NCBI GenBank assembly: GCA_041485385.1
Contig: JBGPJM010000001.1
Location: forward strand, 421 to 64,420
Length of the DNA stretch: 64,000 bases
Source of the DNA: Phycisphaerae bacterium
GTDB lineage: Bacteria > Planctomycetota > Phycisphaerae > Phycisphaerales > UBA1924
Direction: 5' to 3'
This document shows positions 1 through 64,000 of the stretch, one piece after another. Within the stretch, counting starts at the first letter, position 1. Each line of letters starts with the position of its first letter. Under the pieces are notes generated by a model. That model was not told where the DNA came from. It saw nothing but the letters and a program-made list of their open reading frames with translations, and made no database searches. Both the position numbers and the translations under genes were made by a program.

Positions 1-1193
1 TCGGCGCGCCAGGATTCGACGTTGCCCTGCGGGTCGATGCCGGTGCCGACGATCACGCGGCCACTCGCCGAGATACCCCGAGCCTCGCTGAGCGTCCAGC
101 CGGTCAGGTTGATCCCGAGGTCGGTGAGGACGACCGTGAGGTCGCGCATGCCGTGCTGGGCGTCCCAGATGAACGCGCGCCCGGCGGTCTGGCACCCGAA
201 AGGCCCGCACGGGCCGAGCACCCCGGCGCGGCCGACGACAATCGAGCCGTCGGCGCTCGTCGCGTACGCCGCGCTCAGGAACCCGCCGCCGGGCAGGTCG
301 CCCAAGGGCTGCATCCCGCCACCGCCGCCCGCCGGCTGTGTCCAGCGGAATGCCTCCCAGCCGTTGGTCGGGGCCGCGGCGGTGGAGCGGCTGAGGCCGA
401 CGATGACCGAGCCGTCGCTGCTGGTGCCGTAGGCCTCGGAGAAGGGGGTGACGCCGACGGGCGTGGGGAGGTAGCCCAGGGGCTGCATGCCTGCTTGCGA
501 GTTCCAGCCGAAGGCCTGGGTGCCGTCGGCCGCGGCGGAGCTGCCGACGATCGTGAGGCCATCGGCGCTGATGCCGTAGCCGGAGCTGCCGAAGGGGCCG
601 CCGGGCAGGTCGCCGAGGCCCAGGAAGAGCGCATCGGCGGTGGTGTAGCGGAAGGCCTCGCTGCCGGAGTCGGATTCGCCGCTGCCGGCGAGGACGGCGC
701 CATCGGCGGAGACGCCGCGGGCCTCGGCGCGGGCCGAGCCGGAGGGCCCGCCGGGGAGGTCGCCGATCTCCTGGACGCCGGCCTCCTGGGTCCAGATGAA
801 GGCGACGATCTGCGTGGGGGAGAGGACGCCGTAGTCGGCGCCGCCGCCGACGACCGAGCCATCGGCGCTGGCGGCGTAGGCGCGGCAGATGCTGCCGATG
901 TTGCCGACGTCGTAGATGTTCACGAGGCCGGATTGGGCGGTCCAGCGGAAGGCGGCGTAGGTGCCGCCGAAGAGGATGTTGCCGTTGATGATGCTGGCGC
1001 CGACGACGGTGGAGCCGTCGGCGGAGACGCCCCAGGCCTCGCTGTGGAAGGAGCCGCCGGGGAGATCGCCTAGGGGTGTGAAGGAGGGCTGGGCGAGGGC
1101 GGGGGTCGCGGTGAGCATGGGGAGCACGGGGCCCGCGACCGACGCGGCCAGGATGGCGCATAGGGCGGACGCGCGGGGTACGTATGACGGCAT
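1..1193 (-). CDS. HAF-family extracellular repeat protein, N-terminal ~397 aa (gene runs off the left edge)
   Basis: Missing from the ORF track because no stop lies in the window. Minus-strand ATG at 1193-1191, in the frame that reopens after the stop at 1221-1223. My translation is MPSYVPRASALCAILAASVAGPVLPMLTATPALAQPSFTPLGDLPGGSFHSEAWGVSADGSTVVG... and stays open to base 1. It shows a signal peptide followed by repeated GDLPGG ... A-x-G-(V/I)-S-A-D-G-x-x-(V/I)-V-G ... AF(R/I)W units typical of HAF repeats. Confidence 0.75.
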   Translation of the reverse strand, partial: MPSYVPRASALCAILAASVAGPVLPMLTATPALAQPSFTPLGDLPGGSFHSEAWGVSADGSTVVGASIINGNILFGGTYAAFRWTAQSGLVNIYDVGNIGSICRAYAASADGSVVGGGADYGVLSPTQIVAFIWTQEAGVQEIGDLPGGPSGSARAEARGVSADGAVLAGSGESDSGSEAFRYTTADALFLGLGDLPGGPFGSSGYGISADGLTIVGSSAAADGTQAFGWNSQAGMQPLGYLPTPVGVTPFSEAYGTSSDGSVIVGLSRSTAAAPTNGWEAFRWTQPAGGGGGMQPLGDLPGGGFLSAAYATSADGSIVVGRAGVLGPCGPFGCQTAGRAFIWDAQHGMRDLTVVLTDLGINLTGWTLSEARGISASGRVIVGTGIDPQGNVESWRA

Positions 1194-1243
1194 GATGGGC
1201 TCCTCGGGCTGCTGGGCAGTTTACCTGAGGAGGGTGGAGAGGA

Positions 1244-1298
1244 GTGAGCAGAAAGCAGTAGGCAGTGAGCAGAAGAGGGAGAGGGAGGGGACGAGGGG
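1244..1298. repeat. Short fragment homologous to the heptamer/G-rich block of the 1.15-kb element
   Basis: gtgagca gaaagca gtaggca gtgagca gaagagggagagggaggggacgagggg aligns with 11802-11880 (gtgagca gtaagca gtgagca ... gaagaggggag...gaggggacgagaaggg). Confidence 0.6.
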
Positions 1299-1521
1299 AT
1301 AGGAGAAGGCGAGGACTCCGGGCGAAAGCCCGGAGCCACAAACCAACGACCCCGGCTCATCCGGTGGGGGGAGTGAGCCGGGGCCGCCTGGGTGCGTTGA
1401 AGCCCGGTAGCGATCGGGAGCGGGAACAAACTCTCTCCGCATGCAGCGGATCAAGGCCCGCCCGGCGATCACCGGCCGCGCTTCAACCGATCTCATGAGG
1501 GTCAGCCCTGCGCGCGGGGCG

Positions 1522-1734
1522 TCAGTCGTCGCGGTGCTCGCAGCTCCTGGCGAACTCGTCGACTTCCTTCTTCACTTCGTCCTTGGTCTTGCCGTAGACG
1601 CGCTGGATCGTCCCCTCGAGCTGCTCGCGCTTGCCATCGATCACGTCCAGCTCATCGTTGGTTATACGGCCCCACTTCTCGTGGACCTTGCCTTTGATTT
1701 CCTTCCAACTGCCCGCGATGATGTCCCAGTCCAT
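1522..1734 (-). CDS. CsbD-family stress-response protein
   Basis: 70 aa, MDWDIIAGSWKEIKGKVHEKWGRITNDELDVIDGKREQLEGTIQRVYGKTKDEVKKEVDEF. This is the classic CsbD pattern (W..KG..KE.WG.LTDD.L....GK...L.G.IQ..YG). Confidence 0.9.
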   Translation of the reverse strand: MDWDIIAGSWKEIKGKVHEKWGRITNDELDVIDGKREQLEGTIQRVYGKTKDEVKKEVDEFARSCEHRDD

Positions 1735-1855
1735 GAGCTTGCTCCTTGTGAACGTGCGGGGCGGGTGCCCCGCCGGCCGGTTCCTTGGTCACAAGAAGCT
1801 TCGCCGGTGCTCGTGAGTCGCCGCTGAATATGCTGTGAACCCGGTCTGAAACGCC

Positions 1856-1887
1856 GGGGGACTGGGGGACGGGGAGACGGGGGGAGG
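1856..1887. repeat. G-tract block (gggggactgggggacggggagacggggggagg)
   Basis: Same GGGGAGAC/GGGGGAC words as at 10762-10840 and 3275-3328. Lies between the csbD start and the plsC-like stop. Confidence 0.6.
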
Positions 1888-1902
1888 CTCTCACCTTCTC
1901 CC

Positions 1903-2577
1903 TCACCCTCTCACCCCCCCGGCCATCCGCTCGCTCAGCTCACCGTGCAGCGCCACCAGCGCCTCCACCAGCTGTTCCTCGAGTTGCTCGGGCTCCAGGC
2001 CCGGGGGGAGCGCCCGGCCGTAGATCACGCCGTAGCGGACTCGGCGCAGGGGAAGCCAGCTCCGGAAGCGGTAGTACGCCTGCGAGTTGATCACCACGCA
2101 CGGCACGACCGGGACCCCCCCTCCACCCCCTCCGGCCGCCCCCCCCGCCCCCCCCGCCAAGCGCGCGATGCGCCCCACGCCCGGGCGGATCCGCCGGCTG
2201 TGCACGACCGAGGCCTCGCCCTCGCGGATCGCCCCCTCCGGGAACATCGCCACGGCCCGCCCGCGCTCGAGGCGGTCGAGGATGATCCGCACGGTCTTGC
2301 TGTCCGGGCGCGAGCGGTCGAGCGGGAACGCGTTCAGCGAGCCGTAGAACCACCCCAGCAGCGGCTTGCGGAAGACCTCGACGATGCTGACGAAATCCAG
2401 CAGGCGCGGCGTGTGGCGGATGAGCAGCGGGACGTCGTAGGGACTCTGGTGCGTGGAAGCGATGATGCACGCGCCGCTGGCCGGCACGTGCTCGCTCCCG
2501 ATCACCACGGGCACGCTGCTGATGATGAAGGCCCCGCGGCCGACGAACCGCACCACCCTGTAGAAGGCGTCGCTCAT
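1903..2577 (-). CDS. 1-acyl-sn-glycerol-3-phosphate (lysophospholipid) acyltransferase, PlsC family
   Basis: 224 aa. HX4D motif in IIASTHQSPYDVPLL, FPEG motif in AMFPEGAIREG, plus a glycine-rich insertion. Family-level call only. Confidence 0.8.
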   Translation of the reverse strand: MSDAFYRVVRFVGRGAFIISSVPVVIGSEHVPASGACIIASTHQSPYDVPLLIRHTPRLLDFVSIVEVFRKPLLGWFYGSLNAFPLDRSRPDSKTVRIILDRLERGRAVAMFPEGAIREGEASVVHSRRIRPGVGRIARLAGGAGGAAGGGGGGVPVVPCVVINSQAYYRFRSWLPLRRVRYGVIYGRALPPGLEPEQLEEQLVEALVALHGELSERMAGGVRG

Positions 2578-2581
2578 GGGT

Positions 2582-3253
2582 TTAGGGAACCTGCTCGTCC
2601 TTCAGGCCGGTCTCCTGCAACAGGTGCTGGTACGTCCGGACGAACTCCGCTTGCAGCCGGGCGGCCATCTCGGCCCGGTCCGCCCGGCGCGAGGGCCCCC
2701 GCGCCGGCGGCAGCACGTCGCGTCCGAAGGCCATCCAGATGCGCCCGCTTCGGATCGGCAGCCAGGGGCGGATGTGGTTGAGCTTCTCGGTCCCCAGCAC
2801 CACGACCGGTACGACCGGCGCCCGCGTCGCGACCGCGATCGTGCAGACGCCCTGCTTGATCGGGGCCCCCCGCAGGACCGAGAGCCGCCCCTGCACGACG
2901 CCCCCCTCGGGGAAGATCCCCACCAGGTGGCCGCCGTCCACGAGCCGGATCGCCGTCCGCACCGCGGGGAGCGACTGCCCGAAGCGGTCGATCGGGAACG
3001 CCCCGCCGAGGTTGAGGATGGCCGCGCCAAGGCGCCAGCGGTAGAACTCGATGCGGGCCATCCAGCGCACCTGGCGGCGGACGGCCTCGCTGATCAGGAA
3101 CGGCTCGACGTGGCTGAGGTGCGTGCAGGCGAGGATGAGGCCGCCGCCTGCCGGGGGGTGGGCCCGTTCACGGTCAAGAACGGTCTGGCGGATGCACAGG
3201 CGCCTAACGCACTTGCCCATCATCACCGAGGATCGATAGAAGAGCTCGCCCAT
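2582..3253 (-). CDS. PlsC-family acyltransferase paralogue (HX4E variant)
   Basis: 223 aa. ACTHLSHVEPFLISE (H-x4-E where HX4D is expected) and GIFPEGGVVQG. Sits 4 nt downstream of the previous paralogue on the minus strand. Confidence 0.75.
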   Translation of the reverse strand: MGELFYRSSVMMGKCVRRLCIRQTVLDRERAHPPAGGGLILACTHLSHVEPFLISEAVRRQVRWMARIEFYRWRLGAAILNLGGAFPIDRFGQSLPAVRTAIRLVDGGHLVGIFPEGGVVQGRLSVLRGAPIKQGVCTIAVATRAPVVPVVVLGTEKLNHIRPWLPIRSGRIWMAFGRDVLPPARGPSRRADRAEMAARLQAEFVRTYQHLLQETGLKDEQVP

Positions 3254-3274
3254 GCGTTGCGCCGATGATACGGC

Positions 3275-3328
3275 GGGTGGGGGGGACGGGGAGGGTGAAG
3301 GCGTGAAGGCGTGAAGGCGGGGAGACGG
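3275..3328. repeat. G-tract block plus (GTGAAGGC)x3 tandem repeat
   Basis: gggtgggggggacggggagg followed by gtgaaggc x3 (3295-3318) and ggggagacgg. Lies in the divergent intergenic region between 3253 (minus start) and 3400 (plus start). Confidence 0.7.
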
Positions 3329-3399
3329 ACGCGGCCGCGGCGCGGTGTGGCCTCTGGGTGGGCGGGGGCCAAGGATTGCCCATCAGGAGGGACCAGCCG

Positions 3400-4383
3400 A
3401 TGACGTTCACTCGCCGCGATGTGGTGCGTGCCCTGACCGTGTCCGCCGCCGTGGGGGGCCTGGCGCCCCTTGTGAAGGCGGGCCACCAGACCCAACGCGC
3501 CGCCGGCGCCGCGCCCGGCCTAGACCAACCGGCGGAGAAGCGGCCCGACGACAGCGCCGCCGTCCCCGCCGTCTTCCGCCGCCGGATCCCGAAGACCGGT
3601 GAGCTAATCCCCGCCATCGGCATGGGCACCTGGAGCACGTTCGACGTCGACCCCGACGGCGATCTCGCGGGCCTCGCCGAGGTCATGCGGACGTTCCTGA
3701 ACGCCGGCGGCTCGGTCATAGATTCCTCGCCGATGTACCGGCGGTCGGAGGAGGTTGTCGGGCGCGTCCTCGCCCTGGTCGGGCGGACCGACCTTTTCTA
3801 CGCCACCAAGGTCTGGACCGACAAGGGGCGCGACGCGGGCATCGAGCAGATGAGCACGTCCATGCGGCACATGGGCGCCAAGGTCATGGACCTCATGCAG
3901 GTCCACAACCTCGTGGACTACAAGACCCACCTGCCCACGCTCCGCGAATGGAAGGCCGCCGGGAAGATCCGCTACCTGGGCATCACCGAGATGCGCGACT
4001 TCGAGACCGTCGAGCGGCTCATGCGCGAGGAGAAGGTCGACTTCATCCAGATTCCGTACTCGATCGACGACCGGCGCGTGGAGGACCGTGTCCTTCCGGC
4101 CGCGGCGGAGACGGGCACCGCGGTGCTGGTCATGCGCCCCTTCGGGGCCGGCAAGCTGTTCGACAAGGTCAAGGACCGAGCCGTGCCGACGTGGGCGGCG
4201 GAGTTCGACTGCGCATCGTGGGCGCAGTTCTTCCTCAAGTTCCTCCTCGCCCACCCGGCGGTGACGTGCCCGATCCCCGCGACCCGAAACCCGAAGCACA
4301 TGGCCGACAACATGCGGGGCGGATCGGGGCGGCTGCCGGACGAGGCGATGCGGAAGAAGATGGTGGCGGAGCTGGGGGCGTAG
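3400..4383 (+). CDS. Aldo/keto reductase with twin-arginine (Tat) signal peptide
   Basis: ORF 3358..4383. I prefer the ATG at 3400, preceded by AGGAGG at 3385-3390. N-terminus is MTFTRRDVVRALTVSAAVGG (Tat-like RR motif). The body has AKR-like IPAIGMGTW...YRRSEEVVG...VHNL...IRYLGI. Confidence 0.8.
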   Translation: MTFTRRDVVRALTVSAAVGGLAPLVKAGHQTQRAAGAAPGLDQPAEKRPDDSAAVPAVFRRRIPKTGELIPAIGMGTWSTFDVDPDGDLAGLAEVMRTFLNAGGSVIDSSPMYRRSEEVVGRVLALVGRTDLFYATKVWTDKGRDAGIEQMSTSMRHMGAKVMDLMQVHNLVDYKTHLPTLREWKAAGKIRYLGITEMRDFETVERLMREEKVDFIQIPYSIDDRRVEDRVLPAAAETGTAVLVMRPFGAGKLFDKVKDRAVPTWAAEFDCASWAQFFLKFLLAHPAVTCPIPATRNPKHMADNMRGGSGRLPDEAMRKKMVAELGA

Positions 4384-4428
4384 CTCTCGCGATCTTGAGA
4401 GGCGCGCAGAGGCAGGGGCGGGACGCGA

Positions 4429-4866
4429 ATGGACGGCAACAAACCAGAGCAAACGCCGGCTCAGGAACGACCATCGTCATCCAAACACCTGCTATCGCTC
4501 GCCGCGATCATTGCCTTGGTCTTCCTGGCGTTGGCGATCGTCGTTGCTCGGAGGGGCATGCATGAACCGACCTTGGTGGAATCGAGAAGCGATCTTGAGG
4601 CGAATGTTGGGCGGGTCGTGAGGTTCTCAGGCCGCGCGAGCATGGAGCCGCTCGGAGCAATACTGACGAACGACGACGGCTGCTTCGTCTTGATTCTGCC
4701 GACGCCGAGATGGTCCATGGCGACTGAAGGGCAATGGATGGTGGCAACGGGGCGCCTGGTCATGTCAGGTCCGGTGCCACCGGAGATCCCCAGACACCTA
4801 ATCGACCCGAATACCCTGGATGAATTCTTCATCCTTCGAGGTGCCGAGTGCGAGCCGTTGAAATAG
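4429..4866 (+). CDS. Hypothetical membrane-anchored protein
   Basis: 145 aa with one N-terminal TM helix (LLSLAAIIALVFLALAIVVA). No family recognised. Visibly lower GC than its neighbours. Confidence 0.5.
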   Translation: MDGNKPEQTPAQERPSSSKHLLSLAAIIALVFLALAIVVARRGMHEPTLVESRSDLEANVGRVVRFSGRASMEPLGAILTNDDGCFVLILPTPRWSMATEGQWMVATGRLVMSGPVPPEIPRHLIDPNTLDEFFILRGAECEPLK

Positions 4867-4909
4867 AGCGCGGAACCGGTATGCAGATACGTGCGCAGGC
4901 GGCCGAACG

Positions 4910-5395
4910 TCAGTCCTTGCGCTCGTGGCAGCACCGGTCGATCACGATCGCCGCGGCGAGGATCGTTACCTCGTCCTGCCCCGGCGCGATGTCCACGCCG
5001 TATGTATCCGTCAGCGCGAACCACCGCTTGCTCACCGTTGCCACCGCACGCCCGCTCTCGGTCCTGAACTCGTACTCGTGATCGAGGAAATCGCCCGCGG
5101 CCTCCAGATCGTCCGGCCCGGGCACATCCACGGTGAACTTGCACCGCAGGAGGGTGAACAGGTGCTTGTGGACGCTCGTGACGCGCCCGGCCCGCTCGAT
5201 CTGGTACGTCGGCCCCAGCGAGAGCAGCCGCCGGTGGATCCGGGCCAGCTCGTTCCCCTGCATGTCCTGGAAGCTCAGCGCATCGCGGATGGTCAGGACC
5301 TTGCCGTCGACGAAGTACACGTCGCGCCCGTGCTCGTCGCGGATCGTGAAGTCGTCGCCGAAGGAGAGGAGCCTCTGTCGAAGGATGTACCGCAT
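4910..5395 (-). CDS. LURP-one-related (DUF567, tubby C-terminal-like) family protein
   Basis: Internal ATG at 5395 of ORF 4910..5506. MRYILRQRLLSFGDDFTIRDEHGRDVYFVDGKVLTIRDALSFQDMQGNELARIHRRLLSLGPTYQIE...FTVDVPGPDDLEAAGDFLDHEY matches the bacterial LURP-one-related consensus closely. Confidence 0.88.
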   Translation of the reverse strand: MRYILRQRLLSFGDDFTIRDEHGRDVYFVDGKVLTIRDALSFQDMQGNELARIHRRLLSLGPTYQIERAGRVTSVHKHLFTLLRCKFTVDVPGPDDLEAAGDFLDHEYEFRTESGRAVATVSKRWFALTDTYGVDIAPGQDEVTILAAAIVIDRCCHERKD

Positions 5396-5564
5396 GCCGG
5401 TCTCCGGCCCGCCCCCCAACCCCGCCCGGGGGGATTGTTCCGCGGCCGGCGCCCCGGGTTTCGCGCGGGGCGGCGCGGTCGTGCGACGCGGAAACAAAGC
5501 CACCACCGGCGTCGATCACGCCGGTGGTGGCATCAGAGGGTCAATCAGGGAATACGCGTGCCGC

Positions 5565-6404
5565 TCAGCCGCCGCCGCCACCGGGGCCGGGGCCGGGGCC
5601 GCCGCCGTCCGGGCCGCGCCCGCCGCCGGGGCGACCGCCGCCGCGCATCGATTCCTGGAACTTGGTGAACTGCTCCGCGGTGAGGACCTTCTTCATCGCG
5701 TCGGTGAGCTTGGTGCGCGACTCCTGCATCGCGGTGCGCATCGCCTCGCGGTCGGCGTCGGGGCCGCCGCCGCGGGCCTTGGCCTGCGCGACGACGAAGT
5801 CCTCGATCGCGTCGAGCGCCGTCTGCTGCTTGCCCGCTTCGAGCTTGAAGCCGGCCACGGCGTCGGCCATAGTGTCCCACTGGCGGTTGAACGTCCCCAG
5901 CGACGCGACGGCCTTGGTCGTCTGCTCGGGCGTGAGCGTGGAGCCCAGCGTCTTCTCGAGCTTGCCCCGGTCGGCCTTGTTCAGATCCTCCATCGCCTTC
6001 ATCGCCTCGGGACCCATCCCGCCCCGCCCGGGACGCTGGTTGTCGTCCCCGCCGGCATCGCGGGCCTTCTTCATGAGGTCCTCGCGCAGCTTGTCCGCGG
6101 CGGCGTCATGAGTCGTGCGGGCCTCGGAATACGCCTTCACCACCGCGGTGGTCTGCTCCGCCTTCACGCCCAGCCGCTTGCTCACACCGGTGGCCTGCAG
6201 CTCCCACGCCGCCTTGGCCTTCTCCGGCGAGAGCGCCTGAGGTCGCTGCGGGCCGGCGCCGTCGGGGCGCGGCTGCCGATTCGCGGGCGCCGCCGGGGCG
6301 GGGGGGGCTCCCTCCTTGGGCTTGGGTGGGGTGTTCTGCGCCGAGGCCGCGAAGGCCATGGCGCCAACCGCAACACTACAGATGACTGTTTTCAACGTTC
6401 GCAT
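5565..6404 (-). CDS. Secreted protein with LTxxQ motifs (Spy/CpxP-like, tentative) and Gly/Pro-rich tail
   Basis: 279 aa. Signal peptide MRTLKTVICSVAVGAMAFAASAQ, helical body with LTPEQ and LTAEQ motifs, C-terminal GGGRPGGGRGPDGGGPGPGPGGGGG. The family call is weak. Confidence 0.65.
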   Translation of the reverse strand: MRTLKTVICSVAVGAMAFAASAQNTPPKPKEGAPPAPAAPANRQPRPDGAGPQRPQALSPEKAKAAWELQATGVSKRLGVKAEQTTAVVKAYSEARTTHDAAADKLREDLMKKARDAGGDDNQRPGRGGMGPEAMKAMEDLNKADRGKLEKTLGSTLTPEQTTKAVASLGTFNRQWDTMADAVAGFKLEAGKQQTALDAIEDFVVAQAKARGGGPDADREAMRTAMQESRTKLTDAMKKVLTAEQFTKFQESMRGGGRPGGGRGPDGGGPGPGPGGGGG

Positions 6405-6545
6405 GTGCCGACTCCGAATAAAAACCTATCAAACGATCCCCGGACGTAGCGGTTAACACCGCTCCCGGAAGGCTCAACGTGCCAACCCGTTGGTTATTCC
6501 ACCTTCCGGCCCGCTCGGACCACAACGGCGAGCGCCGACCCCGTC

Positions 6546-7535
6546 TCATCCCGCGCGCTTGAACAGGTCCAGGAACCGGTCCTCGTACTGCTTGAACACC
6601 GTCAGCCGATCCAGCTCCTCTTTCAGCGGCATCGCCTTCGACCGGTCACGCCGAGCCTCCTCGAACATCCTCTCGATCCGCTCGCGCGTCGTGTAATCCG
6701 GACCAGGCTGGCCGGGGCCTTCGTCTTCGGATGATTCGGCCGCCGCTTCATCCCGCTCGGGCGCCCGCTCCGGCTTCAGCTCCGACTCCTCGTCCGGATC
6801 CTGCCCCTCGCGCTGCTGCTCGGCCGCGTGCTTGGCCTTCTCGAGGATCTCCAGCAGCACGCGATCCATCGCGGCGATGTGCGGCGCCAGCCCGTCCAGG
6901 CTGATGTCGATCCCCGCGATCACGCTGAACACACTCAGCACGGCCCGCGCCGCCTTCGGGTTCGGCACGCCCCCCGCATAGAACGGGATCTCGCCCAACA
7001 GGCACAGCCCCGGCACGCCGCAATCGATCCCGGCCCCCAGGAGCACGCCGTTGAGCCCGCCGATCTGGCCCTCTTCGAGCGGCTGGACCTCCGCCCGCTT
7101 CAGGTCCGCCAGCGTGGTCTCCCCGGTCGCCGCGCCGAAGACTCGCGGGTCGCCGGTGGGGTGCAGGGCTGTCGACATCGACGCGAACGTCACCATTCGT
7201 TCCGCCCCCATCTCCACGGCCCGGCCCAAGAGCTCGTGGGCGTACCCGTACGTCCCCGCGCCCGGCTGCGCCTCGCCCAGGAACACGATCAGGTCCCGCC
7301 CCGGCCCCGGGTTCTTCCACCGGAAGAACAACCCGCGCGGCAACCGCGGCGGCGCGATCATGCCTCGCCGCACCTCCACGTGCTGCACGTCGAAGTGATC
7401 CGGTGAAGCAAGTTCGCCCGCCGGCTCCATCTGCAGTTGCTGCACCAGGTACCCCGCCGCAACCACCGCTACGTTCCCCATTCCGGGCCACGCCGCGATC
7501 AACCATGGCTTCAATGTCTTCGTGTTGTTGACCAT
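6546..7535 (-). CDS. PAC2 (proteasome-assembly-chaperone-like) family protein
   Basis: Start moved to M30 (MVNNTKTLKPWLIAAWPGMGNVAVVAAGYL) of ORF 6546..7622. PAC2-like core followed by an acidic linker and a conserved helical tail. Family call from memory of the N-terminal G-x-G-N-V pattern. Confidence 0.6.
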   Translation of the reverse strand: MVNNTKTLKPWLIAAWPGMGNVAVVAAGYLVQQLQMEPAGELASPDHFDVQHVEVRRGMIAPPRLPRGLFFRWKNPGPGRDLIVFLGEAQPGAGTYGYAHELLGRAVEMGAERMVTFASMSTALHPTGDPRVFGAATGETTLADLKRAEVQPLEEGQIGGLNGVLLGAGIDCGVPGLCLLGEIPFYAGGVPNPKAARAVLSVFSVIAGIDISLDGLAPHIAAMDRVLLEILEKAKHAAEQQREGQDPDEESELKPERAPERDEAAAESSEDEGPGQPGPDYTTRERIERMFEEARRDRSKAMPLKEELDRLTVFKQYEDRFLDLFKRAG

Positions 7536-7767
7536 ACCCCCATCGCGGCAAGCCGCGTGCCACGCGAGGGCGCCCCAACCGTGCCCGCAACTGCCCCCCG
7601 CGGCTGTCAACATGGCAGGCACGCACCCAGCATGCCAGAACCCGCCCCAATCAAGGATGCTCGCTCTTCACCCTCGCCCTCGAACCGCCGATCTGGAAAC
7701 GGATTCTCGCTCGTTCTCCTCCGCCGCCGACCCGGCCTCGATCTAGCATCCCGGCCCGGCGTCGCCC

Positions 7768-9000
7768 ATGGCCCGACCCGTACACGGAGAGCACCGGATG
7801 TCGTCCAAGAGCGTCCTCGTCCTCGGAGCCGGCAAGGTCGGCAAGTCGGTCGCCGAGCTCCTGCTGGGAACCGGCGGCGGGTCCTACCGCGTCACCATCG
7901 CCGACCGCGACGACGGCACACTCCGCGAAATCGACGGGAGCCTCGACCGCCTGCGGGCGCACGTCCCGCACCCCGTTGACGCCGCCACGCGCCGCGTCGA
8001 TGTCTCCGACGCCGGCGCCGTCCGTTCCGCCCTCAAGGGGCACGACTACGTCATCTGCATGCTCCCCTTCAACTTCGTCGCCGGCATCGCCGAGGCCGCC
8101 GGCGACCTGGGCGTCCACTACTTCGACGTCACCGAGGACGTCGAGACCACCGACCGCGTCAGGGCCATCGCCGCCCAGGGACGCGCCACCGTCGCCCTGG
8201 TCCCGCAGTGCGGCCTGGCCCCGGGGTACATCGCCATCGCCGCCTACGACATCGCCCGCGGCTTCAGCGAACTGCACGACCTCCGCCTGCGCGTCGGCGC
8301 CCTCCCTCAGTTCCCCACCAACGCCCTCAAGTACAACGTCACCTGGAGCGCCGCCGGCGTCGTCAACGAATACTGCGAGCCCTGCAACGTCATGCTCGGC
8401 GGCCGGCCCGTGCAGGTCCCCGCGCTCGAAGGCCTCGAGAACTTCTCCTTCGAGGGCGTCGAGTACGAGGCGTTCTACACCTCCGGCGGCATCGGCAGCC
8501 TCATCGAGACGCTCACCGCCGAGAAGCGCACGACTCCCGAAACCACCCTCGCCTACAAGACCATCCGATACCCCGGCCACTGCCAGATCATGAAGGTCCT
8601 GCTGCAGGACCTCCGCCTCGGCGTTGAGCACGCCGCCCCGACGCGCGACGGTACGAAGTTCGACCGCTCGCTCGCCGTGAGCCTCCTCGAGCACGCCCTG
8701 CCGCGGACCTTCCAGGACGTGGTCGTCGTCTTCATCAGCTGCATCGGCATCCGCAACGGCCGGCGCGAGCAGGTGAACTTCCGGCGCGCCATCCGCGCCA
8801 CCGAGGTGTTCGGGCGCGTCTGGCCGGCCATCGAGCTCACCACCGCCGCCGGCGTGTGCGCCATGGTCGACCTCCACCGCCTCGGCAAGCTCCCCCGCAC
8901 CGGCTTCGTCCGCCAGGAGCAGTGCACCCTGGACATGTTCAACCAGACCCCCTTCGGGCGCACGTTCGACGACGCCGGGGACCTGTCGCCGGCCACCTGA
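7768..9000 (+). CDS. Saccharopine dehydrogenase family NAD(P)-binding protein
   Basis: 410 aa. Rossmann motif VLVLGAGKVGKSVAELL, then LPFNF...YFDVTEDV and TSGG motifs of the saccharopine dehydrogenase-like family. The start could be M11 at 7798. Confidence 0.75.
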   Translation: MARPVHGEHRMSSKSVLVLGAGKVGKSVAELLLGTGGGSYRVTIADRDDGTLREIDGSLDRLRAHVPHPVDAATRRVDVSDAGAVRSALKGHDYVICMLPFNFVAGIAEAAGDLGVHYFDVTEDVETTDRVRAIAAQGRATVALVPQCGLAPGYIAIAAYDIARGFSELHDLRLRVGALPQFPTNALKYNVTWSAAGVVNEYCEPCNVMLGGRPVQVPALEGLENFSFEGVEYEAFYTSGGIGSLIETLTAEKRTTPETTLAYKTIRYPGHCQIMKVLLQDLRLGVEHAAPTRDGTKFDRSLAVSLLEHALPRTFQDVVVVFISCIGIRNGRREQVNFRRAIRATEVFGRVWPAIELTTAAGVCAMVDLHRLGKLPRTGFVRQEQCTLDMFNQTPFGRTFDDAGDLSPAT

Positions 9001-9080
9001 CGGCCTTCCCGATTGCCGCCGCGGCCCCCACCCGTGCCCGGCGCAAACGGCGTAGACTGGCGAGGATCCCGGAGGCCCTC

Positions 9081-10349
9081 ATGCTGAGCTGGTCCCTCAA
9101 GATCGGTTCCGTCCGCGGGATTCCCATCTTCATCCATTGGACCTTCCTGATCCTCATCGCCTGGATCATGGCCGGCCCGCTCCTGTCCGGCACGCCCGGC
9201 GCCGCGGCGGAGGGCCTCCGCAGCGCCGCGTTCGTCCTGGCCGTCTTCGCCTGCGTCGTCCTCCACGAGCTCGGGCACGCCCTGGCCGCGCGCCGTTTCG
9301 GCATCCGCACCATCGACATCACCCTCCTCCCCATCGGCGGCGTCGCGCGGCTGGAGAAGATGCCCGAGAAGCCGATGCAGGAGCTCATCGTCGCCCTGGC
9401 CGGGCCCGCCGTGAACGCCGTCATCGCCGCCCTCGTCGTTCCCGCGGTGCTGGCCACCGCGGGCGCCGAGGCCTTCACCGGCGCCGCGGCCATCGGCCAC
9501 CATCGCGCCCACTTCCTGGCCAGCCTCGGCGCCGTCAACGTCACCCTCCTCCTCTTCAACCTCATCCCGGCCTTCCCCATGGACGGCGGGCGCGTCCTGC
9601 GCGCCCTGCTCGCCATGAGCATGGGCCGGCCCAAGGCGACCCGCATCGCCGCGATCGTCGGGCAGGCCCTGGCCGTCGTCTTCGCGCTCCTGGGCTTGCT
9701 CAACGGGCACGTCCTGCTCATGCTCGTCGCCCTGTTCGTCTTCCTGGGAGCGGGCGCGGAGGCGCACGCGGAACAGTTCCGATCGGCTCTGCGCGGCCTG
9801 CCCGCCTCCGCGGCCATGATCACGCGCTTCGTCTGCCTGCGCGAGTCCGACACGCTCCGCAGGGCCGTGCAGGAGCTCCTTGCCGGCAGCCAGCAGGATT
9901 TCCCCGTGCTGGCCGACGGCGCCGGCGCCGCCGATGCCTCGGCCCTGGTCGGCGTCCTCACCCGCGCCGACCTGCTCCGCGCGCTCGCCGAGGGCATCGG
10001 CGCCGACCCCGCGGGCGACCAGCCGACGGTCGGCGCGATCATGCGCCGGCCGTGCCCGGTGGCCCTCGAGGATGAGGACCTCCAGGCCGCGCTGGATCGT
10101 GTCCGCGCGGAAGCACGCTGTGGGCCCGACGGCGCGCCCGCCGACGCCGCGGGCATCATGGGCTGCCCCGTCATCGCGGTGGTGCGCCGCGCGCCCGAGA
10201 TACCGCCCCGTGACGACCCGTCCGGGCGCGCCCAGGGGCGCCTCGTCGGCGTCCTGACCCCGGACAACGTCGTGGAGCTCGTGATGATCCGCTCCGCGTC
10301 GGAGCGCCGGCGCGATGCACGTGCCGTCACGGTCCCCGCTTCGCGATGA
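9081..10349 (+). CDS. Site-2 protease (peptidase M50) with C-terminal CBS pair
   Basis: Start at M76 of ORF 8856..10349 (MLSWSLKIGSVRGIPIFIHWTF). HExxH in VVLHELGHALAARRFG. LLFNLIPAFPMDGGRVLRA contains the M50 DG motif. C-terminal CBS-like segments. Confidence 0.88.
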   Translation: MLSWSLKIGSVRGIPIFIHWTFLILIAWIMAGPLLSGTPGAAAEGLRSAAFVLAVFACVVLHELGHALAARRFGIRTIDITLLPIGGVARLEKMPEKPMQELIVALAGPAVNAVIAALVVPAVLATAGAEAFTGAAAIGHHRAHFLASLGAVNVTLLLFNLIPAFPMDGGRVLRALLAMSMGRPKATRIAAIVGQALAVVFALLGLLNGHVLLMLVALFVFLGAGAEAHAEQFRSALRGLPASAAMITRFVCLRESDTLRRAVQELLAGSQQDFPVLADGAGAADASALVGVLTRADLLRALAEGIGADPAGDQPTVGAIMRRPCPVALEDEDLQAALDRVRAEARCGPDGAPADAAGIMGCPVIAVVRRAPEIPPRDDPSGRAQGRLVGVLTPDNVVELVMIRSASERRRDARAVTVPASR

Positions 10350-10363
10350 GACATTCCCCCGAC

Positions 10364-10384
10364 CCCCCATCCCACATCCCCCAT
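10364..10384. repeat. (CCCMCAT)x3 heptamer repeat
   Basis: cccccat cccacat cccccat. Its reverse complement ATGKGGG is the same word as in the palindrome at 53426-53455. Confidence 0.6.
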
Positions 10385-10704
10385 CACTCCCGCGCCCGCC
10401 TCCCCCTCTTCTTCTCGAACTCCGGCACCGCCACCCCCCGCTCCACCAGCAGCACCCGCCACGCCTCCCCGGCCGGCCCGCCTCGCTCGCTGAACCGCCC
10501 GCTCTCGGCCCGCTGAACCAGCGACAACAGATCCGTCGCCGAGAAGACCCACGTCCGCCCGCCGTGCGTCGGCCCGCTCACCCTCGCGGCCTTGCGGATC
10601 GTGTCGAACGTCTTGGCCGACAGCCCGCTGACATCCAGCAGCTCCTGCTTCGTCCAGCCCTCGGGCGCCTCGACAGGCGGCGATATATTCTGTCCACGTC
10701 CCAT
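10384..10704 (-). CDS. Hypothetical small protein (possible HTH DNA-binding)
   Basis: 106 aa from the internal ATG of ORF 10384..12090. MGRGQNISPPVEAPEGWTKQELLDVSGLSAKTFDTIRKAARVSGPTHGGRTWVFSATDLLSLVQRAESG has normal composition. The rest of the listed 568-aa ORF is read-through of the repeat element. Confidence 0.5.
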   Translation of the reverse strand: MGRGQNISPPVEAPEGWTKQELLDVSGLSAKTFDTIRKAARVSGPTHGGRTWVFSATDLLSLVQRAESGRFSERGGPAGEAWRVLLVERGVAVPEFEKKRGRRARE

Positions 10705-10761
10705 GCTCTGATCGTTGCACCCTTGCGGGCGTGGAAAGCGGAAAACAGGACGCCGGGACAC

Positions 10762-10840
10762 GGGGAAGGGGAGACTGGGGGACTGGGGGGACGGGGAGAC
10801 GGGGCGACGGGGAGATGGGGAGACGGGGAGATGGGGAGAC
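10762..10840. repeat. (GGGGAGAY)n G-tract array, 11 runs of four or more G in 79 nt
   Basis: ggggaaggggagactgggggactggggggacggggagacggggcgacggggagatggggagacggggagatggggagac, read directly from the sequence. Lies between divergent starts at 10704 (minus) and 10936 (plus). Confidence 0.85.
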
Positions 10841-10935
10841 GAAGGATGACGGTTCCCCCTTTCCGCATACGCCGCCCGCGCCCGCACAGCCCGGTACACT
10901 CCCCGCCCAACGCCTTCACCTCCCGGAGTCCCCGC

Positions 10936-11496
10936 ATGACCTGCCCGACCTTCCGTCTCCGCGCCCTCATCGCCGCCGTCTGCCTCGCCTCCATCGCCGG
11001 CGCCGTGATCGCGTTCCAGGCCGCGCAGCCCGAGCCGGCCTCGCCCGGTTCCAGGCAACCCTCCCCGCCCCCGCAGCCCGGCCAGCCAGGTGAACGCGGT
11101 CGCCCGGGCGGCCCCGGCGCCGAGGGCCGCCCGATCAGTATCGAGGGCGCGATGAAGACCATGAACGGCTCGCTCAGGCGCCTCAGGGGCCAGATCGCCG
11201 ACCCCGCCAAGAAAGTCGAGAACCTCCGCCTCATCAACGACATGCAACGCGGCTGCGTCATGGCCAAGGGCCAGCCCCTCCCGCCCGACCGCGTCGAAGA
11301 CGCCAAGGACGACGCGGCCAAGGCCAAGCTCAACGAAACCTTCCGCAGGGACCTCATGGCCGCGATGCGCACGCTCCTGGACATCGAACAGGACCTCATG
11401 GACGGCAAGGCCGACTCCGCCAAAGCACGCTTGGAGGAAGTCATCAAAGCCCGCGACGCCGCGCACAAAGAGTTCGGCGTCAAGGAAGACGAGTGA
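10936..11496 (+). CDS. Cytochrome b562-like four-helix-bundle protein with N-terminal signal/anchor
   Basis: Internal ATG of ORF 10315..11496. MTCPTFRLRALIAAVCLASIAGAVIAF, a Pro/Gly linker, then IEGAMKTMNGSLRRLRGQI ... EVIKARDAAHKEFG. This mirrors b562 (LEDNMETLNDNLKVIEK ... TTRNAYHQKYR), including candidate Met and His haem ligands. Confidence 0.6.
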   Translation: MTCPTFRLRALIAAVCLASIAGAVIAFQAAQPEPASPGSRQPSPPPQPGQPGERGRPGGPGAEGRPISIEGAMKTMNGSLRRLRGQIADPAKKVENLRLINDMQRGCVMAKGQPLPPDRVEDAKDDAAKAKLNETFRRDLMAAMRTLLDIEQDLMDGKADSAKARLEEVIKARDAAHKEFGVKEDE

Positions 11497-11557
11497 TCGG
11501 CAAGCGGTACGGCGCGCCCCCTCCTCTCCGTGCCCCCAGCGCCTCTGCGAGAGCCTC

Positions 11558-12728
11558 TGAGGTTCCGTGAGGTTCGGCGAGGTTCGGCGAGGTTTGGCGA
11601 GGTTTGGCGAGGTTTGGCATGGGTTTTTTGAGGTTCGATGGGGGTTTTCTGAGGTTCGGCGAGGTTTTTTGAGGTTTCGAGAGGTTTTTTGAGATTCATT
11701 TTCGGGGTGTTTTTGATGTAAGTTGTTGTAGCGTGGGGAGTTGTGTTGGTTCGAGGTGGCTTGGTTGGGTCGGGGGCTGAAAATGCATCGCTCGAAAAGA
11801 AGTGAGCAGTAAGCAGTGAGCAGTGAGCAGTGAGCAGAAGAGGGGAGAAGAGGGGCGTGGGGGAGAGGGGACGAGAAGGGTCGAGAGATGTTGAGAAGGG
11901 TCGAGAGTTTTTGAGAAAAGCAGAGAAGGGCGGGGAAGGGTCGAGAGAAGCAGGGCAGGGTTTTTGTGTAAGTGCTTGTGATATTGAGAGTTGTGATTTT
12001 TGAAGTGGTGTTTTTCGCGGCGAGGGGATTGAGTTTCTCGGGGTTTTTGGGTGATTTTTGAGGGTCGGCGCGGCGGCGTGATCGCTGCAAGTTGCTTTCT
12101 GCAAAGCACGTGTGTTGATGCCTGGCTGATTGGACGCGGTTCTGAAATTCGTGTGCTCCTGGGATGGGGAGGCGTTGAGGCGTGGGGGCGTGGAGGCGTT
12201 CAGACGTGGGGCGGGCGCGGAGCGTGCGCGCGACGTCTCTCTACCCATGGGCCGTCGGTCCTGTTTGCGCGCGCAGAATGGGAATCGGCGGGGGTCGAAT
12301 CGCGTAAGTGCTTGTGGCGCAAGGAGAAGAAAATTTTGAGGTTTGCGCTTTTGCGCGCGCCGGGCGCGCCTGTTCTGCGCGCGCAAACTGGCTCCACCGT
12401 TCAGGGGGGCTGGTTGCCGCGGTGGCCGCGGGTGCCCAGATGGCCGCGGGTGGGCGGGGTGGGGTGGTGTGATGCGCACAGCCTGCGACTTCCGTCGTGG
12501 AGATGACGACTCGCTGCGCATCGTGGCTCGTGGGGTGCGTCCGCGGTTGATTGGGGACCGGATGCGGGGCGGTGGCCGCGCTCCTCTCGAGAGGCAGAGG
12601 GCATAGCCCCGACCTCGACGCCCGCGCGATCGCGGACGCACCGGACGAGCCCCCGCGGACCGCGTCCCCGCGCTCCGCCCGCCCGCTGCGCGAGGCGGCT
12701 CGTCGGGTACGGTCCCCGCGAAATTCAG
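11558..12728 (+). repeat. Copy A of a ~1.15-kb non-coding G+T-skewed element
   Basis: Aligns end to end with 52257-53398 in the same orientation, with many substitutions and small indels. Contains (GAGGTTYGGC)x6 at 11559-11618, (GTGAGCA)x5 at 11802-11836, phased T-tracts and a conserved core at 12263-12388. No believable protein in any frame. Confidence 0.85.
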
Positions 12729-13051
12729 GGTGGGACCGGTGAACGGGGCGAGCCGTTCGGTTGGACCGCGAAGTGCGGCAAGAACAATTTCAGGAATCGC
12801 GCAAGGAAGCTGCCCGAGCACAGCACAGGCTTCCAGGACGCCGGCCCGCGCTCCTGCCGGCCCGCCGACGAGCTCCTCGCCACGAAGCACGCGGGCGCGG
12901 GCCGGACCAAGGGCGCGGCCTTCGGCCCGGCTCGCGAACCGGGCGAGCCCCTCAAGGCCGAGTGCCTGCGTCGGCGGGCGGCGGAAGCACCGCGACCTTT
13001 CGCCGCCGCCCCGCACTCCGGGCAGGGCTCTCCGCGCCGATGCCGCGGCGG

Positions 13052-15694
13052 TCAGGGGCAACCGGCGAAGAACGCCGGAAGGAAGTCGAAGAAGTCCTGA
13101 GCCGTGGTCATGCCGTCGGCGTTGAAGTCGGCGCGGCCGGCGAAGAACGCGTTCAGGAAGTCGAAGAAGTCCTGTGAGTTGGCGGAGCCGTCGTTGTTGA
13201 AGTCGGCGGGGCAGGGGCTGTTGGAGCAAGCGCCGGGCGTCGCGGCGGGCGTGAGGCTGAACGACCTGGGACTGGGAGGGAAGAGCGAGTCGGAGGGGAT
13301 CTGCAGGGTGTCAAGTCCCTGAGAGTCCTTCAGTCCGACGGTGACATCGGACGTGTCGCCTGGGAAACCGCTGAACGTGCTGCGGTCGTCGAGTTCGGCG
13401 TAGCGGAGTTCGATGCGGTTCGAGCTTTCGAAGAGCACGACCTGGAAGGTGTCCGTACCGTCAAACCAGCCGCCGGGCATGTGTTGCCATGAGGCGATGA
13501 ATCGGCGGGAGCCGGGGATGCCGTCGGTGCGGACATACATGGCACCGCCGATCGGATACAGATCATCCCAGAGGGCGAAGATGGCGTTGTTGGGCGGGGT
13601 GGAGTAGAACCGATTGGTGTTCTGGGCCACGCCCAGCGGCTGGTTGCCGAAGGCGAGATAGCCGTTGTCGCCGATGCCGATGCTGGTGTAGCGGCGGCCG
13701 TAGAACTCAAACTCAAAGCCGATGTCGACGGATCGACCGGTGTTGTTGGCCAGCACGATCGGAGTGCCATCGGCGGAAATATCTTCAAAGGGTGCATCGG
13801 CCTCGGCTTGTGTGTAGGCGGCGCTGGGGCAGACGGTGTTCTCGCCGGAGAATCGGCCGAACTGGGCGGCGCAGTCGGCGGCGGTGGTCAGCGAGCAGCC
13901 GTTCTGCGTGCAGCAGGCGCCCAGTGGCTGCGAATCGATCGTCAGGATGTAGCGTGTGGGTAGCGCGCAGGGCCAGTCCCAGAAGAGACCCGAGTTGTTG
14001 CCGGAATCCGGGAAGACGAGCACGCCGAAACGCCCGGCGGGCAGTGTGAATGAAAGGCTGGCAGGGCCGGCGCAGCGAGTGAGTTCCAAATCGTTGGCGA
14101 TCACCTCGGCCGGGCAGGTGTCGGACATCAGCAGGACGCGCACGGGGAACTCGGCGGTCACGTTGATCGTGACGAAGGCGGGGTGGTCGAGCGTGCAACG
14201 GTACCAGTCGAAGTCGCGTCTGCCGCCGTTGGCATAACTGGAACCCCAGACAGTGATGTTGGGCGAGGGCAGGTCCTGGAAGAGCGGCGGGTCGCCTGGG
14301 GCGTAACCCCTGCAGCCGTAGTTGTTCTGCTGGCCGCATAATTCGGGCTCGATGAATGCGCCGGCGGGCTGGGTGAGGCAGGGGAGGATCGGCGCCGAGG
14401 TGCTGAGGGTAAGGGTGCCGGTGCCGGAGTCGCCGCCATCGCCGGCGATGCGAACAAGGTAACTGCGCCCGGCGATCGCGTTGAACCGGGCATCCATGCG
14501 GCCTCCGCAACTGATCCCGTTGATGAAGCGAAGGACCGATCGGGAGCAGACGAGTTCCGTGTCGGTGGCCTGGTCGATCACCGACATGACGCCGTCGTAG
14601 AGATACCCCCCGCCAGTTGCGCAGGAGACGAGAGTGACGAGGTTGTCGACCGACGCCTGATAGACGAACCAAATGTCATTGGCAGTGAACCCGCCGCCGC
14701 CGTCGCAGGTGGACGAGCCGTCCGTGAGCGCCCCGCGGGTGGTGAACGGGTTGGCACCTTCAACCAGCGGGGCGGCGTTGGCTCGCAGATCGTTGGGCGG
14801 CGGCTGGACGATCGTGACGGACAACTCGCCCATGTAGCCGTTTGGAAGGGGAACGCCTTCTGAATGGCCCGCCGTGCTCGACGCTACGCGGAGAAGCACG
14901 ACTTGGCCAATGGTGACGGGCAAGGAAAGCGAAGCCTGCGATGCGCACGCGAACGGGGATGAGCCGCACGAGTCGAACGCGGCAGTCGTCCATCCGCCGC
15001 TCACTATCGCAACACCGGACGCGGCGGCCGTGTACCTGAACCAAACATCCCTCACGCCGCCAAAGGTATCCGAACCGCAGGGAGCACTGATCTCGGTGGC
15101 CGCGGCGAGGCTGCTGAAGGCAAGGGGTGTGTCGGCGAAGAGGTCGATCGCATCGACGCACACGTCATTAGCGGGCGGAGGCAGCATCGTAATCGTGAAG
15201 GTGCCGATGACGGAAGATGGACCGACCGGGCCGTTCGTAGGTCCGCCGATGCGGATGAGGATGCTCTGGCCTTCGGAAACGTTGACGTACACCTGCGAGA
15301 TGACACAGAATGGGTTGGAGGAACCATCGTCGCCGACGGGATCGCACGCCAGTTCCGTGCCGCCGCAGGATGACTGGACAGTCAGTGTTGCAGCGTTGTA
15401 CCAATAGTCAGGCTCGAATGGGGTGCTGCAGGCGACGATCCAGGCCGCTCCCGCCGAGGGGGCGGTGAAACTGAACCAGACGTCTCCGCGAACGTCGCCG
15501 CCGGGGCTGTTGGCGGCAACGCACGGCCAGGGATCGGCGCTGCGCGTGGCGGTGGTGGTGTCGAACGCCTCCTCGGTGTCGATCACGACGGGAATCGCAC
15601 CCGAACACTCGTCGTTGGCGGGTTGCGCCCGCACCGACGTCTCGATGAATAGCAGGGACGCACACCCAACAAGGACGGAGCAACAACATCGCAT
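13052..15694 (-). CDS. Large secreted protein with PxNDxC-initiated modules and a C-terminal double dockerin-like (GC-type) tag
   Basis: ORF 13052..15742. Probable start is M17 (MRCCCSVLVGCASLLFIETSVRAQ, signal peptide). At least three modules begin PANDEC / PPANDVC / PPPNDLR. A NIDO-like IGDNGYLAFGN segment follows. The C-terminus is [53 protein letters not shown]. Confidence 0.85.
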   Translation of the reverse strand: MRCCCSVLVGCASLLFIETSVRAQPANDECSGAIPVVIDTEEAFDTTTATRSADPWPCVAANSPGGDVRGDVWFSFTAPSAGAAWIVACSTPFEPDYWYNAATLTVQSSCGGTELACDPVGDDGSSNPFCVISQVYVNVSEGQSILIRIGGPTNGPVGPSSVIGTFTITMLPPPANDVCVDAIDLFADTPLAFSSLAAATEISAPCGSDTFGGVRDVWFRYTAAASGVAIVSGGWTTAAFDSCGSSPFACASQASLSLPVTIGQVVLLRVASSTAGHSEGVPLPNGYMGELSVTIVQPPPNDLRANAAPLVEGANPFTTRGALTDGSSTCDGGGGFTANDIWFVYQASVDNLVTLVSCATGGGYLYDGVMSVIDQATDTELVCSRSVLRFINGISCGGRMDARFNAIAGRSYLVRIAGDGGDSGTGTLTLSTSAPILPCLTQPAGAFIEPELCGQQNNYGCRGYAPGDPPLFQDLPSPNITVWGSSYANGGRRDFDWYRCTLDHPAFVTINVTAEFPVRVLLMSDTCPAEVIANDLELTRCAGPASLSFTLPAGRFGVLVFPDSGNNSGLFWDWPCALPTRYILTIDSQPLGACCTQNGCSLTTAADCAAQFGRFSGENTVCPSAAYTQAEADAPFEDISADGTPIVLANNTGRSVDIGFEFEFYGRRYTSIGIGDNGYLAFGNQPLGVAQNTNRFYSTPPNNAIFALWDDLYPIGGAMYVRTDGIPGSRRFIASWQHMPGGWFDGTDTFQVVLFESSNRIELRYAELDDRSTFSGFPGDTSDVTVGLKDSQGLDTLQIPSDSLFPPSPRSFSLTPAATPGACSNSPCPADFNNDGSANSQDFFDFLNAFFAGRADFNADGMTTAQDFFDFLPAFFAGCP

Positions 15695-15698
15695 CGTT

Positions 15699-15760
15699 TG
15701 ACTTGGCATTCTGTTCACCTCACGAAAAAGCCGACATGACACGCGTGTCCCCGCCCGGCT
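15699..15760 (-). promoter_or_regulatory. Conserved 62-nt leader/promoter box, copy 1
   Basis: Almost identical to 17117-17179. Gene-sense sequence is AGCCGGGCGGGGACACGCGTGTCATGTCGGCTTTTTCGTGAGGTGAACAGAATGCCAAGTCAA. Contains the perfect 12-bp palindrome GACACGCGTGTC (15738-15749). Confidence 0.6.
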
Positions 15761-15767
15761 GAGAACA

Positions 15768-15797
15768 CCCGCGCGATGGCGTCAACCATCGCGCGGG
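15768..15797 (-). terminator. Strong hairpin after the 15820..17028 gene
   Basis: cccgcgcgatgg / cgtcaa / ccatcgcgcggg gives a perfect 12-bp GC-rich stem with a 6-nt loop, 23 nt downstream of the stop. No obvious U-tract. Confidence 0.5.
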
Positions 15798-15819
15798 CGT
15801 GTGCTGCGTAAGTCGGCTC

Positions 15820-17028
15820 CTACGGGCAGGGAGCGAAGAACGCACCGAGGAAGTCGAAGAAATCCTGGGAGTTGATGATCGAGTCGTGGTTGAAGTCGGC
15901 GCTCGGGTTACCGGCAAAGAAGGCGGCGAGGAAGTCGAAGAAGTCGCCTGAGTTCGCGATGCCGTCTTGGTTGAAATCCGCCGCGCAGAAGAGCGGCCGC
16001 GTCCAGAGCAGGGCTTCGGTGTAACCCGTCAGCGAGTTGGTGCCGAAGCCCGCGACATAGAGGTTCGTGCCATCGCTGGAAAGCCCCGATGCTCGACTCT
16101 CCGTGAACCCGGCGGGGAGGAAAACGTGGAGATCGACCCAGGAGTCCGCCGTGCCGCTCCACAGGCTGGCGTGGGCCGCGCCGCCCACAAATGCACTCCC
16201 CGCCTGCTGCCCGCCGCTGATGGCAATGGCGTAGGAACTGGTCAAGCCCGCCGGGCCGAGACTGACCCACGAGTCCGCCGTGCCGCTCCACAGGCTGGCG
16301 ACGGTCACGCTGCCGCCGTCCCAGGCATACCCCACCTGCTGCCCGCCGCTGCCGCCAAAGACTTCGGACCACACCGCGCCCGCCGGGTTGAGATCGACCC
16401 ACGAGTCCGCCGTCCCGCTCCACAGGCTGGCGTGGTAATCGGCAAAGTCGCCCACAGCGGCATACCCCGCCTGCCGCCCGCCGCTGGCGACCCGGGCCAT
16501 GGACTCGTATTCGCCCGCCGGGTGGAGATCGACCCACGAGGCCGCCGTCCCGCTCCACAGGCTGGCGCGGTACTGGTCATCCACAGAGACATACCCCACC
16601 TGCTGCCCGTCGCCGACGCCAAGGGCTTCGGACTCCGGCGATCCCGCCGGGTTGAGATCGACCCACGAGGCCGCCGTGCCGCTCCACAGGCTAGCGCGGA
16701 CCGCGCCGTCCACAATGGCAACCCCCACCTGCTGCCCGCCGCTGGCCGCGGTGGCAAAGGACAACGCCGAGCCGGCCGGGTTGAGATCGACCCACGAGGC
16801 CGCCGTGCCGCTCCACAGGCTGGCGCGGTACACGCCGCCCACGGTGGCACCTCCCGCCTGCTGACCGCCGCTGGCGGCACGGGCATCGCAGTGCGTCGAG
16901 CCCGCCGGGTTAAGTCTGGCCACGGTCCACTGGGCGTGGGCCGTTGAGGCGAGCATGACACTCGCGAGCGCAGGCAGCGCTGCCATGATGGTGTTTCGGA
17001 TGGTATTTCGAATGTATGTCACGTTCAT
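15820..17028 (-). CDS. Secreted HAF-like repeat protein with C-terminal double dockerin-like tag
   Basis: ORF 15820..17064. I prefer the ATG at 17028 (MNVTYIRNTIRNTIMAALPALASVMLASTAHA), preceded by GGAGGAG. About eight repeats of ...GGQQ(V/A)G...ASLWSGTA(A/D)SWVDLNPAG.... C-terminus is [55 protein letters not shown]. Confidence 0.85.
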   Translation of the reverse strand: MNVTYIRNTIRNTIMAALPALASVMLASTAHAQWTVARLNPAGSTHCDARAASGGQQAGGATVGGVYRASLWSGTAASWVDLNPAGSALSFATAASGGQQVGVAIVDGAVRASLWSGTAASWVDLNPAGSPESEALGVGDGQQVGYVSVDDQYRASLWSGTAASWVDLHPAGEYESMARVASGGRQAGYAAVGDFADYHASLWSGTADSWVDLNPAGAVWSEVFGGSGGQQVGYAWDGGSVTVASLWSGTADSWVSLGPAGLTSSYAIAISGGQQAGSAFVGGAAHASLWSGTADSWVDLHVFLPAGFTESRASGLSSDGTNLYVAGFGTNSLTGYTEALLWTRPLFCAADFNQDGIANSGDFFDFLAAFFAGNPSADFNHDSIINSQDFFDFLGAFFAPCP

Positions 17029-17116
17029 TACTCCTCCAGGCTTGTTGTTCCGTCCCGGGACCATGCCATTTTCTCGCGATCAACTGCCGAGGTGTCGCAC
17101 AATCGCGCTCTTGCGC

Positions 17117-17179
17117 TTGACTTGGCATTCTGTTCACCTCACGAAGAGCCGACATGACACGTGTGATTCCCGCCCGGCT
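17117..17179 (-). promoter_or_regulatory. Conserved 62-nt leader/promoter box, copy 2
   Basis: ttgacttggcattctgttcacctcacgaagagccgacatgacacgtgtgattcccgcccggct. Differs from copy 1 at only a few positions. Palindromic core is ACACGTGT. Lies about 90 nt upstream of the ATG at 17028. Confidence 0.6.
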
Positions 17180-17297
17180 ACGCCGCCGGAACGTTCAGAC
17201 TCCAGCATGACTCCGTTCCGTGCGGCCGCCCGGACGACATTGCCGACCACGAACGTGGGCGGCGCCCCTTGCCAGGAGCGCGGGGCGAGCAAGCAGG

Positions 17298-17317
17298 TTC
17301 GATGCTCACGCATCGAA
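17298..17317 (-). terminator. Hairpin downstream of the kinase gene
   Basis: ttcgatgc / tcac / gcatcgaa gives a perfect 8-bp stem with a 4-nt loop, about 145 nt after the kinase stop at 17461. Confidence 0.3.
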
Positions 17318-17460
17318 TGGCGGTGGACACCAGGACGCGGATCGCCGCAGTGTGTCTGTCACACTCCTACAGGCGACGCCGGCGATGGCGGGGGATCAAA
17401 CAACGTCAAGATCGTCGCCTGATTGGAGATATTTCTCCCGTCAGGTCGAGCTGTGCCGGC

Positions 17461-20400
17461 TCACGGCATCGGCAACTTGGACCGCCACTGGGCGGCCTTG
17501 AGGGCGTGTCCCTGCTCCGGGTCGGACCGGTCCCAAGCTTCGTAGAACGCGGCGAGGCGCTCGATGGAGGCGTTGAGCTGCGGGCTGGCGGGCGGGGCAT
17601 CGCCGGCGTCGGCTGGGGGCGCCAACCGTTCGCACGCTTCGACGAGCAGGGCCTCGGCCTGGGGCATCTCGGCTCGGGCCGTGCGATACTCGGCGAGGTT
17701 GAACAGATCGCGGGTGATATCCGGATGGCTGCGCGGCTGGAGGCGTCGGCGCATGCCCAGAGCTTCCTCGAATTGGGCCAGGGCCAGCTCGTCCTTCCCG
17801 AGAGCCCGGAGACAACCCGCCACACCCGCGAGGCTCTGGGCCGTGTCCACCTGATCTCCGGGCGCGATTCGCCGGCGCATCGCCAGGGCCTGCTCGTATC
17901 GGCCCAGGGCCTCCGCCGGTTCTCTCATCGATTCGTAGCAGGCGCCGATGTGTTCGAGAGTCGATGCGGCGTCGGCGCTGTCGGGGCTGGCGAGGTGCTG
18001 GAAGATCTCGAGGGCATGCTCGTGTGCCTCGATCGCCTTCGACGGGTTCTTAAGTTTCGTCAGACAGTCGGCCATCCGGTTGGTCATCTGGGCCGTGTGG
18101 ATGCGGTAGGGCTCGCCGAGACGTTGGGCGATGTCGCGTGCCTCGGTGAATCGGTCGAGCGCGTCCTGGAAGTGTTCGAGGGACAGCAGGCACAAGGCGG
18201 TGTTCATCAGGTCGTAGGAGATGTTGATGTGGTCGCCGTCGTAGTAGCCGCGCCAGAACGTCAGCGCCTGGTCGTACTTGTCGAACCCATCCTGGAAGCT
18301 GCCCATGCCCTGGAAGCAGTAGCCCATGCAGTCGAATGTCGCGGCTTCCCGCTCGCTCCTGCCGGGCCAGGCGCGGTGGCACAACTCCAGGGCGGTCCGG
18401 TACTTGGCCATCGCGTCGTCCCGCCGGTTGAACGCCTCGAGGGTTCTGCCAAGTTCGAAGAGGCTTGTGATCGCGGCGCGAGGGTCCTGCTCGACCAGGC
18501 GTGCCCGCATCGCCGCGCCGGCCTCGAGGCTCTCGATCGCCTTGTCTTCGCGACCCAGGCGCCTGTAGACGGCGCCGAGCTCTGTCAAGCCTTCTGCAAC
18601 CCATGGATCATCTCCGGGGCGTGCGCTCTTGCGCCTGGCCAACTCCTGCTGCATCATGAGCAGCGCCTCGTCGGGGCTGCCCAGTGCGATGAGGCTTCTG
18701 GACTCCTGGTGCAGCATCAACGTGGTGTTCAGGCTGGGACCGGGACAGAAGAGCTGTTGCATGCAGCGGGCGGCGTGCGACGTTGCCAGGGACTCGTCGT
18801 ATTGACGATTGCTCCACAGGCAGATCGCTTGATTGGAGAGCGCTGCCGCGAGGTTCAGGTTTCCACCCGGGAACAGACGATGGAACATGGAAACGGCCAC
18901 TTCGTACTCGACCAGCGCGTCGGCTGTTCGCGTGAGATCTTTGAGGCAGTCGGCCACGACCCTATGGCCCTGCGCGACAGCCGCGTGATCCCCGGGGTGG
19001 AGGCGTTGCGCCATCGCGAGAGCCTCGCTGTAGAGCGGAAGCGCCTGGTTGGGCGGGACGCACCAGCCGATGGCTTCCAGACTCTTCACGATGCGATCAT
19101 CGTCGCCTGTGCATTCGCGCCGTCGGATCTCGAGCGAGCGCCGCAGCAGCGGGAGCGCCTCACCGGACATCTCGCGGGAACGGAGCACGAGGCCCAGCTC
19201 GTACATCACGCCGGCGGCCTCCAAACTTCCGGGACCATCGCCGGCGCTGGCGAGCTCCAGAGCCCGGCGGAGCATCCGGTCGGACCTCTCCCACTCGGCG
19301 ATGCCCCGGTACACGCTGCCGATCATGAACCGGAGCCGCCATTCTTCCTCCGGCGCCGCGGAGAGTTCCCCGGCATCAATGCGGGCGGCGGCGGCGTCCA
19401 TCATCTCCTGCAACATCCTGGTGTCGCGCCCGAGAGCCACCGACGGGCCGACGCCGGCAAACACCTCCCCCATGAACTGCCCGACCCCTTCGGCGCGGTG
19501 ACGCGCGGCCGCCTCCTTGACGAGCGCCGCCTCTTTGGCGTCGTTCTTGTATTTCGCCTGCACGAGGCCGTACGTCGCCAGCCCCAGCCCCAGCACCAGC
19601 GCGCCAAGCACCGCGGAACCCGCGAGGAAGACGCCGAGGTTCCGCCGCACCAGCTTTCCCAGCCGGTACACGGTGCTGGGAGGGCCGGCCAGCACCGGCT
19701 CGTCGCACAGGTACCGCTGCACCTCCATCGCCAGACCGTTGGCCGTCTCGTAGCGGCGGGTGCGGTCCTTCTCCAGGCACTTCATCACGATCCAGTCCAG
19801 CTCGCCGCGCACCAGCCTGCCGATCCTTGAAGGCTCCGTCCGGCGATTCGTCGCCACCCGCGCGAGCGCATCTCCCAACGTGCTCAGGCGCGTGCTGGGA
19901 GTAGGTGGCTCCTCCTCCCGGATCATCCGCTGCATCTCCGCCCACGCCGCGGAACGGAGCCGCTTGGGGTCCAGCGGCGTCGTCCCGGTGAGCAGTTCGT
20001 ACAACAGCACTCCCAGGCTGAAGATGTCGCTGCGCGTGTCGATGTCCACGCCGGTCATCTCCGCCTGCTCCGGGCTCATGTACTCGGGCGTGCCGATGAG
20101 CTGGCGGTGCTCGGTGAAGAGCGTCTTCTCCGTGAGGCGTGCGGAGGTCGCCTTGGCGATCCCGAAGTCGATCACCTTCGGGATCGGCTTGCCGTCGGAC
20201 ACGGTTACCAGCACGTTGCCCGGCTTGATGTCCCGGTGGATGACCCCTTTCTGGTGCGAGTGCTGCACGGCGTTGCACACCTGCGCGAACAGCTCCAGGC
20301 GCTCGCGGGTGCTGAGGCTGTTCGTATCGCAATACTCCGTCACCGGCTCTCCGCGCACCAGCTCCATCACGAAATAGGGGCGCCCCGTAGGCGTCGCTCC

Positions 20401-20877
20401 GGCATCAAGAACCCTGGCAATATTCGGGTGGTCCATGAGGGCCAGGGCCTGGCGCTCCTGCTCGAAGCGGGCGACGACCTGCCCGGTGTCCATCCCCAGC
20501 TTGATGATCTTCAGCGCCACCCGCCGCCGTACGGGCTGCTCCTGTTCCGCCAGGAAAACGGCTCCGAAGCCGCCCTCCCCGATGAGCTGGAGCAGCTTGT
20601 AGGGTCCGATCCGGGCGCCGGGCCCCTCTCTGAGCGGCCCCATGGCGGTCGACGTCGACAGCTCGGATCCTTCACCAGCCGGCAGCGCGTTCCCCGCCGT
20701 CGGCGAGGCCATGAAGTCTCCCGCCCTTGCCCCGGCCGCCAGCAACCCCAGCACGCGCTGCAGGAGTTCGGCGTCGTTCGCGCACTCGGCGCGCACAAAC
20801 GCCTCTCTCGCCCCCGGCGGTTGCTCCATCGCCTCGCCGAAGATCCGCTCCATTTGCCGCAGCTTGGTCCCGGCCAT
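17461..20877 (-). CDS. Ser/Thr protein kinase with transmembrane helix and long TPR domain
   Basis: 1138 aa. Kinase motifs [34 protein letters not shown] and SPEQ. One TM helix ([23 protein letters not shown]), then about 700 aa of TPR-like repeats. Confidence 0.92.
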
Positions 20878-20887
20878 GGCCGCCCTT

Positions 20888-21502
20888 CTAGGACTCCCCC
20901 GCGTCGCGCTCGGCGCCCTCCTGGTCTCCCAACTCCTGGAACAGCAACGCCCGCGCGAACGCCCACCGCCGCTTCACCGTCGCCGGCGACAACCCAAGCG
21001 CCGCCGCGGTCGTTTCCACGTCCAGGCCGGCATAGAACCGCAGCCGTACCACCCATGCCAGCTCGGTGTCCTGCATCTCCAGGCGACGCACCGCCTCGTC
21101 GAGGCTCAGGATCGCGTCGGAATCCAGCTCCGCGGCCAGGTCCACCACACACAACGGCACGCGACGCGCCGGGGATCCATGACTGTCGCCGCCCCGTTTC
21201 ATCCGCCCGCGCGCTCGCGCATGCTCGATCAGGATTCGGCGCATCGCCTCGGCGGCGGCCGTGTAAAAATGAGCCCTGCCCGACCACTGGGGCTCGCCGC
21301 CGCCGACCAGGCGCAGATAGGCCTCGTGGACCAGCGCGGTGGCCTGCAGCGTGTGGCCCGCACGCTCCTGCGCCATCCGCTCCTGGGCAATGGCACGGAG
21401 CTGACCATACACGAGCGGGAGAAGGTCGGCTGCGGCCTGGACATCACCCCCCGCGACCCGTTGCAGCAGCCGCGTTGCCGGTGTAGTTGAGTTCCCGGGC
21501 AT
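20888..21502 (-). CDS. ECF-type RNA polymerase sigma factor (PF07638 / ECF43-like)
   Basis: 204 aa. [41 protein letters not shown]...[20 protein letters not shown] is the hallmark N-terminal region of this family. Lies 10 nt upstream of the kinase gene. Confidence 0.9.
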
Positions 21503-21701
21503 GCAGGCAGCATAGGGCCCCGCACGCTTCGAATGCGTCGGCCGCCAACGGCGCGATGAACTTCGGCCGGGAGTCGCCGTGCATCTCGCGGCACTCGTCG
21601 TAGATGACGACGTGGCCGCTGGTCGGGGGCGAGCCGGTCGGAACGTTCAGAACCTCGTGGTTCGTCCACCGAACATGCCCAAAAACGTCCGAAAACCGCA
21701 T
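21444..21701 (-). CDS. Candidate small protein (85 aa) overlapping the sigma-gene start
   Basis: Tail of ORF 21444..22385 from the ATG at 21701. [68 protein letters not shown] has normal amino-acid composition and mostly G/C third positions. No family recognised. Overlaps the sigma ORF by 59 nt. Confidence 0.3.
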   Translation of the reverse strand: MRFSDVFGHVRWTNHEVLNVPTGSPPTSGHVVIYDECREMHGDSRPKFIAPLAADAFEACGALCCLHARELNYTGNAAAATGRGG

Positions 21702-21845
21702 GGTATTACCCGATTCGGGCGCGCAGGAAGGGCCCACCCCCATCCCATATCCCGCATTCCGCAAGGTCTCCCTGAAGTCCCCCGGCCTCCCGGCCGATCC
21801 CCTCGGGTTGCTCGACACGCAGCACCTCAAGCCCCGGAGCCTCAC

Positions 21846-22271
21846 ATGACCAGCCTCTTGACCCTCGCGCAGAATGCCGCCTCGTCGGGCGGCAGCCCCG
21901 TCGTCCTCGTCATCCAGCTCGCCGTCGTCATCCTGACGATCGCGGGCCTGTGGAAGGTTTTCGAGAAGGCCGGCCAGCCCGGATGGGCCGCGATCGTCCC
22001 GGTCTATAACCTGTTTATTCTCTGCAAACTGGCCGGCAAACCCGCCTGGTGGGTGGTGCTGTTCCTCGTCCCCGTCGTGAACCTGATCGCGCTGGCGGTG
22101 GTCTCGATGGAGGTCGCCAAGGCCTTCGGCAAGACCGCCGCGTTCGGCGTCGGCCTCTTCCTGCTGGGCTTCATCTTCTACCCCATGCTGGCCTTCACCG
22201 ATGCGCAGTACCGGGCGCCGGGCGCGCCGGCGAGTCCCGCGGCCGATGCCCGCACCCGTGCGGCGGCCTGA
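21846..22271 (+). CDS. DUF5684-family small membrane protein
   Basis: Internal ATG (M90) of ORF 21579..22271. IAGLWKVFEKAGQPGWAAIVPVYNLFILCKLAGKPAWWVVLFLVPVVNLIALAVVSMEVAKAFGKTAAFGVGLFLLGFIFYPMLAF is the characteristic DUF5684 pattern. Confidence 0.8.
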   Translation: MTSLLTLAQNAASSGGSPVVLVIQLAVVILTIAGLWKVFEKAGQPGWAAIVPVYNLFILCKLAGKPAWWVVLFLVPVVNLIALAVVSMEVAKAFGKTAAFGVGLFLLGFIFYPMLAFTDAQYRAPGAPASPAADARTRAAA

Positions 22272-22296
22272 AAAGGGCCTGAAAAAGCCGGCCGGA

Positions 22297-23604
22297 TCAC
22301 TCCAGCGGCGCCAGGCGCACGCTGCGGAACTGGATCTCCGCGCCCTCGCTCTGCAGGCAGATCTTCCCGGCCACTTCTTCGACATCGGTCGCGCGATTCA
22401 GCTCCTCGCCGTTGACCTTCAGGATGATCTGGCCGTGGTTGACGATGATCTCGTACTCGTTCCACTCGCCGATCGGGCGCTCGGCGCCGTGCGTTTTCTT
22501 CGTGTTCCGGCCGCTCGTGCGAGACCTGTCTGCGGTCATCCTGACCTCGTCGATGTTCCAGAAATCCCCGGCGTTTCCTGATTCAAGCTGGGCCTCGACG
22601 CTCTTGGGCCACACCTTGTCGGCCCCCACCATCCGCAGGAGCACGCCGCTGTTCCCGGCCTGCCTGGTGACCGGGTTGAACCGCCACTCGACCTTGAGCA
22701 CGAAGTTCCTGTAGTCCTTCTCGGTGCGGATGTAGCCGATCGGGTTGCCCTTGCAGATGAGGATCCCGTCCTTCACGCTCCAGACGTCCTCGGGCTTCAT
22801 CCCCGCCTTGGCCGCCTCCGGGACGATGGCCACCCACCCGGTCAGGTCCTTGCCGTTGTACAGCTTCATTTCACCCGGGAGCGGCGCGCCGAGGTCGCGG
22901 ATCCGGACGTCCGTGTAGGAAATCTCGCCGTCATGTTCCTGAAGGGCGATGTGGCCGCGGGGCTGCACGCCGAAGCCCGGGTATTCCTTGAACTTGCTCG
23001 CGGCGATCTTCTCCAGCCACTCCTGCGTCGGCTTGCCGGCGTCGTCGGCGATGACGGCCTCGACGACCTGCTGGCCGTTGAGCCAGTGCTGGACGACGCC
23101 GTTGCGGAGGTAGATGCGTCCCTCGTTCCACTGGCCCGCGGGCATCATGGTCTTGCCCTCCGACGGGGAGAAGAGGTCATAGAGGGCCGCGCAGGAGTGC
23201 GCATCGGTGGACTTGGCGCCGTAGGTGGCGTCCTCGAGGACCTGGTACTCGGGGCCGGTCTGCCAGGAGGCGTCGTGCTGCTCGGTGCAACGCCAGATGA
23301 TGCCGCTGTTGGCCTTGGGGGCCATTTTGAAGCGGCAGGTGAGCTCGAAGTCGCCGAACTGCTCGGTGGTCATCAGGTCGCCACCGCCTGCGCCGGCGGT
23401 GGAGAGCACGCCCTCGGACAGCGCCCATCCCTTGGCGGGGAAGGCGGGCTGCTTGTAGGCGCGCCAGAGGGACTTGGCGTCGGGGCCGGTATAGAGCTTC
23501 CAGCCGGCGGCCTGATCGACCTTGGTGAGGGTGGGCTGCGCCGCCGCGGGCTGGGGGGCGGCGATGAGGGCGGCGACTGTCAACGGCAGGATGGTGGTGA
23601 GCAT
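22297..23604 (-). CDS. Secreted protein with two DUF1080 (3-keto-disaccharide hydrolase-like) domains
   Basis: Only the last 435 aa of ORF 22297..25968 are real. MLTTILPLTVAALIAAPQPAAAQ is the signal peptide. There are two copies of the W...G.L....GG.L.T...F.DFEL..E(F/W)(K/R)....NSG(I/V)..R...EYQ(V/I)LD pattern. Confidence 0.85.
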   Translation of the reverse strand: MLTTILPLTVAALIAAPQPAAAQPTLTKVDQAAGWKLYTGPDAKSLWRAYKQPAFPAKGWALSEGVLSTAGAGGGDLMTTEQFGDFELTCRFKMAPKANSGIIWRCTEQHDASWQTGPEYQVLEDATYGAKSTDAHSCAALYDLFSPSEGKTMMPAGQWNEGRIYLRNGVVQHWLNGQQVVEAVIADDAGKPTQEWLEKIAASKFKEYPGFGVQPRGHIALQEHDGEISYTDVRIRDLGAPLPGEMKLYNGKDLTGWVAIVPEAAKAGMKPEDVWSVKDGILICKGNPIGYIRTEKDYRNFVLKVEWRFNPVTRQAGNSGVLLRMVGADKVWPKSVEAQLESGNAGDFWNIDEVRMTADRSRTSGRNTKKTHGAERPIGEWNEYEIIVNHGQIILKVNGEELNRATDVEEVAGKICLQSEGAEIQFRSVRLAPLE

Positions 23605-23703
23605 GGGCGTGGCCTCCGTGGGGTGGTTGGGCATTCTACGGGATCTGCCTCCGGCCCCGCTCCCTCCCCCGTCTGTCAGCGGCTCGCCGCCAAGGATCCC
23701 GGC

Positions 23704-24399
23704 ATGCCACTTACACCACACGTCGAGAAGCACTTCGCCGCGCCCGAGGCGGTCCGGGACGTCGTCATCGGGATGTCGGATGGACTGACGGTGCCGTTTG
23801 CGCTGGCGGCCGGGCTCTCGGGGGCGATCGATTCCACGGCGGTGATCGTGACGGCGGGGCTGGCGGAGATCGCGGCGGGCTCGATCGCGATGGGCCTGGG
23901 CGGGTTCCTTGCGGCGCGCACCGATGCTCAGCATTACGAGGCCGAGCTGGCCCGCGAGCGCAGGGAGGTGAAGGAGGTGCCGGAGGTAGAGAAGAAAGAA
24001 GTCGCCGAGCTGCTGACCGGGTACGGCCTGACTGCCGAGCAGGCGGCGCCGGTCGTCGAGGCCTTGGCCGCCGACGAGGGGCGGTGGGTGGACTTCATGA
24101 TGCGGTTCGAGCTGGGGCTGGAGCCGATCGAGCGGACGCGGGCGAGGAACAGCGCCCTGACGATCGCCGCGGCATATGTCGCGGGCGGGATGGTGCCGCT
24201 GACGCCGTACATGCTGGCGGGATCGGCGCGGAGCGCGACGTGGTGGTCGGTGGTGGTGACGCTTCTGGCGCTGCTGGTCTTCGGGTTCGTGAAGGCGCGG
24301 TTCACCGGGGCGCCGCCGCTGCGCGGGGCATTGCAGACGGTGCTGATCGGGGGTTTGGCGGCGGGGGCGGCGTTCGGGATCGCGAAGCTGATCGGGTGA
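23704..24399 (+). CDS. VIT1/CCC1-family iron/manganese transporter
   Basis: 231 aa from the internal ATG of ORF 22933..24399. VIGMSDGLTVPFALAAGLSGA ... EIAAGSIAMGLGGFLAARTD ... a coiled acidic linker ... C-terminal TM helices. This is the typical VIT layout. Confidence 0.85.
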   Translation: MPLTPHVEKHFAAPEAVRDVVIGMSDGLTVPFALAAGLSGAIDSTAVIVTAGLAEIAAGSIAMGLGGFLAARTDAQHYEAELARERREVKEVPEVEKKEVAELLTGYGLTAEQAAPVVEALAADEGRWVDFMMRFELGLEPIERTRARNSALTIAAAYVAGGMVPLTPYMLAGSARSATWWSVVVTLLALLVFGFVKARFTGAPPLRGALQTVLIGGLAAGAAFGIAKLIG

Positions 24400-24468
24400 G
24401 CGGAGGGCGGCGGGCGGTGCGTGTCCGAGCGGTGCAGCCGCGGACTTGACAGCCTGTATCCTGAACAT

Positions 24469-25797
24469 ATGTGGACGTTCCTCGCTCGGCTCCGGGGCGT
24501 TGCCTATGCGATCTTCGTCGTGGTCGCCGGGCCCCTGGGCGCGCAGCCGCCCGAAGCGGGCGCCCCCCCCACCCCTGCGTCCGCCGCCTCGCCGGCTGTC
24601 GAGGGCGCGACCAGCGACGGGACGCGGCTGTTTCTGGAGGCGTGGCGGATCACGCAGCTCGCGTTCTACGACCCGAAGATGCACGGCGTTGATTGGGACG
24701 CCGTGCGCGATGAGCTGCTGCCCAGGGCCCATGCGGCACGCGACTCGGGCGAGCTTTCGGCGGTCATCAACGAGGCCCTCTCGCGTCTGCACGCGTCGCA
24801 CACGGCGCACTATACCCGCGACCAGCGCGAGTACTACGAGATCCTCGACGTCTTCTGGCCTCACGGCGTGCCCGAGCACGGCGACTCGGCGATCCGCCCC
24901 GGCCCGGTGGAGTATGTCGGCGTCGGCCTGGTCGCGCGGGTCATCGACGGGCGCACGTTCGCGGCGGACGTCTACGACGCCGGTCCGGCGGCGGCGGCGG
25001 GCATCCAGGTCGGCGACGAGCTGGTCGGAATTCTGCTCGACGACGACACGAGGATCCCGTGGTCGGACATCGCGCCGTTCCGCGGGCGCGAGGGGAAACC
25101 CACCCGCATCGTCGTCCGGCGCACACCCGGGCCGGAGAGCCTGGAGACGGTGACGGTTGTCCCTGAGCGCATCCACCCGCGTGAGATGTACCTCAAGTCG
25201 ATGCGGGCGGGAGCACGGATCATCGAGAAGGGTGGACGCGCAATCGCCTACGCGCGCGTCCGCTCGTACGCGAACGTGGCGTACCACGATCAACTCAAGG
25301 AGTTGCTGGCGGGGAAGCTCGCGGATGCCGACGCCCTCGTTCTGGACATCCGCGACGGCTGGGGCGGCGCCAGCCCGTCCTACATGGACATCTTCAACCC
25401 TGCCGCCCCGACGCTTGCGCTCCATTCCCGCGACGGCACGGTGCACCGCAGCACGGGCGCGTGGGGCAAGCCCACCGCGGTGCTCATCGACGGCGGCTCG
25501 CGCAGCGGCAAGGAGATGCTCGCGTACGCCATGAAGAAGCACCACGTCGCCACGCTGGTGGGCGAGCGCACCGCCGGCGCTGTACTCGGCGGGACGGTCC
25601 GCCCGCTCTCGGATGGGAGCATCCTGTTCATCGCCGTTGCGGACGTCGACGTCGACGGCGAGCGCCTGGAGGGGATCGGCGTCGAGCCCGATGTGCGCGT
25701 CGAACGCTTGCTGCCCTATTGCCACGGGCGGGACGAGCAACTTGACGCGGCGGTGGAGGTGCTGCTCCGGCAGCTCGCCGAGCCGAAGCCGCGGTGA
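24469..25797 (+). CDS. S41-family (tail-specific/C-terminal processing) peptidase
   Basis: ATG at M17 of ORF 24421..25797. Signal peptide, PDZ-like segment (AAGIQVGDELVGI), LVLDIRDGWGG and IDGGSRSGKEMLAYAMK...GERTAGAV blocks. Confidence 0.7.
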   Translation: MWTFLARLRGVAYAIFVVVAGPLGAQPPEAGAPPTPASAASPAVEGATSDGTRLFLEAWRITQLAFYDPKMHGVDWDAVRDELLPRAHAARDSGELSAVINEALSRLHASHTAHYTRDQREYYEILDVFWPHGVPEHGDSAIRPGPVEYVGVGLVARVIDGRTFAADVYDAGPAAAAGIQVGDELVGILLDDDTRIPWSDIAPFRGREGKPTRIVVRRTPGPESLETVTVVPERIHPREMYLKSMRAGARIIEKGGRAIAYARVRSYANVAYHDQLKELLAGKLADADALVLDIRDGWGGASPSYMDIFNPAAPTLALHSRDGTVHRSTGAWGKPTAVLIDGGSRSGKEMLAYAMKKHHVATLVGERTAGAVLGGTVRPLSDGSILFIAVADVDVDGERLEGIGVEPDVRVERLLPYCHGRDEQLDAAVEVLLRQLAEPKPR

Positions 25798-25808
25798 GCC
25801 CACGCCCG

Positions 25809-28748
25809 CTACTTCCCGATCTCCTTCCCGACCACCACCGTCGTGCTCGCTTTTCTCTTCCCGCAGGTGAGCGTGACTTTGTACTCGCCCGGCGGGACGA
25901 ACTGCTTCTGCCCGAGCTGCGAATCCGGATCGCTGAGCCGGTCGGTCTCTTCCGCCTGCAGGTCCCACGCCACGCGGTTCAGGCCCGGGCGCTGCGGGCC
26001 TTTGAGTTCGCGCACGGGCGTGCCCTTCGCGTCCTCGACGGTGATCTTCACCTCGTCGCCGGGGTACTCCCGCAGCCAGTACGTGATCCGCGCCCCCGGC
26101 TCGGGGTTGGCGCCGCGGAACTGGCGCTCGTCCCAGAAGCCCTCGTAGGGCCCCACCTGGTGCGGCGTCGCCGGCTTCACGTCGAATAGGTGCACCTCCT
26201 CCTGCACCACCTCGGGCGTGAGCTGCGAAAGGAACGACGCATCATCGAGGATCCAGATGGAGCGCCCGTGCGTCGCGGCCACGAGATCGGCCTCGCGCGG
26301 GTGCTCCACCAGGTCGTCCACCGCCACCGTCGGCAGGCTCTCTCCGTTCATCCGCACCCACCGCTCCCCGCCGTCGATCGTCACGAACATCCCTCGCTCG
26401 GTCCCGGCGAAGAGCACCCGCGGGTTCCACCGGTCCTCCTTCACGACCTGCACGCTCCCCGTGATCGCCGGCAGATCGCCCGTCACGTCCCGCCAGCTCT
26501 TGCCGGCGTCCGACGTCATGATCACGTGCGGGAGCATGTCGTCGCCGCGGTGCCCGTCCACCGCGACGTACGCGATGTTGCGGTCGTGGTGCGACGGCTC
26601 GATCTCGGAGATGTACTTTCCCTGCACCTCCGCCGGCGTGATGTTCGCCCAGGTCTTCCCGTCGTCGGTGGTCACGTGGATCAGACCGTCGTCGGTCCCC
26701 GCCCACAGCATCCCCCTGGCGACCGGCGATTCGGCCAGCGAGACCACCGTCCCATGGGTCTCCGCCTCCGACCCCACCGTCTCGATCTTCTCGATCGCGC
26801 GCGTCGAGAGGTCCGGGCTGATTCTCTCCCACTTGTCTCCGCCCTCGGTCAGCTTGAAGACGTAGTTTCCGCCCAAGTACAGGACCGTTCCGCCGGGCTC
26901 CCCGGCCTTGCAGTGCGGCGAGGCGAAGAACGGCGTGTTCCAGTTGAAGCGGTGGCGCGGCTGGCCCTCCTTGGGCGCCGGCTTGAGGACCTTCATCTGG
27001 CGCGTCGAGAGGTTGTGCCGGATGATGCCGCCTCCCTGCGACTCGGCGTAGATCACATTGGCGTCGAAGGGGTCGAAGGCGAAGTGGTAGCCATCGCCGC
27101 CGCACACAAACTGCCAGTCCTGGTTGCTGATCCCGCCGCCGCGTTCACCGGGCTTGTCCCCGCTCATCTCGCGCCAGGAGGCGCTGGGGCCCATCCAGCT
27201 GCCGTTGTCCTGCAGGCCGCCGCCGATCCGGTAGGGCTCCGACATGTCGGTTGCGATGTTGTAGAACTCGCCCACGGCCATCGAGTTGAGGAAGTCCCAC
27301 GTCGCCGCGCCGTCGTAGCTCACGTACACGCCGCCGTCGGTTCCCATGATGAGGTGCTTGGGGTCGCTGGGATCGATCACGAGCGCGTGCATGTCCCCGT
27401 GCGGGCGCTTGGCCCCGCCGGCGCGCCAGTGCCGCCCGCCGTCGTCGGAGACGTAGAGCGTGAACCCCAGCAGGTACACCCGCTGGTCGTTGGTCGGGTC
27501 CATTTTCACCTTCGAGAAGTAGAACGCGCGCGGCGTGCGGTCGCTCACCCGCGCCCACGTCTCGCCGCGGTCTTCTGATCGGAACACCCCGCCCGCGCGG
27601 CTGCGCTCGTCCCCCAGGTCGATCGGCTCCCCGCCGAGATCGGACTCCACCACCGCGTAGACGATCCGCGGATCCTTGGCGTAGATGTCCAGCCCGATGC
27701 GCCCGGTTTGGGCGGGCAGACCGCCGGCGAGCTTCTTCCACGTCGCGCCGGCATCGTCCGACCGGTAGATCCCGCCCTTCGGCCCGCCGCTGCGGTAGCT
27801 CCACGCCGTCCGCCTCCGCATGTACATCGCGGCGTAGACCGTGCCCGGGCTCGTGGGGTCCACCATCACGTCGCAGCACCCGGTGTCCTTGTCGATCTTC
27901 AGCACCGCCGCCCAGGTCCTGCCGCCGTCGCTGGTCTTGTAGACGCCGCGCTCTTCATTGGCGCCCCATAGATGCCCCAGCGCCGCGGCGTAGCAGACAT
28001 CCGGGTTCCGCGGGTCCACGGCCAGGCGCGGGATGTCGTGCGAGTCGGTCAATCCCACATTCGCGAATGTCCCGCCGCCGTCGGTGGACCGGTACACGCC
28101 GTTCCCCCACGACGAGCTGTTCCGCCCGTTCCCCTCGCCTGTCCCCACCCACACGATCTTGGCTTTCCCCTTGTCCTTCTCGTCCTTCCCTCCCTCGGGC
28201 CCGGCGGCGCCTCCGGCCGCGCCCCTGTCTTTCTCTTCTTCCGCCTTCCAGCCCGGCCATTCGGGCGGTGCATTGCACACCACCACGCTCCCGATGGATG
28301 CTGTCACTTCCTTGTCCATCAGCGGCGAGAACGTCGTCCCGTTGTTGGCGGTCTTGAACAGACCGCTGGTCCCGAACCCCACGTAGAACGTCTTGGCCCC
28401 GCCTTGCCCAGGCGCGATCGCGATCTCCGCCACCCGGCCACCCATGTTCGCGGGACCGATGCTCCGCCACGCCAAGCCCTTGAAGTCCTCGGGCCGCAGC
28501 ACGCGGACGCCACCCGGTGCGCCGGTCGCGGGCGCGCCGGCCGACTTCAAGGACTCGCTGGTCGCGACGGACGCGGCGGGCTTGGCGGGCGCGCCGCTCG
28601 GTTGCGCGGGCGCCGCACCCGTTTTCGCCGCCCCTGGGCTAGGCTGGGTGGCCGCGCCACCACCCGCCGCCGCGCTTCCCGCCCCGCTGCACCCTGCCGC
28701 CATCCCCATCAATGCCATCACCCACACCGCGCGCGTCCGCTCGTTCAT
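25809..28748 (-). CDS. Sortilin/VPS10-type BNR (Asp-box) repeat protein, secreted
   Basis: 979 aa. Lipoprotein-like signal MALMGMAAGCSG. Many Asp-boxes: STDGGGTF, TSDGGRTW, SDDAGATW, SEDRGETW, SDDGGRHW, SYDGAATW, TDDGKTW, SDAGKSW. Confidence 0.8.
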   Translation of the reverse strand: MNERTRAVWVMALMGMAAGCSGAGSAAAGGGAATQPSPGAAKTGAAPAQPSGAPAKPAASVATSESLKSAGAPATGAPGGVRVLRPEDFKGLAWRSIGPANMGGRVAEIAIAPGQGGAKTFYVGFGTSGLFKTANNGTTFSPLMDKEVTASIGSVVVCNAPPEWPGWKAEEEKDRGAAGGAAGPEGGKDEKDKGKAKIVWVGTGEGNGRNSSSWGNGVYRSTDGGGTFANVGLTDSHDIPRLAVDPRNPDVCYAAALGHLWGANEERGVYKTSDGGRTWAAVLKIDKDTGCCDVMVDPTSPGTVYAAMYMRRRTAWSYRSGGPKGGIYRSDDAGATWKKLAGGLPAQTGRIGLDIYAKDPRIVYAVVESDLGGEPIDLGDERSRAGGVFRSEDRGETWARVSDRTPRAFYFSKVKMDPTNDQRVYLLGFTLYVSDDGGRHWRAGGAKRPHGDMHALVIDPSDPKHLIMGTDGGVYVSYDGAATWDFLNSMAVGEFYNIATDMSEPYRIGGGLQDNGSWMGPSASWREMSGDKPGERGGGISNQDWQFVCGGDGYHFAFDPFDANVIYAESQGGGIIRHNLSTRQMKVLKPAPKEGQPRHRFNWNTPFFASPHCKAGEPGGTVLYLGGNYVFKLTEGGDKWERISPDLSTRAIEKIETVGSEAETHGTVVSLAESPVARGMLWAGTDDGLIHVTTDDGKTWANITPAEVQGKYISEIEPSHHDRNIAYVAVDGHRGDDMLPHVIMTSDAGKSWRDVTGDLPAITGSVQVVKEDRWNPRVLFAGTERGMFVTIDGGERWVRMNGESLPTVAVDDLVEHPREADLVAATHGRSIWILDDASFLSQLTPEVVQEEVHLFDVKPATPHQVGPYEGFWDERQFRGANPEPGARITYWLREYPGDEVKITVEDAKGTPVRELKGPQRPGLNRVAWDLQAEETDRLSDPDSQLGQKQFVPPGEYKVTLTCGKRKASTTVVVGKEIGK

Positions 28749-28858
28749 GGTCGTCCTCCGGTCAAGAGGAGACCACGATACCGCGGTTCGCCCATGGCCG
28801 CGTGGCAGTCAGAGCACTGCCACGGCACCCGCGCGGGGTTGCGGGGCTACGCCTTGCC

Positions 28859-30136
28859 CTACTTCTTCGCCTTCTTCTCCAGCGCCTCGTCGAGCGTCTT
28901 CTCCAACTCCTCGCCGCGCAGGGAATTGCCTGCGGCCAGGATCTCGCCCGTGTCGCCGTCCACGAGGAAGGCCGCGGGGATCGAGCTGATGGCGTACTTG
29001 TCGGCGATCGCGGCCTTCCAGAACTTCCCGTCGTAGACCTGCGCCCAGGTCATCTTGTTCTCGCCCGTGACCTGCTTGATCTTCTCCTCGGCCTTCTCTT
29101 TATCCAGGGTCACGCCCAGGATTTCGAAGCCCTTGGGATGGCGCTTCTCGTATGCGGCGGCCAGCCCCGGCACTTCGCCCATGCACGGCCCGCACCAGGT
29201 CGCCCAGAAGTCCAGCATCACGACCTTGCCCTTGTAGTCACCTGGGAACTTCACCGTCTTGCCGTCCATCGTTTTGGCCTCGAACGGCATGATCTTCTTC
29301 CCCACCGAGTGGTCGGGCGGCGTGGGCACCTCGTCCACTTTCTTGGTCGACTTCACGACCTTGAAGCTCAGCCCGTCCTGCGCCATGTCGGCGATCTCGT
29401 ACGTCGTCCCGGCGATGTTGAAGGGCTTGCGCACGTCGAAGCTCTCGCCGCGGCTGTCGAACTTCCCATTCCCGTTCACGTCGAGCATGAGGTTCACGCC
29501 GGACCGCGCGTCCTCCTTCCCCTCCTCGAGCGCCTTGCCGCGGAAGTCTCCCGCGGCGGCATCGTCGGAGAGCATCGCCTTCATCGTCTTCCCACCGAAC
29601 GTAGCCTCGCCGGTGGCGGCGTAGTCGCGGTAGTAGAGGATCACGTCCTTGAGCGCCGCCCGGCCGGGATCGCTCGGATCAAACCGGTACATCCCCAAGC
29701 TCGCGCTGAACGGCGACCCGCTGGACCCAATCTGCACGGCCGCGGACCCGCCGTACTGCGTGTACTCCTTCCCGTCCCGCCCCGGCTGGGGTTTGCCGCT
29801 CCACTCCGCCGGCGCATCGTCGGTCAGATCGCCGTTGCCGTTGCTGTCGACCAGGAGCGTCGCGGGCTTGCCCTCCGGCTCGTCGAGCACCACGTGGAAG
29901 ACCACGCCCTCGGCGGCCGCCAGCGGCAGCACCGCGTAGCGCGGGGCCGCGAGACCGTCGGGGAGCTTCTTCAGCGTCGCCGGCTTCTCCGCGACCAGCG
30001 TCAGCCGCTGCGGCATGTAGAAGCCGATCTCCTTCATCGCCCCCTTCTCCATCGGCTTAAGCTTCACGCTGTCGTCTGCGCCGGCGGAGGAGACGAGCGC
30101 GGCGGCGGTTAAGGCGGCGAGGGCGACGGTATTCAT
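28859..30136 (-). CDS. TlpA-like thiol:disulfide oxidoreductase with N-terminal extracytoplasmic domain
   Basis: 425 aa. Signal peptide, two DxNGNG calcium-loop-like motifs (DSNGNGDLTDD, DVNGNGKFDS), and a C-terminal thioredoxin fold with WATWCGPC. Confidence 0.85.
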   Translation of the reverse strand: MNTVALAALTAAALVSSAGADDSVKLKPMEKGAMKEIGFYMPQRLTLVAEKPATLKKLPDGLAAPRYAVLPLAAAEGVVFHVVLDEPEGKPATLLVDSNGNGDLTDDAPAEWSGKPQPGRDGKEYTQYGGSAAVQIGSSGSPFSASLGMYRFDPSDPGRAALKDVILYYRDYAATGEATFGGKTMKAMLSDDAAAGDFRGKALEEGKEDARSGVNLMLDVNGNGKFDSRGESFDVRKPFNIAGTTYEIADMAQDGLSFKVVKSTKKVDEVPTPPDHSVGKKIMPFEAKTMDGKTVKFPGDYKGKVVMLDFWATWCGPCMGEVPGLAAAYEKRHPKGFEILGVTLDKEKAEEKIKQVTGENKMTWAQVYDGKFWKAAIADKYAISSIPAAFLVDGDTGEILAAGNSLRGEELEKTLDEALEKKAKK

Positions 30137-30337
30137 GGAATCTCCAGTCCAGATCGAGATTGGGCAGGCGGCGAATACGCGCAGGCCGCCCGAGCGGTGC
30201 TCAGCATACCGCCTTTACGTCCGGAACGTCCGGTTGTTGCGAGGCCGATCGCCGCGCTGCGCCAGGATCCGCTTCAACCACGTTGCTCACGCGCCCGGAA
30301 CTGCCGACCCCGTCCAAAAGGAGGCCGCTGTTTCCGA

Positions 30338-30919
30338 TCAGCCCTGCCCCGCCAAGTCACGCAGCGGCCTGATATCCAGCGTGAACCCCGGCAGCGCGGT
30401 CGATGCCAGCGTGTCCCCGCTGACCGGCGCCTCGACCAGCAGCGTCTCCTGGCGACAGTAGCATCGGACGCGCCCGTCGCCCGGATCCACGGCCCAATAC
30501 TCGCCAACTCCGAATCGCTCGTAGTCATCCTTCCTCGTCGTGAGGTCAAAGGCCTTTGTACCCGGCGACAGCACCTCGACGATGAGGTCCGGCGCTTCCG
30601 TCAGCGCGCCCGGGAACCCGGTGACGCGACCCGGTCGGTAACACACCAGATCCGGCGCGTACACGGTGCTGGGGCCAAGTTCCAGATCAACATCGGGGAA
30701 GTACCTGAACCCGGGGCTCGACCTCACGAACAACTCGAGTTGGAACTGCACAAGACTCAACGCCGCTTGATGCCGGGTCGTCGGTCGCGGCGACATGCAG
30801 ACAACTCCATCTATGAGTTCCGTTCGCTCCGCCGTCTCGCCCAGCGCAAGGTACTCGCTGGCCGTCATGCGCAGCCCCGCGTACCCCATGCTCGTAGGCC
30901 GTCTCGGTGCGGCGGACAT
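30338..30919 (-). CDS. Uma2-family (DUF820) endonuclease
   Basis: TASEYLALGE...ELIDG...PDLIVEVLSPGTKAFDLTTRKDDYERFGVGEYWAVDP is the canonical Uma2 pattern. The start may be an internal Met. Confidence 0.88.
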   Translation of the reverse strand: MSAAPRRPTSMGYAGLRMTASEYLALGETAERTELIDGVVCMSPRPTTRHQAALSLVQFQLELFVRSSPGFRYFPDVDLELGPSTVYAPDLVCYRPGRVTGFPGALTEAPDLIVEVLSPGTKAFDLTTRKDDYERFGVGEYWAVDPGDGRVRCYCRQETLLVEAPVSGDTLASTALPGFTLDIRPLRDLAGQG

Positions 30920-30951
30920 GCTCAGATCTTACGCCGCATGCGCTCTCCCCA

Positions 30952-32168
30952 TTATCCCCCCACCTCCCCCAGCCGCCCCTCCAGAAACCGCCGTTCCACG
31001 GTATTGGTCGCCAGCACCAGCGCCCGCCTGTACGCCGCCGCAGCTTCCTCCCGCCTGCCCAGACGCCGCAGGAACTCCGCGCGGGCCGAGTGCAGGTACT
31101 GGTAGTCGCTCAGCCGCCCCGAGCGGTCCAGCTCGTCGAGCACCGCCAGGGCGCGCTCCGGTCCCTCGGCCATCCCCATGGCCGCGGCCCGGTTCAGCTC
31201 CACGATCGGCGTCGGCGCGAGTGCGAGCAGCTCGTTGTAGAGCGCCACGATGCGCGGCCAGTCGGTGGCGCCGGCGGTGAGGGCCGCGCTGTGCTCGGCC
31301 GCGATCGCCGCCTGGAGCTGGTACGGCCCGGGCCTGGCCATCTCCCAGGCGCGCAGCAGGAAGTCGAGCCCGCGCTCGATCTTGTCCAGCAGCAGCATCC
31401 GCCCGTCCGGGCCACTCGCGCCGCGCGGCGCGCATCGTGGAGCAGCATGAGCGAGAGGAGCCCAGCACCTCGGGCTCGCGCGGCATCAACTCGGCCAGCA
31501 CGCCCGCCAGGCGCACCGCCTCGCCGGAGAGGTCGGCACGTGTCAGCGCGTCGCCCGCCGACGCGGTGTGCCCCTCGTTGAAGACCAGGTAGATCACCCG
31601 CAGCACCGAGTCCAGCCGCCCCGGCAGGTCGCCGTCGGTCGGCAGATCGAAGGGGATCGCCGCGCCCTTGATCTTGTTCTTTGCGCGCGTCAGGCGCTGC
31701 GCGATCGTGGCGACCGGCGCCACGAATGCGCGCGCCAGCTCCTCGGTCGTCAGGCCCGCCGAGGCTGCGGAGCGTCAGCGCGACCTGGGCTTCCTGGGCG
31801 AGCGCGGGATGGCAGCACATGAAGATCAGCCTCAGCCGCTCGTCCTCGAGTGCGCTGTCGAGCATGTCGTCCCTGTCCGGGGGCGGCGAGCGCGTGTCCA
31901 CCGGCTCGGCCGGCGTGGTCTCCTGCCGCCGCTGGGCCACACGGCGCCGGCGCAGGCGGTCCATGGCGTTGCGCCTGGCCGCGGCCATGATCCAGGCGCC
32001 GGGGCGCTCGGGTATCCCCGTGGCCCAGTGGTGCAGCGCCTCGACGAAGGCGTCCTGAAGGGCTTCTTCGGCGAGGTCGAGGTCGCCGAAGCGCCGCATC
32101 AGCGTGGCCAGGACCAGCCCCCGCTCCTCCTTGAAGACGCCCTCGACCGATTGCCTCGCCGCCGACAT
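30952..32168 (-). pseudogene. ECF sigma factor with C-terminal DUF6596/TPR-like domain, disrupted by three 1-nt indels
   Basis: The protein is split over ORFs 31194..32168, 30929..31723 and 30952..31398. Reading across gives ...LTLRSLGG|LTTEELARAFVAPVATIAQRLTRAK...EPEVLG|LLSLMLLHDARRAARVAR|DGRMLLLDKIERGLD.... The shifts are at about 31753-31757 (+1), 31461-31463 (-1) and 31405-31411 (-1), all in G/C runs. Confidence 0.8.
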
Positions 32169-32287
32169 CAGCAGAGCGTATCAGCCGGGCCGGGCCCCCC
32201 CCGGTCCCCTTGCCGGAGAAACCGTCCACAGAGACAAGGAGTCTGCTTGCGCTTCCGCCGAGCTCTGTGGACGGTCTCAGGACGACC

Positions 32288-32883
32288 TCATTTCTTCCGG
32301 GCCAAGGCGAATGCCGCGGTGTAGGTCACCTTCCCGTTCTCGATCATCCGCCACTCGACTTGATGTGGTCGTCATCGGCGATCTGCACCACCGCCTCGTG
32401 CATGTGCGCGTCGTCCTCGCTCTTGACGTTCGTCGCGCCGTAGCACTTAAAGACCAGCCTGCCGGCGGTGCTCTCGTCCTGGGCCCGCATGCGCGGCTGG
32501 TTCCCCTTCACGCAGTAGTGGGTCAGCTCAAGCCTCTCCCCGTTCATGTGGTAGACCGTCAGCATCTCGTGATCGGTGCCCGGCATCACGGTTTCCACCA
32601 CGGCCGACCCCGCCGCGGTGACCCGCATCGACGAGATCACCGTGCTGGTCGGCTTCCCGTCGTCGCCCACCTGCACCCACTCCCCCGCCAGCTTCTTGAT
32701 CGTCTCCAGCGTCGGCCGGTCGGGCGCCGCGGGGGCAGCCGGGCGGCCGATCTCCGCCCCGCCGCAGCACCCGGCCGCGGCCGGTGCATTATTTCCCAGC
32801 CCGGCCGCGGGCCCGACCGCCGCCAGCACGCACGATAGACCAAGGCCCGCCGCCAGCACCGTGTACACGCCGCTCCGCTTCAT
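32288..32883 (-). pseudogene. Secreted hypothetical protein with a 1-nt frameshift near its 3' end
   Basis: Start at M43 of ORF 32344..33009 (MKRSGVYTVLAAGLGLSCVLAAVG). The listed frame ends ...DDDHIKSSGG*. Shifting by one base near 32352-32357 continues as ...WRMIENGKVTYTAAFALARKK* to the stop at 32288-32290. The span is 596 nt, which is not a multiple of 3. Confidence 0.65.
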
Positions 32884-33040
32884 GACTGTTCCTTTCACTT
32901 TCGATTCCGGGTTGATGGACCATGCCGGCGCCGCGCACGGCGACACCGGCCCCCGTCCCTGTCTTCCAATTCGTTTCGAGGTGGGACGCGTCTCAGGGCG
33001 CGCAGGCAATCCCAGGCCACCGCACGGCCTCAGCCGCGGC

Positions 33041-33385
33041 TCACACCCACACCGGGCGCACCTCGATCGATCCGTGGGCCGACGACGGCAGCTTGGCCGC
33101 CCACCTCAGCGCCTCGTCCAGGTTCGGCACGTCGATCAGGTAGTACCCACCGAGCTGCTCCTTGGTCTCCGCGAAGGGGCCGTCGGTGAGCAGCGTCTTC
33201 CCCGCCCGCACCCGCACGGTCGTCGCGGCGATCGTCGGCTGCAGCCTGTTCGCCCCAACCAGAGCCCCCGACCCCTTTAACTCCGTCGTGAACCGCTGGT
33301 ACGCCCCCATCAACTCACCGATCTCGCTCTCCTTCATCTTCGGGTACTGGCTCTGATCGGCATAGATCAACAACATGTAGTGCAT
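33041..33385 (-). CDS. YCII-related domain protein
   Basis: 114 aa from M54 of ORF 33041..33544. MHYMLLIYADQ...LTDGPFAETKEQLGGYYLIDVPNLDEALRWAAKLP is the canonical YCII/DGPF pattern. It has the usual genomic partnership with a DUF6596-type ECF sigma factor. Confidence 0.9.
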   Translation of the reverse strand: MHYMLLIYADQSQYPKMKESEIGELMGAYQRFTTELKGSGALVGANRLQPTIAATTVRVRAGKTLLTDGPFAETKEQLGGYYLIDVPNLDEALRWAAKLPSSAHGSIEVRPVWV

Positions 33386-33657
33386 CGGCGGTCTCCTTTG
33401 GGTGAGAGGGGGTTCCAACGGGGCCCGCCTCATACCGACGCAGTGCCGTCCCCGAAAACCACAGCCTATGAAAACAAGAAATCGCGTCGGGGTACGCTCC
33501 ACGCCACCGCGCCGTGCCCCCCCACTCCCCCCCCCCCCAATCAACCGTCCTCTCGGTCACGCCGAGGCGCATCAATGTTCTACACTCTCCGGATCACCCT
33601 GTTCGTGGCACGGTGTCCCCAGGTCGCACAGGTACTCCTCTCGTGAAAGGCTCTCCC

Positions 33658-34110
33658 ATGACCCGGATGATTCTCCTCGGCATCGCCGTCGTCTCCTTGG
33701 CTCTCCTCCCCGCCTGCGAGAAGAAAAAGGCCCCGACGACCCCCTCCAGCGCGCTCGACGCAGCGAAGAAGGCCGCCGGTGGCACCCCCGGCGCGACCTC
33801 CGACGCCACCGCCGCCATCAAGACCGCCAAGGACAACGCTGTCACCGCCGCCGGGGACGCCCTCGCCGCCGCGCAGTCCAAGCTCGATACCCTCAGGCAG
33901 AAAGCCTCCGCTGTCGCTCCGGACGCGAAGGCGGCCTTCGACCAGGCGGTGAAGGACCTCGAGACTCAGTTCGCCGCCGCCAAGGCCAAGCTCCAGGATC
34001 TCAAGAGCGCCGGCAACGACGCCTGGCAGAAGATCTCCACCGACGTGAGCGGCGCCGTGACCAAGCTCAACGACGCGCTCAAGTCGGCGATGGACAAATA
34101 CGCCAGGTGA
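33658..34110 (+). CDS. Alanine/lysine-rich helical lipoprotein
   Basis: M49 of ORF 33514..34110. MTRMILLGIAVVSLALLPAC carries a lipobox-like LPAC. The remainder is a helical A/K/D-rich repeat-like sequence. Confidence 0.7.
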   Translation: MTRMILLGIAVVSLALLPACEKKKAPTTPSSALDAAKKAAGGTPGATSDATAAIKTAKDNAVTAAGDALAAAQSKLDTLRQKASAVAPDAKAAFDQAVKDLETQFAAAKAKLQDLKSAGNDAWQKISTDVSGAVTKLNDALKSAMDKYAR

Positions 34111-34123
34111 TCCCCCACACGGT

Positions 34124-34723
34124 TCACGAGCCCCCCTGGAACAGGCTCCCCCTTTCCAGTTCCAGGAGCAGCCTCTTTCTTTCGAGCCCTCCGCCGTACC
34201 CCCCAAGGCCGCCGCCGCGCTCGATGACCCGGTGGCACGGCACGACGATTGCCACCGGGTTCCGTCCGTTCGCGAGGCCGACCGCGCGCTGCCCGTTCTT
34301 CATTCCCAGCCTCGCCGCGAGATCGCTGTAGCTCACGGTCTCGCCATAGCGGATGCGCCGCAGCTGGGCCCACACAGCGGCCTGAAACTCAGTCCCCCGG
34401 AGCGCCAGCGGCACACTGAACTCCCGGACGCGCCCCGCGAAGTAGCCCGCCAGCTCCTCTTCCAAGAGCGCGAGGCACTCGTCGCGCCTGTGCTCGACCT
34501 CCGGCGCGCCGTGGGTCGTTTTTCCTATTCGCTCGCCCGCGCGCCGCTCGTCGGTATCGAACTCCAGGAAACAGATCCCCCGCTGCGCGAGCGCGCCCAT
34601 CGGCGTCGACGCGGCAACCATCGGTCCCAGCGGCGTTTGGATCGTGCACACATGCGCCACGCCGCAGGCGGCGTCCGGCGTCGCCGGGTTATGCACCGGT
34701 TTCTCCACCGCTCCTCCACGCAA
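34124..34723 (-). CDS. ogt: Methylated-DNA--protein-cysteine methyltransferase
   Basis: C-terminal ...GETVSYSDLAARLG...RAVGLANGRNPVAIVVPCHRVI..GGGLGGYGGGLERKRLLLELE with the PCHRV active site. The true start may be an internal Met. Confidence 0.85.
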   Translation of the reverse strand: MRGGAVEKPVHNPATPDAACGVAHVCTIQTPLGPMVAASTPMGALAQRGICFLEFDTDERRAGERIGKTTHGAPEVEHRRDECLALLEEELAGYFAGRVREFSVPLALRGTEFQAAVWAQLRRIRYGETVSYSDLAARLGMKNGQRAVGLANGRNPVAIVVPCHRVIERGGGLGGYGGGLERKRLLLELERGSLFQGGS

Positions 34724-34960
34724 GACCGGACTTATTCCAATCCCCGCTTTCTGTGACCATCCGCCCTATCTGGGAATCATACCGAGACTCCGCCGCGCCT
34801 CTCGCTTTCGCGCGAACCTCCGGAGCCGCCCGTGCGAAACGGCAACATCCGCGTCTGATCCGAAAGGGTCGTGCTCGCCCAGCCTTGTACGGGCGAGGCG
34901 GCAGGGCGCGGCTCGTCTCAACCGCGCGCAGTCCAGGTTTGAGCTGTCAGGGAGCCGAGC

Positions 34961-35422
34961 ATGGTCACGCTGACCGACGACGGGCGATGCGCCTTCCGCG
35001 TCTACCTGCCCCACGCCGGGTAGGTGCTCCTCGTGGGCAGCTTCTCCAACTGGCAAGACGGCGCCACCCAAATGGAGCGTGACGGCACCGGATGGTGGGC
35101 CACGGAGACTCTCGTCCCCCCCGGTGAGCACGAGTTCTCCTACCTTGTCGACGGCGAGCTGTGGATGCCCGACTACGCCGCCTGCGGCATCCGGCGCAAT
35201 CATTCCGGCAACTGGATCAGCCTGCTCACGGTCCAGGAGCCCGGTGTGCTCGCCGAGTCCGACCGCCCCGCCGGCGCGGCCGCCCAGCCCCGCGGCGCGC
35301 GCGCGGACCGCGACGCCGATCAGGGGCGCGTCGCCATACGGCCAGGCGCCGGGGATGCGCTCTTCAATACCGAAGGACCGAGTGCACCTCGCCGTAGCGG
35401 CGCAGATGCTCCCGGGCGCTGA
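34961..35422 (+). pseudogene. CBM48/AMPK-beta-like glycogen-binding-domain protein with in-frame TAG
   Basis: ATG at 34961 gives MVTLTDDGRCAFRVYLPHAG, then TAG at 35021-35023. In the same frame comes VLLVGSFSNWQDGATQMERDGTGWWATETLVPPGEHEFSYLVDGELWMPD (ORF 35024..35422). Together the two halves form one CBM48-type domain. Confidence 0.65.
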
Positions 35423-35897
35423 GGAAGGTCAGCTCCATCAGCACGGTGATCCCGACGATCGACGCCTTCATCGAGTCCACCAGCTCGCAGCAGGCCTTCA
35501 TCGTCCCGCCTGTCGCCAGGAGGTCGTCCACCAGCAGTACGCGCTGGCCGGGCTCGATCGCGTCGGCGTGGATCTCCATCGTGTCCTTGCCGTACTCCAG
35601 CGAGTAGCTCATCGCCAGCTTCTTCGACGGCAGCTTGCCCGGCTTGCGCACGGGCACGAACCCCGCCGAGAGCGCCTGCGCGATCGCGATCCCGAAGATG
35701 AACCCGCGCGACTCGGCCCCGACCACGAGATCGACCTTCCTCCCGCGGTACGGGTTGGCCATCAGCTCGACCGCCAGAGCCAGGCCGGCGGGGTCGCGGA
35801 TGAGCGGCGTGAAGTCCTTGAAGAGGATCCCCGGCTTGGGGAAATCCGGTATGTCGCGGATCAGCGACTTCAGTTGCAGGATCTGGTCCGGTTCCAT
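35364..35897 (-). CDS. apt: Adenine phosphoribosyltransferase
   Basis: 177 aa from M68 of ORF 35364..36098. LKSLIRDIPDFPKPGILFKDFTPL...VGAESRGFIFG...VLLVDDLLATGGT is the canonical Apt sequence with the PRPP motif. Confidence 0.95.
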   Translation of the reverse strand: MEPDQILQLKSLIRDIPDFPKPGILFKDFTPLIRDPAGLALAVELMANPYRGRKVDLVVGAESRGFIFGIAIAQALSAGFVPVRKPGKLPSKKLAMSYSLEYGKDTMEIHADAIEPGQRVLLVDDLLATGGTMKACCELVDSMKASIVGITVLMELTFLSAREHLRRYGEVHSVLRY

Positions 35898-36049
35898 CCG
35901 CAGCCCGCTCCGCGATCCCGTGCCGTCCCCCGCGGTCCACGCGCACGATACACCGCCCGCCCCGGACCCGCCAGAACCCCACGGCCCCGCACGCCGCCGC
36001 CCTCCCCATCCCCCGCCCCCCCTCCGCCTCTCCTCCCTAGACTCCGGCG

Positions 36050-36388
36050 ATGCCGAAGGAACCGCGCGCCACGTCCAAGCTGGAGATCGTCGAGCCAATC
36101 GGCGCCCGCGTGCTTATCCGCAAGGACGAGGACCGCAAAACCACCAAGCAGGGGATCCACCTCCCGGACAAGATCGAGATCCCCACGCTGACGGGACGCG
36201 TCGTGGCGATCTCCGCGCAGGTCGAGCGCGACGAGAACTACCCCATCAAGCGCTACGACCGCGTGCTGTTCAACCCCAAACACGCCATCCCCGTCGAGTT
36301 CGAGGGCGACAACCGCCTCTTCGTCATCCCCGTCGAGGACGTCGTCGCCGTCTTCCGGCGCGACGGCGATCCGGAATCCGGAGCGTAA
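36050..36388 (+). CDS. GroES/Cpn10-family co-chaperonin-like protein (no groEL adjacent)
   Basis: 112 aa. IEPIGARVLIRKDEDRKTTKQGIHLPDKIEIPTLTGRVVAIS...YDRVLFNP...FVIPVEDVVAVF follows the GroES fold pattern. Confidence 0.7.
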   Translation: MPKEPRATSKLEIVEPIGARVLIRKDEDRKTTKQGIHLPDKIEIPTLTGRVVAISAQVERDENYPIKRYDRVLFNPKHAIPVEFEGDNRLFVIPVEDVVAVFRRDGDPESGA

Positions 36389-36454
36389 GCGACCGGCGGC
36401 CACCCCCCGCCCCCCCACCCCCACGCCGCCCCGACTTGTGCCGCGCCCTTCACC

Positions 36455-37891
36455 GTGGACCGCACCCAGCTCATCGCGAACCTCCGGCTGCCGCTGGACC
36501 GGCTGCCCGATCCGCTCCCGATCCCGGTGATCGAGCGCCCGTTCAACGTCTCGATCACGCCGCCCGGCTCCAAGAGCCTGACGAACCGCGCGATCGTGCT
36601 GGCCGGGCTTGCCGAGGGCACCTCCACCCTGCGCAACGCGCTGGCGGACGCCGACGACGCCCGGGTGATGATCGCGGCCGTCGAGACGCTGGGGGCCCGC
36701 GTGGTCCAGCGCGGTGAGGACCTGCACGTCAGCGGGGTCGGCGGCGCGTGGCGCGTCCCGCGCGAGGGCGTGACGCTGAACCTGGGCAACGCCGGCACGG
36801 CCACCCGCTTCCTCGCCGCCGCGGCGATCCTCGCCCCGCCGGGGGCCGGGGGGATCACCATCGACGGCAGCGCCCGCATGCGGCAGCGTCCGATCGGCGA
36901 GCTGGTCGCGTTGCTGCGGGAGCTGGGCGTCCGAGTGGACGAACTGGGCAACCCCGGCTTCCCGCCGATCCGCGTGCTGCCGCCGGCCGATCTGGGCGCG
37001 CTCAAGGCGGGGCTGGAGGTCGGCACGACGGCCTCCAGCCAGTTCATCTCGGCGCTGATGCTCGTGGCGCCGATGCTGCCGCGCGGCCTGCGCCTGGAGT
37101 TCACCGGCGAGGTCACCAGCCGCTCGTACGTGGACATGACGCTGGGGCTGCTGACGGCGCTGGGGGTGAGCGTCCACGCCGCGTCGGACGACGTCGCCGA
37201 AATCCGCCCGCTGGGCCCGGCGCACGGGGGCGGGCGCACGCCGCTGTTCTGCTTCGACTACCAGGTTGAACCGGACGCCAGCGGCGCGACGTACTTCTGG
37301 GCCGCCGCGGCGCTGGTGCCCGGCGCGACCTGCACGGTCCCGGGGCTGAACCGCGACTCCCTGCAGCGCGACGCCGAGTTCGCCGATGAGCTGTTCGACG
37401 TCGGGGCCGATGTCCTCTTCGCCAGCCCCGACGGCTCGCCCCCCGCGCCCGCCTCGACTACCGTCACCGGCGCCTCGCCGATCCGGCGCGCCGTCGCCGA
37501 CCTGTCGCTCATGCCCGACGCGGCCATGACTCTCGCCGCCGTCTGCTGCTTCGCCGGCGGGCCGAGCAGGCTTACGGGCCTCCGCACGCTCCGTGTCAAG
37601 GAGACCGACCGCATCGGCGCGCTGCAGCGCGAGCTGGGCAAGGTGGGTGTCGACGTGCAGGCCCGCGCCGCCGACGGCAACGAATCGGTCTGCATCACCC
37701 CGCCCGCCGGCGGCCTCGACTGCTCGCCCGGGGCGCCGCCGGTCGAGTTCGACACGTACGACGACCACCGCATGGCGATGTCGCTGGCCCTCATCGGCCT
37801 GCGCCGCCCGGGCGTCCTGATCAGGAACGCCGGGTGCGTCGCGAAGACTTACCCGACGTTCTGGCGGGATCTGGCGAAGCTCTTTGAATAG
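36455..37891 (+). CDS. aroA: 3-phosphoshikimate 1-carboxyvinyltransferase (EPSP synthase)
   Basis: 478 aa, GTG start. PPGSKSLTNRAIVLAGLAEG, LGNAGTATRFL, SSQFISALML, RVKETDRI and DDHRMAMSLAL motifs. Confidence 0.92.
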   Translation: MDRTQLIANLRLPLDRLPDPLPIPVIERPFNVSITPPGSKSLTNRAIVLAGLAEGTSTLRNALADADDARVMIAAVETLGARVVQRGEDLHVSGVGGAWRVPREGVTLNLGNAGTATRFLAAAAILAPPGAGGITIDGSARMRQRPIGELVALLRELGVRVDELGNPGFPPIRVLPPADLGALKAGLEVGTTASSQFISALMLVAPMLPRGLRLEFTGEVTSRSYVDMTLGLLTALGVSVHAASDDVAEIRPLGPAHGGGRTPLFCFDYQVEPDASGATYFWAAAALVPGATCTVPGLNRDSLQRDAEFADELFDVGADVLFASPDGSPPAPASTTVTGASPIRRAVADLSLMPDAAMTLAAVCCFAGGPSRLTGLRTLRVKETDRIGALQRELGKVGVDVQARAADGNESVCITPPAGGLDCSPGAPPVEFDTYDDHRMAMSLALIGLRRPGVLIRNAGCVAKTYPTFWRDLAKLFE

Positions 37892-37979
37892 GGCCGGCGC
37901 GCACAAAGAGACCCCGGTCATCCCGGGGCCTCCTTGGCCGCGAACGAATCGGTGTGAACTCTCCGGTCACACCGGCGGC

Positions 37980-38744
37980 TTATCTTTTTCGCAGGGCCGC
38001 GATGATCGCCCCCAGGCCCAGGAGCGCAAGCGAGCCCGGGGCAGGGATATTCGGCCCGCCGGTCACCTGGAACGCGTAGATCGTGTGCGGGAACGTCGAG
38101 TCGGCGGGGAGGCCGCCCTCGTTGTCGCCGATCTGGGTGTCACCGGTGTAGTACCAGCGGAGGGTCGTCGGCAGCGGATCGGAGGGCGTGCCCGTCCCGC
38201 CGCTCACCTGCACGAAGCCCGCGTTGTCCACCATGACGTTCTGCGCCGGCTGGACCGGGATCGACCACCCGCCGATCTGGTACGTCGGGGCATTCCACGC
38301 GAATCCGTCGATCAGGATGCCGCTGGAGTTGAAGAAGTCGAAGAAGATCCTGTGACCGCCGCGCCCGCCCGCGGCCGGGCCGACCGCTCCGCCGATGAAC
38401 GTGAAGCTGGTGAGGTGCAGGTCGGTCTCGCCGACGCGGTTGCCGGCGAAGTCGTCAACGATGCCATCGCGTCCGCCGACGGTCTGGTAGTAGCTGATGG
38501 GGCTGAACGGGCTGATGCCGGAGGAATAGAACGCCGTGGGGGGGCCGCCGCGCGGAACGAGCCCCTCGCCGCCGGCGGGCGGGCTGTCGGGATCGCCGAA
38601 GTCGGGCACCGGGATGAACCAGTCGTATTCGTCGATGACCGGATAGGCGGACCGGTCGATCGGATCACCGATCATCTGCGCGTTGGCCGCGGAGCCGACG
38701 CACAGCGCCACTGCCGCGGCGAGGACCGTGTGGGAACACCTCAT
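37980..38744 (-). CDS. PEP-CTERM-type sorting-signal protein
   Basis: Start at M27 of ORF 37980..38822 (MRCSHTVLAAAVALCVGSAANAQ). C-terminus IPAPGSLALLGLGAIIAALRKR is a PEP-CTERM variant: P-x-P, a TM helix, then a basic tail. Confidence 0.7.
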   Translation of the reverse strand: MRCSHTVLAAAVALCVGSAANAQMIGDPIDRSAYPVIDEYDWFIPVPDFGDPDSPPAGGEGLVPRGGPPTAFYSSGISPFSPISYYQTVGGRDGIVDDFAGNRVGETDLHLTSFTFIGGAVGPAAGGRGGHRIFFDFFNSSGILIDGFAWNAPTYQIGGWSIPVQPAQNVMVDNAGFVQVSGGTGTPSDPLPTTLRWYYTGDTQIGDNEGGLPADSTFPHTIYAFQVTGGPNIPAPGSLALLGLGAIIAALRKR

Positions 38745-39071
38745 CTTGGTCGAGCTCCAGAGGCGAAACGAAGGACACAAACTCCGCCCGATCGGGTGAT
38801 CGGACGGTGACCGGTGTGTCACTCGCTCCTCCGGAATCAGGCGAGCGCGTCAGCGGGGTCTCTCTCGCGCGGCTCGCCTCTCTAAGATCAAGGTAAGCGA
38901 CGGTCGCCGTTTACGCAAGGAATTCCTTATCAATTCGCGGTGATCAGCACGGCAGATTGCCCGTCTTTACATATTCCACAAGCCGATAACGCCCGGACCA
39001 CTAGACTCCTGTGCCACCCGCCGTTCACGGGTCTTTTGCGATCGGCTTCCGGCCCATCTTGAGGAACCGCC

Positions 39072-40442
39072 GTGCCCGTCAGCCACCCCCGAGTCGTCAT
39101 CACCGGACTGGGCGCGGTCTCGTCCATCGGCGCCGGCGTCCCGGCCTTCACCCGCGCGCTCCGGGCCGGGCGGTCGGGTGTTCGGCCGCTGGACTTCACC
39201 GACCCCCACATGGTGTCCACGGTCGCGGCGAAGGTCTGGCCGGACGTATTCGATCCGTGCTCGGTGATGGACGACATGGACCAGAGGCGTCTGCCGCGCC
39301 TGGTCCCGATGGCGCTGGCGGCGGCGAGGGAGGCGATGGGGCAGGCGGGGATGAAGACCGGTGAGGCGCGCAACGGCGGAGCGCCGGAGGAAGAAGGGAC
39401 CGACGGCGCGGTGGACCGCTCGCGGCGCATCGGGCTGATCCTGGGGACCGGCGCAGGGGGGATCGATTTCACGCTCGACCAGTTCCACACGGTGCACCGG
39501 GGAAAGAACGCGTCGCTGTGGACGATCACCAACGCGACGCACGGGAACCTGGCGGGGGAGCTGTCGATCCGGCTGGGGCTGCGCGGGCCTTCGTGGTGCA
39601 TCTCCACAGGGTGCGCATCGTCGTCGGACGCGGCGGGGATGGCGCTGCAGCAGCTCCGGATCGCGCGGGATCCCGACCGGGGCACGCTGGACGGCATGGT
39701 GGTCGTTGGCGCCGATGCGCACGTGCGCTGGGAGACGCTCAGCGGGATGGAGCTCTTGAAGGTGATCACGACGCGGGACTGGAGGGGGGCGGGCGAGGAT
39801 CCGGCGACGGCCTCGCGCCCGTTCGATGCGACGCGGGACGGGTTCGTGCTCGGGGAAGGGGCCTGGGCGATCGTGCTGGAGCGCGAGGAGACGGCCCGCC
39901 GGCGGGAGGCGACCGTGCTAGGGGAGCTGCTGGGGTACGGCGCCACGTGCGACGCCTTCCACCGCGTGCGCCCCGCGCCGGACATGGAGGAATCGGCCCG
40001 CGCGATGCGGCTGACGATCGCCGACGCCGGCGTGCACCCGCGTGAGATCGAGGTGCTGCACTACCACGGGACCTCGACGAAGGTGAACGATGCGGCGGAG
40101 ACAATGGCGGTAAAGATGGCCTTCGGCGACGGCGCGGGCGGGGACGGGCATGCGCGCCGGCTGGTGGGGACCTCGGTGAAGTCGCAGATCGGCCACCCGC
40201 AGGGGGCGTGCGGCCTGGCGGCGCTGGTGGCAACGCTGGCGGGGCTCACGAACCAGGATCAGGGGGAGGGGAGCTTCGTGGCGCCGACGATCAATCTGCG
40301 GCACGCCGACCCGGAGTGCGACCTGGACTACACGCCCAACGCGCCCGCCGCGACCCGGGCCCGCACGGCGTTGATCAACTGCCTGGCGTTCGGGGCGAAG
40401 AACAGCGCGCTGGTGGTGAGGGCGGCGGATCTGCGCGGATGA
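39072..40442 (+). CDS. Beta-ketoacyl-ACP synthase II-like (KAS) protein
   Basis: 456 aa, GTG start. VVITGLGAVSSIG, active-site ISTGCASSSDA, HYHGTSTKVND and GHPQGACG motifs. A divergent FabF-like enzyme. Confidence 0.85.
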   Translation: MPVSHPRVVITGLGAVSSIGAGVPAFTRALRAGRSGVRPLDFTDPHMVSTVAAKVWPDVFDPCSVMDDMDQRRLPRLVPMALAAAREAMGQAGMKTGEARNGGAPEEEGTDGAVDRSRRIGLILGTGAGGIDFTLDQFHTVHRGKNASLWTITNATHGNLAGELSIRLGLRGPSWCISTGCASSSDAAGMALQQLRIARDPDRGTLDGMVVVGADAHVRWETLSGMELLKVITTRDWRGAGEDPATASRPFDATRDGFVLGEGAWAIVLEREETARRREATVLGELLGYGATCDAFHRVRPAPDMEESARAMRLTIADAGVHPREIEVLHYHGTSTKVNDAAETMAVKMAFGDGAGGDGHARRLVGTSVKSQIGHPQGACGLAALVATLAGLTNQDQGEGSFVAPTINLRHADPECDLDYTPNAPAATRARTALINCLAFGAKNSALVVRAADLRG

Positions 40443-40467
40443 ACGCAGACGACGCTATGCTGCGGGC

Positions 40468-41505
40468 ATGAGGATGCGGCTGGGCGCGGCGGCGGTGATA
40501 GTGGTAGCGGTGGCGGGCCGTCCGAGGTTGGTTTGCGCGCAGGCGTCGGAGCTGAGGCTGGACAAGTCGGGGCAGTGGACGCCCGGCCCGGCGGCGGCGC
40601 CGGCGCCGGGGACCGACGAGGCGCTTATCGCCGAGGCCCGGCGCGAGTTGGCGGAGGACCGTCCGGAGAAGGCGAAGGACCTGCTGGATGACTTCATCGA
40701 CACGCACAAGGACGGGGAGCATCCGCTGCTGGCGCAGGCGTACCTGCTGCGGGGCGACGCGATCACGGCGATGGGTAACGAGTTCAAAGCTCTGTACGAC
40801 TACGACAAGGGCGTGATCGAGCGGTTCCCGGGCTCGCCGGAGTACGTCACGGCGCTGGAGCGGGAGCTGGAGATCGGGATCCGGTACGTCAACGGGCTGC
40901 GCTATACGTGGCTGGGGGTGCGGATCTGGGACGCCTCGGACATCGGGGAGGAGATCCTGATCCGAATCCAGGAGCGGCTGCCCGGGAGCAGGCTGGCGGA
41001 ACGCGCCGGGATCGAGCTTGCGGACTTCTACTACCGGAAGCGCGACCTGGAGCTGGCGGCGGTGGCGTACGACCTGTTCCTGCAGAACTACCCGAACAGC
41101 CAGTACCGGATGAAGGCGATGGAGCGCCGCGTGTACGCCGCGATCGCGCGGTTCAAGGGCCCCCGGTACGACGGGTCGACGCTCATCGACGCCCAGGTGC
41201 TCATCAGGAAGTTCAGCTCGCTGTATCCCGAGGAGGCGAGCAAGGTGGGGCTGGACGAGTCGCTGACGGCGCGGCTGGAGGAATCGGCCGCGGCGGAGAT
41301 GCTGGAGACCGCCCGCTGGTACATCAAGCAGGGCGATCCCGTGTCGGCGCGGTACGTGCTGACACGGCTGGTGAGCAAGTATCGGCCGACGGCGTCGGCG
41401 AACGCGGCGATCGAGATGATGCAGAAGAAGGGGTGGCTGGACAGCAAGGGGGCCGGCGACGCGGGCCAGAAGAACGACCGGGGCGGAAAGGGGGAGAGCC
41501 GATGA
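40468..41505 (+). CDS. BamD/YfiO-like TPR outer-membrane assembly protein (tentative)
   Basis: 345 aa. Signal peptide, TPR-like helical repeats (LLAQAYLLRGDAITAMGNEFKALYDYDKGVIERFPGSPEY...). The stop overlaps the next gene (ATGA). Family call is by architecture and context only. Confidence 0.5.
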   Translation: MRMRLGAAAVIVVAVAGRPRLVCAQASELRLDKSGQWTPGPAAAPAPGTDEALIAEARRELAEDRPEKAKDLLDDFIDTHKDGEHPLLAQAYLLRGDAITAMGNEFKALYDYDKGVIERFPGSPEYVTALERELEIGIRYVNGLRYTWLGVRIWDASDIGEEILIRIQERLPGSRLAERAGIELADFYYRKRDLELAAVAYDLFLQNYPNSQYRMKAMERRVYAAIARFKGPRYDGSTLIDAQVLIRKFSSLYPEEASKVGLDESLTARLEESAAAEMLETARWYIKQGDPVSARYVLTRLVSKYRPTASANAAIEMMQKKGWLDSKGAGDAGQKNDRGGKGESR

Positions 41506-42026
41506 GCCGGCCCGGCGCGGCCGTTGTGACCTGGCTGGCGGTCTCGTCGTGCCTGGCGGGCTGCTCGTCGGACCCGCACAGCGGGTACTCGTTCTCGCCC
41601 GCGCACGACACCGGGATCGCGACGGTGCACGTGCCGATGTTCCAGAACAACACGTTCAGCCGCGGGCTCGAGGTGGAGCTGACCGACGCGATCATCAAGG
41701 AGATCCAGAAGAGCACGCCGTGGCGGACGACGGCGGAGCCGGCGGCGCAGGCCACGTTGACGGGAACGATCGTGTCGTCGGAGCTGCGCCCGCTGTCGTA
41801 TGCGCGGACCAGCGGGCTGGTGCAGGAGGAGGCGGTGGTGCTGACGATCGAGTTCGACTTCAAGGACAATCGGACAGGGAAGGTGCTGGTGAGCCGGCGG
41901 GGGTTCACGGCCAGCGACTCGTTCGTGCCGTCCCGGGTGGTGGGGGAGCGGATCGAGGTCGGCCTGAACGGGGCGATCCAGAAGCTGGCGAGGGACGTGG
42001 TGGCGGAGCTGCGCGCGGCGTGGTAA
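41502..42026 (+). CDS. LptE-like outer-membrane lipoprotein (tentative)
   Basis: M199 of ORF 40908..42026. Perfect lipobox LAGCSS, about 150 aa. The VHVPMFQNNTF...LTGTIVS...VLTIEFDFKD pattern resembles LptE. Confidence 0.5.
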   Translation: MSRPGAAVVTWLAVSSCLAGCSSDPHSGYSFSPAHDTGIATVHVPMFQNNTFSRGLEVELTDAIIKEIQKSTPWRTTAEPAAQATLTGTIVSSELRPLSYARTSGLVQEEAVVLTIEFDFKDNRTGKVLVSRRGFTASDSFVPSRVVGERIEVGLNGAIQKLARDVVAELRAAW

Positions 42027-42215
42027 GGCTCCCGGGCGGCACCAGTGGCCGGTGCCGCGGGCGCAGTGGGAGCTGGAGCGCGCCTAGCGTTGAACCGGAG
42101 AACCGGGCTGCGGGTGAAGCCGAACATGCTCCGCACAGGTAGCCTTCGCACAAGTTTCACTCATCCAGGGTCGGGGGTGCGGCGAACATAGGGGGACGCC
42201 CGTCGGTTCGAACGG

Positions 42216-44324
42216 GTGCCCAAGCGAGGCCCATTGTTGAGAACCAAGCCAGGACAGGTCGGTGGGAGCCGGTTGGATGGGGGGGCGATGTTCAACCAGG
42301 ATGGCGGGCGGGAGGGCGGTGGCGGCGCGGGCGGTGGAGGGGGCGGGCCGGGGGGCGGGGGCGGTCCTCCGAATCTGCGTCCCAGCCGCGGGCTGTTCGG
42401 GGTGGCGTCGATCCTGCTGATCATCGTGATGCTGTTCCTGGTGGTCACGTCGGTGACGCAGCAGGCCAAGAAGATCTCCTGGGCCGAGTTCGCCAGGCTG
42501 ATCCAGCAGGACCAGATCAAAGAGCACACGATCGTGATCCGCGATTCGGCGATCACGGCGGTGCAGAAGTCCGGCGACGAGAGCCCGAGCGAGACGAACA
42601 TCCAGTTCCCGCTCACCGGCAGCGAGCGGGACTTCTACCGGCGGGAGCTGCTGAGCCTCGCGAAGGGGGACTTCCAGGAGCGGACGACGCCGATCTGGAC
42701 GCAGGTGATGATCAGCGTGCTGCCGTTCGTGCTGATCATCTTCGTGCTGTGGATGATCATCTCGCGCGGCCTGCGGAGCGCGACCGGCGGGGCCGGGGGG
42801 GTGCTGGGGAACTTCGGCAAGTCGCGGCACCGGGTGCTGGCCAAGGAGATGACGGGGGTGACGTTCAACGACGTCGCCGGCATCGACGAGGCCAAGGAAG
42901 AGGTCACCGAGATCATCGAGTTCCTGAAGAATCCCAAGAAGTTCATGCGGCTGGGTGGACGGATCCCGCGCGGGGTGCTGCTGATCGGCGAGCCGGGGTG
43001 CGGGAAGACGCTCTTGGCGAAGGCGATCGCCGGGGAAGCGGACGTGCCGTTCTTCTCGATCAGCGGCTCGGACTTCGTGGAGATGTTCGTGGGCGTGGGG
43101 GCCAGCCGCGTGCGGGACCTCTTCAAGCAGGCGAAGGAATCGGCGCCCTGCATCATCTTCCTGGACGAGATCGACGCGGTGGGGCGGCGTCGCGGCGGCG
43201 GCTTCACGACCGGCGGGCACGACGAGCGTGAGCAGACGCTGAACGCGATCCTGGTGGAGATGGACGGGTTCAACAGCTCGGACGGGGTGATCGTGATCGC
43301 GGCGACGAACCGGTCGGACGTGCTGGACCCGGCGCTGACGAGGCCGGGGCGGTTCGACCGGCAGATCGTGGTGCCGCGCCCGGACCTGCTCGGGCGGGTC
43401 GAGATCCTGAAGGTGCACGCCAAGAAGGTGAAGATGGGGCCGGACGTGGACCTGGAGCGGATCGCGCGGGCGACGCCGATGTTCTCGGGCGCGGACCTGG
43501 CGGCGCTGATCAACGAGGCGGCGATCGCGGCGACGCTGCACAACAAGGACTTCGTCGAGCACGAGGACCTGGAGGAAGCGCGCGACAAGGTGAAGTGGGG
43601 CCGCTCGCGCAAAAGCCGGGCGATCGAGGAGAAGGAGCGGATCGCCACGGCGTACCACGAGGCGGGGCACGCGGTGCTGCAGCTGCTGCTGCCCGACGCG
43701 GACCCGCTGCACAAGGTGACGATCATCCCGCGCGGGATGGCGATGGGAGCGACGTTCAGCTTCCCGGAGAAGGACCGGTACGGGTTCAGCCTGAAGTGGC
43801 TGCGGGCGTCGATGCGGGTGGTGTGCGGCGGGAGGATCGCGGAAGAGAAGAAGACCGACGACATCTCGTCGGGGGCGGCGATGGACATCCAGCAGCTGAC
43901 CAGCTTCGCGCGGGCGATGGTGCTCGAGTGGGGGATGAGCGAGAAGCTCGGGTTCGTGCGGTACACGGGCATGGACACGCGCGAGACGTTCATGCCGGAG
44001 CGGGAGTACTCGGAGGCGACGGCGAAGCTGATCGACGAGGAGATCCGCTCGTACGCGCACGAGGCCTTCGAGGACGCCAGGCGGCTCTTGTACGAGAACT
44101 GGGAGAAGGTGGAGGCGGTCGCGCAGGCGCTCCTGCGGTACGAGACGCTGACGCGCGTGGAGGTCGAGCGGCTGATGCGGGGCGAGTCGCTGGGGAAGCC
44201 AACAGTGAGCGACCTCTTGGCGGCGGAGGCGAAGCGGGCCGGGGACGAGCTCGCGAAGCGGCCCAAGCCGGCCGCGGCGCCGGAGCCGCACCTGCCGCCG
44301 GGGGCGAGGCCGCGCCCCGCGTGA
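42216..44324 (+). CDS. ftsH: ATP-dependent zinc metalloprotease FtsH
   Basis: Walker [19 protein letters not shown], Walker [13 protein letters not shown] region [20 protein letters not shown], and HEAGHA zinc motif. The start is uncertain; an alternative is the ATG at 42288 (MFNQDGG). Confidence 0.95.
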
Positions 44325-44441
44325 GCGGCAGGGGCACGGCTCAGCTCGCATGAACTCAGGTATTTCGGTGCGGCTCCGGGCGTTCTAGCCGAGATGCGAG
44401 GACGGTGGCGCGGCGCTTGACGGTCGCGCCGGGGAGTCTGG

Positions 44442-45179
44442 ATGGAACTGCTGCAGCAGGCATTCGAGTGGGTGGTGCACATCGACAGGCACCTGGACGC
44501 GCTGGTCAGCGAGTACGGACCGCTGATGTACCTGCTGTTGTTCGCGGTGATTTTCGCGGAGACGGGGCTGGTGGTGACGCCGTTCCTGCCGGGGGACTCG
44601 CTCCTGTTCGCGGTGGGGGCGATCGCGGCCCGGCCGGGGGCATCGCTGAACGTGTGGGTGCTTCTGGCGGTGCTGATGCTCGCCGGGGGGCTGGGGAACA
44701 CGGTGAACTACTGGGCGGGGCGGCTGCTGGGGCCGCGTGTGGCCAGAACGGGGACGCTCCCGCTCGTGAACCCGCGGAACCTGGAGCGGACGCACGCGTT
44801 CTTCGAGAAGCACGGGGCGAAGGCGGTGCTGCTGGCGCGGTTCGTGCCGATCGTGCGGACGCTGGCGCCCTTTGTGGCGGGTGCGGGGATGATGGGGCAT
44901 GCGCGGTACCAGGTGTACAACTGGGTAGGGACCGTGGCGTGGGTGGGTGTCTGCGTGTTGGGGGGGTATTTCTTCGGGAACTTCCGAGCGGTGCGGGAGA
45001 ACTTCGCGCTGGTGGCGCTGGGGATCGTCGTCGTCTCGCTCCTCCCCATGGCGATTGAGGTAGTCCGGCACAGGGCCGCATCGCGAAGGAACCAACCCAG
45101 TGCGTGCCCCGGCTGCGAATACAACCTTCGCGGCGTGACGGCGCCGAACTGCCCCGAGTGCGGCCGTCCGATCGGCTGA
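44442..45179 (+). CDS. DedA/VTT-family membrane protein with C-terminal CxxC...CxxC tail
   Basis: [23 protein letters not shown]...[21 protein letters not shown] is the DedA signature. The tail is [24 protein letters not shown]. Confidence 0.85.
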
Positions 45180-45287
45180 GCCGTCCTGCGACAACCCGAG
45201 GGAACCGATCCACGAGAATCCCGGGGGGGTCATCTCGCGGCTATCCTGTCCCCCTTGGGCCTTGAGTGAGCAGGGACATCGGAGACC

Positions 45288-46148
45288 GTGATGAGCCGAG
45301 CAGAAATCTCGTTGCCGCAAGCGCCGGCAGGTTTGCCCACGCCGCGGGCGCTGGGGCAGACGTCGCGGGAAGACCTGTGGTGGGTGCAGCCGCTGGCGGT
45401 GTTTCTGGGGCTGGGGGCGTTCATCGTGTACTCGACGTGGGCGGCGCTGCAAGGGGCGCACTATTTCGTGGCCGGAACCGAATACCTTTCGCCGATGTAC
45501 TCGCCGACGCTGTGGGATGCGCCGGGGCAGCACTCGGGCCACGCGTGGCTCGGGCCGTGGCCGAGCTGGCTCTCCTGGGTGCCGGTGGCTGTGGCGTCGC
45601 CGGCATTCCTGATTCTCTGGGCGCCGGCCGGGTTCCGGTTCACTTGCTACTACTACCGGGGCGCGTACTACAAGGCGTTCTGGGCGGACCCGCTGACGTG
45701 CGCGGTGGGCGAGCCGGGATTCCGCGGGAAGAGGTTCCGCGGCGAGCGCTCGCTGCCGCTGATCCTGCAGAACGTGCACAGGTATTTCTACTACCTGGCG
45801 GCGCTGTTCATCGTGCTGCTGAGCATCGACGCCGTGAAGTCGTACTGGTTCACCGACATCGCGGGCAAGGGCCATTTCGGGATCGGCGTCGGGTCGCTGG
45901 TGCTGACGATCAACCCGATCCTGCTGGGGGCGTACACCTTCGGTTGCCACTCGCTGCGGCACCTGATCGGCGGAAAGAAAGACTGCCTCTCGAGCCTGGG
46001 GCCGAAGAAGAGGGCCTACGACTGCGTGAGCTGCCTCAACCGGAACCACATGAAATGGGCGTGGTTCAGCCTGTTCTGGGTCGGGTTCACGGACTTCTAC
46101 GTTCGGATGGTCTCGATGGGGTACATCACCGACTACCGGCTGCTGTAG
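45288..46148 (+). CDS. Succinate dehydrogenase/fumarate reductase membrane-anchor (cytochrome b-like) subunit, tentative
   Basis: 286-aa polytopic membrane protein with conserved His residues, immediately upstream of the flavoprotein and Fe-S subunit genes. The call rests mainly on operon context. Confidence 0.6.
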   Translation: MMSRAEISLPQAPAGLPTPRALGQTSREDLWWVQPLAVFLGLGAFIVYSTWAALQGAHYFVAGTEYLSPMYSPTLWDAPGQHSGHAWLGPWPSWLSWVPVAVASPAFLILWAPAGFRFTCYYYRGAYYKAFWADPLTCAVGEPGFRGKRFRGERSLPLILQNVHRYFYYLAALFIVLLSIDAVKSYWFTDIAGKGHFGIGVGSLVLTINPILLGAYTFGCHSLRHLIGGKKDCLSSLGPKKRAYDCVSCLNRNHMKWAWFSLFWVGFTDFYVRMVSMGYITDYRLL

Positions 46149-46169
46149 TTGCGAGGAGCCCGGACTCTC

Positions 46170-47984
46170 ATGGCGCAGTACGAAACGCACGAGCACGACG
46201 TCCTGGTGATCGGCGCCGGCGGCGCGGGCCTCCGCGCGGCGATCGAGGCCTCGACGAAGGGGTGCCGCACCGCGGTGGTGTGCAAGTCGCTCCTGGGCAA
46301 GGCGCACACGGTGATGGCCGAGGGCGGGGTGGCCGCGGCGCTGGCCAACGTGGACGACCGCGACTCGTGGAAAGTGCACTTCGCGGACACGATGCGCGGC
46401 GGGCAGTATCTGAACAACTGGAGGATGGCCGAACTGCACGCCAAGGAGGCGCCGGACCGCGTGAAGGAGCTGGAGGCGTGGGGCGCGGTGTTCGACCGGA
46501 CGAAGGACGGGCGGATCCTGCAGCGGAACTTCGGCGGCCACCGCTACCCGCGCCTGGCGCACGTAGGGGACCGCACGGGCCTGGAGATGATCCGCACGCT
46601 GCAGGACCACGGGGTGCACCAGGGGATCGACGTCTACATGGAGATGACGGTCTTCAGCCTTTTGAAGGAAGGCGGGAGGGTGGTGGGCGCGTTCGGCTAC
46701 GACCGGGAGCGCGGGCGGTTCCGAGTGTGGCGCGCCAAGGCGGTGGTGCTGGCGACGGGGGGGATCGGGCGGGCGTTCCGGATCACGAGCAACTCGTGGG
46801 AGTACACCGGCGACGGCCAGGCGCTGGCGTACCAAGCCGGGGCGGACCTGATGGACATGGAGTTCGTCCAGTTCCACCCGACCGGGATGGTGTGGCCGCC
46901 GAGCGTGCGGGGGATCCTGGTGACCGAAGGCGTGCGCGGCGAGGGCGGGCGTTTGCTCAACATCAAGGGCGAGCGGTTCATGTTCAACGACATCCCGGAG
47001 AACTACCGCAACCAGACCGCCAAGGACGCCGAGGAGGGGTGGCGCTACGTGACGGGGGACAAGTCGGCAAACCGCCCGCCGGAGCTTCTGACGCGCGACC
47101 ACGTGTCGAGGTGCATCAACCGCGAAGTGAAGGCTGGGCGCGGTTCGCCGCACGGGGGCGTGTTCCTCGATATCGCGTGGATCAGGGAGAAGTTGCCCAA
47201 CGCCGAGGAGCACATCAAGAAAAAGCTCCCCAGCATGTACCACCAGTTCCACACGCTGGCGGGCATCGACATCACGAAGGAGCCGATGGAGGTGGGCCCG
47301 ACGACCCACTACGTCATGGGCGGTGTGCGAGTGGACGGGGACACGCAGATGAGCACGGTGCCGGGGCTCTTCGCCGCGGGAGAGGTGGCCGCGGGGCTGC
47401 ACGGCGCCAACCGGCTGGGGGGGAACTCGCTGAGCGACCTCCTGGTGTTCGGCAAGCTGGCCGGTGAGTTCGCGGCGGAGTACGCCAAGAAGAACAGCCT
47501 GGGGACGGTGAACGGGCAGCAGGTGGAGGAGGCGGGCAAGCGGGCGCTGGAGCCGTTCGAGCGCGGGTCCAAGGGGGAGAACCCGTACGCGATCCAGCAC
47601 GACCTGCAGGACATGATGCAGGACCTCGTGGGCATCGTGCGCACGCAGAACGAGATGGAGCGGGCGCTGGAGGGGATCGGGCGGTTGAAAGCGCGGGCGA
47701 GGGGCGTGGGCGTGCCGGGGAACCGCGAGTACAACCCCGGCTGGCACACGGCGATCGACCTGGACAATCTGCTGACCATTTCGGAGGCCGTGACGCGGGC
47801 GGCGCTGGAGCGCCCGGAAAGCCGCGGGGCGCAGTTCCGCGATGACTACCCCAGCAAGAGCGATGAGTGCGCGAAGTTCAACATCGTGCTGCGGAAGAGC
47901 GAGGATGGGTCGATGCGGGTGGTGCGGGAGCCGATCAGGCCGATGCGGGAGGACCTGAAGCAGATCATCGAGGAGAACAAGTAG
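46170..47984 (+). CDS. sdhA: Succinate dehydrogenase/fumarate reductase flavoprotein subunit
   Basis: ATG at M8 of ORF 46149..47984. DVLVIGAGGAGLRAA, HTVMAEGG, VQFHPTG (FAD-histidyl site), GLFAAGE and RLGGNSL motifs. Confidence 0.93.
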   Translation: MAQYETHEHDVLVIGAGGAGLRAAIEASTKGCRTAVVCKSLLGKAHTVMAEGGVAAALANVDDRDSWKVHFADTMRGGQYLNNWRMAELHAKEAPDRVKELEAWGAVFDRTKDGRILQRNFGGHRYPRLAHVGDRTGLEMIRTLQDHGVHQGIDVYMEMTVFSLLKEGGRVVGAFGYDRERGRFRVWRAKAVVLATGGIGRAFRITSNSWEYTGDGQALAYQAGADLMDMEFVQFHPTGMVWPPSVRGILVTEGVRGEGGRLLNIKGERFMFNDIPENYRNQTAKDAEEGWRYVTGDKSANRPPELLTRDHVSRCINREVKAGRGSPHGGVFLDIAWIREKLPNAEEHIKKKLPSMYHQFHTLAGIDITKEPMEVGPTTHYVMGGVRVDGDTQMSTVPGLFAAGEVAAGLHGANRLGGNSLSDLLVFGKLAGEFAAEYAKKNSLGTVNGQQVEEAGKRALEPFERGSKGENPYAIQHDLQDMMQDLVGIVRTQNEMERALEGIGRLKARARGVGVPGNREYNPGWHTAIDLDNLLTISEAVTRAALERPESRGAQFRDDYPSKSDECAKFNIVLRKSEDGSMRVVREPIRPMREDLKQIIEENK

Positions 47985-48037
47985 GGAGGGGCGAAGGACG
48001 GGACGATGCGGCGTGGGCGCGGGCGGAGAAGCATGGC

Positions 48038-48874
48038 ATGACGACGACAACGACCAGATCAAGCCCCCCCTCCCCACCCGCCGCGGCAGGCGCCGCCGGG
48101 GGGGGCTCGTCGGTGGAGAGGAAGGTCTCTCGCCTGTTCCGGGTCTGGCGCGGCGACAAGACCAAGGGGGAGTTCAAGGACTACAAGACCGAGGTGACCG
48201 AGGGGATGGTCGTTCTGGACGCCGTGCACCAGATCCAGGCCGAGAGCGCCCCGGACCTGGCGTGCCGATGGAACTGCAAGGCCGGCAAGTGCGGGAGCTG
48301 CTCGGCGGAGGTCAACGGCAAGCCGCGGCTGATGTGCATGACGCGCCTGCAGGACCTGCCCGAGGACATGCCGGTGACGGTCGAGCCGATGCAGGCGTTC
48401 CCGCTGATCAGGGACCTGGTGACCGACGTGTCCTGGAACTTCGAGGTGAAGAAGAGGATCAAGCCGTTCACGCCCCGGAAGCCGGATGCGCCGGACGGCA
48501 CATGGCGGATGCAGCAGGAGGACGTGGACCGGGTGCAGGAGTTCCGCAAGTGCATCGAGTGCTACCTCTGCCAGGATGTGTGCCATGTGCTGCGTGACCA
48601 CCACAAGCACGGGGAGTTCATCGGGCCGCGGTTCCTGGTGCACGTGGCGGCGCTGGAGATGCACCCGCTGGACACGGCGGACCGGGTGGCGGACCTGAGG
48701 AAGGAACACGGGATCGGGTACTGCAACATCACCAAGTGCTGCACGAAGGTCTGCCCGGAGAACATCACGATCACCGACAACGCGATCATCCCGCTCAAGG
48801 AGCGCGTGGTTGACGAGTTCTTCGACCCCCTGACGAAGCTGTTCCGGATGTTCACGCCGAAAGAGTCGCCGTAA
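48038..48874 (+). CDS. sdhB: Succinate dehydrogenase/fumarate reductase iron-sulfur subunit
   Basis: M58 of ORF 47867..48874. Cysteine clusters CRWNCKAGKCGSC, CIECYLCQDVC and CNITKCCTKVCP. Confidence 0.9.
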   Translation: MTTTTTRSSPPSPPAAAGAAGGGSSVERKVSRLFRVWRGDKTKGEFKDYKTEVTEGMVVLDAVHQIQAESAPDLACRWNCKAGKCGSCSAEVNGKPRLMCMTRLQDLPEDMPVTVEPMQAFPLIRDLVTDVSWNFEVKKRIKPFTPRKPDAPDGTWRMQQEDVDRVQEFRKCIECYLCQDVCHVLRDHHKHGEFIGPRFLVHVAALEMHPLDTADRVADLRKEHGIGYCNITKCCTKVCPENITITDNAIIPLKERVVDEFFDPLTKLFRMFTPKESP

Positions 48875-48886
48875 CGCGCAAGCGGA

Positions 48887-51565
48887 TCATGGTGTAACGC
48901 GGCCCCGCCATTCGGTCGCGGAGGTGGTGTCGCCCCGGGCCTCGAAGTGCTTGACGATGCGCTCGGCGGCCCGCCGGCGGCGGTCGTCCGGGGTCTGCGG
49001 GCTGGCCTTCATGATGGTGTAGCCGTCGATGAGCAGGGGCTGGGCGTCGTCGAAGCGCCCCTGCATCGAGAGGCACGCCCCCAGCAGGTTCATCGACGAG
49101 CCGATGAGCCAGTGACCGGCCGGGAGCTTCTCGCGCCGGATGTCGAGGGACTCGCGGAGGAGCGGCTCGGCCTCGGCGGCGCGGCCGAGCTCGAGCAGGT
49201 CCCACCCGAGGTTGGCCTGGCTGCGGGCGATGTCCGGATGATCCGGCTCCAGCAGCGCGCGGTTCATCTCGAGCGCCTCGCGGAAGAGCGGCTCGGCCTT
49301 CGCGGCGTCGCCGCGCTCCAGGTAAAGACCGGCGAGGCTGTTGGCGGCCTTGGCGACGTCCGGGTGCGGCGTCCCCAGCAGCGTCCGCGTCATCTCCAGC
49401 GACTGAAGCAAGAGCGGCTCGGCCTGGCGGAACTTGCCCTGGGCGACCAGGAGAAGACCGAGGTTGTTGAGCGCGCCGGCAAGGTCGGCGGTGGGCGCCT
49501 GCTTGAGATCGCGGATGATGCGCAGCGACTCGGTGTACAGCATCTGCGCCTCGTCGAGGTTGTCCCGCTCGACGAGGATGAGCGCGAGGTTGTTGATCGC
49601 CGCGGCGACGAATCCATCGGTCGGCGGGCGCGTGCGCCGGCTGAGCTCGACATCCTCCCGCGCCAGCGCCTCGGCCTGGTCGAGTTTGCCCTCGAGCCGG
49701 TAGACGGTAGAGAGACTCTCGAGGGTGGCGGACACGTCGGCCGGGTCCTCTTCGGGAAGGGACCGGCGGAGGATGAGGGCCGCGGTGAGGTGCTTCTCGG
49801 CCTCGGGGTAGCGTCCGAGGGACTGATAGGTACGGCCGATGGTCGTGCGGACGTCGGCCTCGATCTGGGGCTGGTTGCGCAGGGAGCCGGCCTCGACCTT
49901 GGCCGCGGCGGCGTCGAGGGCGTCGCCGATGGTGGTGTCCTTGCCGCGCGTGTTCGCCGGGTCGGCCGCGCCGAGGACCTCCTGCATGAAATCGTTGGCG
50001 GCGCGGGCGCGGGCGGTCTGCAACGTGGCGGCCTGCGTCTGGAGGTCGGCGATGTGGTGCTGGGTCGCCTCGGCCTCGCGCGCCCGGTTGGCCTGGCCCA
50101 GCGCGATGGTGGTGCCGATCAGCCCCAGCACGAGGGCCGCGGTCACCAGCCCCGCGCCCACGAGCAGGGCCCGGTTGCGGCGCGCGAACTTCGTCAGCCG
50201 GTACGAGACACTCGGCGGGCCGGCGAGGACCGGCTCGTGCCGAAGGTGGCGCCGGACATCTTCGGCCAGGTCGAGGGCGGAGGCGTAGCGGCGCGTCCGG
50301 TCCTTCTCCATGGCCTTCATGGTGATCCAGTCCAGGTCGCCGCGCAGCGAGCGCGCGAGCGTGGACGGGCTGGCGCCGCGCTGGCGGGCGATCAGGTCCG
50401 GGGATGCGCCCGGGGCGGGCTGGGGCTGCGCCGGGGGCCCGGGGGGGGCGGGGGACGCGGGGGGCGGAGAGGAGAGGCCGCTGAGGCGGGTGCTGGGGCG
50501 CGGCGGCTCGGAGTCGCGGAGGATGCGCTGGATCTCGGCGAAGCCGGCGAAGCGGAAGGTGCGGGGATCAAAGGGGGGAGAACCGGTGAGCAGCTCATAA
50601 AGGAGCACTCCCAGGGAGTAGACGTCGGAGCGCGTGTCGATGTCCTGGCCGGAGAGACCGGCCTGCTCGGGGGACATGTAGGCGGGGGTGCCGATGATCT
50701 GGCCGTGCTCGGTCAGGCCGGTCTCTTCGAGGGCGCGGCTGCTGACGGCCTTGGCGACGCCGAAGTCGATGACCTTGGGAACGGCTCGCCCCCACGCCCC
50801 CCCCACTCCCGACGCCCCTGATCCGCCGTCGCGCTCGACGGCCTCGATCAGGACGTTCCCCGGCTTGAGGTCGCGATGGATAACGCCCTTCTGGTGCGCG
50901 TGCTGCACGGCCTCGCAGACCTGGATAAACAGCTCGAGGCGCTGGCGGACGCTCAGACGCCGCTGGTCGCAGTACAGGGTGATGGGCGGCCCGTGGACGT
51001 ACTCCATCGCGAAATACGGGCGCCCTCGGGGTGTGGCGCCGGCGTCGAAGACGCGCGCGACCGAGGGGTGCTCCATCACGGCCAGCGCCTGGCGCTCGGC
51101 GCGGAATCGCTCGATGACGTGCCGCGTGTCCATCCCGAGCTTGATGACTTTGAGAGCGACCTTGCGCCGGATGGGCTCGGACTGCTCGGCAAGGTAGACG
51201 GTGCCCATGCCGCCGGCGCCGATGGTGGAGAGGATGCGGTAGGGGCCGATCATCGTGCCGGGAGGGTCGTCGGTGAGGATGTCGACGCTGGAGTCCGCGC
51301 CCCCTCCCTGGCCCCGGCCACCCCCACCTCCCCGATCCGCGCCCCGATCCCCCCCACTCCTATCAACCACCGCCGGGACCTGCATGAACTGCTGGTCGGC
51401 GTCGTGCTCGCGCAGGAGCGACTCGATCTCGCGACGCAGGGCGCTGTCGGGGCCACACAGGGCGTCGAGGCAGGCTGGCCGCTCGGCGGGCGCGAGGGCG
51501 GCCGCCGCGGCGAAGATCCGTTCGGTGCGACCGTGTTCGGGCATGGAGGGAGACTGGGTGGGCAT
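48887..51565 (-). CDS. Ser/Thr protein kinase with TM helix and TPR domain (paralogue 2)
   Basis: Real start is M225 of ORF 48887..52237 (MPTQSPSMPEHGRTERIF...). IGAGGMGTVYLA, VALKVI, HRDLKPGNVLI, DFGVA and SPEQ motifs. TM helix ALLVGAGLVTAALVLGLIGTTIAL, then TPR repeats. The ATG overlaps the sigma stop by 1 nt. Confidence 0.92.
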   Translation of the reverse strand: MPTQSPSMPEHGRTERIFAAAAALAPAERPACLDALCGPDSALRREIESLLREHDADQQFMQVPAVVDRSGGDRGADRGGGGGRGQGGGADSSVDILTDDPPGTMIGPYRILSTIGAGGMGTVYLAEQSEPIRRKVALKVIKLGMDTRHVIERFRAERQALAVMEHPSVARVFDAGATPRGRPYFAMEYVHGPPITLYCDQRRLSVRQRLELFIQVCEAVQHAHQKGVIHRDLKPGNVLIEAVERDGGSGASGVGGAWGRAVPKVIDFGVAKAVSSRALEETGLTEHGQIIGTPAYMSPEQAGLSGQDIDTRSDVYSLGVLLYELLTGSPPFDPRTFRFAGFAEIQRILRDSEPPRPSTRLSGLSSPPPASPAPPGPPAQPQPAPGASPDLIARQRGASPSTLARSLRGDLDWITMKAMEKDRTRRYASALDLAEDVRRHLRHEPVLAGPPSVSYRLTKFARRNRALLVGAGLVTAALVLGLIGTTIALGQANRAREAEATQHHIADLQTQAATLQTARARAANDFMQEVLGAADPANTRGKDTTIGDALDAAAAKVEAGSLRNQPQIEADVRTTIGRTYQSLGRYPEAEKHLTAALILRRSLPEEDPADVSATLESLSTVYRLEGKLDQAEALAREDVELSRRTRPPTDGFVAAAINNLALILVERDNLDEAQMLYTESLRIIRDLKQAPTADLAGALNNLGLLLVAQGKFRQAEPLLLQSLEMTRTLLGTPHPDVAKAANSLAGLYLERGDAAKAEPLFREALEMNRALLEPDHPDIARSQANLGWDLLELGRAAEAEPLLRESLDIRREKLPAGHWLIGSSMNLLGACLSMQGRFDDAQPLLIDGYTIMKASPQTPDDRRRRAAERIVKHFEARGDTTSATEWRGRVTP

Positions 51566-52167
51566 CAGGAATCTTCGGGGTCGCCGTCGCCCTGGAGCTT
51601 GCGGACCTCGCGCCTGAGCCAGGCGCGGGCGTAGGTCCACTCGGTCTTTACAGTAGTAAGGGAGAGTCCCAGCGCGGCGGCGGTCTGTTCGATGCTGAGG
51701 CCGGCGAAGTAGCGGAGGTGGACGATCTCGGCCTTGCGCGGGTCGCGGGCCTCGAGGAGCTTGAGGGCCTCGTCGAGGGAGATGAGGTCCTCGGGGGTCT
51801 GGGTATCGCCGACGGCCTCCACATCCCAATCGACGCGCTGCCGCCCGCCGCCGTGCTTGAGGCGGGCGCGGCGACGGGCGCGCTCGACGAGGATGCGTCG
51901 CATGGCCAGGGCGGCGGCGCCGTAGAAGTGGCCGCGGGAGCGCCACTGGGCGTTGGGATCGGCGACGAGGCGGAGGTAGGCCTCGTGGACGAGCGCGGTG
52001 GGCTGGAGGGTGTGGCCGGAGGATTCGCGCGCGAACTGGTTGCGGGCGAGGCGGCGGAGCTCGGCGTAGACCAAGGGCAGGAGCTGCTCGGGCGCAGTGG
52101 GATCGCCGCCGGCGGCGCTGACCAGCAATCGAGTGACGTCCTGGTGTGCGGTTGAGGAGGTCGGCAT
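51565..52167 (-). CDS. ECF-type sigma factor (PF07638 / ECF43-like), paralogue 2
   Basis: The last 200 aa of ORF 51565..53433 starting [68 protein letters not shown]. The upstream 422 codons are read-through of the repeat element. Confidence 0.9.
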   Translation of the reverse strand: MPTSSTAHQDVTRLLVSAAGGDPTAPEQLLPLVYAELRRLARNQFARESSGHTLQPTALVHEAYLRLVADPNAQWRSRGHFYGAAALAMRRILVERARRRARLKHGGGRQRVDWDVEAVGDTQTPEDLISLDEALKLLEARDPRKAEIVHLRYFAGLSIEQTAAALGLSLTTVKTEWTYARAWLRREVRKLQGDGDPEDS

Positions 52168-52216
52168 GGTGTGCTGGGGGCTGGCGCGACGGGGGCGACG
52201 GGAGACTGATGACCAA

Positions 52217-52248
52217 TGTCCGCTGTCCATTGTCCACTGTCCACTGTC
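52217..52248. repeat. (TGTCCRY)n heptamer array
   Basis: tgtccgc tgtccat tgtccac tgtccac tgtc, 50-80 nt upstream of the sigma start codon. Confidence 0.75.
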
Positions 52249-52256
52249 GGGGCTCG

Positions 52257-53398
52257 GAGGTTTCGTGAGGTTCGGCGAGGTTATTTGAGGTTCGGGGTGG
52301 GTTTTTTGAGGTTCGATGGGGGTTTTTTGAGGTTCGGCGAGGTTTTTTGAGGTTTTTGGGGGTTTTTTGAGGTTCGTTTTGGGGGTGTTTTTGATGTAAG
52401 TTGTTGTGGCGTAGTGAGTTATGTCTGTTAGCGGTTGCTTGGTTCGGGGTGGGACCTGAAATGCATCTCTCGAAGAGAAGTAAGCAGTGAGCAGAGAGCA
52501 GTAAGCAGTGAGCAGAAGAGAAGACGGGCGTGGGGGGACAGGGGACGAGAAGGGTCGAGAGATTTCGAGAAAGGTCGAGAGTTTTTGAGAAAAGCAGAGA
52601 AGGGCGGGGAAGGGTCGAGAAAAGCAGGGCAAGTTTTTCATGTAAGTGCTTGTGTTATCGATAGTTGTGACCTTTGATGGGGTGTTTTTCGCGAAGAGGG
52701 GGGGGGTCGGTTTCTCGGGGTTTTTGGGTGGTTTTTGAGGGTCGGCGCGGCGGCGGCGTCGCTGCAAGTGGCTTTCTGCAAAGCACTTGCGTTGAGGCTC
52801 GGCTGATGGGGTGCGAGTCTGAAATTCGGGTGCTCCTGGGCAGGGTTTCGGACCGGACGTTCGCCCCCCCTCCCGTCGGGCGCAGCGTGCGCGCGACGTC
52901 CCTCTACCTATGGGCCATCGGCCCTGTTTGCGCGCGCAGAATGGGAAATCGGCGGGGGTCGAATCGCGTAAGTGCTTGTGGCGCAAGGAGAAGAAAATTG
53001 TGAGGTTTGCGCTTTTGCGCGCGCCGGGCGCGCCTGTTCTGCGCGCGCAAGCGCGCTCCACCGTTCGGGGGAGTTGGTTGCCGCGGTGGCCGCGGGTGCC
53101 CAGATCGCCGCGGTGCGTGTGACGATGCGCTGCCCGCCCCCCGATCGTTCGCCCACCCCTCGCTCGCGCGTCGGGTTCGTCAGGCGTCCGCGGTGATCGG
53201 GGACCGGATGCGGGGCGGCGGCCGCACTCCTCTCGATCGGCGGGAGACGTATCCCGAATCTCGGCGCCCGAGCGATCGCGGGCGCACCTGACGAGCCACT
53301 CAGGCGGCGTCCCCCGTCCCCGCGTCCCTCCGTCGGCGCACGCTCCCCCCCGCCCGCTGCGCGAGGCGGCTCGTTGGAACGATCCCCGCGAGTTCAGC
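52257..53398 (+). repeat. Copy B of the ~1.15-kb non-coding G+T-skewed element
   Basis: Collinear with 11558-12728: same tandem words, the same GTAAGTGCTTGTG boxes, and the same core at 52926-53052. Confidence 0.85.
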
Positions 53399-53425
53399 GC
53401 AGGAAGCGGTCTCCCCGTCTCCCCG

Positions 53426-53455
53426 TCCCACATCCGACATATGTGGGATGTGGGA
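53426..53455. promoter_or_regulatory. 30-bp near-perfect palindrome
   Basis: tcccacatccgacat|atgtgggatgtggga has 15-nt arms with no spacer and one mismatch (53436/53445). The centre is ACATATGT. Confidence 0.55.
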
Positions 53456-53738
53456 TGCGCTGCTCAACCCTTCCGGCTGATGCACCGCGCGTGGCGTTCA
53501 ACCACGAATGCGGTTGTCCGCGCCGAGTGGCTTAGTTCGACCACTTCGATGGCGGCTGCGTTCAACCAGCGGCGATGTTTTACGCAACTTTCATAGTCGC
53601 CGCTGCGCGTTTCGGGCGAACCGGCTCGCGGCACCGGGTTTGCCTCTGTACTCAGTCTGACTGCTCCGTCGCCGTTTTCGCTTTCGGCCGGGCATATCCG
53701 GAGAGGCCCCGTTCCGGGGCCGGTGTTATCGCTGCGCC

Positions 53739-55613
53739 ATGGCCAAGCACCCCACGCCATTCACGCGTTCGCCGAAGTCGCCCGGGCGTGCGCGACGGTT
53801 GCGTGGCGAGGAGACGTCGGCACCGCGCCTCGGGCCGCTGGGGCGGCTGTCGCATTGGTCGGGCCTGACTCGGCTGATCTGGTCGTACGGACGGCCCCAC
53901 CGGCGGCTGTTCCTCTTCGGGGCCGCGTTCGCCCTGGCGGTGGTCGCCTTCCGGCTGGCGCTGCCGTGGACGTTGAAGGCCGCGCTGAGGCCGTGGCTGA
54001 AATCGGGCCCCGGCAAGGGCGAGCACACGATGCCGGGTGGGACGCTCTGGAGCCACGCCGCGGCGATGGCCGGCGTGTTCCTGGTGCTGCTCCTGGCGCT
54101 GGGGCTGGCGGACCTGCTGGAGCGGCTGTATTTCGCGAAGTTCTCGATCGGGACGGTGCGTGATCTGCGGGCGGCCGCGTTCGGCCGTGCGGTGGCGACG
54201 GGGGAGGTCTCCGGCTCGGTGCGGTCGGGCGACCTCATCGCCCGGCTGATCGGCGACACGACGCGGATCAAGGCGGGGATGAAGGGGTTCCTTGTCCATG
54301 TCGCGACCAATGGCGTGCTGTACCTGGGCACGATCGGGATGCTGCTGTGGATGAGCCCGCTGCTGGGGGCGGTCTTCGGCGCGGCGGGCGTGCTGTTGCT
54401 GGTGGCGACCTACCTGGGGGCGGTGCGGATGTACGACCGCGCGGCGAGGTACAGGTCAAAGGAGGGGAGGCTCGCCAACTCGATCCACCACGCCTGGACC
54501 GACGACGGCGTCGAGGCAACGTTTGCCAGGGTCAACCGGTCCAGCGGCACCCAGGAAGCGAAGCTGACCAAGATCCAGGGGGTGACGACGCTGTGCGCGC
54601 ACGCGATCTTCGGCCTGGCGGTGGTCGGCGCGTTCTGGATCGGCCTGGCGAGTTCGGCCGGCCGGCTGGACCGCGGCGAGATGATCGTCTTCGTCCTCTA
54701 CGCGATCTCACTCCGGGCGCCCGTGGTGCAGCTCGCCCGGCAGGGCACAAGGACGGGGAAGATCCTCGCGTGCGTCGAGAGGCTGGACCACCTCCTGAAG
54801 CGGACGAACGCGCCCGGCGGGGCGTCGCTCCCGGCGTCGCTGAGCGACCGGATCGTCCTGGAAGGCGTGAGGGCCCGTTCCGGCCGGTCGCACGGACGGC
54901 GACGCAAACTCGGACCCATCACCCTCGAGATCCCGGCGGGTCAGCACGTTGCGGTGGTTGGCCCGCCGGGCTCGGGTAAGACGACGCTGCTGCGCCTGGT
55001 CTCCGGGCTGGAGAACGCCCGTGGCGGGAGCGTGCGGTGGGATTCCACTCCGCTGCCGCTGCTGACGCGGATGGCCTGGTCGGCGCGGGCGCTGGGGTAT
55101 CTGCCGGAGCGGCCGAGCTGGCGGCGCGCGCCCTTGCGGGCGTTTCTGGGAGTCAAGGGCGACCTGCCGGAGGCGGCGGTCGAGCTCCTGGAGGGCTCCG
55201 GGGCCGATCGCGTCATCCGCCGGCTGCACGATGGACTGGAGACGAAGATCGGCTCGCAGGACCTGTCGATAGGCGAGTGCCGCGGGCTCTTCCTGCTCCG
55301 CGTGGTGCTCGCCGAGCCGTCGGTCCTCCTGCTGGACGACGCCGCGGGCGCGCTCTCGGAAGAGCATGCGGCGCGCCTGGTGAAGCGGGTTCTGCGGGGC
55401 TGCGCGGGTCGGACGGTGGTCATGACGCTCACGCGCCCGGCGGAGGTCGGGGAGTTCGACCGGGTGATCGAGCTGAAGAAGGGACGGGTCGTGTTCGACG
55501 GTCCGCCGCTGATGTGGCACGAGCGTGGGTCGTCGGACATCCCGCAGGTGGCCGCGGGCGCCGACGCCGGGCGCGAGGACGAGAACGAGGAGAGATCCGC
55601 ATGCAAGCCGTAA
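53739..55613 (+). CDS. ABC exporter, fused permease/ATPase (MsbA-like architecture)
   Basis: 624 aa. N-terminal six-helix-type TMD, Walker A GPPGSGKTTLL, signature-like LSIGE, Walker B VLLLDD. Confidence 0.85.
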   Translation: MAKHPTPFTRSPKSPGRARRLRGEETSAPRLGPLGRLSHWSGLTRLIWSYGRPHRRLFLFGAAFALAVVAFRLALPWTLKAALRPWLKSGPGKGEHTMPGGTLWSHAAAMAGVFLVLLLALGLADLLERLYFAKFSIGTVRDLRAAAFGRAVATGEVSGSVRSGDLIARLIGDTTRIKAGMKGFLVHVATNGVLYLGTIGMLLWMSPLLGAVFGAAGVLLLVATYLGAVRMYDRAARYRSKEGRLANSIHHAWTDDGVEATFARVNRSSGTQEAKLTKIQGVTTLCAHAIFGLAVVGAFWIGLASSAGRLDRGEMIVFVLYAISLRAPVVQLARQGTRTGKILACVERLDHLLKRTNAPGGASLPASLSDRIVLEGVRARSGRSHGRRRKLGPITLEIPAGQHVAVVGPPGSGKTTLLRLVSGLENARGGSVRWDSTPLPLLTRMAWSARALGYLPERPSWRRAPLRAFLGVKGDLPEAAVELLEGSGADRVIRRLHDGLETKIGSQDLSIGECRGLFLLRVVLAEPSVLLLDDAAGALSEEHAARLVKRVLRGCAGRTVVMTLTRPAEVGEFDRVIELKKGRVVFDGPPLMWHERGSSDIPQVAAGADAGREDENEERSACKP

Positions 55614-56401
55614 TACTTGCGGCCGGGAACGGGCGTCGGCTGGGCGACGCCGCCGCTGGTCTGCCGAAGGGATTGCTTCGCGTGGGGCCGTGCTCGCTGC
55701 TGGAGCACCAGGTGCGCACGCTGCGCCTGACCGGCATCACGCGGGTCTGCGTGGTCGTCGGGTTCGGGGCCGAGGCCGTGCGGGGGGCGCTGGGGAACCA
55801 GTGCGAGTACGTGGTGAACGAGCGGTACACGGAGACCAACAGCCTCTATTCGCTGTGGTTGACGCGCCGGTGGGTGACCGGGCCTTTCGTGCAGATGAAC
55901 TGTGACGTGCTGGCGCATCCGCAGATCCTGGCCCGTGTCGCGGGGGGGCGCGGCAGCGCCCTTGCGTACGACTCGACCTCCGGACGAGAGGAGGAGCACA
56001 TGAAGGTGCGCATCGAGGAAGGGATCGTGCGGTCCATCAGCAAACGGCTGGCGCCCGACGAGATCAGCGGCGAGAGCGTGGGCGTCCTTGCGTACGACGG
56101 GCCGACGGCCGGGCGGTTGTTCGACGCGGCCGAGGAGATCCTCGCTGAGGGGGGGACGCGGGCGTGGGCCCCGGCCGCGGTCGACCGGATCGCCGCCCCC
56201 CCCCAAACCGCCGCGATCCGCGCGGTGGATGTGTCGGATCTGCCGTGGTGCGAGATCGATTTCCCCGACGACCTCGCGCACGCGCGGCAACAGGTCTGGC
56301 CGGCGATCAGCGGGGAGGCCGCGCACCGGCGCGACGGAGTCGTCACGGTCGTCGCCCCGACGTCCGGCGGCGCGATCGCCTCTGCGAAGGAGATCGTATG
56401 A
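55601..56401 (+). CDS. Sugar/alcohol-phosphate nucleotidyltransferase (LicC/MobA-like NTP-transferase fold)
   Basis: 266 aa from the internal ATG of ORF 55037..56401. MQAVILAAGNGRRLG is the G-x-G-x-R-L signature. Overlaps the ABC gene by 13 nt. Confidence 0.75.
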   Translation: MQAVILAAGNGRRLGDAAAGLPKGLLRVGPCSLLEHQVRTLRLTGITRVCVVVGFGAEAVRGALGNQCEYVVNERYTETNSLYSLWLTRRWVTGPFVQMNCDVLAHPQILARVAGGRGSALAYDSTSGREEEHMKVRIEEGIVRSISKRLAPDEISGESVGVLAYDGPTAGRLFDAAEEILAEGGTRAWAPAAVDRIAAPPQTAAIRAVDVSDLPWCEIDFPDDLAHARQQVWPAISGEAAHRRDGVVTVVAPTSGGAIASAKEIV

Positions 56402-57522
56402 GCCTGCAGGTTCTGTTCACCGGCTACGCCCCGGTGCACTTCGCGTGCTTCCGTCCGATCTACGAGCAGATCGCCGGCACGCCCGGCGTGGAGATCTCCC
56501 TTTCCGGGGGGCTGCGTTCCACCCCCCCACTCGTGGAGGGCGAGGAGGACGGCGAGGAGAAGGTCCGGAGTTACGACCATCGCGCGCTCTACGAGCCGTT
56601 CGGCCTGGGCGGGGAGAACGTGCTGAGCGTGGACGAGATCCGTGATCGCGACTACGACGTGGTGTTTGCCAGCAACACCAAGATGATCCTGCCCCGTGTC
56701 GCGCGGACGAGGGTGCAGATCTTCCACGGGATCTCCTTCCGGAACAAGGCGGTCCGGGAGGAGAATCTCGGCGCGGACTTCTACTTCATCGTCGGCCCGT
56801 ACATGCGCCGCGCGTTCGCGCAATCGGGACTCCTGCCGGAGGGCGATCCGCGTGCGCTCAACATCGGATTCCCCAAGACCGACGGCCTTCTGAACGGCGA
56901 GATCGATCGGCAGGAGCACCTGCGCCGGCTGGGGCTCACCGGGCATCGGCCGGTCATCCTTTACGCCCCGACGGGCCAGAGGAAGAACTCACTGGAGACG
57001 ATGGGCGAGGAGCTGATCCGCAACATCGCCTCGACCGGGCGCTACGACCTGATCGTCAAGCCGCACGACCACCCGAAGAACATGTCGATCGACTGGGACG
57101 CGCGCCTGGCGCCGTGCCTGGACGCCCACACGAAGCTGGTGCGAGACCCGGACATCATCCCGCTGCTGCTGCTGGCCGACCTGCTGATCACTGACGCCTC
57201 GTCGGTCTCCAGCGAGTTCTCCTTGCGAGACCAGCCGATGGTGTTCCTGGACGTGCCGGAGCTGTTGGCGAAGGTTTCGGCCGCGGGCGGTTCGAAGCTC
57301 GACCTCAAGACCTGGGGGCGCCGCGCCGGCGTCCTGGTCCAGGCGCCCGACGAGGTCGTGCCGGCCGTGCAGAGCAGCCTGGCGCACCCGTTCCGCTACG
57401 CCGAGGTCCGACGGTCGATGGCCCAGGATCTTTTCTACAACCCCGGGCACGCGACCGACGCGGCCGTCGCCTGGTTCCTGCGGAGTTTCAACGTCTGTCG
57501 GACGGAGGCCGTCGCCGTCTGA
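56398..57522 (+). CDS. CDP-glycerol glycerophosphotransferase (TagB/TagF) family protein
   Basis: M79 of ORF 56164..57522. VILYAPT..., IVKPHDHP, and [17 protein letters not shown] match the TagF-family LITDYSS block. ATGA overlap with the previous gene. Confidence 0.75.
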
Positions 57523-57590
57523 GAATCCCACATGTGTTCGCCGTGCGCCGTCACACCCGGCGGCCACGGCTTTTCCCGGAGTCATCCGCC

Positions 57591-59162
57591 ATGCACGCTC
57601 GAACCTTCGCCGTCGGCCTTTCCCTGGCCCTGCTGGCCTCCACCGGGAGGGCCCAGGTCGTCATCAACGAGGTCTTCTCCAATCCCCCGGGGGTCGGCAA
57701 CGACCCGCGCTACGAGTACCTCGAGCTCTTCGGTGAACCGGGCACGGACCTAACCGGGTTTGTGATCGTGGCCGTCTTCGGCGGGGGCGACTCCAACGCC
57801 AACAACATCCCCGGGCCGTTGCCGTCGTCCTGGAACCCGGGCGATGATCTGCCCGAGATCAACGGGGCGTGGAGCCTGGACGGCCTGGCGCTGGGCTCGA
57901 ACGGGCTGCTGGTGCTGTACAACAACACGCTCAACAACAGCGCGATCCCGGCGCTCCTGCCGCCGGCGACCAGCCGGGCGACTTTCACGGCGACGCACAT
58001 CCAGCTCGCCGGCGTGCCGGCGGCCGGCGACATCCGCAACAACGGGTCGCAGACCTACATGCTGCTCCGCCGACGTCCGTTCCATTCGATCGTGGGCGGG
58101 GTGAGCGTGTACGGCGCGGGGTATGCCTGGGCCAAGGGGACCGACCCGGACGTGGACTTCGACAGCCGGATCGACTTCAACGGCGTCGGCCTTCTGCCCG
58201 GGGGGCTGCCTCCGCCACCGGAGATGCCGGTGAACTCGGAGACGTCGGGCGAGCCACCCACGCCCGGCCCGCGCACCCTGGAGCCCTACCAGATGGTGGA
58301 TGAGATCGCCAACTCGGACGGGCGCGGCAAGGAGTACACGCGCTCGACCGAACAGAAGATCTCCGACACCCACGGGGAGAACCCCGACGCCCTGTGCCGC
58401 ATCAACTTTTTCGGCGCCAACCCGAACCGCGGCTGGCGCTTCGACACGACCGGCACACTGGTACGGACCAGGATGGGGGACGAGGAGTTTATCTACGGCG
58501 AGATCCTGGGCGTCCCGGCCATGGACTTCGACCCGATCATCTCCGGCGGCCCGACCGACCCGGCCGGCCCTCGCTACAACATGTTCGGGCAGCCCGATCC
58601 CAACGGTACGTACCTGTTCGACGACCTCAGCCGCGTGGGATATCACCTGACGCCCGGCAGCATGAACGACGTTGACTCGCGCGGGGTGGGCGGGGCCAAC
58701 ATCGTCGAGTTCCGTTTCGTCCGCGGCGACTTCAACTTCGACGGCGTGGTGAACGCCGACGACGATGCGCTGATCACCGGGCGCGTCGGCGCCACCATGG
58801 ACGACCTTGGCCCTTCCACGGACACCAACGGCACGCCGGACCCATCGGACGACATCACGATCACCAACGCCTGGCGATGGCAGGGGCGGGACCTCGAGGC
58901 GATCATGGCGATGCGCAACATGAACAAGACCGACGGACCGGGGGGGACCAACGCCCCCGACGTCACCGCGGCCGACCTCGCCGCGTTCCACGCGCTCAAC
59001 TGCCCCGCCGACTGGAACCACTCCGGCGCGGTGAACAGCCAGGACTTCTTCGACTTCCTGGGTTCGTTCTTCGCGGGAAACGCCGATTTCAACCATTCGG
59101 GAACGACCAACAGCCAGGACTTCTTCGATTTCCTCACCGCGTTTTTCGCCGGCTGCCCATGA
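57591..59162 (+). CDS. Secreted LTD-like domain protein with C-terminal double dockerin-like tag
   Basis: M20 of ORF 57534..59162 ([22 protein letters not shown]). [26 protein letters not shown] is lamin-tail-domain-like. C-terminus is [53 protein letters not shown]. Confidence 0.85.
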
Positions 59163-59469
59163 GGCCCATGAGAGACGGGCCGGGCAGGGGGCAGTGCCCG
59201 CCGGTTCAGGAGCGGATTCGGTCTGGTATCAACGGACTTCCGGATGTCTACGGGCGGCAGCGGCTCCGCCCCCCGGGGAATGCCCAGAACACGCTATCGG
59301 GCCTGGGTTCATTGGCTGGTTTCAGCCAACCGAGCCCGAGACATCGTTTGGGCAACACCGGCAAGCCGTGCCGGCATACCGTGAACAGGGCGGACCGCCC
59401 GCTTTGACGTCCGCGGCGGTGTGGTACACTTGGAGGGATTTTTTCTGAAACTCTGCCTCCCTTCACGAC

Positions 59470-60321
59470 ATGTATCACGGGCGCCGTTGTATGGACCGGG
59501 AAGTTCACACATGGCATCGACGTGGCCACCGCCGCTCGCAGGCCTGCGCGGCGGGGGCCGGCGTGCGCCCGGGGCGACGCCGTGCGTTCACGCTCCTGGA
59601 GATCCTCATCGCGGTCGCGATCATCGGCGTGCTGCTCTCGCTGGTGCTGCCGCTGGCGCGGCGCACGCTCGCATCGGCCCGCGCCTTCAAGTGCCAGATG
59701 GGCCTGCGCAACATCGCCTATGACTTTGCGCTCTTCGCCGACGACACGCTCCACAGCAACCGCGGCAACGACGAGAATGAGACTCCGCGGGGCATGTTCA
59801 GCCTGGAGACCTTCCAAGCCAGTGAGTACTGCGTGAACGAGTTCTGGTGCTTCGACGGCGAGGATCGGCACGAGCTGCCCGACCTGGCCGGGAACGACCC
59901 GATGCGGTGCCCGGAGGTGAGGGGAAAACTGATTCTGCGGAGCAACTTCCCGTGCACCGGGGGCGCCGTGAGCCCTTGGGAGAACGTGTCGTTCGGGTTC
60001 AACGTGCGGCTCCGGGTCGCCGAGCGCGTGTCGCCGCCGGGCAGCTCGACCTTCAAGCTGAGCAGCCGCATCATGGCGGAGGGGAACGTGCCCCTGCTCT
60101 GGGACGTGGACGGGGCCGCCGCCGCGGCGCGGGGGCATCCGCCGTTCTTCTCCGGGCCCTCACTGGACAGCCCGATGGCCTTCGCCAACGACCAGTACTG
60201 GTTCCCGGGGATGCGGCACAACGGGACAGGCAACTTCGCCTTCATCGACGGTCACGTGGCCGCGTCTCGCCGGCCGCTCGACGAAACCGGCTGGCGTTGG
60301 GGCTACGTGCCGCCGCACTAG
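59470..60321 (+). CDS. DUF1559 / prepilin-type N-terminal cleavage-methylation domain protein
   Basis: RRAFTLLEILIAVAIIGVLLSLVLP is the prepilin motif, with a C-terminal H-x9-DG block (HNGTGNFAFIDGHV). The true start is probably the GTG at 59563 (VRPGRRRAFTLLE), giving a normal short leader. Confidence 0.85.
   Translation: MYHGRRCMDREVHTWHRRGHRRSQACAAGAGVRPGRRRAFTLLEILIAVAIIGVLLSLVLPLARRTLASARAFKCQMGLRNIAYDFALFADDTLHSNRGNDENETPRGMFSLETFQASEYCVNEFWCFDGEDRHELPDLAGNDPMRCPEVRGKLILRSNFPCTGGAVSPWENVSFGFNVRLRVAERVSPPGSSTFKLSSRIMAEGNVPLLWDVDGAAAAARGHPPFFSGPSLDSPMAFANDQYWFPGMRHNGTGNFAFIDGHVAASRRPLDETGWRWGYVPPH
59512..59526 (+). promoter_or_regulatory. Possible sigma-54 -24/-12 element (weak)
   Basis: TGGCAT-cgacg-TGGC has GG and GC at the canonical 10-nt spacing, 37 nt upstream of the GTG at 59563. 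I estimate roughly one such match by chance in a window of this size. Confidence 0.2.
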
Positions 60322-60330
60322 CAGACCCGC

Positions 60331-61917
60331 ATGTCCCTCAGGCACAAGTTCGCACTCCTGATCGGGATGTTCGGGTTGGCGGTCGCCGGCAGTCTCGGCG
60401 CGGCATGGTGGTCGTTCACGGTGCTCGACCGCGAGTTGACCGGCCCATTCCTCAGCGCGAACAACGTGCTGGACGCGCTGGGGCACATCAAGCGACAGGC
60501 GGGCGAACAGCGAGAACTGCTCCGTGACCGCGCCGACACGGACGTCGGGCCGCTTGCGACCGGCGCGCACGAGGCCGAGGACTCGGGACGGAGAGACGTG
60601 GCCGTGGGAGACAGCGCCGCTTCCCCCGTCATCGCACAACCCGGACCGGACGTCGCGACACGCTATCAAGAGAGGGGGACCGCGATCGTCCGCTGGCTGC
60701 AGCAGTTGGAGACGGGGGAGGCTTACCGCACGCGCATCGGCCCCGGCACCTGGCGGGACCTCAAGTCCCGTATCTTGCAGGCCGACGTACTGGCCGCGCG
60801 CTGGTTCGAGAGCGGCGACGGCCAAGCGCGACGGCAAGCAGGTGAAGTGCTCTTTCAGATCCACGAGGTCATCGAGAAGACCGAGCTGCGCATCCTCAGC
60901 GACGCCAGAACGGCCCTGGGGTACGGCCAGATCGTGCGGACGCGCCTGCTGCTGTGGCTCGGCTCGGTTTTCCTCGTCGCGGTGCTGACGAGCGTCCTGG
61001 GCGTGGTCCTCCTGAACCGGTGGGTGCAGCACCCCGTCGCCACGCTCCGACATGCGGCCGCACGGATCGCCGTCGGCGACTTCAAGCACCGGGTACCCGT
61101 GGTCGGTCACGACGAGCTGTCGCTGCTGTCGGGCGAGGTGAACCACATGGCCGCCATGGTGCATGAGCTCCAGGAGCAGCGGGTTGAGCAGGAGCGTCTC
61201 GCCGCCGTGGGGGGCATGGTCCGCCGCCTGGTGCACAGCCTCCGGAACCCGCTGTCGGGCATCCGCGCTCTGGCCGAGGTCACCCGACAGGACGTTCCGG
61301 ACCGGCCACGGCCCCGCGAGAACCTCGAGTTGATCGTCTCGACGGTCGACACCTTCGAGAAATGGCTCGGCGAACTGCTGGATTCGACGTCGCCCGCTGC
61401 GGTGACGCTGAAGGAGCACCCGGTTCGCCCATGGATCGAGCGCCTGGTTGATGCTCATAGACCTCTGGCACAGGGGAAAGGCATCGAGCTCGTTGTCTCA
61501 ACCGAAGCCGCGCCCGAGACGGCCGTGTTCGATGAACTCCACATGGATCACGCTCTCGCGGCGATCATCACCAACGCGATCGAGGCCTCGCCGAGCCACT
61601 CCTGCGTTGGCGTCGACGTTCGCAATGCCCCCGATGGAGCTTGGGAGATCCGAGTGCTGGACACAGGGCCCGGAATCCCGGCGGAGCTCCGTCGCCGGGT
61701 CTTCGAGCCCCACTTCACGACCAAGCAGCGGGGACATGGCATCGGGCTTGCAGTAGCCCAACAGGTGCTCGCGGCCCACGGTGGGCGAGTCAGCGTTGAG
61801 GGTGCGTCTGGAGGCGACTGCGAGGCGACTGGAGCGTGCTTCGTAGCACGTCTGCCCGTCAGGCCTGGCCCCAGAGAGCCGATGGTGGTGGCTGAAAACA
61901 GCCATAACCCGAACTGA
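60331..61917 (+). CDS. Sensor histidine kinase (two TM helices, HAMP, HisKA, HATPase)
   Basis: 528 aa. TM1 FALLIGMFGLAVAGSLGAAWW and TM2 LLLWLGSVFLVAVLTSVLGVVLL. HAMP (IAVGDFKHRVPVVGHDELSLL), H-box VHSLRNPLSGI, G-boxes DTGPGIP and GHGIGLAV. Confidence 0.88.
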   Translation: MSLRHKFALLIGMFGLAVAGSLGAAWWSFTVLDRELTGPFLSANNVLDALGHIKRQAGEQRELLRDRADTDVGPLATGAHEAEDSGRRDVAVGDSAASPVIAQPGPDVATRYQERGTAIVRWLQQLETGEAYRTRIGPGTWRDLKSRILQADVLAARWFESGDGQARRQAGEVLFQIHEVIEKTELRILSDARTALGYGQIVRTRLLLWLGSVFLVAVLTSVLGVVLLNRWVQHPVATLRHAAARIAVGDFKHRVPVVGHDELSLLSGEVNHMAAMVHELQEQRVEQERLAAVGGMVRRLVHSLRNPLSGIRALAEVTRQDVPDRPRPRENLELIVSTVDTFEKWLGELLDSTSPAAVTLKEHPVRPWIERLVDAHRPLAQGKGIELVVSTEAAPETAVFDELHMDHALAAIITNAIEASPSHSCVGVDVRNAPDGAWEIRVLDTGPGIPAELRRRVFEPHFTTKQRGHGIGLAVAQQVLAAHGGRVSVEGASGGDCEATGACFVARLPVRPGPREPMVVAENSHNPN

Positions 61918-61940
61918 ACCCTGTCGAGCAGGAGAGTCTG

Positions 61941-63428
61941 TTGGCTCGAATCTTGATAATCGAGGATGAAACGGCTCTCCGGGTCGCGATCGGTCAGTCG
62001 CTGACGAGAGTAGGACACATGGTCGTTGCGGCCGCGGACCTCGCCGCCGCGATCACGGCGTTCCACCAGGCCGAGCCGGACCTGGTCCTCACCGATGTCG
62101 GCCTTCCGGATGGCTCGGGCATCGACATCGTCCGCCAGATCAGGTCCGAGGGCTTCGAGGGCGTCGCCGTGGCGATCACGGCGTTCGGGACGATCGAGAA
62201 GGCCGTGGCCTCGATGAAGGAAGGGGCCGACGACTTTCTGCAGAAGCCCCTGAAGCTCGACGCGTTCCCGGCACAGGTCGAGAAGTGGCTGGCCCACGGG
62301 CGAGCGACCCGAAGATTGCGTCTGTATGAGCGCCTCGAGCAGGCACGGGACGGGTCCGAGGCGGTTCTGGGCCGCAGCCCGGACTGGGAGAGCACGCTCC
62401 GGTTGGCCAGGAGGCTGGCGGCCGTGCCTTTGGACGCGCCGAGCGAGCACGGCGGCGTCACGCTTCCTGCGGTACTGCTCCTGGGAGAAACTGGAACGGG
62501 CAAGGGCGTACTCGCGCGGTACATCCATTCCGTGGCCACGCAGGGCGCATCCGCCGCCGCGCCCGGCGGCGCCCCGGGCGACGCCCCGCCCTTCGTCCAC
62601 GTCAACTGCTCGGCCCTGCCGGCAACACTGGTCGAGGCCGAGCTGTTCGGGCATGAGCGCGGCGCGTTCACGGACGCTCGCGACGCCCGACCGGGCCTGT
62701 TCGAACTGGCCGACGGCGGGACGATCTTCCTCGACGAGATCGGCGACATGCCGCTCGAGCTCCAGGCCAAGCTGCTGCTGGTTGTCGAGCAGGGTCGCTT
62801 CCGTCGTGTGGGCGGTACAAAGGACCGGACGGTGCGGGTGCGGGTGATCGCCGCGTCGAATACCGATCTGGCGGCGAGGGTGGCGGAAGGCCGATTCAGA
62901 CAGGACCTGCTCTACCGTCTCAATGCGCTCACGATCCGGATCCCGTCGCTCCGCGAACGCGAGGGCGACGCGGTGCTGATCGCCGAGGAGACGCTGGGCC
63001 GCCTGGCCGCGCGGTACGGGCGCCCGTGCCCGAGGCTGGGCGACGCGGCCCGCGCAGCGATCGCCGCGCACGAGTGGAAGGGCAATGTCCGAGAGCTGGT
63101 GAACACCATGCAGCGGGTGGCGATGTTGTGCGACGGCGACACCGTCCAGCCGCACCATCTGGGCCTGGCCGAGGACGAGCGCGCGAACGCCAGCCAGCCG
63201 TCGCACGGTCGCATCCGGTCCGAGGGCGGGCTGCCGGTCTTTGACTTCTCCCAGGGGGTGCACAGCGCCGACGAGATCGAGCGGACGCTCCTTGAACAGG
63301 CCCTTCGCCATACGGACGGGAATGTCTCGCGGGCCGCACGACTTGTCGGGCTCACGCGCGCCAGCATGCGCTACCGGATGGAGCGCCACAAGATCTCCGA
63401 TCTCCACGCAGGCGTGAACGGACAATGA
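61941..63428 (+). CDS. Sigma-54-dependent response regulator (NtrC/Fis family)
   Basis: 495 aa, TTG start. Receiver domain (ILIIEDE...[14 protein letters not shown]), AAA+ domain with [28 protein letters not shown] (GAFTGA-like) and FLDEIG, and a C-terminal Fis HTH ([21 protein letters not shown]). Confidence 0.92.
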
Positions 63429-64000
63429 CCGCGCGAGCCCTGAACATCATCATCGTGACGATGCTGGCGATGGACGGCGGATCGGCCGCGTCCGCGCAGG
63501 AGGAGGGCGCTCACGTGTTCCTCGACGCGCGCGGTGACGCCGTGGTCCGTCGGACCGACCCCGGCAACGACGGCCCGGTCTCCCCGACGGCCACGCTGCC
63601 GGACCTGCTCAGCGCCCGGCTGAGCGGCTGGACGGCCCCGAACTCCGCAACGGACCCCTACACGGGATGGAACGTCGATTCCGATGCCCATCTCTTCCGG
63701 CTGGACGTGGTCTTCGCGGGGCTCGTCAACCCGCCGGGCACGATCGGGCAGAACGGCGAGCCATTCGATCCGTTCCAGTACGGCCCCAGCCCCGTTTTCG
63801 GGTTCATCGAGATCGACGCCGACCGCGACCGGGACACCGGCGGCGAGCTCGGCGGCGCAGCCACACAGCGCTACCTCGCCAACGTCGCCCGCTTCGGCTC
63901 GCTCCCGGGGGTCAACGGGCTCGCCGCCCGTGCCGCGCGTTCCGGCGCCGGTCAGGACTACGACGGGGACTTCTCCTCGTCGCCGCAGTTCGAGCGGAGC
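63425..64000 (+). CDS. Secreted hypothetical protein, N-terminal 192 aa (runs off the right edge)
   Basis: Missing from the ORF track because there is no stop in the window. The ATG at 63425 overlaps the regulator stop (ATGA). My translation is [62 protein letters not shown]...IEIDADRDRDTGGELGG... and stays open to the window end. Confidence 0.6.
   Translation, partial: MTARALNIIIVTMLAMDGGSAASAQEEGAHVFLDARGDAVVRRTDPGNDGPVSPTATLPDLLSARLSGWTAPNSATDPYTGWNVDSDAHLFRLDVVFAGLVNPPGTIGQNGEPFDPFQYGPSPVFGFIEIDADRDRDTGGELGGAATQRYLANVARFGSLPGVNGLAARAARSGAGQDYDGDFSSSPQFERS

Follow-up and report, generated by a model that had tools for sequence, protein, structure and literature searches.

A non-coding, bipartite 1.2-kb element in two diverged copies in a Phycisphaerae genome: a candidate long RNA combining a repeat platform with a folded 3′ domain

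Two copies of an element of about 1.2 kb, here called A and B, lie 40 kb apart in the window, by which we mean the whole 64-kb stretch of Phycisphaerae DNA that was analysed. Judged by its sequence, which has no match among described RNAs, transposons or repeat families, the element is undescribed; it is bipartite, does not code for protein and is probably maintained by selection. The most likely reading, to which we give a probability of roughly 40%, is that it specifies a long non-coding RNA, so far undescribed, in which a repeat platform precedes a folded 3′ domain. The extent of the two copies was defined by alignment, blastn and profile borders:

11555 to 12750, + strand: copy A, whole element
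52253 to 53420, + strand: copy B, whole element

The copies are colinear and in the same orientation, they are ~83% identical at aligned bases, and their ends are sharp, the flanks of A and B being unrelated (28-40% identity). By blastn (1053 bits, E=0), 11579-12721 of A aligns in the same orientation with 52257-53391 of B, the 1175 columns being 80.5% identical. In a MAFFT alignment 920 bases agree, 186 are substituted, by 93 transitions and 93 transversions, and 66 columns are indels. A preliminary description of this DNA had proposed two end-to-end, co-oriented and diverged copies, which the blastn, MAFFT and profile results bear out; the borders it gave (11558-12728 and 52257-53398) are roughly right, the envelopes of a two-copy profile (11556-12749 in A and 52256-53419 in B) extending a few bases further left and ~20 further right. 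That the element occurs twice in the window also stands: neither blastn nor the profile found a third full copy in the 64 kb, and both picked up, at 1239-1298, a single 60-nt piece of the (GTGAGCA)n/G-rich part. A and B are unevenly alike, with identity ranging from ~98% over a 129-nt core to 38-58% in hairpin tips, a patchiness which argues that the differences are not the product of neutral decay.

The element is bipartite, with a C-depleted left half of ~0.5 kb (52% GC, 10-11% C and 42% G) followed by a GC-rich right half of ~0.65 kb (70% GC). Copies A and B are the only low-GC, G+T-skewed islands of the window and the strongest such outliers in the 64 kb, the GC content dipping locally to 45-46% in a ~70% GC genome; window-wide composition is thus in agreement with the earlier remark that the plus strand is G+T-rich and lower in GC than the flanking genes. 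The left half is built of 10/20-nt and 7-nt repeat arrays alongside a 13-mer word:

11559 to 11697 (B 52257-52376), + strand: array 1, GAGGTTYGGC decamers and the 20-mer GAGGTTTTTTGAGGTTCGGC, ~6 units with phased T-tracts (repeat analysis)
11718 to 11730 (B 52396-52408), + strand: 13-mer word m1, GTAAGTTGTTGTR (word search)
11801 to 11837 (B 52475-52515), + strand: heptamer array (AGTGAGC), ~5 units (repeat analysis)
11842 to 11870 (B 52526-52554), + strand: conserved G-quadruplex-type motif, after the heptamer array (repeat/periodicity analysis)
11863 to 11961 (B ~52537-52635), + strand: array 2, GAGAAGGGTC/GAGAGATGTT decamers at 10-nt spacing, 8 units (repeat analysis)
11968 to 11980 (B 52642-52654), + strand: 13-mer word m2, GTAAGTGCTTGTG (word search)

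Every short word named in the preliminary description is present, including decamer arrays of GGGTCGAGAG and ~5 copies of (GTGAGCA). The 13-mer GTAAGTGCTTGTG was confirmed to occur twice per copy, and the variant GTAAGTTGTTGTR can be added to it, giving three words per copy (m1 and m2 in the left half, m3 in the right) and six matches, all of them inside the elements, versus 0.04 expected. The spacing of the repeats is exactly 10 or 20 nt, and GAG(G) recurs each 10 nt, ~14 times in array 1 with further occurrences in array 2. Over ~500 bp, the periodicity of TT dinucleotides peaks at 10.5 bp in A, with 17.8x the mean power, and at 10.8 bp in B, with 10.5x. The left half was without a fold on either strand (z = +1.3 and 0).

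It is unlikely, though worth weighing, that the element acts as a DNA-level scaffold, in which a bent, low-GC left half would offer helically phased sites (the 20-mers, decamers, heptamers and three direct 13-mers) to a nucleoid-associated or regulatory protein, the palindromes of the right half would serve as further binding or cruciform sites, and the whole would organise or insulate the chromosome. The TT periodicity of both copies, the exact 10/20-nt repeat spacing, the local fall in GC content and the unfolded state of the left half on both strands all speak for such a scaffold, which the preliminary description had listed as an option and which gains some support, short of proof, from the ~10.5-bp period. 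Indeed, that period is a property of the DNA helix and not of RNA and, like the unstructured left half, counts against the RNA reading. However, an extreme G+T skew on one strand over 0.5 kb is unnecessary for protein binding, and no gene for a candidate binding protein is linked to both copies.

The right half consists of modules of another kind, three long inverted repeats with conserved stems and hypervariable tips:

12262 to 12390 (B 52925-53054), + strand: core palindrome, ~98% A/B identity (alignment, inverted-repeat search, folding)
12304 to 12316 (B 52968-52980), + strand: 13-mer word m3, within the core palindrome arms (word search)
12392 to 12595 (B 53056-53241), + strand: long imperfect hairpin with ~50-nt arms, both G-rich (alignment, inverted-repeat arms)
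12628 to 12723 (B 53274-53393), + strand: terminal hairpin at the right border (inverted-repeat search, folding)

In the core palindrome, perfect 15-nt arms (TTTGCGCGCGCAGAA / TTCTGCGCGCGCAAA) flank the word m3; neither these arms nor the hairpin arm were found anywhere in the window outside the two elements. The tip of the long hairpin (12451-12536) is the hypervariable segment of 38-58% identity and carries indels, and in the terminal hairpin the stem GACGAGCC/GGCTCGTY is conserved and the loop differs in length by 25 nt between A and B. The long inverted repeats are 75-77% Watson-Crick complementary and give good helices only if + strand G·U is accepted as a pair. In an alignment of the arms under a DNA scoring that treats both strands alike, transition-type stem mismatches were + strand G·U rather than A·C by 19:1 in copy A and by 13:2 in copy B, where composition predicts a G·U share of 0.65 and 0.60, respectively (P=0.002 and 0.026); the long hairpin of copy A has 14 G·U versus 0 A·C. 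Because stem mismatches are so overwhelmingly G·U on the + strand, they favour a putative RNA of that strand. The long hairpin has G in excess on each of its two arms, a composition that is impossible for a Watson-Crick DNA palindrome. The incomplete complementarity, the G-rich arms and the dependence on + strand G·U pairs all weigh against a DNA scaffold, as do long stems with variable spacers of 20-90 nt, which would be unusual for protein sites or cruciforms.

Folding of the right half as a + strand RNA beats that of shuffled sequences (z = -2.85). The fold of A is also better preserved by the substitutions actually seen in B than by randomly placed ones (overlap 0.24 versus 0.08; MFE -370 versus -352±8, with 0 of 100 random sets as good), a comparison which, like the others here, rests on two DNA sequences. 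Broken pairs on the + strand are fewer than expected (P=0.02 and 0.0035), and the - strand gives no signal (P=0.70 and 0.39). The signal linking substitutions to structure stems mainly from substitutions avoiding stems: those within stems keep pairing in 35% of cases versus 30% at random, barely above it in this single-sequence test, and the 9 double changes among 195 pairs reported by RNAalifold refer to a structure derived from those same two sequences. Fold preservation nevertheless appears on both strands, and z is ≈0 for the terminal hairpin in copy B, both of which count against an RNA. The preservation on both strands, together with a core palindrome that is strong on each of them (z of -4.3 on + and -5.2 on -), would suit a DNA scaffold. 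The ‘long structured RNA’ of the preliminary description fits only the GC-rich right half, where stems are kept, tips vary and the + strand has an excess of G·U pairs, and not the unfolded left half.

At least two further copies of the element exist in other assemblies, where they are known only as spurious ORF translations, and the comparison of these with A and B indicates conservation across at least four copies. One (P0001, from a 15-kb contig at NCBI) was found by using a minus-frame translation as the query and is the translation of another copy, and a second (P0002, from soil read set SRR5262245) is likewise the translation of another copy and came from an exhaustive protein-level search that also returned the low-complexity P0003; out of 1.8 billion representative proteins this search recovered no more than 2-3 relatives. 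The segment PQKTPIEPQ.TH (A 11619-11654) has 11 of its 12 residues identical throughout A, B, P0001 and P0002. Exact look-ups with ten element ORFs and five neighbouring proteins returned only one metagenome contig (L001), which carries locus A and diverges from the window at 12274, within the GCGCGCGC palindrome. Against Rfam 15 (including OLE, GOLLD, ROOL, group I/II introns and riboswitches), the window gave no match at the gathering threshold, and at a relaxed E-value the best over the element had E 3.8 and 18.7 bits versus a gathering score of 47.9. Distant-mode blastn against phage (50,697) and plasmid (72,556) records gave only one 43-nt low-complexity match, a scan of viral contigs with the left-half repeat patterns gave 0 matches, genome contigs searched with a two-word pattern gave only 4 chance matches in AT-rich genomes, and the m2/m3 24-mer was found in 9 metagenome contigs, none homologous beyond the word. 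A search of the literature on the element's words and on planctomycete intergenic repeats found nothing relevant. With the Rfam, phage and plasmid searches empty, the earlier view that no described RNA or repeat class is involved is upheld.

The element is non-coding. GC content by codon phase is flat at 0.61/0.60/0.64 (~0.7/0.5/0.9 in real genes), log-odds from codon usage lie between -0.34 and -0.53 bits/codon whichever of the six frames is read, versus +0.585 for genes, and substitutions between A and B are spread evenly over the phases (62/61/63), in line with the earlier observation that differences are not third-position biased. Long stop-free minus-strand frames do span A and B, and gene callers have made such ORFs elsewhere (P0001 and P0002), so that a disordered or low-complexity minus-strand protein might be proposed. 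These frames, however, stay open because the composition is C+A-rich and stop codons need T; they are without codon periodicity, score negatively and contain no Pfam domains. In addition, P0001 matches A and B in frames -1, -2 and -3, varying by segment, and the matching frame of B has stop codons; the long ORF of B corresponds to ORF 10384..12090 of A and not to 10578..13229, a mismatch of frames already seen at the outset. A minus-strand protein is therefore effectively refuted, and flat phase GC, negative coding scores and frames that shift between copies sustain the original argument against a conserved protein. Because gene callers turn the element into spurious ‘hypothetical proteins’ (P0001 and P0002, and in this window ORFs of 883 and 622 aa), it should be masked in annotation. 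A small ORF behind a perfect AAGGAG-N8-TTG at 12343 was also rejected, having a coding score of -0.27, flat phase GC and an unconserved middle.

Copy A lies between convergent genes, for a cytochrome-b562-like protein (10936-11496, +) and an 896-aa secreted protein (13052-15742, -), and copy B between divergent ones, for an ECF sigma factor (52167 to 51565, -) and an ABC transporter (53739, +). The element is therefore independent of the orientation of its neighbours, an indifference which counts for the RNA reading and also fits a DNA scaffold. Copy A begins 60-100 nt downstream of a co-oriented gene, with no terminator-like site between the two. The same arrangement apparently holds in the contig of P0001, where the upstream neighbour, ~100 nt from the element, looks by back-translation like tRNA-Ala; no tRNA genes were found near A or B. 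No sigma-70-like promoter was detected in or beside either copy and no sigma-54 promoter above chance in or near the element, and since the left flanks are unrelated any promoter would be external or of a kind that went unrecognised. The borders of the element also lack a U-tract terminator, which, like the missing sigma-70-like promoter, is evidence against an RNA.

Sharp borders in unrelated surroundings raise the question of mobility. We consider it distinctly unlikely that the element is a dispersed repeat, either non-autonomous or in decay and similar to mosaic intergenic elements or to an oversized MITE/PATE, served by a recombinase encoded elsewhere and without a function for the cell, its patchy conservation reflecting gene conversion between copies. 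As a description this has merit, given the copies in other assemblies, the modular build of tandem sub-repeats and hairpins, and a metagenomic version of locus A that departs from the window within a palindrome; one copy apparently lies ~100 nt downstream of a tRNA gene (by back-translation), and tRNA genes are classical integration targets. A signature of mobility was nevertheless not found. In either copy the ends and flanks share no match of ≥8 nt, whether inverted or direct, a TIR is lacking, as is any TSD of ≥7 nt, and the 64 kb contain neither transposase nor integrase, as had been noted before. With two copies per 64 kb at ~17-20% divergence, the element is also without sign of recent activity; its sub-modules are never separate in the window, its relatives among representative proteins are few, and blocks conserved across assemblies argue for constraint. 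A genomic island bounded by direct repeats was rejected, the intervening 40 kb being housekeeping (EPSP synthase, FtsH, SdhAB, FabF-type ketoacyl synthase and GroES, among others).

Read on the minus strand, each copy is co-directional with an ECF sigma-Ser/Thr kinase cluster: A lies downstream of one (21502 to 13052) and B immediately upstream of another (52167 to 48890). It is conceivable, but very improbable, that the minus strand is the functional one, forming a C-rich, unstructured rut zone with YC every 10 nt that would act as a Rho-dependent terminator or insulator in A, at the tail of one cluster, and as a leader or attenuator in B, at the head of the other. As a minus-strand RNA the left half is 42% C and 10% G and reaches only -32.7 kcal/mol over 506 nt, so that a rut-like character (C-rich, G-poor and unstructured) is found on the minus strand only; this is a matter of composition alone, from which function is predicted. 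Composition would suffice for a rut zone, yet the element shows 85-98% conservation with specific words; stem mismatches favour the + strand, the minus strand lacks a substitution/structure signal, and 1.2 kb far exceeds what a terminator needs.

To return to the RNA reading, we infer transcription from the + strand as a ~1.2 kb RNA, either from a gene of its own or as a module reached by read-through from the neighbour upstream. The 5′ half, being G/U-rich and almost free of C, would be unable to fold and would display motif arrays, namely GAG(G) per 10 nt in two arrays, the heptamer array and the word GUAAGUKSUUGUR, which together might form a multivalent platform or sponge for a putative binding partner. 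The 3′ half would consist of three long hairpins, and here the conserved stems and freely varying tips are in part borne out by the comparison of A with B. The last hairpin stops exactly at the right border, as might the 3′ end of a transcript that lacks a U-tract. The two halves thus obey opposite designs, one unable to fold and the other folding through G·U pairs on one strand.

A bolder and more doubtful proposal is that of a new, very large (~1.2 kb) class of non-coding RNA restricted to a planctomycete lineage, with a C-free, unfolded 5′ repeat platform and long G·U-rich 3′ hairpins, which may share the recognition word GUAAGUNNUUGUG with an uncharacterised hairpin motif widespread in phages. 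If true, this architecture, with dozens of phased short motifs in its 5′ platform, would be one unseen in known classes, and the sequence common to the phage hairpin would point to a host-phage interface, at which the RNA might, for example, serve as sponge or decoy to a factor that binds hairpins. Against the covariance model for the phage hairpin family of 27 nt (GTAAGTNNTTGYGGYRYAANNNYTTAC), m3 scored 13.3 bits (E=0.57) and m1 of B 11.3 bits (E=1.7), the 5′ strand matching by construction since the search pattern was derived from the element. The tandem A/B partner of the phage hairpin (53-nt period) is absent from the element. Isolated 13-mer words fold weakly (-0.3 to -4.7 kcal/mol), and m1 and m2 as stable phage-type RNA hairpins were set aside, neither folding energy nor the covariance model supporting them.

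Among known systems, iteron origins and partition sites resemble the element in their ~6 direct 20-bp repeats and in a lower-GC tract beside GC-rich palindromes; unlike them, it has no adjoining rep/par gene and no DnaA-box cluster inside it, and its two copies lie 40 kb apart on a housekeeping chromosome. MITEs/PATEs are likewise non-coding, dispersed and equipped with a hairpin at one end, whereas the element is without a TIR, TSD, left-end hairpin or partner transposase in the window and its copies are old. Mosaic repeats (pneumococcal BOX, BIMEs/REPs, Neisseria NIMEs and cyanobacterial STRR/LTRR) are intergenic, non-coding combinations of tandem and hairpin modules placed independently of gene orientation, and the tandem heptamers of the element resemble STRR. 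Such repeats measure 35-600 bp, occur in tens to hundreds of copies and have independent modules; the element, in contrast, has two 1.2-kb copies per 64 kb and a fixed order of modules, which were not found separately.

The closest parallels for an RNA are of two kinds. Protein-sponge sRNAs (CsrB/RsmY/RsmZ and CrcZ) act by titrating a binding protein and carry one short motif many times per RNA, as does the 5′ half of the element. Its motif, however, is GAGGUU or GAGAAGGGU and not the GGA of CsrA/RsmA or the A-rich motif of CrcZ; in place of multiple GGA in hairpin loops, the repeats (GAGGTT or GAGAAGGGTC in the DNA) lie outside hairpin loops in an unstructured left half, and the element is ~3 times longer with an added folded domain. 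The ornate bacterial RNAs (OLE, GOLLD, ROOL, HEARO/omega-RNA and raiA) span 0.3-0.8 kb and are, like the element, long, non-coding and lineage-restricted, with conserved helices and variable tips; GOLLD and ROOL often adjoin tRNA genes, as one copy of the element appears to do. The element differs from them in having no covariance-model match, in its greater length (1.2 kb) and in being half composed of unstructured tandem repeats that they lack. To our knowledge, almost no regulatory RNAs or chromatin elements have been characterised in Planctomycetes, and the element would offer a concrete entry point to both. Acting as DNA, it would become a candidate for a site that organises the nucleoid, the biology of which is unusual in this phylum; if it acts as RNA, it would stand among the largest bacterial non-coding RNA classes as a candidate multivalent sponge.

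Copies A and B of the element are true homologues. A 11579-12721 and B 52257-53391 align by blastn on the same strand with 80.5% identity over 1175 columns (1053 bits), bearing out the preliminary description of two copies alike from end to end in one orientation, and in the MAFFT alignment 920 positions are identical and 186 substituted (93 transitions and 93 transversions), with 66 indel columns. A profile HMM made from A and B places the envelopes at 11556-12749 and 52256-53419. The left border of homology is abrupt (CTCTGAGG in A, CTCGGAGG in B), at the right border homology fades ~20 nt past the last hairpin of the element, and the flanks of the two copies are unrelated. The lower-GC, G+T-skewed composition seen at first reading is confirmed: A and B stand out as the only islands of strongly lowered GC and high G+T in the 64 kb, with GC falling to 0.45-0.46 and G+T reaching 0.82-0.85 against a background GC of 0.62-0.76. 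Identity between the copies is patchy: it is 0.38-0.62 in the hairpin tips, against 0.9-1.0 for the core, arrays and stems. The short words listed at first reading are all present, and the parts of the element are as follows.

Features of the element
11555-12750, plus strand: copy A
52253-53420, plus strand: copy B
Left half, first in order: array 1, GAGGTTYGGC decamers and a 20-mer, ~6 units
Left half, after array 1: word m1, GTAAGTTGTTGTR (in A, 11718-11730)
Left half, after m1: heptamer array, (AGTGAGC) ~5 times
Left half, after the heptamer array: one conserved G-quadruplex-type motif
Left half, after that motif: array 2, eight decamers of GAGAAGGGTC/GAGAGATGTT type
Left half, last in order: word m2, GTAAGTGCTTGTG (in A, 11968-11980)
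Right half: core palindrome, 129 nt, ~98% identical between A and B, with 15-nt perfect arms; holds word m3 (in A, 12304-12316)
Right half: long hairpin, ~200 nt, with arms of ~50 nt and a hypervariable tip
Right half: terminal hairpin, loop length 25 nt apart between A and B

The left half (A 11555-12060) has 52% GC, with 42% G, 29% T and 10% C, and the right half (12060-12750), with its three features, has 70% GC. The sole partial copy in the window is a 60-nt fragment at 1239-1298, just upstream of a minus-strand gene ending at 1193, which is 82% identical to the (GTGAGCA)n and G-rich segment.

Copy A lies between convergent genes for a cytochrome-b562-like protein (plus strand) and an 896-aa secreted protein (minus strand), and copy B between divergent genes for an ECF sigma factor with a Ser/Thr kinase (minus strand) and an ABC transporter (plus strand). 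The idea of a repeat-bounded island was rejected, as the 40 kb separating the copies is housekeeping in content (EPSP synthase, FtsH, SdhAB, FabF-type ketoacyl synthase, GroES and Ogt). Neither terminal inverted repeats nor target-site duplications were found at A and B, and the window holds no transposase and no tRNA gene; the element is not a recognisable transposon, in line with the preliminary description, and its being a functionless or mobile dispersed repeat is rather unlikely. Paralogous operons for an ECF sigma factor (PF07638) and a Ser/Thr kinase-TPR protein occupy 17461-21502 and 48887-52167, both on the minus strand; A stands at the tail of the gene string after the former, and B directly upstream of the latter. 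The pairing of PF07638 ECF sigma factors with kinases, taken with a GC content of ~70%, is consistent with a planctomycete. Most of the 86 nt from the ECF sigma start codon (52167) to the left end of B is taken up by a (CCACTGT)x5 heptamer array (52213-52248; TGTCCAC units, DnaA-box-like), and just past the right end of B is a 30-nt near-perfect palindrome (53426-53455, CCCACATCCGACATATGTGGGATGTGGG region) with (ATGTGGG) repeats. Elsewhere, the DFFDFL..AFFAG repeats at the C-terminus of the 896-aa secreted protein are encoded by a 75-nt tandem repeat of two units (13062-13212), and a 129/258-nt tandem repeat of six or three units (16129-16911) lies in a 414-aa ORF with no Pfam match.

A protein-coding reading of the element was rejected, and its probability is next to nil. 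GC by codon position is ~0.7/0.5/0.9 in the genes of the window and 0.61/0.60/0.64 in the element. When codon usage is scored as log-odds, with 18 genes of the window as the training set, genes average +0.585 bits/codon (minimum +0.24), whereas A and B score -0.34 to -0.53 in all six frames and every 150-nt sub-window of the element stays at or below +0.10. Substitutions between the copies fall evenly by codon phase (62/61/63), which, with the flat GC and negative scores, upholds the earlier view that no conserved protein is encoded; the long open minus-strand frames arise because that strand is C+A-rich and stop codons are rare in it. A protein search with the stop-free minus-frame translation found P0001, a 270-aa NCBI entry on a 15-kb contig, whose agreement with A and B passes from one frame to another along the sequence; the corresponding frame of B contains stop codons. 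The frame shifts noted at first reading are confirmed. P0001 is a third copy of the element, known solely as a spurious 'protein'.

In the right half, folding exceeds that of shuffled sequences on both strands (z = -2.85 and -3.21). Placing B's real substitutions into A keeps more of A's fold than random placement does (overlap 0.24 against 0.08 on the plus strand, 0.30 against 0.08 on the minus strand), and the inverted-repeat architecture is therefore under constraint, a result that does not tell which strand acts. When structure was predicted from one copy only and the other copy's substitutions were applied, fewer pairs than expected were broken on the plus strand (P=0.02 and 0.0035), mostly through substitutions avoiding stems and not through compensation, whereas the minus strand showed no deficit (P=0.70 and 0.39). 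With the arms of the three inverted repeats aligned under strand-symmetric DNA scoring, transition-type mismatches were G·U on the plus strand by 19:1 in A and 13:2 in B, whereas by composition alone the fractions would be 0.65 and 0.60 (P=0.002 and 0.026, A and B not being mutually independent). Both arms of the long hairpin are G-rich; no Watson-Crick palindrome can be built this way, but a helix that is read on one strand typically is, and it is mainly for this reason that a plus-strand RNA is favoured. Against it, the element has no recognisable promoter or U-tract terminator, two DNA copies are too few for true covariation testing, and the left half lacks structure and is phased to the helical repeat. 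It shows no excess folding over shuffles on either strand (z = +1.27 and -0.02), and TT dinucleotides recur in it with a period of 10.5 bp (A) or 10.8 bp (B); a DNA-level scaffold is possible though doubtful. As minus-strand RNA the left half is essentially unstructured (-32.7 kcal/mol over 506 nt), and a minus-strand rut site or insulator is quite improbable.

Beyond the window, no match to the element was found in phage and plasmid collections, none to its left-half repeats in viral contigs, and no homologue by a single pattern scan each of genome and metagenome contigs. Two more entries came from an exhaustive search of 1.84 billion representative proteins: P0002, from soil read set SRR5262245, and P0003, a low-complexity match that is doubtful; given P0001 and P0002, the family is real but rare. 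P0001 spans the left two-thirds of the element, A and P0001 being at about the same distance from B, and P0002 retains m1 and PQKTPIEPQ.TH (11/12 residues identical; A 11619-11654). By back-translation, the C-terminus of P0001 (EAKRLELSTSSMPWKRSTKTELRPR) reads like the antisense of a tRNA-Ala(GGC)-like gene, which would lie ~100 nt to the left of that element copy and co-oriented with it. A 1956-nt JGI metagenome contig, L001, corresponds to locus A of the same strain and is identical to the window over the element through 12273, followed by unrelated sequence; either the assembly is chimeric at the palindrome, or L001 comes from a strain whose copy A lacks the right half. The break (L001 1887-1956, window 12274 onward) lies precisely within one arm, TTTGCGCGCGC, of the core palindrome, and the last 70 nt are found nowhere in the window. 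A G-rich octamer microsatellite of (GGGGAGAC)n type, with G-quadruplex-type motifs, occurs in three intergenic regions (10755-10841, 1856-1885 and, in reverse orientation, 53409-53427); at 10772-10805 it differs at 8 positions from the otherwise identical L001 and is therefore variable within the population.

All six occurrences of the word GTAAGTKSTTGTR in the window fall within A and B (0.04 expected). Searching with a 24-mer around m3 led to a 27-nt hairpin, GTAAGTNNTTGYGGYRYAANNNYTTAC, unrelated to the element, at 45 viral-contig loci against an estimated ~1.5 by chance (L015-L061, e.g. L020 507-620; GC 0.35 to 0.66) and in metagenome contigs L007, L009/L014 and L010. It usually comes as a pair with a period of 53 nt and a small GC hairpin in the middle, and in 9/49 instances a sigma-54-type TGGCAC-N5-TTGC box stands 25-52 nt upstream of it. 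Some 81% of cells pair, with G·U pairs common, no Rfam family corresponds, and the hairpin has the look of a phage RNA or regulatory motif not yet described. Its 5' strand is common to the element, partly by construction, the search pattern having been taken from the element; the phage-hairpin covariance model gives m3 13.3 bits (E=0.57) and m1 of B 11.3 bits (E=1.7), and on their own the words fold weakly. The connection is to be taken as a lead rather than as a finding.

On sequence grounds, and from two DNA copies, the element is anomalous and conserved. It may be a long plus-strand ncRNA (probability about 0.42), in which an unfolded repeat platform would be joined to a folded 3' domain. 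A search of Rfam gave no match, which also counts against an RNA and agrees with the preliminary description in placing the element in no described RNA class; it is best filed as a lineage-specific non-coding repeat and candidate large ncRNA.

Follow-up and report, generated by a model that had tools for sequence, protein, structure and literature searches.

The DNA analysed here, a stretch of 64,000 nucleotides from a Phycisphaerae bacterium which is referred to as the window, contains two copies of a non-coding repeat of about 1.15 kb. Best preserved within this repeat is a block of 126 nucleotides that is bracketed by a perfect inverted repeat of 16 bp. This block, in the following called the core, is a real, unclassified and weakly characterised lineage-specific element. 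It may represent a selectively maintained hairpin-forming module of the lineage-specific non-coding element surrounding it. As a tentative interpretation, which we regard as possible rather than probable, the core would be a three-way-junction domain of a plus-strand RNA that is closed by a 20-bp helix of the RNase III type. The coordinates of the features discussed are collected in Table 1.

Table 1. Features of the repeat and of its core, in coordinates of the window
Feature	Position	Strand	Remarks
Repeat, copy A	11579-12721	+	80.5% identical to 52257-53391 (blastn)
Repeat, copy B	52257-53391	+	Same orientation as copy A
C-poor left half	11559-12060	+	Built from minisatellites: 10/20-nt array of GAGGTTCGGC / TTTTTTGAGGTT, GAGCAGT heptads, GAGAAGGGTCGAGAG units, G-quadruplex-type run at 11842-11870
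Partial third copy	1239-1306	+	Restricted to the module of GA-rich heptads and G-runs; a minus-strand gene (3-1193) has its start 45 nt downstream
Box 1, degenerate GTAAGTTGTTGTA	11718-11730	+	Copy B at 52396-52408
Box 2, identical GTAAGTGCTTGTG	11968-11980	+	336 nt upstream of box 3; copy B at 52642-52654
Wider conserved island around the core	12212-12449	+	Flanks 88-90% identical; three GCCGCGG palindromes at 12416-12449
Core, copy A	12263-12388	+	Near-invariant block of 126 nt
Core, copy B	52926-53052	+	127 nt; three differences from copy A
Left arm, GTTTGCGCGCGCAGAA	12263-12278		Helix predicted on the plus strand runs on to 12282
Short predicted hairpin, UCGGC-GGGG-GUCGA	12285-12298	+	From the region of the GAATCG direct repeat
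Box 3, GTAAGTGCTTGTG	12304-12316	+	Next comes GGCGCAAGG, the pairing partner of UUUGCGCU (12341-12348)
Third TTTGCGCGCGC copy with overlapping palindrome GCGCGCC-G-GGCGCGC (12355-12369)	12350-12369		Can pair with either arm
Right arm, TTCTGCGCGCGCAAAC	12373-12388		Extended helix begins at 12369
Second long-range inverted repeat, GGTGCGTCCGCG (12534-12545) / CGCGGACGCACC (12631-12642)	12534-12642	+	9 of 12 pairs kept in copy B

The repeat and its genomic context

The two copies of the repeat, A and B, lie in direct orientation on one replicon, at a distance of 40.7 kb from each other. Over the 1172 columns of their alignment they are 78.5% identical if gaps are counted. Within the repeat no period-3 GC signal indicative of coding was detected, many of the indels between A and B are not multiples of three, and a six-frame query with the conserved island around the core retrieved no protein homologue.

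Two convergent genes have their 3' ends on either side of copy A, namely 10315-11496 on the plus strand, whose product of 393 aa has a weak cytochrome b562-like match, and 13052-15742 on the minus strand, which encodes a GC-type dockerin protein. Copy B lies between two divergent genes, one for an ECF sigma factor (52167 to 51565, minus; TIGR02999 / PF07638), which is followed by a gene for a Ser/Thr kinase with TPR repeats, and one for an ABC transporter (53739-55613, plus). Since the neighbours of A and B are unrelated, the element itself is the duplicated, self-contained unit rather than a part of a duplicated operon. The window genes covered by the Pfam scans (about 47 of about 50 ORFs) have housekeeping or signalling functions; genes for a transposase, an integrase or a reverse transcriptase were not detected in this set. 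An interpretation of the 40.7-kb interval as a mobile island was rejected, as it holds genes for EPSP synthase, FabF, FtsH, a BamD-like protein and succinate dehydrogenase subunits.

Several further repeats were observed in the window. Five CCACTGT heptads (52213-52248) lie between the start codon of the ECF sigma gene (52167) and the left end of copy B, and read on the opposite strand they are similar to the GAGCAGT heptads of the element. A gene for an ECF sigma factor of the TIGR02999/PF07638 type, followed by one for a TPR Ser/Thr kinase, occurs in two paralogous pairs in the window (17461-21502 and 48887-52167), only the second of which has the repeat element upstream. Six tandem units of 129 nt, or three of 258 nt with 76% matches, occupy 16129-16911 within a 414-aa ORF (15820-17064, minus) that has no Pfam match. 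At 13052-13214 and 59000-59162 two C-terminal GC-type dockerin domains (NF041540) are encoded in opposite orientation, which share 75% DNA identity and belong to otherwise different proteins. The octamer GGGAGACG is repeated eleven times at 10755-10841 inside the coding region 10315-11496, where a period of 8 nt is unusual for a gene.

The repeat itself consists of two dissimilar halves. Its left half of about 480 nt (52257-52740 in copy B) contains only 8.5% C and 42% G in both copies. Selection against C is not supported as the cause, because C/T and A/G differences occur at about the same frequency per site; the C-free minisatellite units account for the skew. Canonical G-quadruplex motifs with four runs of at least three G are present in the GA-rich module at 11842-11870, 52526-52550 and 1277-1300. 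A minus-strand transcript of the left half would be C-rich, almost free of G and nearly unstructured, with minimum free energies (MFE) of -59 to -89 kcal/mol compared to -171 to -196 kcal/mol for the plus strand. This composition is as expected of a Rho-utilisation site, and in copy A the stretch is directed towards the convergent gene 13052-15742. In the GC-rich right half, conserved segments alternate with spacers that cannot be aligned. Three paralogous boxes of the form GTAAGT(TG/GC)TTGT(A/G) are found on one strand of copy A and again in copy B. Only box 3 lies inside the core, and boxes 1 and 2 are preceded by a T-tract and followed by GAGTTGTG or a sequence close to it (GAGTTATG, TAGTTGTG).

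Conservation of the core

Where the earlier note had counted about three differences between the two cores, direct alignment yields exactly three, namely a 1-nt indel after position 12282 (GGGAATCGG vs GGGAAATCGG), a T/G exchange at 12336 and an A/G exchange at 12387 in the right arm, with the G in copy B. The longest stretch of the A/B alignment with at most three differences extends over 133 columns (12255-12386), and the next ones over 81 (11866-11946) and 62 columns (11616-11677). When the mismatch positions were permuted, the longest stretch of this kind averaged 47 columns and was at most 90 columns long; a length of 133 was reached in none of 5000 permutations. On the left the conserved block stops no more than 4 nt from the arm, and on the right its limit coincides with the arm. 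The claim of the same note that the block is selectively conserved within a drifting repeat has to be qualified, since identity is still 88-90% on both sides of the core and other well-kept islands exist elsewhere in the repeat. Overall, conservation that is selective, or at least non-uniform, is supported statistically.

A similar picture could arise from a recent gene-conversion tract between A and B that has no function of its own. The mosaic identity profile with its several high-identity islands and the presence of the copies as direct repeats on one replicon would agree with such an event. However, the other islands coincide with sequence features as well, such as paired segments and boxes, and conversion alone is insufficient as an explanation because the tract ends coincide with the ends of the inverted repeat. 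We therefore consider it very unlikely.

Arms and internal motifs of the core

The arms are complementary at 16 of 16 positions and thus form the perfect inverted repeat that had been described before. With a spacer of up to 200 nt, no longer perfect inverted repeat exists in the 64-kb window, the runner-up having 14 nt. The ten central bases of the 16 in each arm constitute the self-complementary sequence TGCGCGCGCA; as a consequence the arms are also direct repeats, and purely inverted symmetry is restricted to the 3+3 flanking bases. The other internal features reported earlier, i.e. the palindrome GCGCGCC-G-GGCGCGC, the GAATCG direct repeat (at 12282 and 12297) and the GTAAGTGCTTGTG box, were all located in the core. 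In addition, a third copy of TTTGCGCGCGC at 12350-12360 could form alternative helices of 11-12 bp with the left or the right arm, and TTGCGC half-sites are present at 12318 and 12343. The conserved flank contains a cluster of other palindromic hexamers (CGATCG and three times GCCGCGG).

This accumulation of palindromes might have its basis at the DNA level. The core would then be a cluster of candidate sites for a dimeric DNA-binding protein recognising the palindrome TGCGCGCGCA or TTTGCGCGCGC, with two full sites in inverted orientation (the arms), one at 12350 and the two TTGCGC half-sites. The inverted repeat would be a by-product of site orientation, or else a segment prone to cruciform or Z-DNA formation, with a role in regulation or recombination. 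Such a cluster explains the multiplicity of the motifs as well as an RNA structure does: all four occurrences of TGCGCGCGCA in the window and six of its ten GCGCGCGC octamers fall inside the two cores, and the arm motif is found in both orientations and at least three times per core. Furthermore, a perfect GC-rich stem of 16-20 bp that is mostly self-complementary (CG)n is equally characteristic of DNA palindromes and of RNA. The continuation of palindromic hexamers into the conserved flank points in the same direction, as do the three GTAAGTNNTTGTG boxes on the same strand, which together with their T-tracts resemble repeated recognition or promoter-like units. On the other hand, the neighbours of A and B differ and no gene for a DNA-binding protein is consistently adjacent, the entire 94-nt interior is conserved and not only the motifs, and the tolerated A to G exchange in the arm suits wobble pairing better than a strict operator. 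We regard recognition at the DNA level as a real possibility, though on balance a doubtful one.

The arms and the size of the core also recall bacterial MITE-type intergenic repeats. ERIC, Correia/NEMIS and RUP elements are about 100-160 bp long, have terminal inverted repeats and form a long hairpin if transcribed. The core shares with them the size range, the terminal inverted repeats, the intergenic location and the potential to form a long hairpin. It could accordingly be pictured as a miniature element of 126 bp with 16-bp terminal inverted repeats which is nested in the larger repeat and looks younger, having arrived or been homogenised later. Terminal inverted repeats bounding a segment of 50-500 bp, as in MITEs, are indeed present, and here they delimit the block of high identity. 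In contrast to the known families, however, both cores are embedded at one fixed position of the 1.15-kb repeat, and neither dispersed solitary copies nor a cognate transposase were seen in the window. A target-site duplication is likewise missing, as the sequences flanking the core (GGTCCT / TGGCTC in A, GGCCCT / GCGCTC in B) share no direct repeat. Matches to the 16-mer arm in viral contigs, nine in number, all lack the second arm and are attributed to chance. The absence of transposase, integrase and reverse transcriptase genes from the ORFs scanned with Pfam also speaks against a mobile element, so that this origin appears rather unlikely to us.

Two further types of palindromic element were compared. 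REP/BIME are mosaic elements of proteobacteria, and REP families comprise hundreds of dispersed copies. The 1.15-kb element resembles them as an intergenic mosaic of GC-rich palindromic units and linkers that can also be found between convergent genes, but its palindromic unit is confined to two elements within 64 kb. Integron attC sites, which are defined by a 5' RYYYAAC and a 3' GTTRRRY motif and by cassette arrays beside intI, were rejected as a match, because the core ends, 5'-GTTTGCG...CGCAAAC-3', show the opposite arrangement and no integrase was found in about 47 of about 50 ORFs by Pfam.

Predicted structure of a plus-strand transcript

We prefer the reading as a plus-strand three-way junction because all three differences between A and B fit this fold. 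The core would most likely act within a plus-strand transcript, in which the arms are predicted to form a closing helix of 20 bp made up of the 16 Watson-Crick pairs, a U-G, a G-U and two G-C pairs. The four additional pairs, two of them wobble pairs, are gained on the plus strand in both copies, and U-G and G-U exist on this strand only. The closing helix would enclose a three-way junction from which a short hairpin with a GGGG loop and a long imperfect hairpin emerge, the latter with an A/U-rich apical loop bearing AAGGAG and UUUUGAGGUU. Alternative pairings may be permitted by the third GCGCGCGC segment.

In the plus-strand consensus fold the indel is placed in the junction, the U/G exchange in the apical loop and the U-G pair in the closing helix, and all three are neutral. 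As the earlier note had pointed out, the exchange at 12387 converts a U-A into a U-G pair on the plus strand and would result in C-A on the minus strand. Three neutral differences are nevertheless not significant, since random substitutions, too, would be neutral in the core fold in about 39% of cases, and transitions in 70%. In the single-sequence MFE structure of copy A, position 12336 is part of a weak AAA/UUU mini-helix, which the T/G exchange would break.

The folding energy of the core was compared with that of shuffled sequences, which gave z = -3.3. For the two-copy consensus of core and flanks z was -2.1 on the plus and -0.5 on the minus strand, whereas for the right part of the element the consensus fold gave -1.9 on the minus and -0.06 on the plus strand; the strand signal of these z-scores is thus not consistent. 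The consensus fold of core and flanks, which comprises two sequences, contains no double changes, and all four one-sided changes are compatible with it, one of them in the closing stem. In single-sequence folds, substitutions were not enriched at unpaired positions and most of the changed pairs were broken. The lack of a consistently favoured strand and of loop enrichment is in favour of the protein-binding sites in DNA considered above. In the GC-rich half, 12537-12549 pairs with 12627-12639 and 12644-12651 with about 12703-12710, across variable and indel-rich spacers, and one-sided changes in these pairings remain compatible with wobble pairing on the plus strand. One pair of the second long-range inverted repeat that is kept in copy B likewise changes from U-A to U-G.

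With regard to transcription signals, no sigma-70-type promoter was detected in either copy, and no sigma-54 promoter. Neither copy contains a convincing intrinsic terminator: there is no T-run after the right arm, and the scan was empty at the core. The motif GGAAT(C)-N17-CGTAAG (12281-12308), however, presumably resembles the promoters of ECF sigma factors, and nine nt after AAGGAG (12321-12326) there is a TTG, or GTG in copy B. A promoter of the ECF type embedded in the core, together with a short leader or a micro-ORF, could be considered. Its spacing and both hexamer-like motifs are identical in A and B, the start codon survives the T/G exchange at 12336, and copy B adjoins an ECF sigma gene. 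Such a promoter would, however, point away from this gene, and no ECF gene is near copy A. The micro-ORF would encode 56 aa in A and 43 aa in B, its substitutions are distributed 3:2:2 over the codon positions, it has no homologue, and the core contains a frame-breaking indel of 1 nt. Retention of the start codon carries little weight, as about two thirds of the substitutions at 12336 would have this effect. For these reasons we consider an embedded promoter highly improbable.

Returning to the three-way junction, its closing helix invites comparison with processing stalks. RNase III cuts substrates of this kind, perfect helices with a length of about 20 bp, and stalks processed by this enzyme occur in rRNA precursors and in some sRNA precursors. 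From the length of the helix we infer that the core may be excised from a longer precursor, or that it may serve as a rigid platform for protein binding. Similar to RNase III stalks, a near-perfect helix of about 20 bp would bracket a discrete RNA segment in the core; unlike in the known stalks, the 86 nt enclosed match no known RNA in Rfam.

A more far-reaching proposal would extend the RNA interpretation to the complete 1.15-kb element. According to this proposal it would be a new long non-coding RNA gene specific to a lineage of Phycisphaerae-like Planctomycetota. Its C-poor 5' half, with about eight U-rich/GAGG repeats resembling ribosome-binding sites and with its G-quadruplex runs, would function as a protein or ribosome sponge, and the core would be a three-way-junction domain that is released or anchored by the 20-bp RNase III-type helix. 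We rate this proposal as distinctly unlikely.

Search for relatives and known families

Rfam 15 gave no match at gathering thresholds for the whole window, so that the core is not a member of a known family. Over 11400-13000 four matches at chance level, each of at most 19 bits, were obtained at E<=10. The best sub-threshold match was to the c-di-GMP-II-GCG riboswitch (RF03170) at 12349-12388 on the minus strand, with 18.7 bits and E = 4. The resemblance is limited to a GC-rich hairpin; the gathering score of this family is 47.9 and 50 of the 85 model positions are replaced by a 5-nt insert, and the core is thus not a member. ARAGORN detected no tRNA or tmRNA genes in the window.

Relatives of the core were sought with the exact 19-mer GTAAGTGCTTGTGGCGCAA, which comprises box 3 and the start of the inner hairpin. 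The 19-mer was found at 5 loci in GTDB genomes and 9 in JGI metagenomes, none of which contains a homologue of the element. One of these loci lies 440 nt upstream of a 16S gene, another in a 27-nt palindrome behind a sigma-54-like promoter, and one on a low-GC (32%) contig without long ORFs nearby. An interpretation of the 19-mer as a motif common to Planctomycetota, Gemmatimonadota, Verrucomicrobiota and low-GC contigs was rejected. The loci are attributed to chance, because the number of distinct matches is near the estimate of about four for a 19-mer in 596 Gb and their flanks are not significantly similar. Two of them are weak exceptions. At L002 1283-1317, in a Planctomycetales MAG and identical in L013, 35 nt show 89% identity to 12292-12326; this is the sole external match with flank similarity near significance (p ~0.02, uncorrected). 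The other, L005, has an exact match of 24 nt.

Some properties of these loci deserve mention independently of the core. The L002 stretch, GGGG-CGAA-GCGTAAGTGCTTGTGGCGCAA-GAG, is located 67 nt upstream of a gene whose product was judged by eye to be a transposase or an integrase. Low-GC freshwater metagenome contigs (L011 1290-1450 and 1790-1900; L006 230-400) contain a repeated unit of about 130 nt, in which a sigma-54-like TTGGCACGAATCTTGCT precedes the 27-nt palindrome GTAAGTGCTTG-N6-CAAsGACTTAC and a GC hairpin. This unit adjoins genes for small repeat proteins and is unrelated to the planctomycete element except for the chance match to the 19-mer.

Viral contigs contained no match to the 19-mer or to its palindromic variant, and BLAST searches of plasmids and phages with the whole element returned only low-complexity heptad matches. 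The nearest homologues of the ABC transporter encoded beside copy B are 54-57% identical, the closest 57%, and the named matches are from Planctomycetes or Phycisphaerales; at the syntenic loci of these nearest homologues the element is absent. A covariance model built from the two cores and applied to the window and 15 loci recovered the two cores only, and a solitary core is present nowhere else in the 64-kb window. Across the collections scanned, the family is known from two copies only.

Conclusion

The element described here belongs to no described family. Its kind is a familiar one, that of an intergenic repeat which is specific to a lineage and contains a conserved hairpin module. The intergenic regions of Planctomycetota are long, but as far as we know the non-coding elements characterised in this phylum are few. 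In its current state, with two copies from one uncultured genome, the core is a lead and not a discovery, and its main value is that of a seed for further searches. A discrete non-coding unit of this kind, present in more than one copy and containing a hairpin module under strong conservation, would be a candidate structured RNA or DNA recognition element of a new type in a poorly studied phylum.

What the first reader, a model, noticed from the sequence alone, without database searches (positions are those of the whole stretch)
15699..15760. 62-nt leader/promoter box shared by two adjacent dockerin-tagged surface-protein genes
15699-15760 and 17117-17179 are almost identical, while the surrounding non-coding and coding DNA is unrelated. 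Gene-sense sequence is AGCCGGGCGGG-(GA/AATC)-CACRYGTGTCATGTCGGCT-(TTT/C)-TTCGTGAGGTGAACAGAATGCCAAGTCAA. Copy 1 carries a perfect 12-bp palindrome GACACGCGTGTC, and copy 2 carries the core ACACGTGT (an E-box-like CACGTG). The box is preceded in copy 1 by a strong terminator-like hairpin (15768-15797), so each gene appears to have its own copy of the control element. The ATG inside the box is in frame with the gene in copy 1 but out of frame in copy 2 (ORF 16910..17155), so the conservation is not coding. Because the ECF sigma/kinase cassette lies immediately upstream, the box is a candidate target promoter for that sigma factor or an operator for an unidentified dimeric regulator. I could not find the same box upstream of the sigma genes or of the third dockerin-tagged gene.
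Basis: partly seen in the sequence, partly recalled or inferred. Interest (0 to 1): 0.6.

Follow-up and report, generated by a model that had tools for sequence, protein, structure and literature searches.

The report
Duplicated gene-start module, two copies only
Two neighbouring surface-protein genes of an uncultured planctomycete are each preceded by the same ~65-base stretch, whose second half is a ribosome-binding site plus start codon; it occurs nowhere else and is most simply a locally duplicated gene-start (leader/promoter) module, an ordinary kind of event, with no evidence that it is a sigma-factor target.

Summary
Window 15695-15760 and 17114-17179 (minus strand) are about 91-95% identical, depending on how the two 1-nt indels are counted, and their flanks are unrelated. 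These are the only two copies in the 5.05-Mb genome. Nothing similar turned up in 400 genomes of the same family, the GTDB species genomes, metagenome contigs, plasmids, phages or Rfam.

The 3' half is a strong Shine-Dalgarno (GAGGTG), 6 nt, then ATG. In copy 1 that ATG starts the 885-aa dockerin gene. In copy 2 it sits 100 nt upstream of the 402-aa gene's own SD/ATG and opens only a non-coding-looking, out-of-frame 72-codon ORF.

The box RNA is less structured than shuffled controls and is AT-richer than the genome. Each copy begins 2-5 nt after a strong GC hairpin. I found no housekeeping -10 and no ECF-type -35/-10 with workable geometry. The palindrome is not kept in register between the copies. 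Only 2 of at least 150 dockerin genes carry the box.

Best reading: a lineage-specific local duplication of a leader/RBS (possibly promoter) module, arranged box-gene2-box. This matches the "putative mobile promoter" class. ECF43 promoter, operator and RNA-target readings remain possible but unsupported. Interest is low.

The parts
15695..15760 (-). Box copy 1 (66 nt). It ends exactly at a second in-frame ATG (15692-15694).
17114..17179 (-). Box copy 2 (66 nt), 1419 bp upstream of copy 1 in gene sense. It lies 89-151 nt upstream of the gene 2 start codon.
15707..15721 (-). SD GAGGTG (15716-15721), a 6-nt spacer, then ATG (15707-15709). This is the likely start of gene 1 (MPSQTMRCCCSVLVGCASLLFIETSVRA|QP, a signal peptide).
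   Evidence: The same SD-ATG string serves as RBS and start of unrelated genes in metagenomes.
17126..17140 (-). The same SD (17135-17140) and ATG (17126-17128) in copy 2. This ATG is not the gene 2 start.
16910..17128 (-). 72-codon ORF opened by the copy-2 ATG. It is out of frame with gene 2, runs across the gene 2 SD/ATG and ends 118 nt inside gene 2. It shows no coding composition (GC3 0.52 against about 0.85 in real genes).
15738..15749 (.). 12-bp perfect palindrome GACACGCGTGTC in copy 1.
17157..17164 (.). 8-bp palindrome ACACGTGT in copy 2. Its axis is shifted relative to the flanking conserved blocks.
15765..15800 (-). Hairpin with a 16-bp GC stem and 4-nt loop, after the gene 2 stop codon and 4 nt before box 1. 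It looks like a terminator but has no U-tract.
   Evidence: z = -3.5 for the 136-nt context; makes no terminator call
17182..17226 (-). Imperfect GC hairpin ending 2 nt before box 2. In the predicted fold an outer 8-bp helix pairs box positions 4-11 (CCGGGCGG) with 17230-17237. Copy 1 has an analogous predicted helix formed with non-homologous upstream sequence.
13052..15709 (-). Gene 1: an 885-aa secreted protein with GBD_T9SS_assoc domains and a C-terminal GC-type dockerin.
15820..17028 (-). Gene 2: a 402-aa secreted repeat protein (ASLWSGTA.SWVDLNPAG repeats) with a GC-type dockerin. It has its own SD (GGAGGAG) and ATG at 17028. It belongs to a large multi-copy family.
17461..20877 (-). Ser/Thr protein kinase (Pkinase) with TPR_12 repeats, 1138 aa.
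20888..21502 (-). ECF43-type sigma factor (TIGR02999, PF07638). Its sigma2.2 region reads [11 protein letters not shown], the QTTA-type motif carrying the phospho-acceptor Thr in place of DAED.
   Evidence: papers PMC13147305 and PMC8999054

Best explanation
The box is a gene-start module. It consists of about 40 nt of relatively AT-rich, unstructured leader, a strong Shine-Dalgarno (GAGGTG), a 6-nt spacer, ATG and four codons. It exists in two copies because of a local, lineage-specific duplication or recombination that produced the arrangement box-gene2-box-gene1 (A-B-A).

In copy 1 the module supplies the ribosome-binding site and start codon of the 885-aa dockerin protein. An older-looking in-frame ATG sits exactly at the end of the box.

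In copy 2 the same module sits 100 nt upstream of gene 2's own SD/ATG. Its ATG opens only a non-coding-looking, out-of-frame ORF. That ORF is either a fossil or an upstream ORF that ribosomes would read across the gene 2 start.

Each copy begins 2-5 nt after a strong hairpin. The first ~40 nt may therefore also carry the transcription start signals, making each gene its own unit with the same signals. This is 'promoter/leader reuse', the class called putative mobile promoters.

Shown: two copies only; the RBS geometry; use of the ATG in copy 1; the non-coding status downstream of copy 2; absence from all other genomes searched.

Inferred: the duplication origin; that the ~92% identity reflects common descent and not constraint on 62 separate nucleotides; any promoter activity and co-regulation.
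For: - Only two copies in the genome, 1419 bp apart, in the same orientation, flanking one complete gene.
- None in 60 relatives or in 400 family genomes from 138 genera. None in GTDB species genomes by two exact patterns, nor in plasmids or phages.
- Metagenome hits to the 20-mer GAGGTGAACAGAATGCCAAG are RBS-plus-ATG of unrelated low-GC genes (MPRGDG...). This shows the 3' half is a generic, strong translation-initiation string.
- The copy-1 ATG is followed by a signal peptide, and homologues align from residues ~17-30 onward.
- Gene 2 homologues align from residue ~13 of the protein that starts at 17028, so gene 2 does not use the box ATG.
- The spacer after copy 2 shows no coding composition in any frame.
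- The box is 56-57% GC against 68.7% for the genome. It folds worse than shuffles (z +1.5 to +1.6), as translation-initiation regions typically do.
- The run of 29 identical bases is not significantly long given 5-6 differences (broken-stick P about 0.3, my arithmetic). There is thus no sign of differential constraint.
- The genome holds about 29 other short two-copy non-coding repeats. Several are local direct pairs bracketing one gene.
- Another ECF43-kinase locus (C43) carries dockerin-tail fossils in the same intergenic position, so these loci rearrange.
- The published class fits: pairs of about 92% identity over at least 50 nt upstream of unrelated genes (PMC3575422).
Against: - No mechanism for copying exactly 62-66 nt is evident. 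There is no flanking homology, no transposase or recombinase, and the repeat is too long to be a target-site duplication.
- No recognisable promoter lies in the box. The sigma-70 scan finds none. The genome's enriched -10-like TA(G/C)ACT is absent. So the 'promoter' part is pure inference.
- About 7% divergence with completely unrelated flanks could equally reflect selection on a functional element.
- The direction of copying cannot be decided.
Confidence: 0.5

Rival explanations
1. The box, or its first ~40 nt, is the cognate promoter of the adjacent phosphorylation-activated ECF43-type sigma factor. The kinase would then switch on both surface dockerin proteins.
For: - The sigma-kinase cassette is immediately upstream and co-oriented, and the sigma has the ECF43 QATA motif.
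- No housekeeping-type -10 lies anywhere on the sense strand of 13.0-22.4 kb outside coding sequence, so an alternative sigma is plausible.
- Each box starts right after a hairpin.
- All but one of the differences between the copies fall in two short patches (positions 12-17 and 32-35), which could be a spacer and a discriminator.
- One other cassette (C43) is also followed by a co-oriented dockerin gene.
Against: - No AAC/CGT-type -35/-10 pair with a 16-17-nt spacer lies upstream of the SD.
- The one GAAC-N16-CG match overlaps the ATG and would start transcription inside gene 1's signal-peptide codons (sequence).
- No copy lies near the sigma operon or near any of the other ~14 TIGR02999 cassettes or ~150 dockerin genes.
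- Dockerin genes are not significantly enriched downstream of the cassettes once this locus is excluded (1 of 4, P = 0.21).
- No ECF43 promoter consensus turned up in the papers I searched.
Confidence: 0.12
2. The palindrome (GACACGCGTGTC / ACACGTGT) is an operator for a dimeric DNA-binding regulator that co-regulates both genes.
For: - A perfect 12-bp palindrome in a 63-nt sequence has a chance probability of about 1% (my arithmetic).
- Both copies hold a CACG(CG)TG-type dyad.
Against: - The dyad is not conserved in register. The axis shifts +2 nt relative to the upstream block and -1 nt relative to the downstream block.
- Half-site spacing differs by 2 nt, and on the copy-1 axis only 3 of 6 pairs survive in copy 2.
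- The palindrome lies in the least conserved part of the box.
- There are no further sites in the genome and no regulator gene in the locus.
Confidence: 0.06
3. The box acts at the RNA level as a shared 5'-leader. It could be the target of a trans-acting or cis-antisense small RNA or of an RNA-binding protein. It could also be the single-stranded platform that follows an RNase III-type processing stem, formed by the upstream hairpin plus the box's CCGGGCGG, in a polycistronic sigma-kinase-gene2-gene1 transcript. In copy 2 the upstream ORF would tune gene 2 translation.
For: - The 29-nt perfectly identical stretch covers SD and ATG. An antisense RNA to it would hit both mRNAs.
- In both copies the predicted fold pairs box positions 4-11 with non-homologous sequence upstream of the preceding hairpin. 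My rough joint chance estimate is about 0.03, but it is post hoc.
- The hairpins lack U-tracts, so read-through is plausible.
Against: - No Rfam match at E <= 1.
- The box itself is less structured than shuffles.
- There are only two sequences, so covariation cannot be tested.
- There is no conservation outside this genome.
- No promoter-like signal lies on the opposite strand.
Confidence: 0.15
4. Assembly artefact: two strain variants of one locus (box-gene1 and box-gene2) were joined in tandem by the metagenome assembler.
For: - The genome is a 360-contig, 91%-complete assembly rich in repeats.
- Loci holding dockerin genes appear to be variable.
Against: - The two copies differ at 5-6 positions, and each has unique flanks.
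- A k-mer collapse would give identical copies or a contig break, not a clean 1.4-kb tandem arrangement with an intact terminator-like hairpin between them.
Confidence: 0.03

Closest known systems
Putative mobile promoters / promoter reuse in prokaryotes (Matus-Garcia, Nijveen & van Passel 2012; PMC3575422)
   Same: Two highly similar (~92%) upstream stretches of at least 50 nt within one genome, in front of genes whose adjacent coding sequences are unrelated. There is no associated IS element. It is unresolved whether the identity reflects recency or selection.
   Different: - Copy 1 overlaps the RBS and the first codons, whereas the published screen used -150 to -50 only.
- The two copies are neighbours (A-B-A around one gene), not dispersed.
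- Promoter activity is unproven.
ECF sigma-factor target promoters (ECF43 group: EcfP/PknT of Vibrio parahaemolyticus, EcfK/PknS of Xanthomonas citri)
   Same: The locus carries an ECF43-type sigma with the Thr-containing sigma2.2 motif next to a Ser/Thr kinase. Target genes of such sigmas can lie next to the cassette.
   Different: - The box has no bipartite AAC...CGT-type motif with workable geometry.
- The box does not recur at other cassettes.
- No sigma dependence has been shown.
Direct repeats left by recombination or integration (attL/attR-like; for example the tRNA-fragment pair at C320:874-911 / 2306-2343 of this genome)
   Same: Short direct repeats bracket a ~1.4-kb segment that contains one gene.
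   Different: - There is no integrase or recombinase and no tRNA or attC-like structure.
- The repeat is a functional RBS/start region.
- The copies have diverged by about 7%.
Dispersed intergenic repeats with promoter activity (Correia, ERIC, REPIN)
   Same: A short non-coding repeat located in 5' regions.
   Different: Only two copies, no terminal inverted repeats, no dispersal, and weak structure.

Membership tests
Putative mobile promoter (PMP) pair | At least 80% identity over at least 50 nt between upstream regions of two genes in the same genome | tested here: met
   92% over 63 nt and 91% over 66-67 columns
Putative mobile promoter (PMP) pair | Adjacent coding sequences are not paralogous | tested here: met
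   No similarity beyond the box in DNA or in translation. The proteins share only the distant C-terminal dockerin tag.
Putative mobile promoter (PMP) pair | Lies between -150 and -50 of the translation start | tested here: inconclusive
   Copy 2 spans -151 to -89 of ATG 17028. Copy 1 spans -51 to +12 of ATG 15709, overlapping the RBS and start.
Putative mobile promoter (PMP) pair | Actual promoter activity | not testable with these tools
No sigma-70-like site and no TA(G/C)ACT motif.
ECF sigma-dependent promoter | A -35 containing AAC and a -10 of CGT/GTC type, 16-17 nt apart, placed upstream of the 5'-UTR | tested here: not met
   The only GAAC-N16-CG match overlaps the start codon, and its start site would fall inside gene 1's signal-peptide codons (sequence). 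The motif rule is from general knowledge of ECF promoters.
ECF sigma-dependent promoter | Recurrence at other regulon members or at the sigma's own operon | tested here: not met
   Two copies only. Nothing is shared with regions downstream of 7 other cassettes.
ECF sigma-dependent promoter | Transcription depends on the sigma factor | not testable with these tools
   Needs reporter assays or in-vitro transcription.
Operator of a dimeric regulator | Dyad symmetry kept in register and spacing across sites | tested here: not met
   The axis shifts and the half-site spacing differs between the copies.
Known structured cis-regulatory RNA (Rfam family, riboswitch, attenuator) | Covariance-model match, or a fold more stable than chance | tested here: not met
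   No Rfam match at E <= 1 in 12000-22000. Box z-scores are +1.46 and +1.60.
MITE/REP-type dispersed repeat | Many dispersed copies with terminal inverted repeats or a stable hairpin | tested here: not met
   Two copies. There is only a 5-bp AGCCG/CGGCT complement, and the fold is poor.
ECF43 sigma / Ser-Thr kinase cassette (context, not the box) | A TIGR02999/PF07638 sigma lacking DAED, with a Thr-bearing QTTA-type motif, next to a Hanks kinase and with no anti-sigma | tested here: met
   TIGR02999 at 191.5 bits (cut-off 126). The motif reads [11 protein letters not shown]. The kinase gene starts 10 nt downstream of the sigma gene's stop.

The most novel reading that the evidence does not exclude
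The box is the cognate promoter (or promoter plus operator) of the neighbouring phosphorylation-activated ECF43 sigma factor. If so, a TPR-sensor Ser/Thr kinase would directly switch on two dockerin-anchored surface proteins. That would give the first promoter sequence for a planctomycete ECF43 sigma and a functional link between kinase sensing and the GC-dockerin surface proteome.
Probability: 0.12. Interest if true: 0.5.

Novelty: new member of a known kind. Interest (0 to 1): 0.2.

Why it matters
If the best reading holds, this is one more example of leader/promoter reuse. It is a small illustration of how the very large GC-dockerin gene family of Phycisphaerae-like planctomycetes (at least 150 genes here) is reshuffled and given expression signals. 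It has local annotation value: it fixes the start codon of gene 1 and flags a pseudo-start upstream of gene 2.

It would matter more only if the box proved to be the ECF43 sigma's promoter. No promoter consensus for that sigma group appeared in the papers I searched, and the outputs of these kinase-sigma pairs in planctomycetes are not characterised, as far as I know.

Tried and rejected
- A third or diverged copy in the genome: none. I used BLAST, half-box matching with 2-4 mismatches, and nhmmer --max.
- Conservation in relatives: none in 60 relatives or in 400 family genomes. Two exact-pattern scans of GTDB genomes found nothing.
- The one metagenome scan returned only unrelated RBS-plus-ATG strings of low-GC organisms.
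- Strain-level homologues of gene 2, sought to compare upstream regions: the best hit has only ~60% identity.
- The kinase has no full-length orthologue in relatives because it belongs to a highly multi-copy family, so synteny could not be tested.
- Rfam: no match. RNA structure of the box: weaker than shuffles.
- A sigma-70-type promoter or classical terminator: none.
- I derived a likely housekeeping -10, TA(G/C)ACT, from strand-asymmetric hexamers. It is absent from the box and from the whole locus.
- A shared motif with regions downstream of 7 other ECF43-kinase cassettes: none.
- Enrichment of dockerin genes downstream of the cassettes: not significant without this locus.
- Pseudogene remnants or other similarity in the 442-nt and 141-nt intergenic regions: none.
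- Mobile-element origin: no match in plasmids or phages.
- A coding reading of the 5' half: rejected, because the 1-nt indel shifts the frame between the copies.
- Sigma-54 (-24/-12) on either strand: no GG-N10-GC match of the required form (by eye).

Full report
**1. The observation**

In gene sense (minus strand), window 15698-15760 and 17117-17179 align at 92% over 63 nt. The match extends 3 nt further, to 15695 and 17114. Against the whole 5.05-Mb assembly the second copy scores E = 2e-18. An nhmmer profile of the pair retrieves both at E ~3e-20, and the next hit is at E = 7.

Flanking DNA is unrelated on both sides. All but one of the differences (3 substitutions and two 1-nt indels) lie in the 5' 36 nt; the last is the A/G in the 3-nt extension. 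The 3' 29 nt are identical. With so few differences, a 29-nt clean run is not significant (broken-stick P about 0.3, my arithmetic).

I confirmed the following:
- both palindromes;
- the hairpin ahead of copy 1;
- the frame relations of the two ATGs;
- the ECF sigma / Ser-Thr kinase cassette upstream.

**2. Anatomy**

The locus reads, in gene sense:
- sigma (20888-21502);
- kinase with TPR repeats (17461-20877);
- 235 nt of intergenic sequence;
- imperfect GC hairpin (about 17182-17226);
- box 2;
- 85 nt of spacer;
- gene 2 (15820-17028; 402 aa; repeat protein with GC dockerin; own SD GGAGGAG);
- 16-bp-stem hairpin (15765-15800);
- box 1, which contains the gene 1 SD and ATG;
- gene 1 (13052-15709; 885 aa; GBD_T9SS_assoc domains with GC dockerin).

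The box has three conserved blocks:
- AGCCGGGCGGG;
- CAC(G/A)CGTGTCATGTCGGCT;
- TTCGTGAGGTGAACAGAATGCCAAGTCAA.

The third block is GAGGTG, six bases, then ATG: a textbook ribosome-binding site. The only hits to its 20-mer in the metagenome collection are RBS-plus-ATG of unrelated low-GC genes encoding MPRGDG... proteins.

In copy 1 the ATG is followed by a signal peptide (MPSQTMRCCCSVLVGCASLLFIETSVRA|QP), and homologues align from residues ~17-30 onward. A second in-frame ATG (15692-15694) lies exactly where the box ends. The box therefore looks as if it abuts an older start codon.

In copy 2 the ATG is out of frame with gene 2, whose frame is closed by a TGA at 17080-17082. Homologues of gene 2 align from residue ~13 of the protein that starts at 17028. 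The 100 nt between the box ATG and 17028 show no coding composition in any frame (GC3 0.52-0.62, against 0.81-0.95 in real genes). The 72-codon ORF from the box ATG (16910-17128) is therefore a fossil or, at most, an upstream ORF.

The box is 56-57% GC in a 68.7% GC genome. As RNA it folds worse than dinucleotide shuffles (z +1.46 and +1.60). Both properties are what a translation-initiation region looks like.

**3. Distribution**

There are exactly two copies in the assembly. None was found in:
- 60 relatives;
- 400 genomes of the same family, covering 138 genera;
- GTDB species genomes, by two exact patterns;
- plasmids or phages;
- Rfam.

The box therefore marks 2 of at least 150 dockerin genes and 1 of ~14 cassettes.

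The two copies are adjacent and presumably share one origin. The fact that both precede dockerin genes carries no statistical weight.

**4.

*Promoter.* The sigma-70 scan finds nothing.

From strand-asymmetric hexamers in 1,446 upstream regions I obtained a likely housekeeping -10, TA(G/C)ACT, often preceded by G and without a clear -35. Copy 1 of the box has no TA dinucleotide. On the sense strand of 13.0-22.4 kb, the looser pattern TAnAnT occurs only once, inside gene 2. A housekeeping promoter is therefore not evident anywhere in the locus. This leaves room for an alternative sigma but does not point to the box.

For an ECF-type promoter I looked for an AAC-containing -35 and a CGT/GTC -10, 16-17 nt apart. 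This rule comes from general knowledge of ECF promoters. The only fit is GTGAAC-N16-CG, and it spans the SD and ATG. Its start site would fall inside gene 1's signal-peptide codons, so it cannot serve gene 1.

No promoter consensus for the ECF43 group appeared in the papers I searched.

Regions downstream of seven other ECF43-kinase cassettes share nothing with the box. Dockerin genes follow the kinase co-directionally in 2 of 5 evaluable cassettes. Without this locus the figure is 1 of 4 (P = 0.21).

*Operator.* The dyad is not kept in register. Relative to the flanking conserved blocks the axis moves by +2 and -1 nt. Half-site spacing differs, and the palindrome lies in the most variable patch of the box.

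Both regulatory ideas thus remain possible but have no positive support.

**5. Most likely explanation**

The box is a locally duplicated gene-start module arranged as A-B-A (box-gene2-box).

The phenomenon is known. Nijveen, Matus-Garcia and van Passel catalogued more than 4,000 families, mostly pairs averaging 92% identity over at least 50 nt, upstream of unrelated genes. They left open whether recency or selection explains the identity (PMC3575422).

This genome has about 29 further short two-copy non-coding repeats. They include local direct pairs bracketing a single gene:
- C280, around a PIN-domain gene and just upstream of a gene 2 paralogue;
- C320, a duplicated tRNA 3' fragment;
- C70.

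Another ECF43-kinase locus (C43) carries two dockerin-tail fossils (...[15 protein letters not shown] and ...AFFGGC*) in the corresponding intergenic region. Gene turnover at such loci is therefore real.

I cannot tell which copy is the source. Copy 1 uses the SD and ATG, which suggests gene 1 as the origin. The second ATG at the box boundary suggests instead that the box was added in front of gene 1.

Each box starts 2-5 nt after a hairpin. It is therefore reasonable, though only an inference, that the 5' ~40 nt also carry the transcription start signals, so that the two genes are expressed alike.

**6. A weak RNA-level lead**

In both predicted folds, box positions 4-11 (CCGGGCGG) pair with non-homologous C-rich sequence just 5' of the preceding hairpin. 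This gives a two-tier stem. It could mark a processing site in a read-through transcript. It cannot be tested with two sequences.

**7. Limits**

- There are no genus-level relatives, no strain-level homologues (best ~60% identity) and no full-length kinase orthologue.
- As a result I could check neither assembly support, nor presence/absence polymorphism of gene 2, nor transcript 5' ends.

**8. Verdict**

This is a real, lineage-specific, two-copy repeat whose identifiable content is an RBS and start codon. It is a new member of the known 'reused leader/promoter' kind. The ECF43 promoter reading has a probability of about 0.12. Overall interest is low.

Noticed in passing
window 11558-12728 (and 52257-53391); many contigs of G000: The ~1.15-kb ORF-poor element directly downstream of gene 1 is not a two-copy element. 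blastn against the assembly lists about 70 matching places on more than 55 contigs (73-94% identity), very often at contig ends. It is therefore a high-copy dispersed repeat that fragments the assembly. The second window copy lies just upstream of the second ECF43-type sigma gene (51604-52140, minus strand).
   Followed up: partly
genome-wide upstream regions (G000): The hexamers TAGACT, TACACT, GTACAC and GGTACA are 2- to 4-fold more frequent on the sense strand than on the antisense strand of upstream regions. This suggests a housekeeping -10 of the form gGTA(G/C)ACT with no clear -35.
   Followed up: partly
G000 C43:804-897 and C62:16199-16292: A 94-nt two-copy non-coding repeat (91% identity). 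The C62 copy lies directly after the stop codon of an ECF43-linked Ser/Thr kinase gene. The C43 copy lies upstream of an XdhC-like gene. It contains GGAACATCGTGGTTAGTC...AAAAAACGCGCCGTTT. Its function is unknown.
   Followed up: no
G000 C43:12951-13064 and 13157-13222: Two dockerin C-terminal tail fossils (...[15 protein letters not shown] and ...AFFGGC*) lie in the intergenic region between an ECF43-linked kinase gene and the next dockerin gene. They are evidence of gene turnover at these loci.
   Followed up: partly
G000 C320:874-911 and 2306-2343: A 38-nt tRNA 3'-end fragment is duplicated 1.4 kb apart around one ORF. This resembles the attL/attR sites of a small integrated element.
   Followed up: no
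G000 C280:663-785 and 1552-1676: A 126-nt direct repeat (93% identity) with a GGGGAGAG/CTCTCCCC hairpin brackets a PIN-domain (VapC-like) gene. It sits about 300 nt upstream of a paralogue of gene 2.
   Followed up: no
window 20888-21502 (-): The sigma factor carries [11 protein letters not shown] in region 2.2. This is the Thr-containing QTTA-type motif that replaces the acidic DAED motif in ECF43 sigmas activated by phosphorylation.
   Followed up: partly
window 15692-15694 (-): A second in-frame ATG of gene 1 lies exactly at the 3' boundary of box 1 (MPSQT|MRCCCS...). The box may have been placed in front of an older start codon, extending the signal peptide by five residues.
   Followed up: no

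Follow-up and report, generated by a model that had tools for sequence, protein, structure and literature searches.

A dispersed, non-coding mosaic repeat between two divergent operons of a Phycisphaerae bacterium

Multi-copy, intergenic and non-coding mosaics of modules have been described in several bacterial groups, including the BIMEs of enterobacteria, the RIMEs of rhizobia and the NIMEs of Neisseria, with units of 40-300 bp. The BOX elements of Streptococcus pneumoniae are built on the plan boxA-boxBn-boxC, span 100-300 bp and have inverted-repeat-like ends, and the STRR of cyanobacteria are tandem heptamer arrays scattered through intergenic DNA. The repeat documented here has several properties in common with these systems. 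Like BIMEs, RIMEs and NIMEs it contains recombined modules, palindromic units and short repeats at the module junctions; unlike them it measures ~1.1 kb, is known in at least five copies and has no sequence similarity to them, lacks a shared REP- or dRS3-like palindrome, and combines extreme strand asymmetry with long tandem 20-mer arrays. As in BOX elements, variable tandem units lie between conserved modules in an intergenic, modular and hairpin-capable sequence, but terminal inverted repeats are missing and size and sequence are unrelated. Heptamer arrays are dispersed in intergenic DNA here as in STRR, although phylum and sequences differ and each array here forms a part or a junction of a larger composite with a unique conserved core. 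MITEs are likewise non-autonomous, non-coding, multi-copy intergenic insertions; the present element is longer, without terminal inverted repeats or target-site duplication, and the window contains no cognate transposase. A literature search on planctomycete intergenic repeats or promoter consensus sequences found nothing usable. We conclude that copy B, the copy next to an ECF sigma factor operon, is probably one member of a lineage-specific, interspersed intergenic mosaic repeat family, non-coding in nature, that inserted between divergent promoters.

Copies of the repeat and their surroundings

The window, by which we mean the whole 64,000-nt stretch of DNA analyzed, holds two copies of the repeat. 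Their positions, and those of the features around copy B, are as follows.

11559/11579 to about 12735-12740, plus strand: copy A of the repeat, in the same orientation as copy B, between convergent 3′ ends
52257 to about 53398-53405, plus strand: copy B, over the full length that it has in common with copy A (nhmmer profile match 52256-53404)
48887-51568, minus strand: Ser/Thr protein kinase gene with TPR repeats, overlapping the sigma factor stop codon (Pkinase, E = 4e-40; TPR families)
51565-52167, minus strand: ECF sigma factor gene, 200 aa, ATG at 52167 (Pfam PF07638, residues 9-189, E = 2.6e-58)
52213-52248, plus strand: flank array (CCACTGT/TGTCCAC), 5.1 units, between the element and the sigma factor start codon, outside the element and missing at copy A
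53426-53455, no strand assigned: flank palindrome of 15+15 nt (30 bp), ~175 nt upstream of the sigma-54-type match
53630-53643, plus strand: sigma-54-type -24/-12 match GGCACcgggtTTGC, in the unique flank, 96 nt upstream of the ABC start codon
53739-55613, plus strand: ABC transporter gene, heading the ABC/TagF-like operon and starting 341 nt past the element end

Copies A and B are about 81-84% identical on the same strand, and blastn pairs 52257-53398 of copy B with 11579-12735 of copy A (80.6% over 1189 aligned columns, E = 0). Together with the nhmmer profile these alignments bear out the coordinates and anatomy that the original prediction had assigned to the two copies. A third copy read as DNA, copy C (locus L011; NCBI GCA_041497095.1, contig JBGQFU010000208.1), is 83% identical in its left half and 92% in its core, and its contig stops within the T-tract array, as expected where an assembly breaks at a repeat. 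Copies D and E are known solely as the spurious ORF products P0096 and P0097, giving at least three copies beyond A and B (one as DNA, two as spurious predicted proteins) and at least five in total, with only A, B and C read as DNA. Identity is similar in all pairs of copies, which indicates a star-like relationship. The size per copy is ~0.9-1.2 kb, and A, B and C all lie between genes. Exact-protein look-ups with the window proteins and P0096-P0099 returned no record, and the plasmid, phage and viral collections contained no match to the repeat. A scan for the 20-mer GTAAGTGCTTGTGGCGCAAG covered collections that do not include the source genome, such that the window's own copies are not among the genome matches; it found two loci in genome contigs, four in metagenome contigs and none in viral sequences, none of them with the element, a count close to chance for a 20-mer searched in roughly 10^12 positions.

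The genes beside copies A, B and C are not consistently oriented. Copy A is enclosed by the 3′ ends of a plus-strand gene ending at 11496 and a minus-strand dockerin-type gene ending at 13052, the convergent arrangement that had been predicted, and copy C adjoins the 3′ end of a gene, whereas copy B is located between two 5′ ends. The earlier argument against a simple promoter module, made for copies A and B, therefore holds for all copies, given that A and C abut 3′ ends and B does not. Copy B was further proposed to end just short of the sigma factor ATG at 52167, to be separated from it by the (TGTCCAC)n array, and to be followed on its other side by the palindrome and, about 340 nt away, the ABC operon, and each of these details is correct: the first gap measures 89-90 nt, and the palindrome and the ABC start codon are found at the positions listed above. 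The element does lie in the divergent region between the two operons, but the statement that it fills the whole of that region was too strong, because it accounts for 1142 of 1571 bases, with ~89 and ~340 nt of unique sequence left at its sides.

Two sets of comparisons speak against a functional tie between the element and its neighbors at copy B. No copy precedes the paralogous ECF/kinase operon that the window also contains (17461-21502), and in distant relatives with a retained ABC/TagF operon the region upstream measures 300-480 nt, with neither the element nor an ECF sigma factor neighbor. The link to the sigma/kinase operon implied by the original prediction is thus not upheld by synteny, and the position of the sigma-54-type match of the ABC operon, outside the element, also speaks against a control region shared by both operons. 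Three sigma-54-type matches occur in the window vs 0.77 expected. At the corresponding site relatives have TGGCAC-N5-GTGC or TGGCGA-N5-GTGC, and alignment of the ABC upstream flank with these relatives revealed nothing alignable conserved beyond this motif. The 30-bp palindrome is a candidate activator binding site. The ABC protein is 57% identical to its nearest homologue, and the second gene of the operon is TagF-like (Glyphos_transf). Scans for sigma-70-like promoters and intrinsic terminators returned 0 and 0 sites, and a tRNA/tmRNA scan returned no genes. A DnaA-box or origin role for the (TGTCCAC)n array was also considered and rejected, as TTGTCCACA-like sites show no enrichment (3 counted vs 6 expected).

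Module anatomy of the element

The element is modular, and the parts of copy B, together with one solo module elsewhere in the window, are listed below.

52257-52394, plus strand: module 1, ~6 units of GAGGTTTTTTGAGGTTCGGC (TRF: period 20, 5.9 copies), with 4-8% C
52396-52408, plus strand: motif instance 1, GTAAGTTGTTGTG, with TTTTTGAT directly before it
52475-52523, plus strand: heptamer array (GAGCAGT)n, found to the left and right of the core in copy C
1240-1309, plus strand: solo heptamer-array module, the same (GAGCAGT)n array, upstream of another minus-strand gene (repeat family D13)
52546-52600, plus strand: second 20-mer array (CGAGAAAGGTCGAGAGATTT)n, conserved 90-98% between copies
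52642-52654, plus strand: motif instance 2, GTAAGTGCTTGTG, with TTTTTCAT directly before it
52763-52793, plus strand: hairpin GCAAGTGgCTTT-CTGC-AAAGCACTTGC, the palindromic form of the GTAAGTGCTTGTG motif, in copies A, B and C
52898-53100, plus strand: conserved hairpin core, ~200 nt, 86-98% identity across A, B and C
52968-52987, plus strand: motif instance 3, inside the core
53101-53398, plus strand: GC-rich right-hand module, a ~135-nt imperfect palindrome, in copies A and B only and not in copy C

The T5-6 tracts of module 1 are spaced at 10/20/21 nt and are thus helically phased, and 21 of the 26 runs of at least five T in the window fall inside copies A and B. Within the same 64 kb the GTAAGTGCTTGTG motif family, with three direct instances and one palindromic form, is confined to these two copies. 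A perfect inverted repeat, TTGCGCGCGCAGAA / TTCTGCGCGCGCAA (52928-52941 with 53037-53050), closes the core. The tandem arrays found comprise the heptamers (GAGCAGT)n, (TGTCCAC)n and (ATGTGGG)n and the octamers (GGGAGACG)n. That the whole is a mosaic follows from the comparison of copies, in which modules are combined differently and in differing copy numbers: array unit numbers differ between A and B, the 300 nt at the right-hand end are missing from copy C, whose core is enclosed by heptamer arrays, and in P0096 the translation of an octamer array sits on the opposite side of the T-tract array.

Conservation across copies is patchy, at 90-98% in the core and some arrays and 25-50% in the linkers; taken as a whole the core is 86-98% conserved vs about 80% elsewhere in the element. 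This unevenness is a hint that some segments are constrained and counts against pure neutrality. Composition is equally distinctive, with ~550 nt containing 4-14% C on the plus strand in a genome of 69% GC. The selfish-repeat model does not account for such an extreme and consistent strand asymmetry.

Origin of the repeat and its possible roles

Each copy is a chain of modules in which phased T-tract 20-mer arrays, (GAGCAGT)n, a second 20-mer array, the motifs and the core are joined, with a further GC-rich palindromic module in some copies and short arrays located at the module junctions. Spread and reshuffling may have occurred by recombination or slippage at the arrays, or through an unknown trans-acting factor, and classical cut-and-paste transposition appears less favorable than either. 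No terminal inverted repeats link 52257 with 53398 or 11559 with 12740, the inverted repeats being internal only, and alignment of the flanks of copies A and B reveals no common direct repeat that could mark a target-site duplication, although the variable array blurs the left end, where a short duplication may be hidden. Insertion at copy B would have separated two divergent transcription units by an additional ~1.1 kb. The signals of the ABC/TagF operon, a putative sigma-54-type promoter and the upstream palindrome, would remain in the unique flank, and those of the sigma/kinase operon would be contained in the 90-nt (GTGGACA)n stretch. Both promoters are presumably located in the flanks, and that of the sigma operon could also lie inside the element. 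The element probably has no role for the neighboring operons.

Among the functional alternatives, it is possible, though we consider it unlikely, that the element is a gene, or several genes, for a plus-strand non-coding RNA. The core and right-hand module would form long hairpins, the C-poor, G/U/A-rich left half would act as a protein-binding sponge via GAGG, GAGAAGGG and GAGCAGU repeats, and the repeated T-tract and GTAAGTGCTTGTG units would serve as internal promoters. The size is comparable to that of OLE, GOLLD, ROOL and CsrB/RsmZ (hundreds of nt to 1 kb), and as in CsrB a short purine-rich motif is repeated many times. The elevated conservation of the core and the indifference of the element to the orientation of its neighbors, as for a stand-alone gene, are also consistent with such an RNA. 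RNAalifold predicts a plus-strand structure of 73 pairs in which 98.2% of cells are paired, 12 changes are one-sided and G-U-compatible and 3 are double, and many pairs are broken in the mirror structure of the minus strand; in the right-hand module 7 of 7 one-sided changes retain plus-strand pairing, with one compensatory GC-to-AU change. Plus-strand pairing of this kind (98% of cells, mostly via G-U changes) would fit an RNA function. However, a G+T-rich composition alone favors G-U pairs, and 41 of 500 shuffles attain the observed values in a control that involves three sequences only. Watson-Crick-only folds of each copy show no real asymmetry, with 28 substitutions compatible with the plus strand, 20 with the minus strand and 58 with neither, and the MFE z-scores fall short of significance (-0.97 and -1.34 for plus; +0.63 and -0.92 for minus). 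Rfam 15 gives no hit across the whole window at gathering score, and at E ≤ 10 only chance-level matches to eukaryotic snoRNA and miRNA at the locus. Thus, unlike the large RNAs named above, the element has no Rfam match and no significant folding signal, and the promoter and terminator scans found neither a sigma-70-like promoter nor an intrinsic terminator.

A broader proposal, that the element is a portable functional cassette acting either as a ~1-kb plus-strand RNA or as a directional Rho-loading insulator, has a similarly small chance of being correct. In the first form a conserved double-hairpin domain with a C-free, repeat-built tail would titrate an RNA-binding protein. In the second, expression of the sigma factor and kinase at copy B would require antitermination along a G-poor leader of 1.2 kb.

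More doubtful still is a reading of the element as a portable insulator or Rho-dependent terminator that acts on minus-strand transcription, in which leftward RNA would meet GC-rich pause hairpins and then a C-rich, G-poor and unstructured rut site of ~550 nt. A rut site would be a C-rich, G-poor and unstructured RNA of at least 80 nt located downstream of a gene. Composition agrees with this idea, with a C/G ratio of 3-8 in minus-strand RNA across 52257-52850, and copies A and B account for 37 of the 55 most skewed 100-nt windows of the 64 kb. Immediately right of copies A and C lies the end of a minus-strand gene, whose transcription would run into the element, and no intrinsic terminators were detected in the region. 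This downstream-of-gene position does not extend to copy B, which has no minus-strand gene upstream; there the element precedes the sigma operon, and consequently a terminator would block that operon or be purposeless. Moreover, 1.1 kb far exceeds what a rut site needs, and the core, the repeated motifs and the phasing of the T-tracts are left unexplained.

The least probable of the non-coding roles, and in our view a very unlikely one, is a regulatory DNA module in which curved DNA formed by phased T-tracts, combined with repeated protein-binding sites, controls both operons. The T5-6 tracts are in phase with the DNA helix, the GTAAGTGCTTGTG motif occurs three times in direct form and once as a palindrome, and copy B does sit between two 5′ ends. 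Against this, copies A and C adjoin 3′ ends, neither the paralogous ECF/kinase operon nor the orthologous ABC operons of relatives have the element, the sigma-54-type match and palindrome of the ABC operon are in unique flank, and the element itself contains no sigma-70-type promoter match.

The 622-residue reading frame and annotation

A single open frame on the minus strand, 51565-53433, fuses the element to the sigma factor as a predicted protein of 622 aa, as had been noticed in the original prediction, which judged that the added 422 residues did not look like protein. The feature in question is the following.

52168-53433, minus strand: spurious 422-codon N-terminal extension of the sigma factor ORF, with flat GC, open frames and no Pfam family

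Our results agree with that judgment. The extra 422 residues consist to 49% of R+P+S+T+K. GC at codon positions 1/2/3 is 0.60/0.64/0.65 in the extension, compared with 0.74/0.50/0.89 in the sigma factor, 0.73/0.51/0.92 in the kinase and 0.70/0.53/0.91 in the ABC gene; coding sequence of this genome typically has a GC3 near 0.9 and a GC2 near 0.5. Stops are scarce in each of the three minus frames (0-5 per 284 codons vs 5-14 in the plus frames), and indels of 1, 2, 4 and 19 nt between copies A and B break the frame. Pfam searches found no family in the extension or in P0095-P0097 and P0099, and the only database relatives of the extension are open frames that run across further copies of the repeat, none of them joined to sigma domains. 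Being T-poor, the minus strand of the element has almost no stop codons, which leaves the 622-aa ORF open, and what had been taken as read-through into the sigma operon is simply this open frame. The 422-codon extension is non-coding, and the 622-aa ORF is an ORF-finder artefact. The opposite reading, in which the ECF sigma factor really has a long and disordered extension at its N terminus, could appeal to the uninterrupted frame from 53433 to 51565 and to the similar database "proteins" P0095, P0096 and P0097, but it is already refuted by composition and the comparison of copies, with frame-shifting indels, flat GC, three open frames, "homologues" devoid of sigma domains or any Pfam family, and a sigma domain that begins 8 residues past the ATG at 52167, and we give it essentially no credence. 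A small ORF in the core (AAGGAG, then GTG/TTG 9 nt on) was also rejected, since most substitutions between copies A, B and C are non-synonymous and there is a 1-nt indel immediately before it.

For annotation, the immediate consequence is that the false 622-aa "sigma factor with N-terminal extension" is removed and that at least three database "proteins" (P0095, P0096 and P0097) can be flagged as translations of the repeat. The element is repeated, non-coding and modular, and the genes around it vary from copy to copy. It belongs to a dispersed repeat family, not described before, of a planctomycete-like lineage for which sampling is poor. The family has unusual traits, with ~550 nt nearly free of C on one strand, phased T-tracts and a conserved hairpin core. 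At present this is a modest descriptive finding. If the element is transcribed or loads Rho, it would offer a handle on regulation in a phylum whose promoters, terminators and small RNAs are largely unknown, and either form of the cassette, if true, would represent a new class of regulatory element in the Planctomycetota.

Copies A and B of the repeat element and their surroundings

Copy B of the element (52257 to ~53400), in a window of ~69% G+C, is matched on the same strand by copy A (11559 to ~12740) with 80.6% identity over 1189 columns (blastn), and a profile built from the two recovers both with E = 0. Copy B and its flanks comprise the following features.

ATG 52167 to stop 51565, minus: ECF sigma gene, left of copy B (PF07638 over residues 9-189 of 200 aa, E = 2.6e-58)
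next after the sigma gene, minus: Ser/Thr kinase gene with TPR repeats
52213-52248: (TGTCCAC) array, 5.1 units, within the 89-90 nt gap from sigma ATG to element
53426-53455: 30-bp palindrome, right of copy B
start 53739, plus: ABC transporter gene, then a TagF-like gene, right of copy B beyond the palindrome
51565..53433: 622-aa fusion ORF in the ORF list

The original prediction described this locus accurately in its coordinates, flanking genes, heptamer array, palindrome and fusion ORF, and also in the context of copy A, which is bounded by two 3′ ends (plus-strand gene stop 11496; minus-strand gene stop 13052, the latter gene with a dockerin-type C-terminus). Copy B does lie in the divergent gap, although it occupies 1142 of the 1571 intergenic bases rather than the whole control region as had been proposed.

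Read along the plus strand, copy B is built of successive modules.

first module, plus: ~six units of GAGGTTTTTTGAGGTTCGGC
next, plus: GTAAGTTGTTGTG motif, with a T-run before it
next, plus: (GAGCAGT)n heptamer array
next, plus: (CGAGAAAGGTCGAGAGATTT)n array
next, plus: second motif GTAAGTGCTTGTG, also with a T-run before it, then more T-tracts
next, plus: 11-bp hairpin, a palindromic version of the motif, followed by a variable linker
52898-53100, plus: core of ~200 nt with a third motif copy, closed by the perfect 14-nt inverted repeat TTGCGCGCGCAGAA / TTCTGCGCGCGCAA
53101-53398, plus: GC-rich, largely self-complementary right-hand module

The two copies hold 21 of the 26 runs of at least 5 T in the 64 kb, spaced 10, 20 or 21 nt apart and so in phase with the DNA helix. 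The left 550 nt contain only 4-14% C, and of the 55 windows of 100 nt with the strongest G-over-C skew in the 64 kb, 37 fall within copies A and B.

The (TGTCCAC)5 array at 52213-52248, (GTGGACA)n on the minus strand, takes up most of the 90-nt gap between element and sigma start; it shows no enrichment for DnaA boxes, and slippage in this likely promoter or leader could give variable expression. The intergenic DNA of the contig also abounds in short, G-rich tandem arrays whose occurrence does not depend on the large element.

10755-10841: (GGGAGACG)11
1856-1885: (GGGGGACG)
53409-53427: (GTCTCCCC)
53441-53457: (ATGTGGG)
12168-12199: (GGAGGCGT)

Beside copy A, the 393-aa ORF 10315-11496 (+) is probably called too long. 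Its GC3 profile suggests a gene of ~200 aa that starts near 10870 and matches cytochrome b562 weakly, and at ~10384-10700 there seems to be another, short gene on the minus strand, in which case the (GGGAGACG)11 array would occupy their divergent gap. C-terminal (Q/S)DFFDFL...FFAG units of ~75 nt, resembling GC-type dockerins, recur in several large secreted-protein genes (13062-13212, 15830-15988 and 59006-59152; also 15-171 of L011, the locus carrying copy C), and 16129-16911 holds six copies of a coding repeat of 129 nt.

The extended sigma-factor reading frame

The 422 codons added to the sigma gene by the fusion ORF have a GC content at codon positions 1/2/3 of 0.60/0.64/0.65, compared with 0.74/0.50/0.89 in the sigma gene and similar values in the kinase and ABC genes. 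Across 52257-53110 the three minus frames contain 0, 2 and 5 stops per 284 codons and the plus frames 5-14; the minus frames are open because the plus strand is G+T-rich, leaving the minus strand few T and few stop codons. Copies A and B differ by indels of 1, 2, 4 and 19 nt, a Pfam search of the extension found no family, and R+P+S+T+K make up 49% of its residues. As had been suspected, the extension is not protein; what was described as read-through into the sigma operon is therefore an artefact of ORF finding.

A second long frame, the 1230-aa ORF at 44385-48077 (-), is probably also spurious. It has no Pfam match, and the opposite strand holds high-GC3 genes, among them the following.

46149-47984, plus: succinate dehydrogenase/fumarate reductase flavoprotein
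47867-48874, plus: iron-sulfur subunit of succinate dehydrogenase/fumarate reductase

Further copies and the neighbouring operons

A scan with the core 20-mer GTAAGTGCTTGTGGCGCAAG gave only chance-level matches in DNA collections that contain neither the source genome nor close relatives of it, and no relative of the neighbouring ABC protein exceeds 57% identity. Additional copies were sought by querying protein databases with the spurious translation of the element, which returned the entries P0095 and P0096; a profile search added P0097 and, at a greater distance, P0098 and P0099. P0095 lies on NCBI contig JBGQFU010000208.1 (assembly GCA_041497095.1), and this third DNA-level copy, copy C, shares 83% identity with A and B over its left half and 88-92% over its core. 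Its T-tract array runs into the contig end, heptamer arrays flank its core on both sides, the right-hand module is missing, and, in the orientation of the element, two genes for a DUF1508 protein and an unknown protein form a pair whose 3′ end points at the right end of the copy. The heptamer module also stands alone at 1240-1309. Compared in pairs, A, B and C are about equally similar to one another, with conserved blocks (up to 98%) interleaved with poorly conserved linkers. The element is therefore a mosaic family of at least five copies.

Exact matches to GTAAGTGCTTGTGGCGCAAG occur at L002 5606-5656 (Planctomycetota MAG DATKYA010000452.1), with the same sequence in L003 and L006, and at L001 7332-7351, L004 7038-7057 and in L005, a number near chance expectation. 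The L002 match, however, stretches to ~30 nt, and a degenerate second copy, CGTAAGATGTTGTGCCGCAAT, lies 100 nt away in the intergenic DNA preceding a gene for a sugar transferase; in this phylum the motif may mark a conserved site. Database "proteins" made of 10-residue repeats such as EPxRTSxNL (P0100, P0101, P0103, P0104) come from apparently unrelated, partly low-GC organisms. Such repeats are the expected translation of (GAGGTTC...)-type arrays with a 10-nt period, and so these arrays may exist well beyond this lineage.

The implied tie of the element to its neighbouring operons was not supported. A paralogous ECF sigma (PF07638) / Ser/Thr kinase-TPR operon at 17461-21502 (-), 73-75% identical in parts to the one beside copy B (repeat families D9 and D10), is preceded by ~340 nt of ordinary upstream sequence without a copy of the element. 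Distant relatives retain a gene order of ABC, nucleotidyl-/glycerophosphotransferase and an unknown gene. What lies upstream varies (RNase III; a two-component system that includes a sigma-54 activator), and the 300-480 nt upstream regions contain neither an ECF sigma gene nor the element. ECF sigma factors are known to be paired with Ser/Thr kinases in several ECF groups (PMC7826278). None of these observations ties the element specifically to either operon, and it looks like an insertion between the two.

In the unique sequence to the right of copy B, 96 nt before the ABC start codon, a sigma-54-type -24/-12 match, GGCAC-N5-TTGC (GGCACcgggtTTGC), lies at 53630-53643 (+); such matches number 3 in the window against 0.77 expected. 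Relatives have TGGCAC-N5-GTGC or TGGCGA-N5-GTGC at the corresponding position. The palindrome at 53426-53455 precedes the match by ~175 nt and could plausibly be an activator site. A similar GG-N10-GC motif precedes the orthologous gene in L007, L009, L010 and L008, the last with a divergent sigma-54 activator and histidine kinase.

Candidate functions and the nature of the family

For a Rho-loading site, the minus-strand RNA has a highly suitable composition; copies A and C also lie in fitting contexts, copy B does not. For a structured RNA, RNAalifold on copies A, B and C gave a plus-strand structure pairing 98% of cells, with mostly G-U compatible substitutions and a worse minus strand. Both the method and the G+T-richness of the strand bias this comparison. 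When it was repeated with stems defined by Watson-Crick-only folds of each copy, 28 substitutions were plus-compatible and 20 minus-compatible, and 58 pairs were conserved on neither strand. The RNA evidence is therefore only suggestive; Rfam contains no match to the element, and folding z-scores are non-significant on both strands. The phasing of T-tracts agrees with a promoter or curved-DNA module, yet the positions of copies A and C speak against it, as does the element-free paralogous operon, bearing out the earlier view that a simple promoter module is insufficient. Scans for sigma-70-type promoters and intrinsic terminators detected none. As to a mobile element, assignment to the MITEs is not supported, as copies A and B have no terminal inverted repeat joining the element ends and no visible target duplication.

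On the most economical view, the element represents a new family of mosaic repeats, non-coding, interspersed and specific to this lineage. The family is comparable in kind to BIME, RIME, NIME and BOX elements and cyanobacterial STRR arrays, but larger than these and strongly strand-asymmetric. The short arrays marking the module junctions may be where recombination or slippage spread the family, and insertion would have placed copy B between two divergent operons. Because conservation is uneven and the strand bias extreme, we keep a function at the RNA level or in termination as an unlikely, though not negligible, prospect, and one that would, if true, be considerably more interesting.
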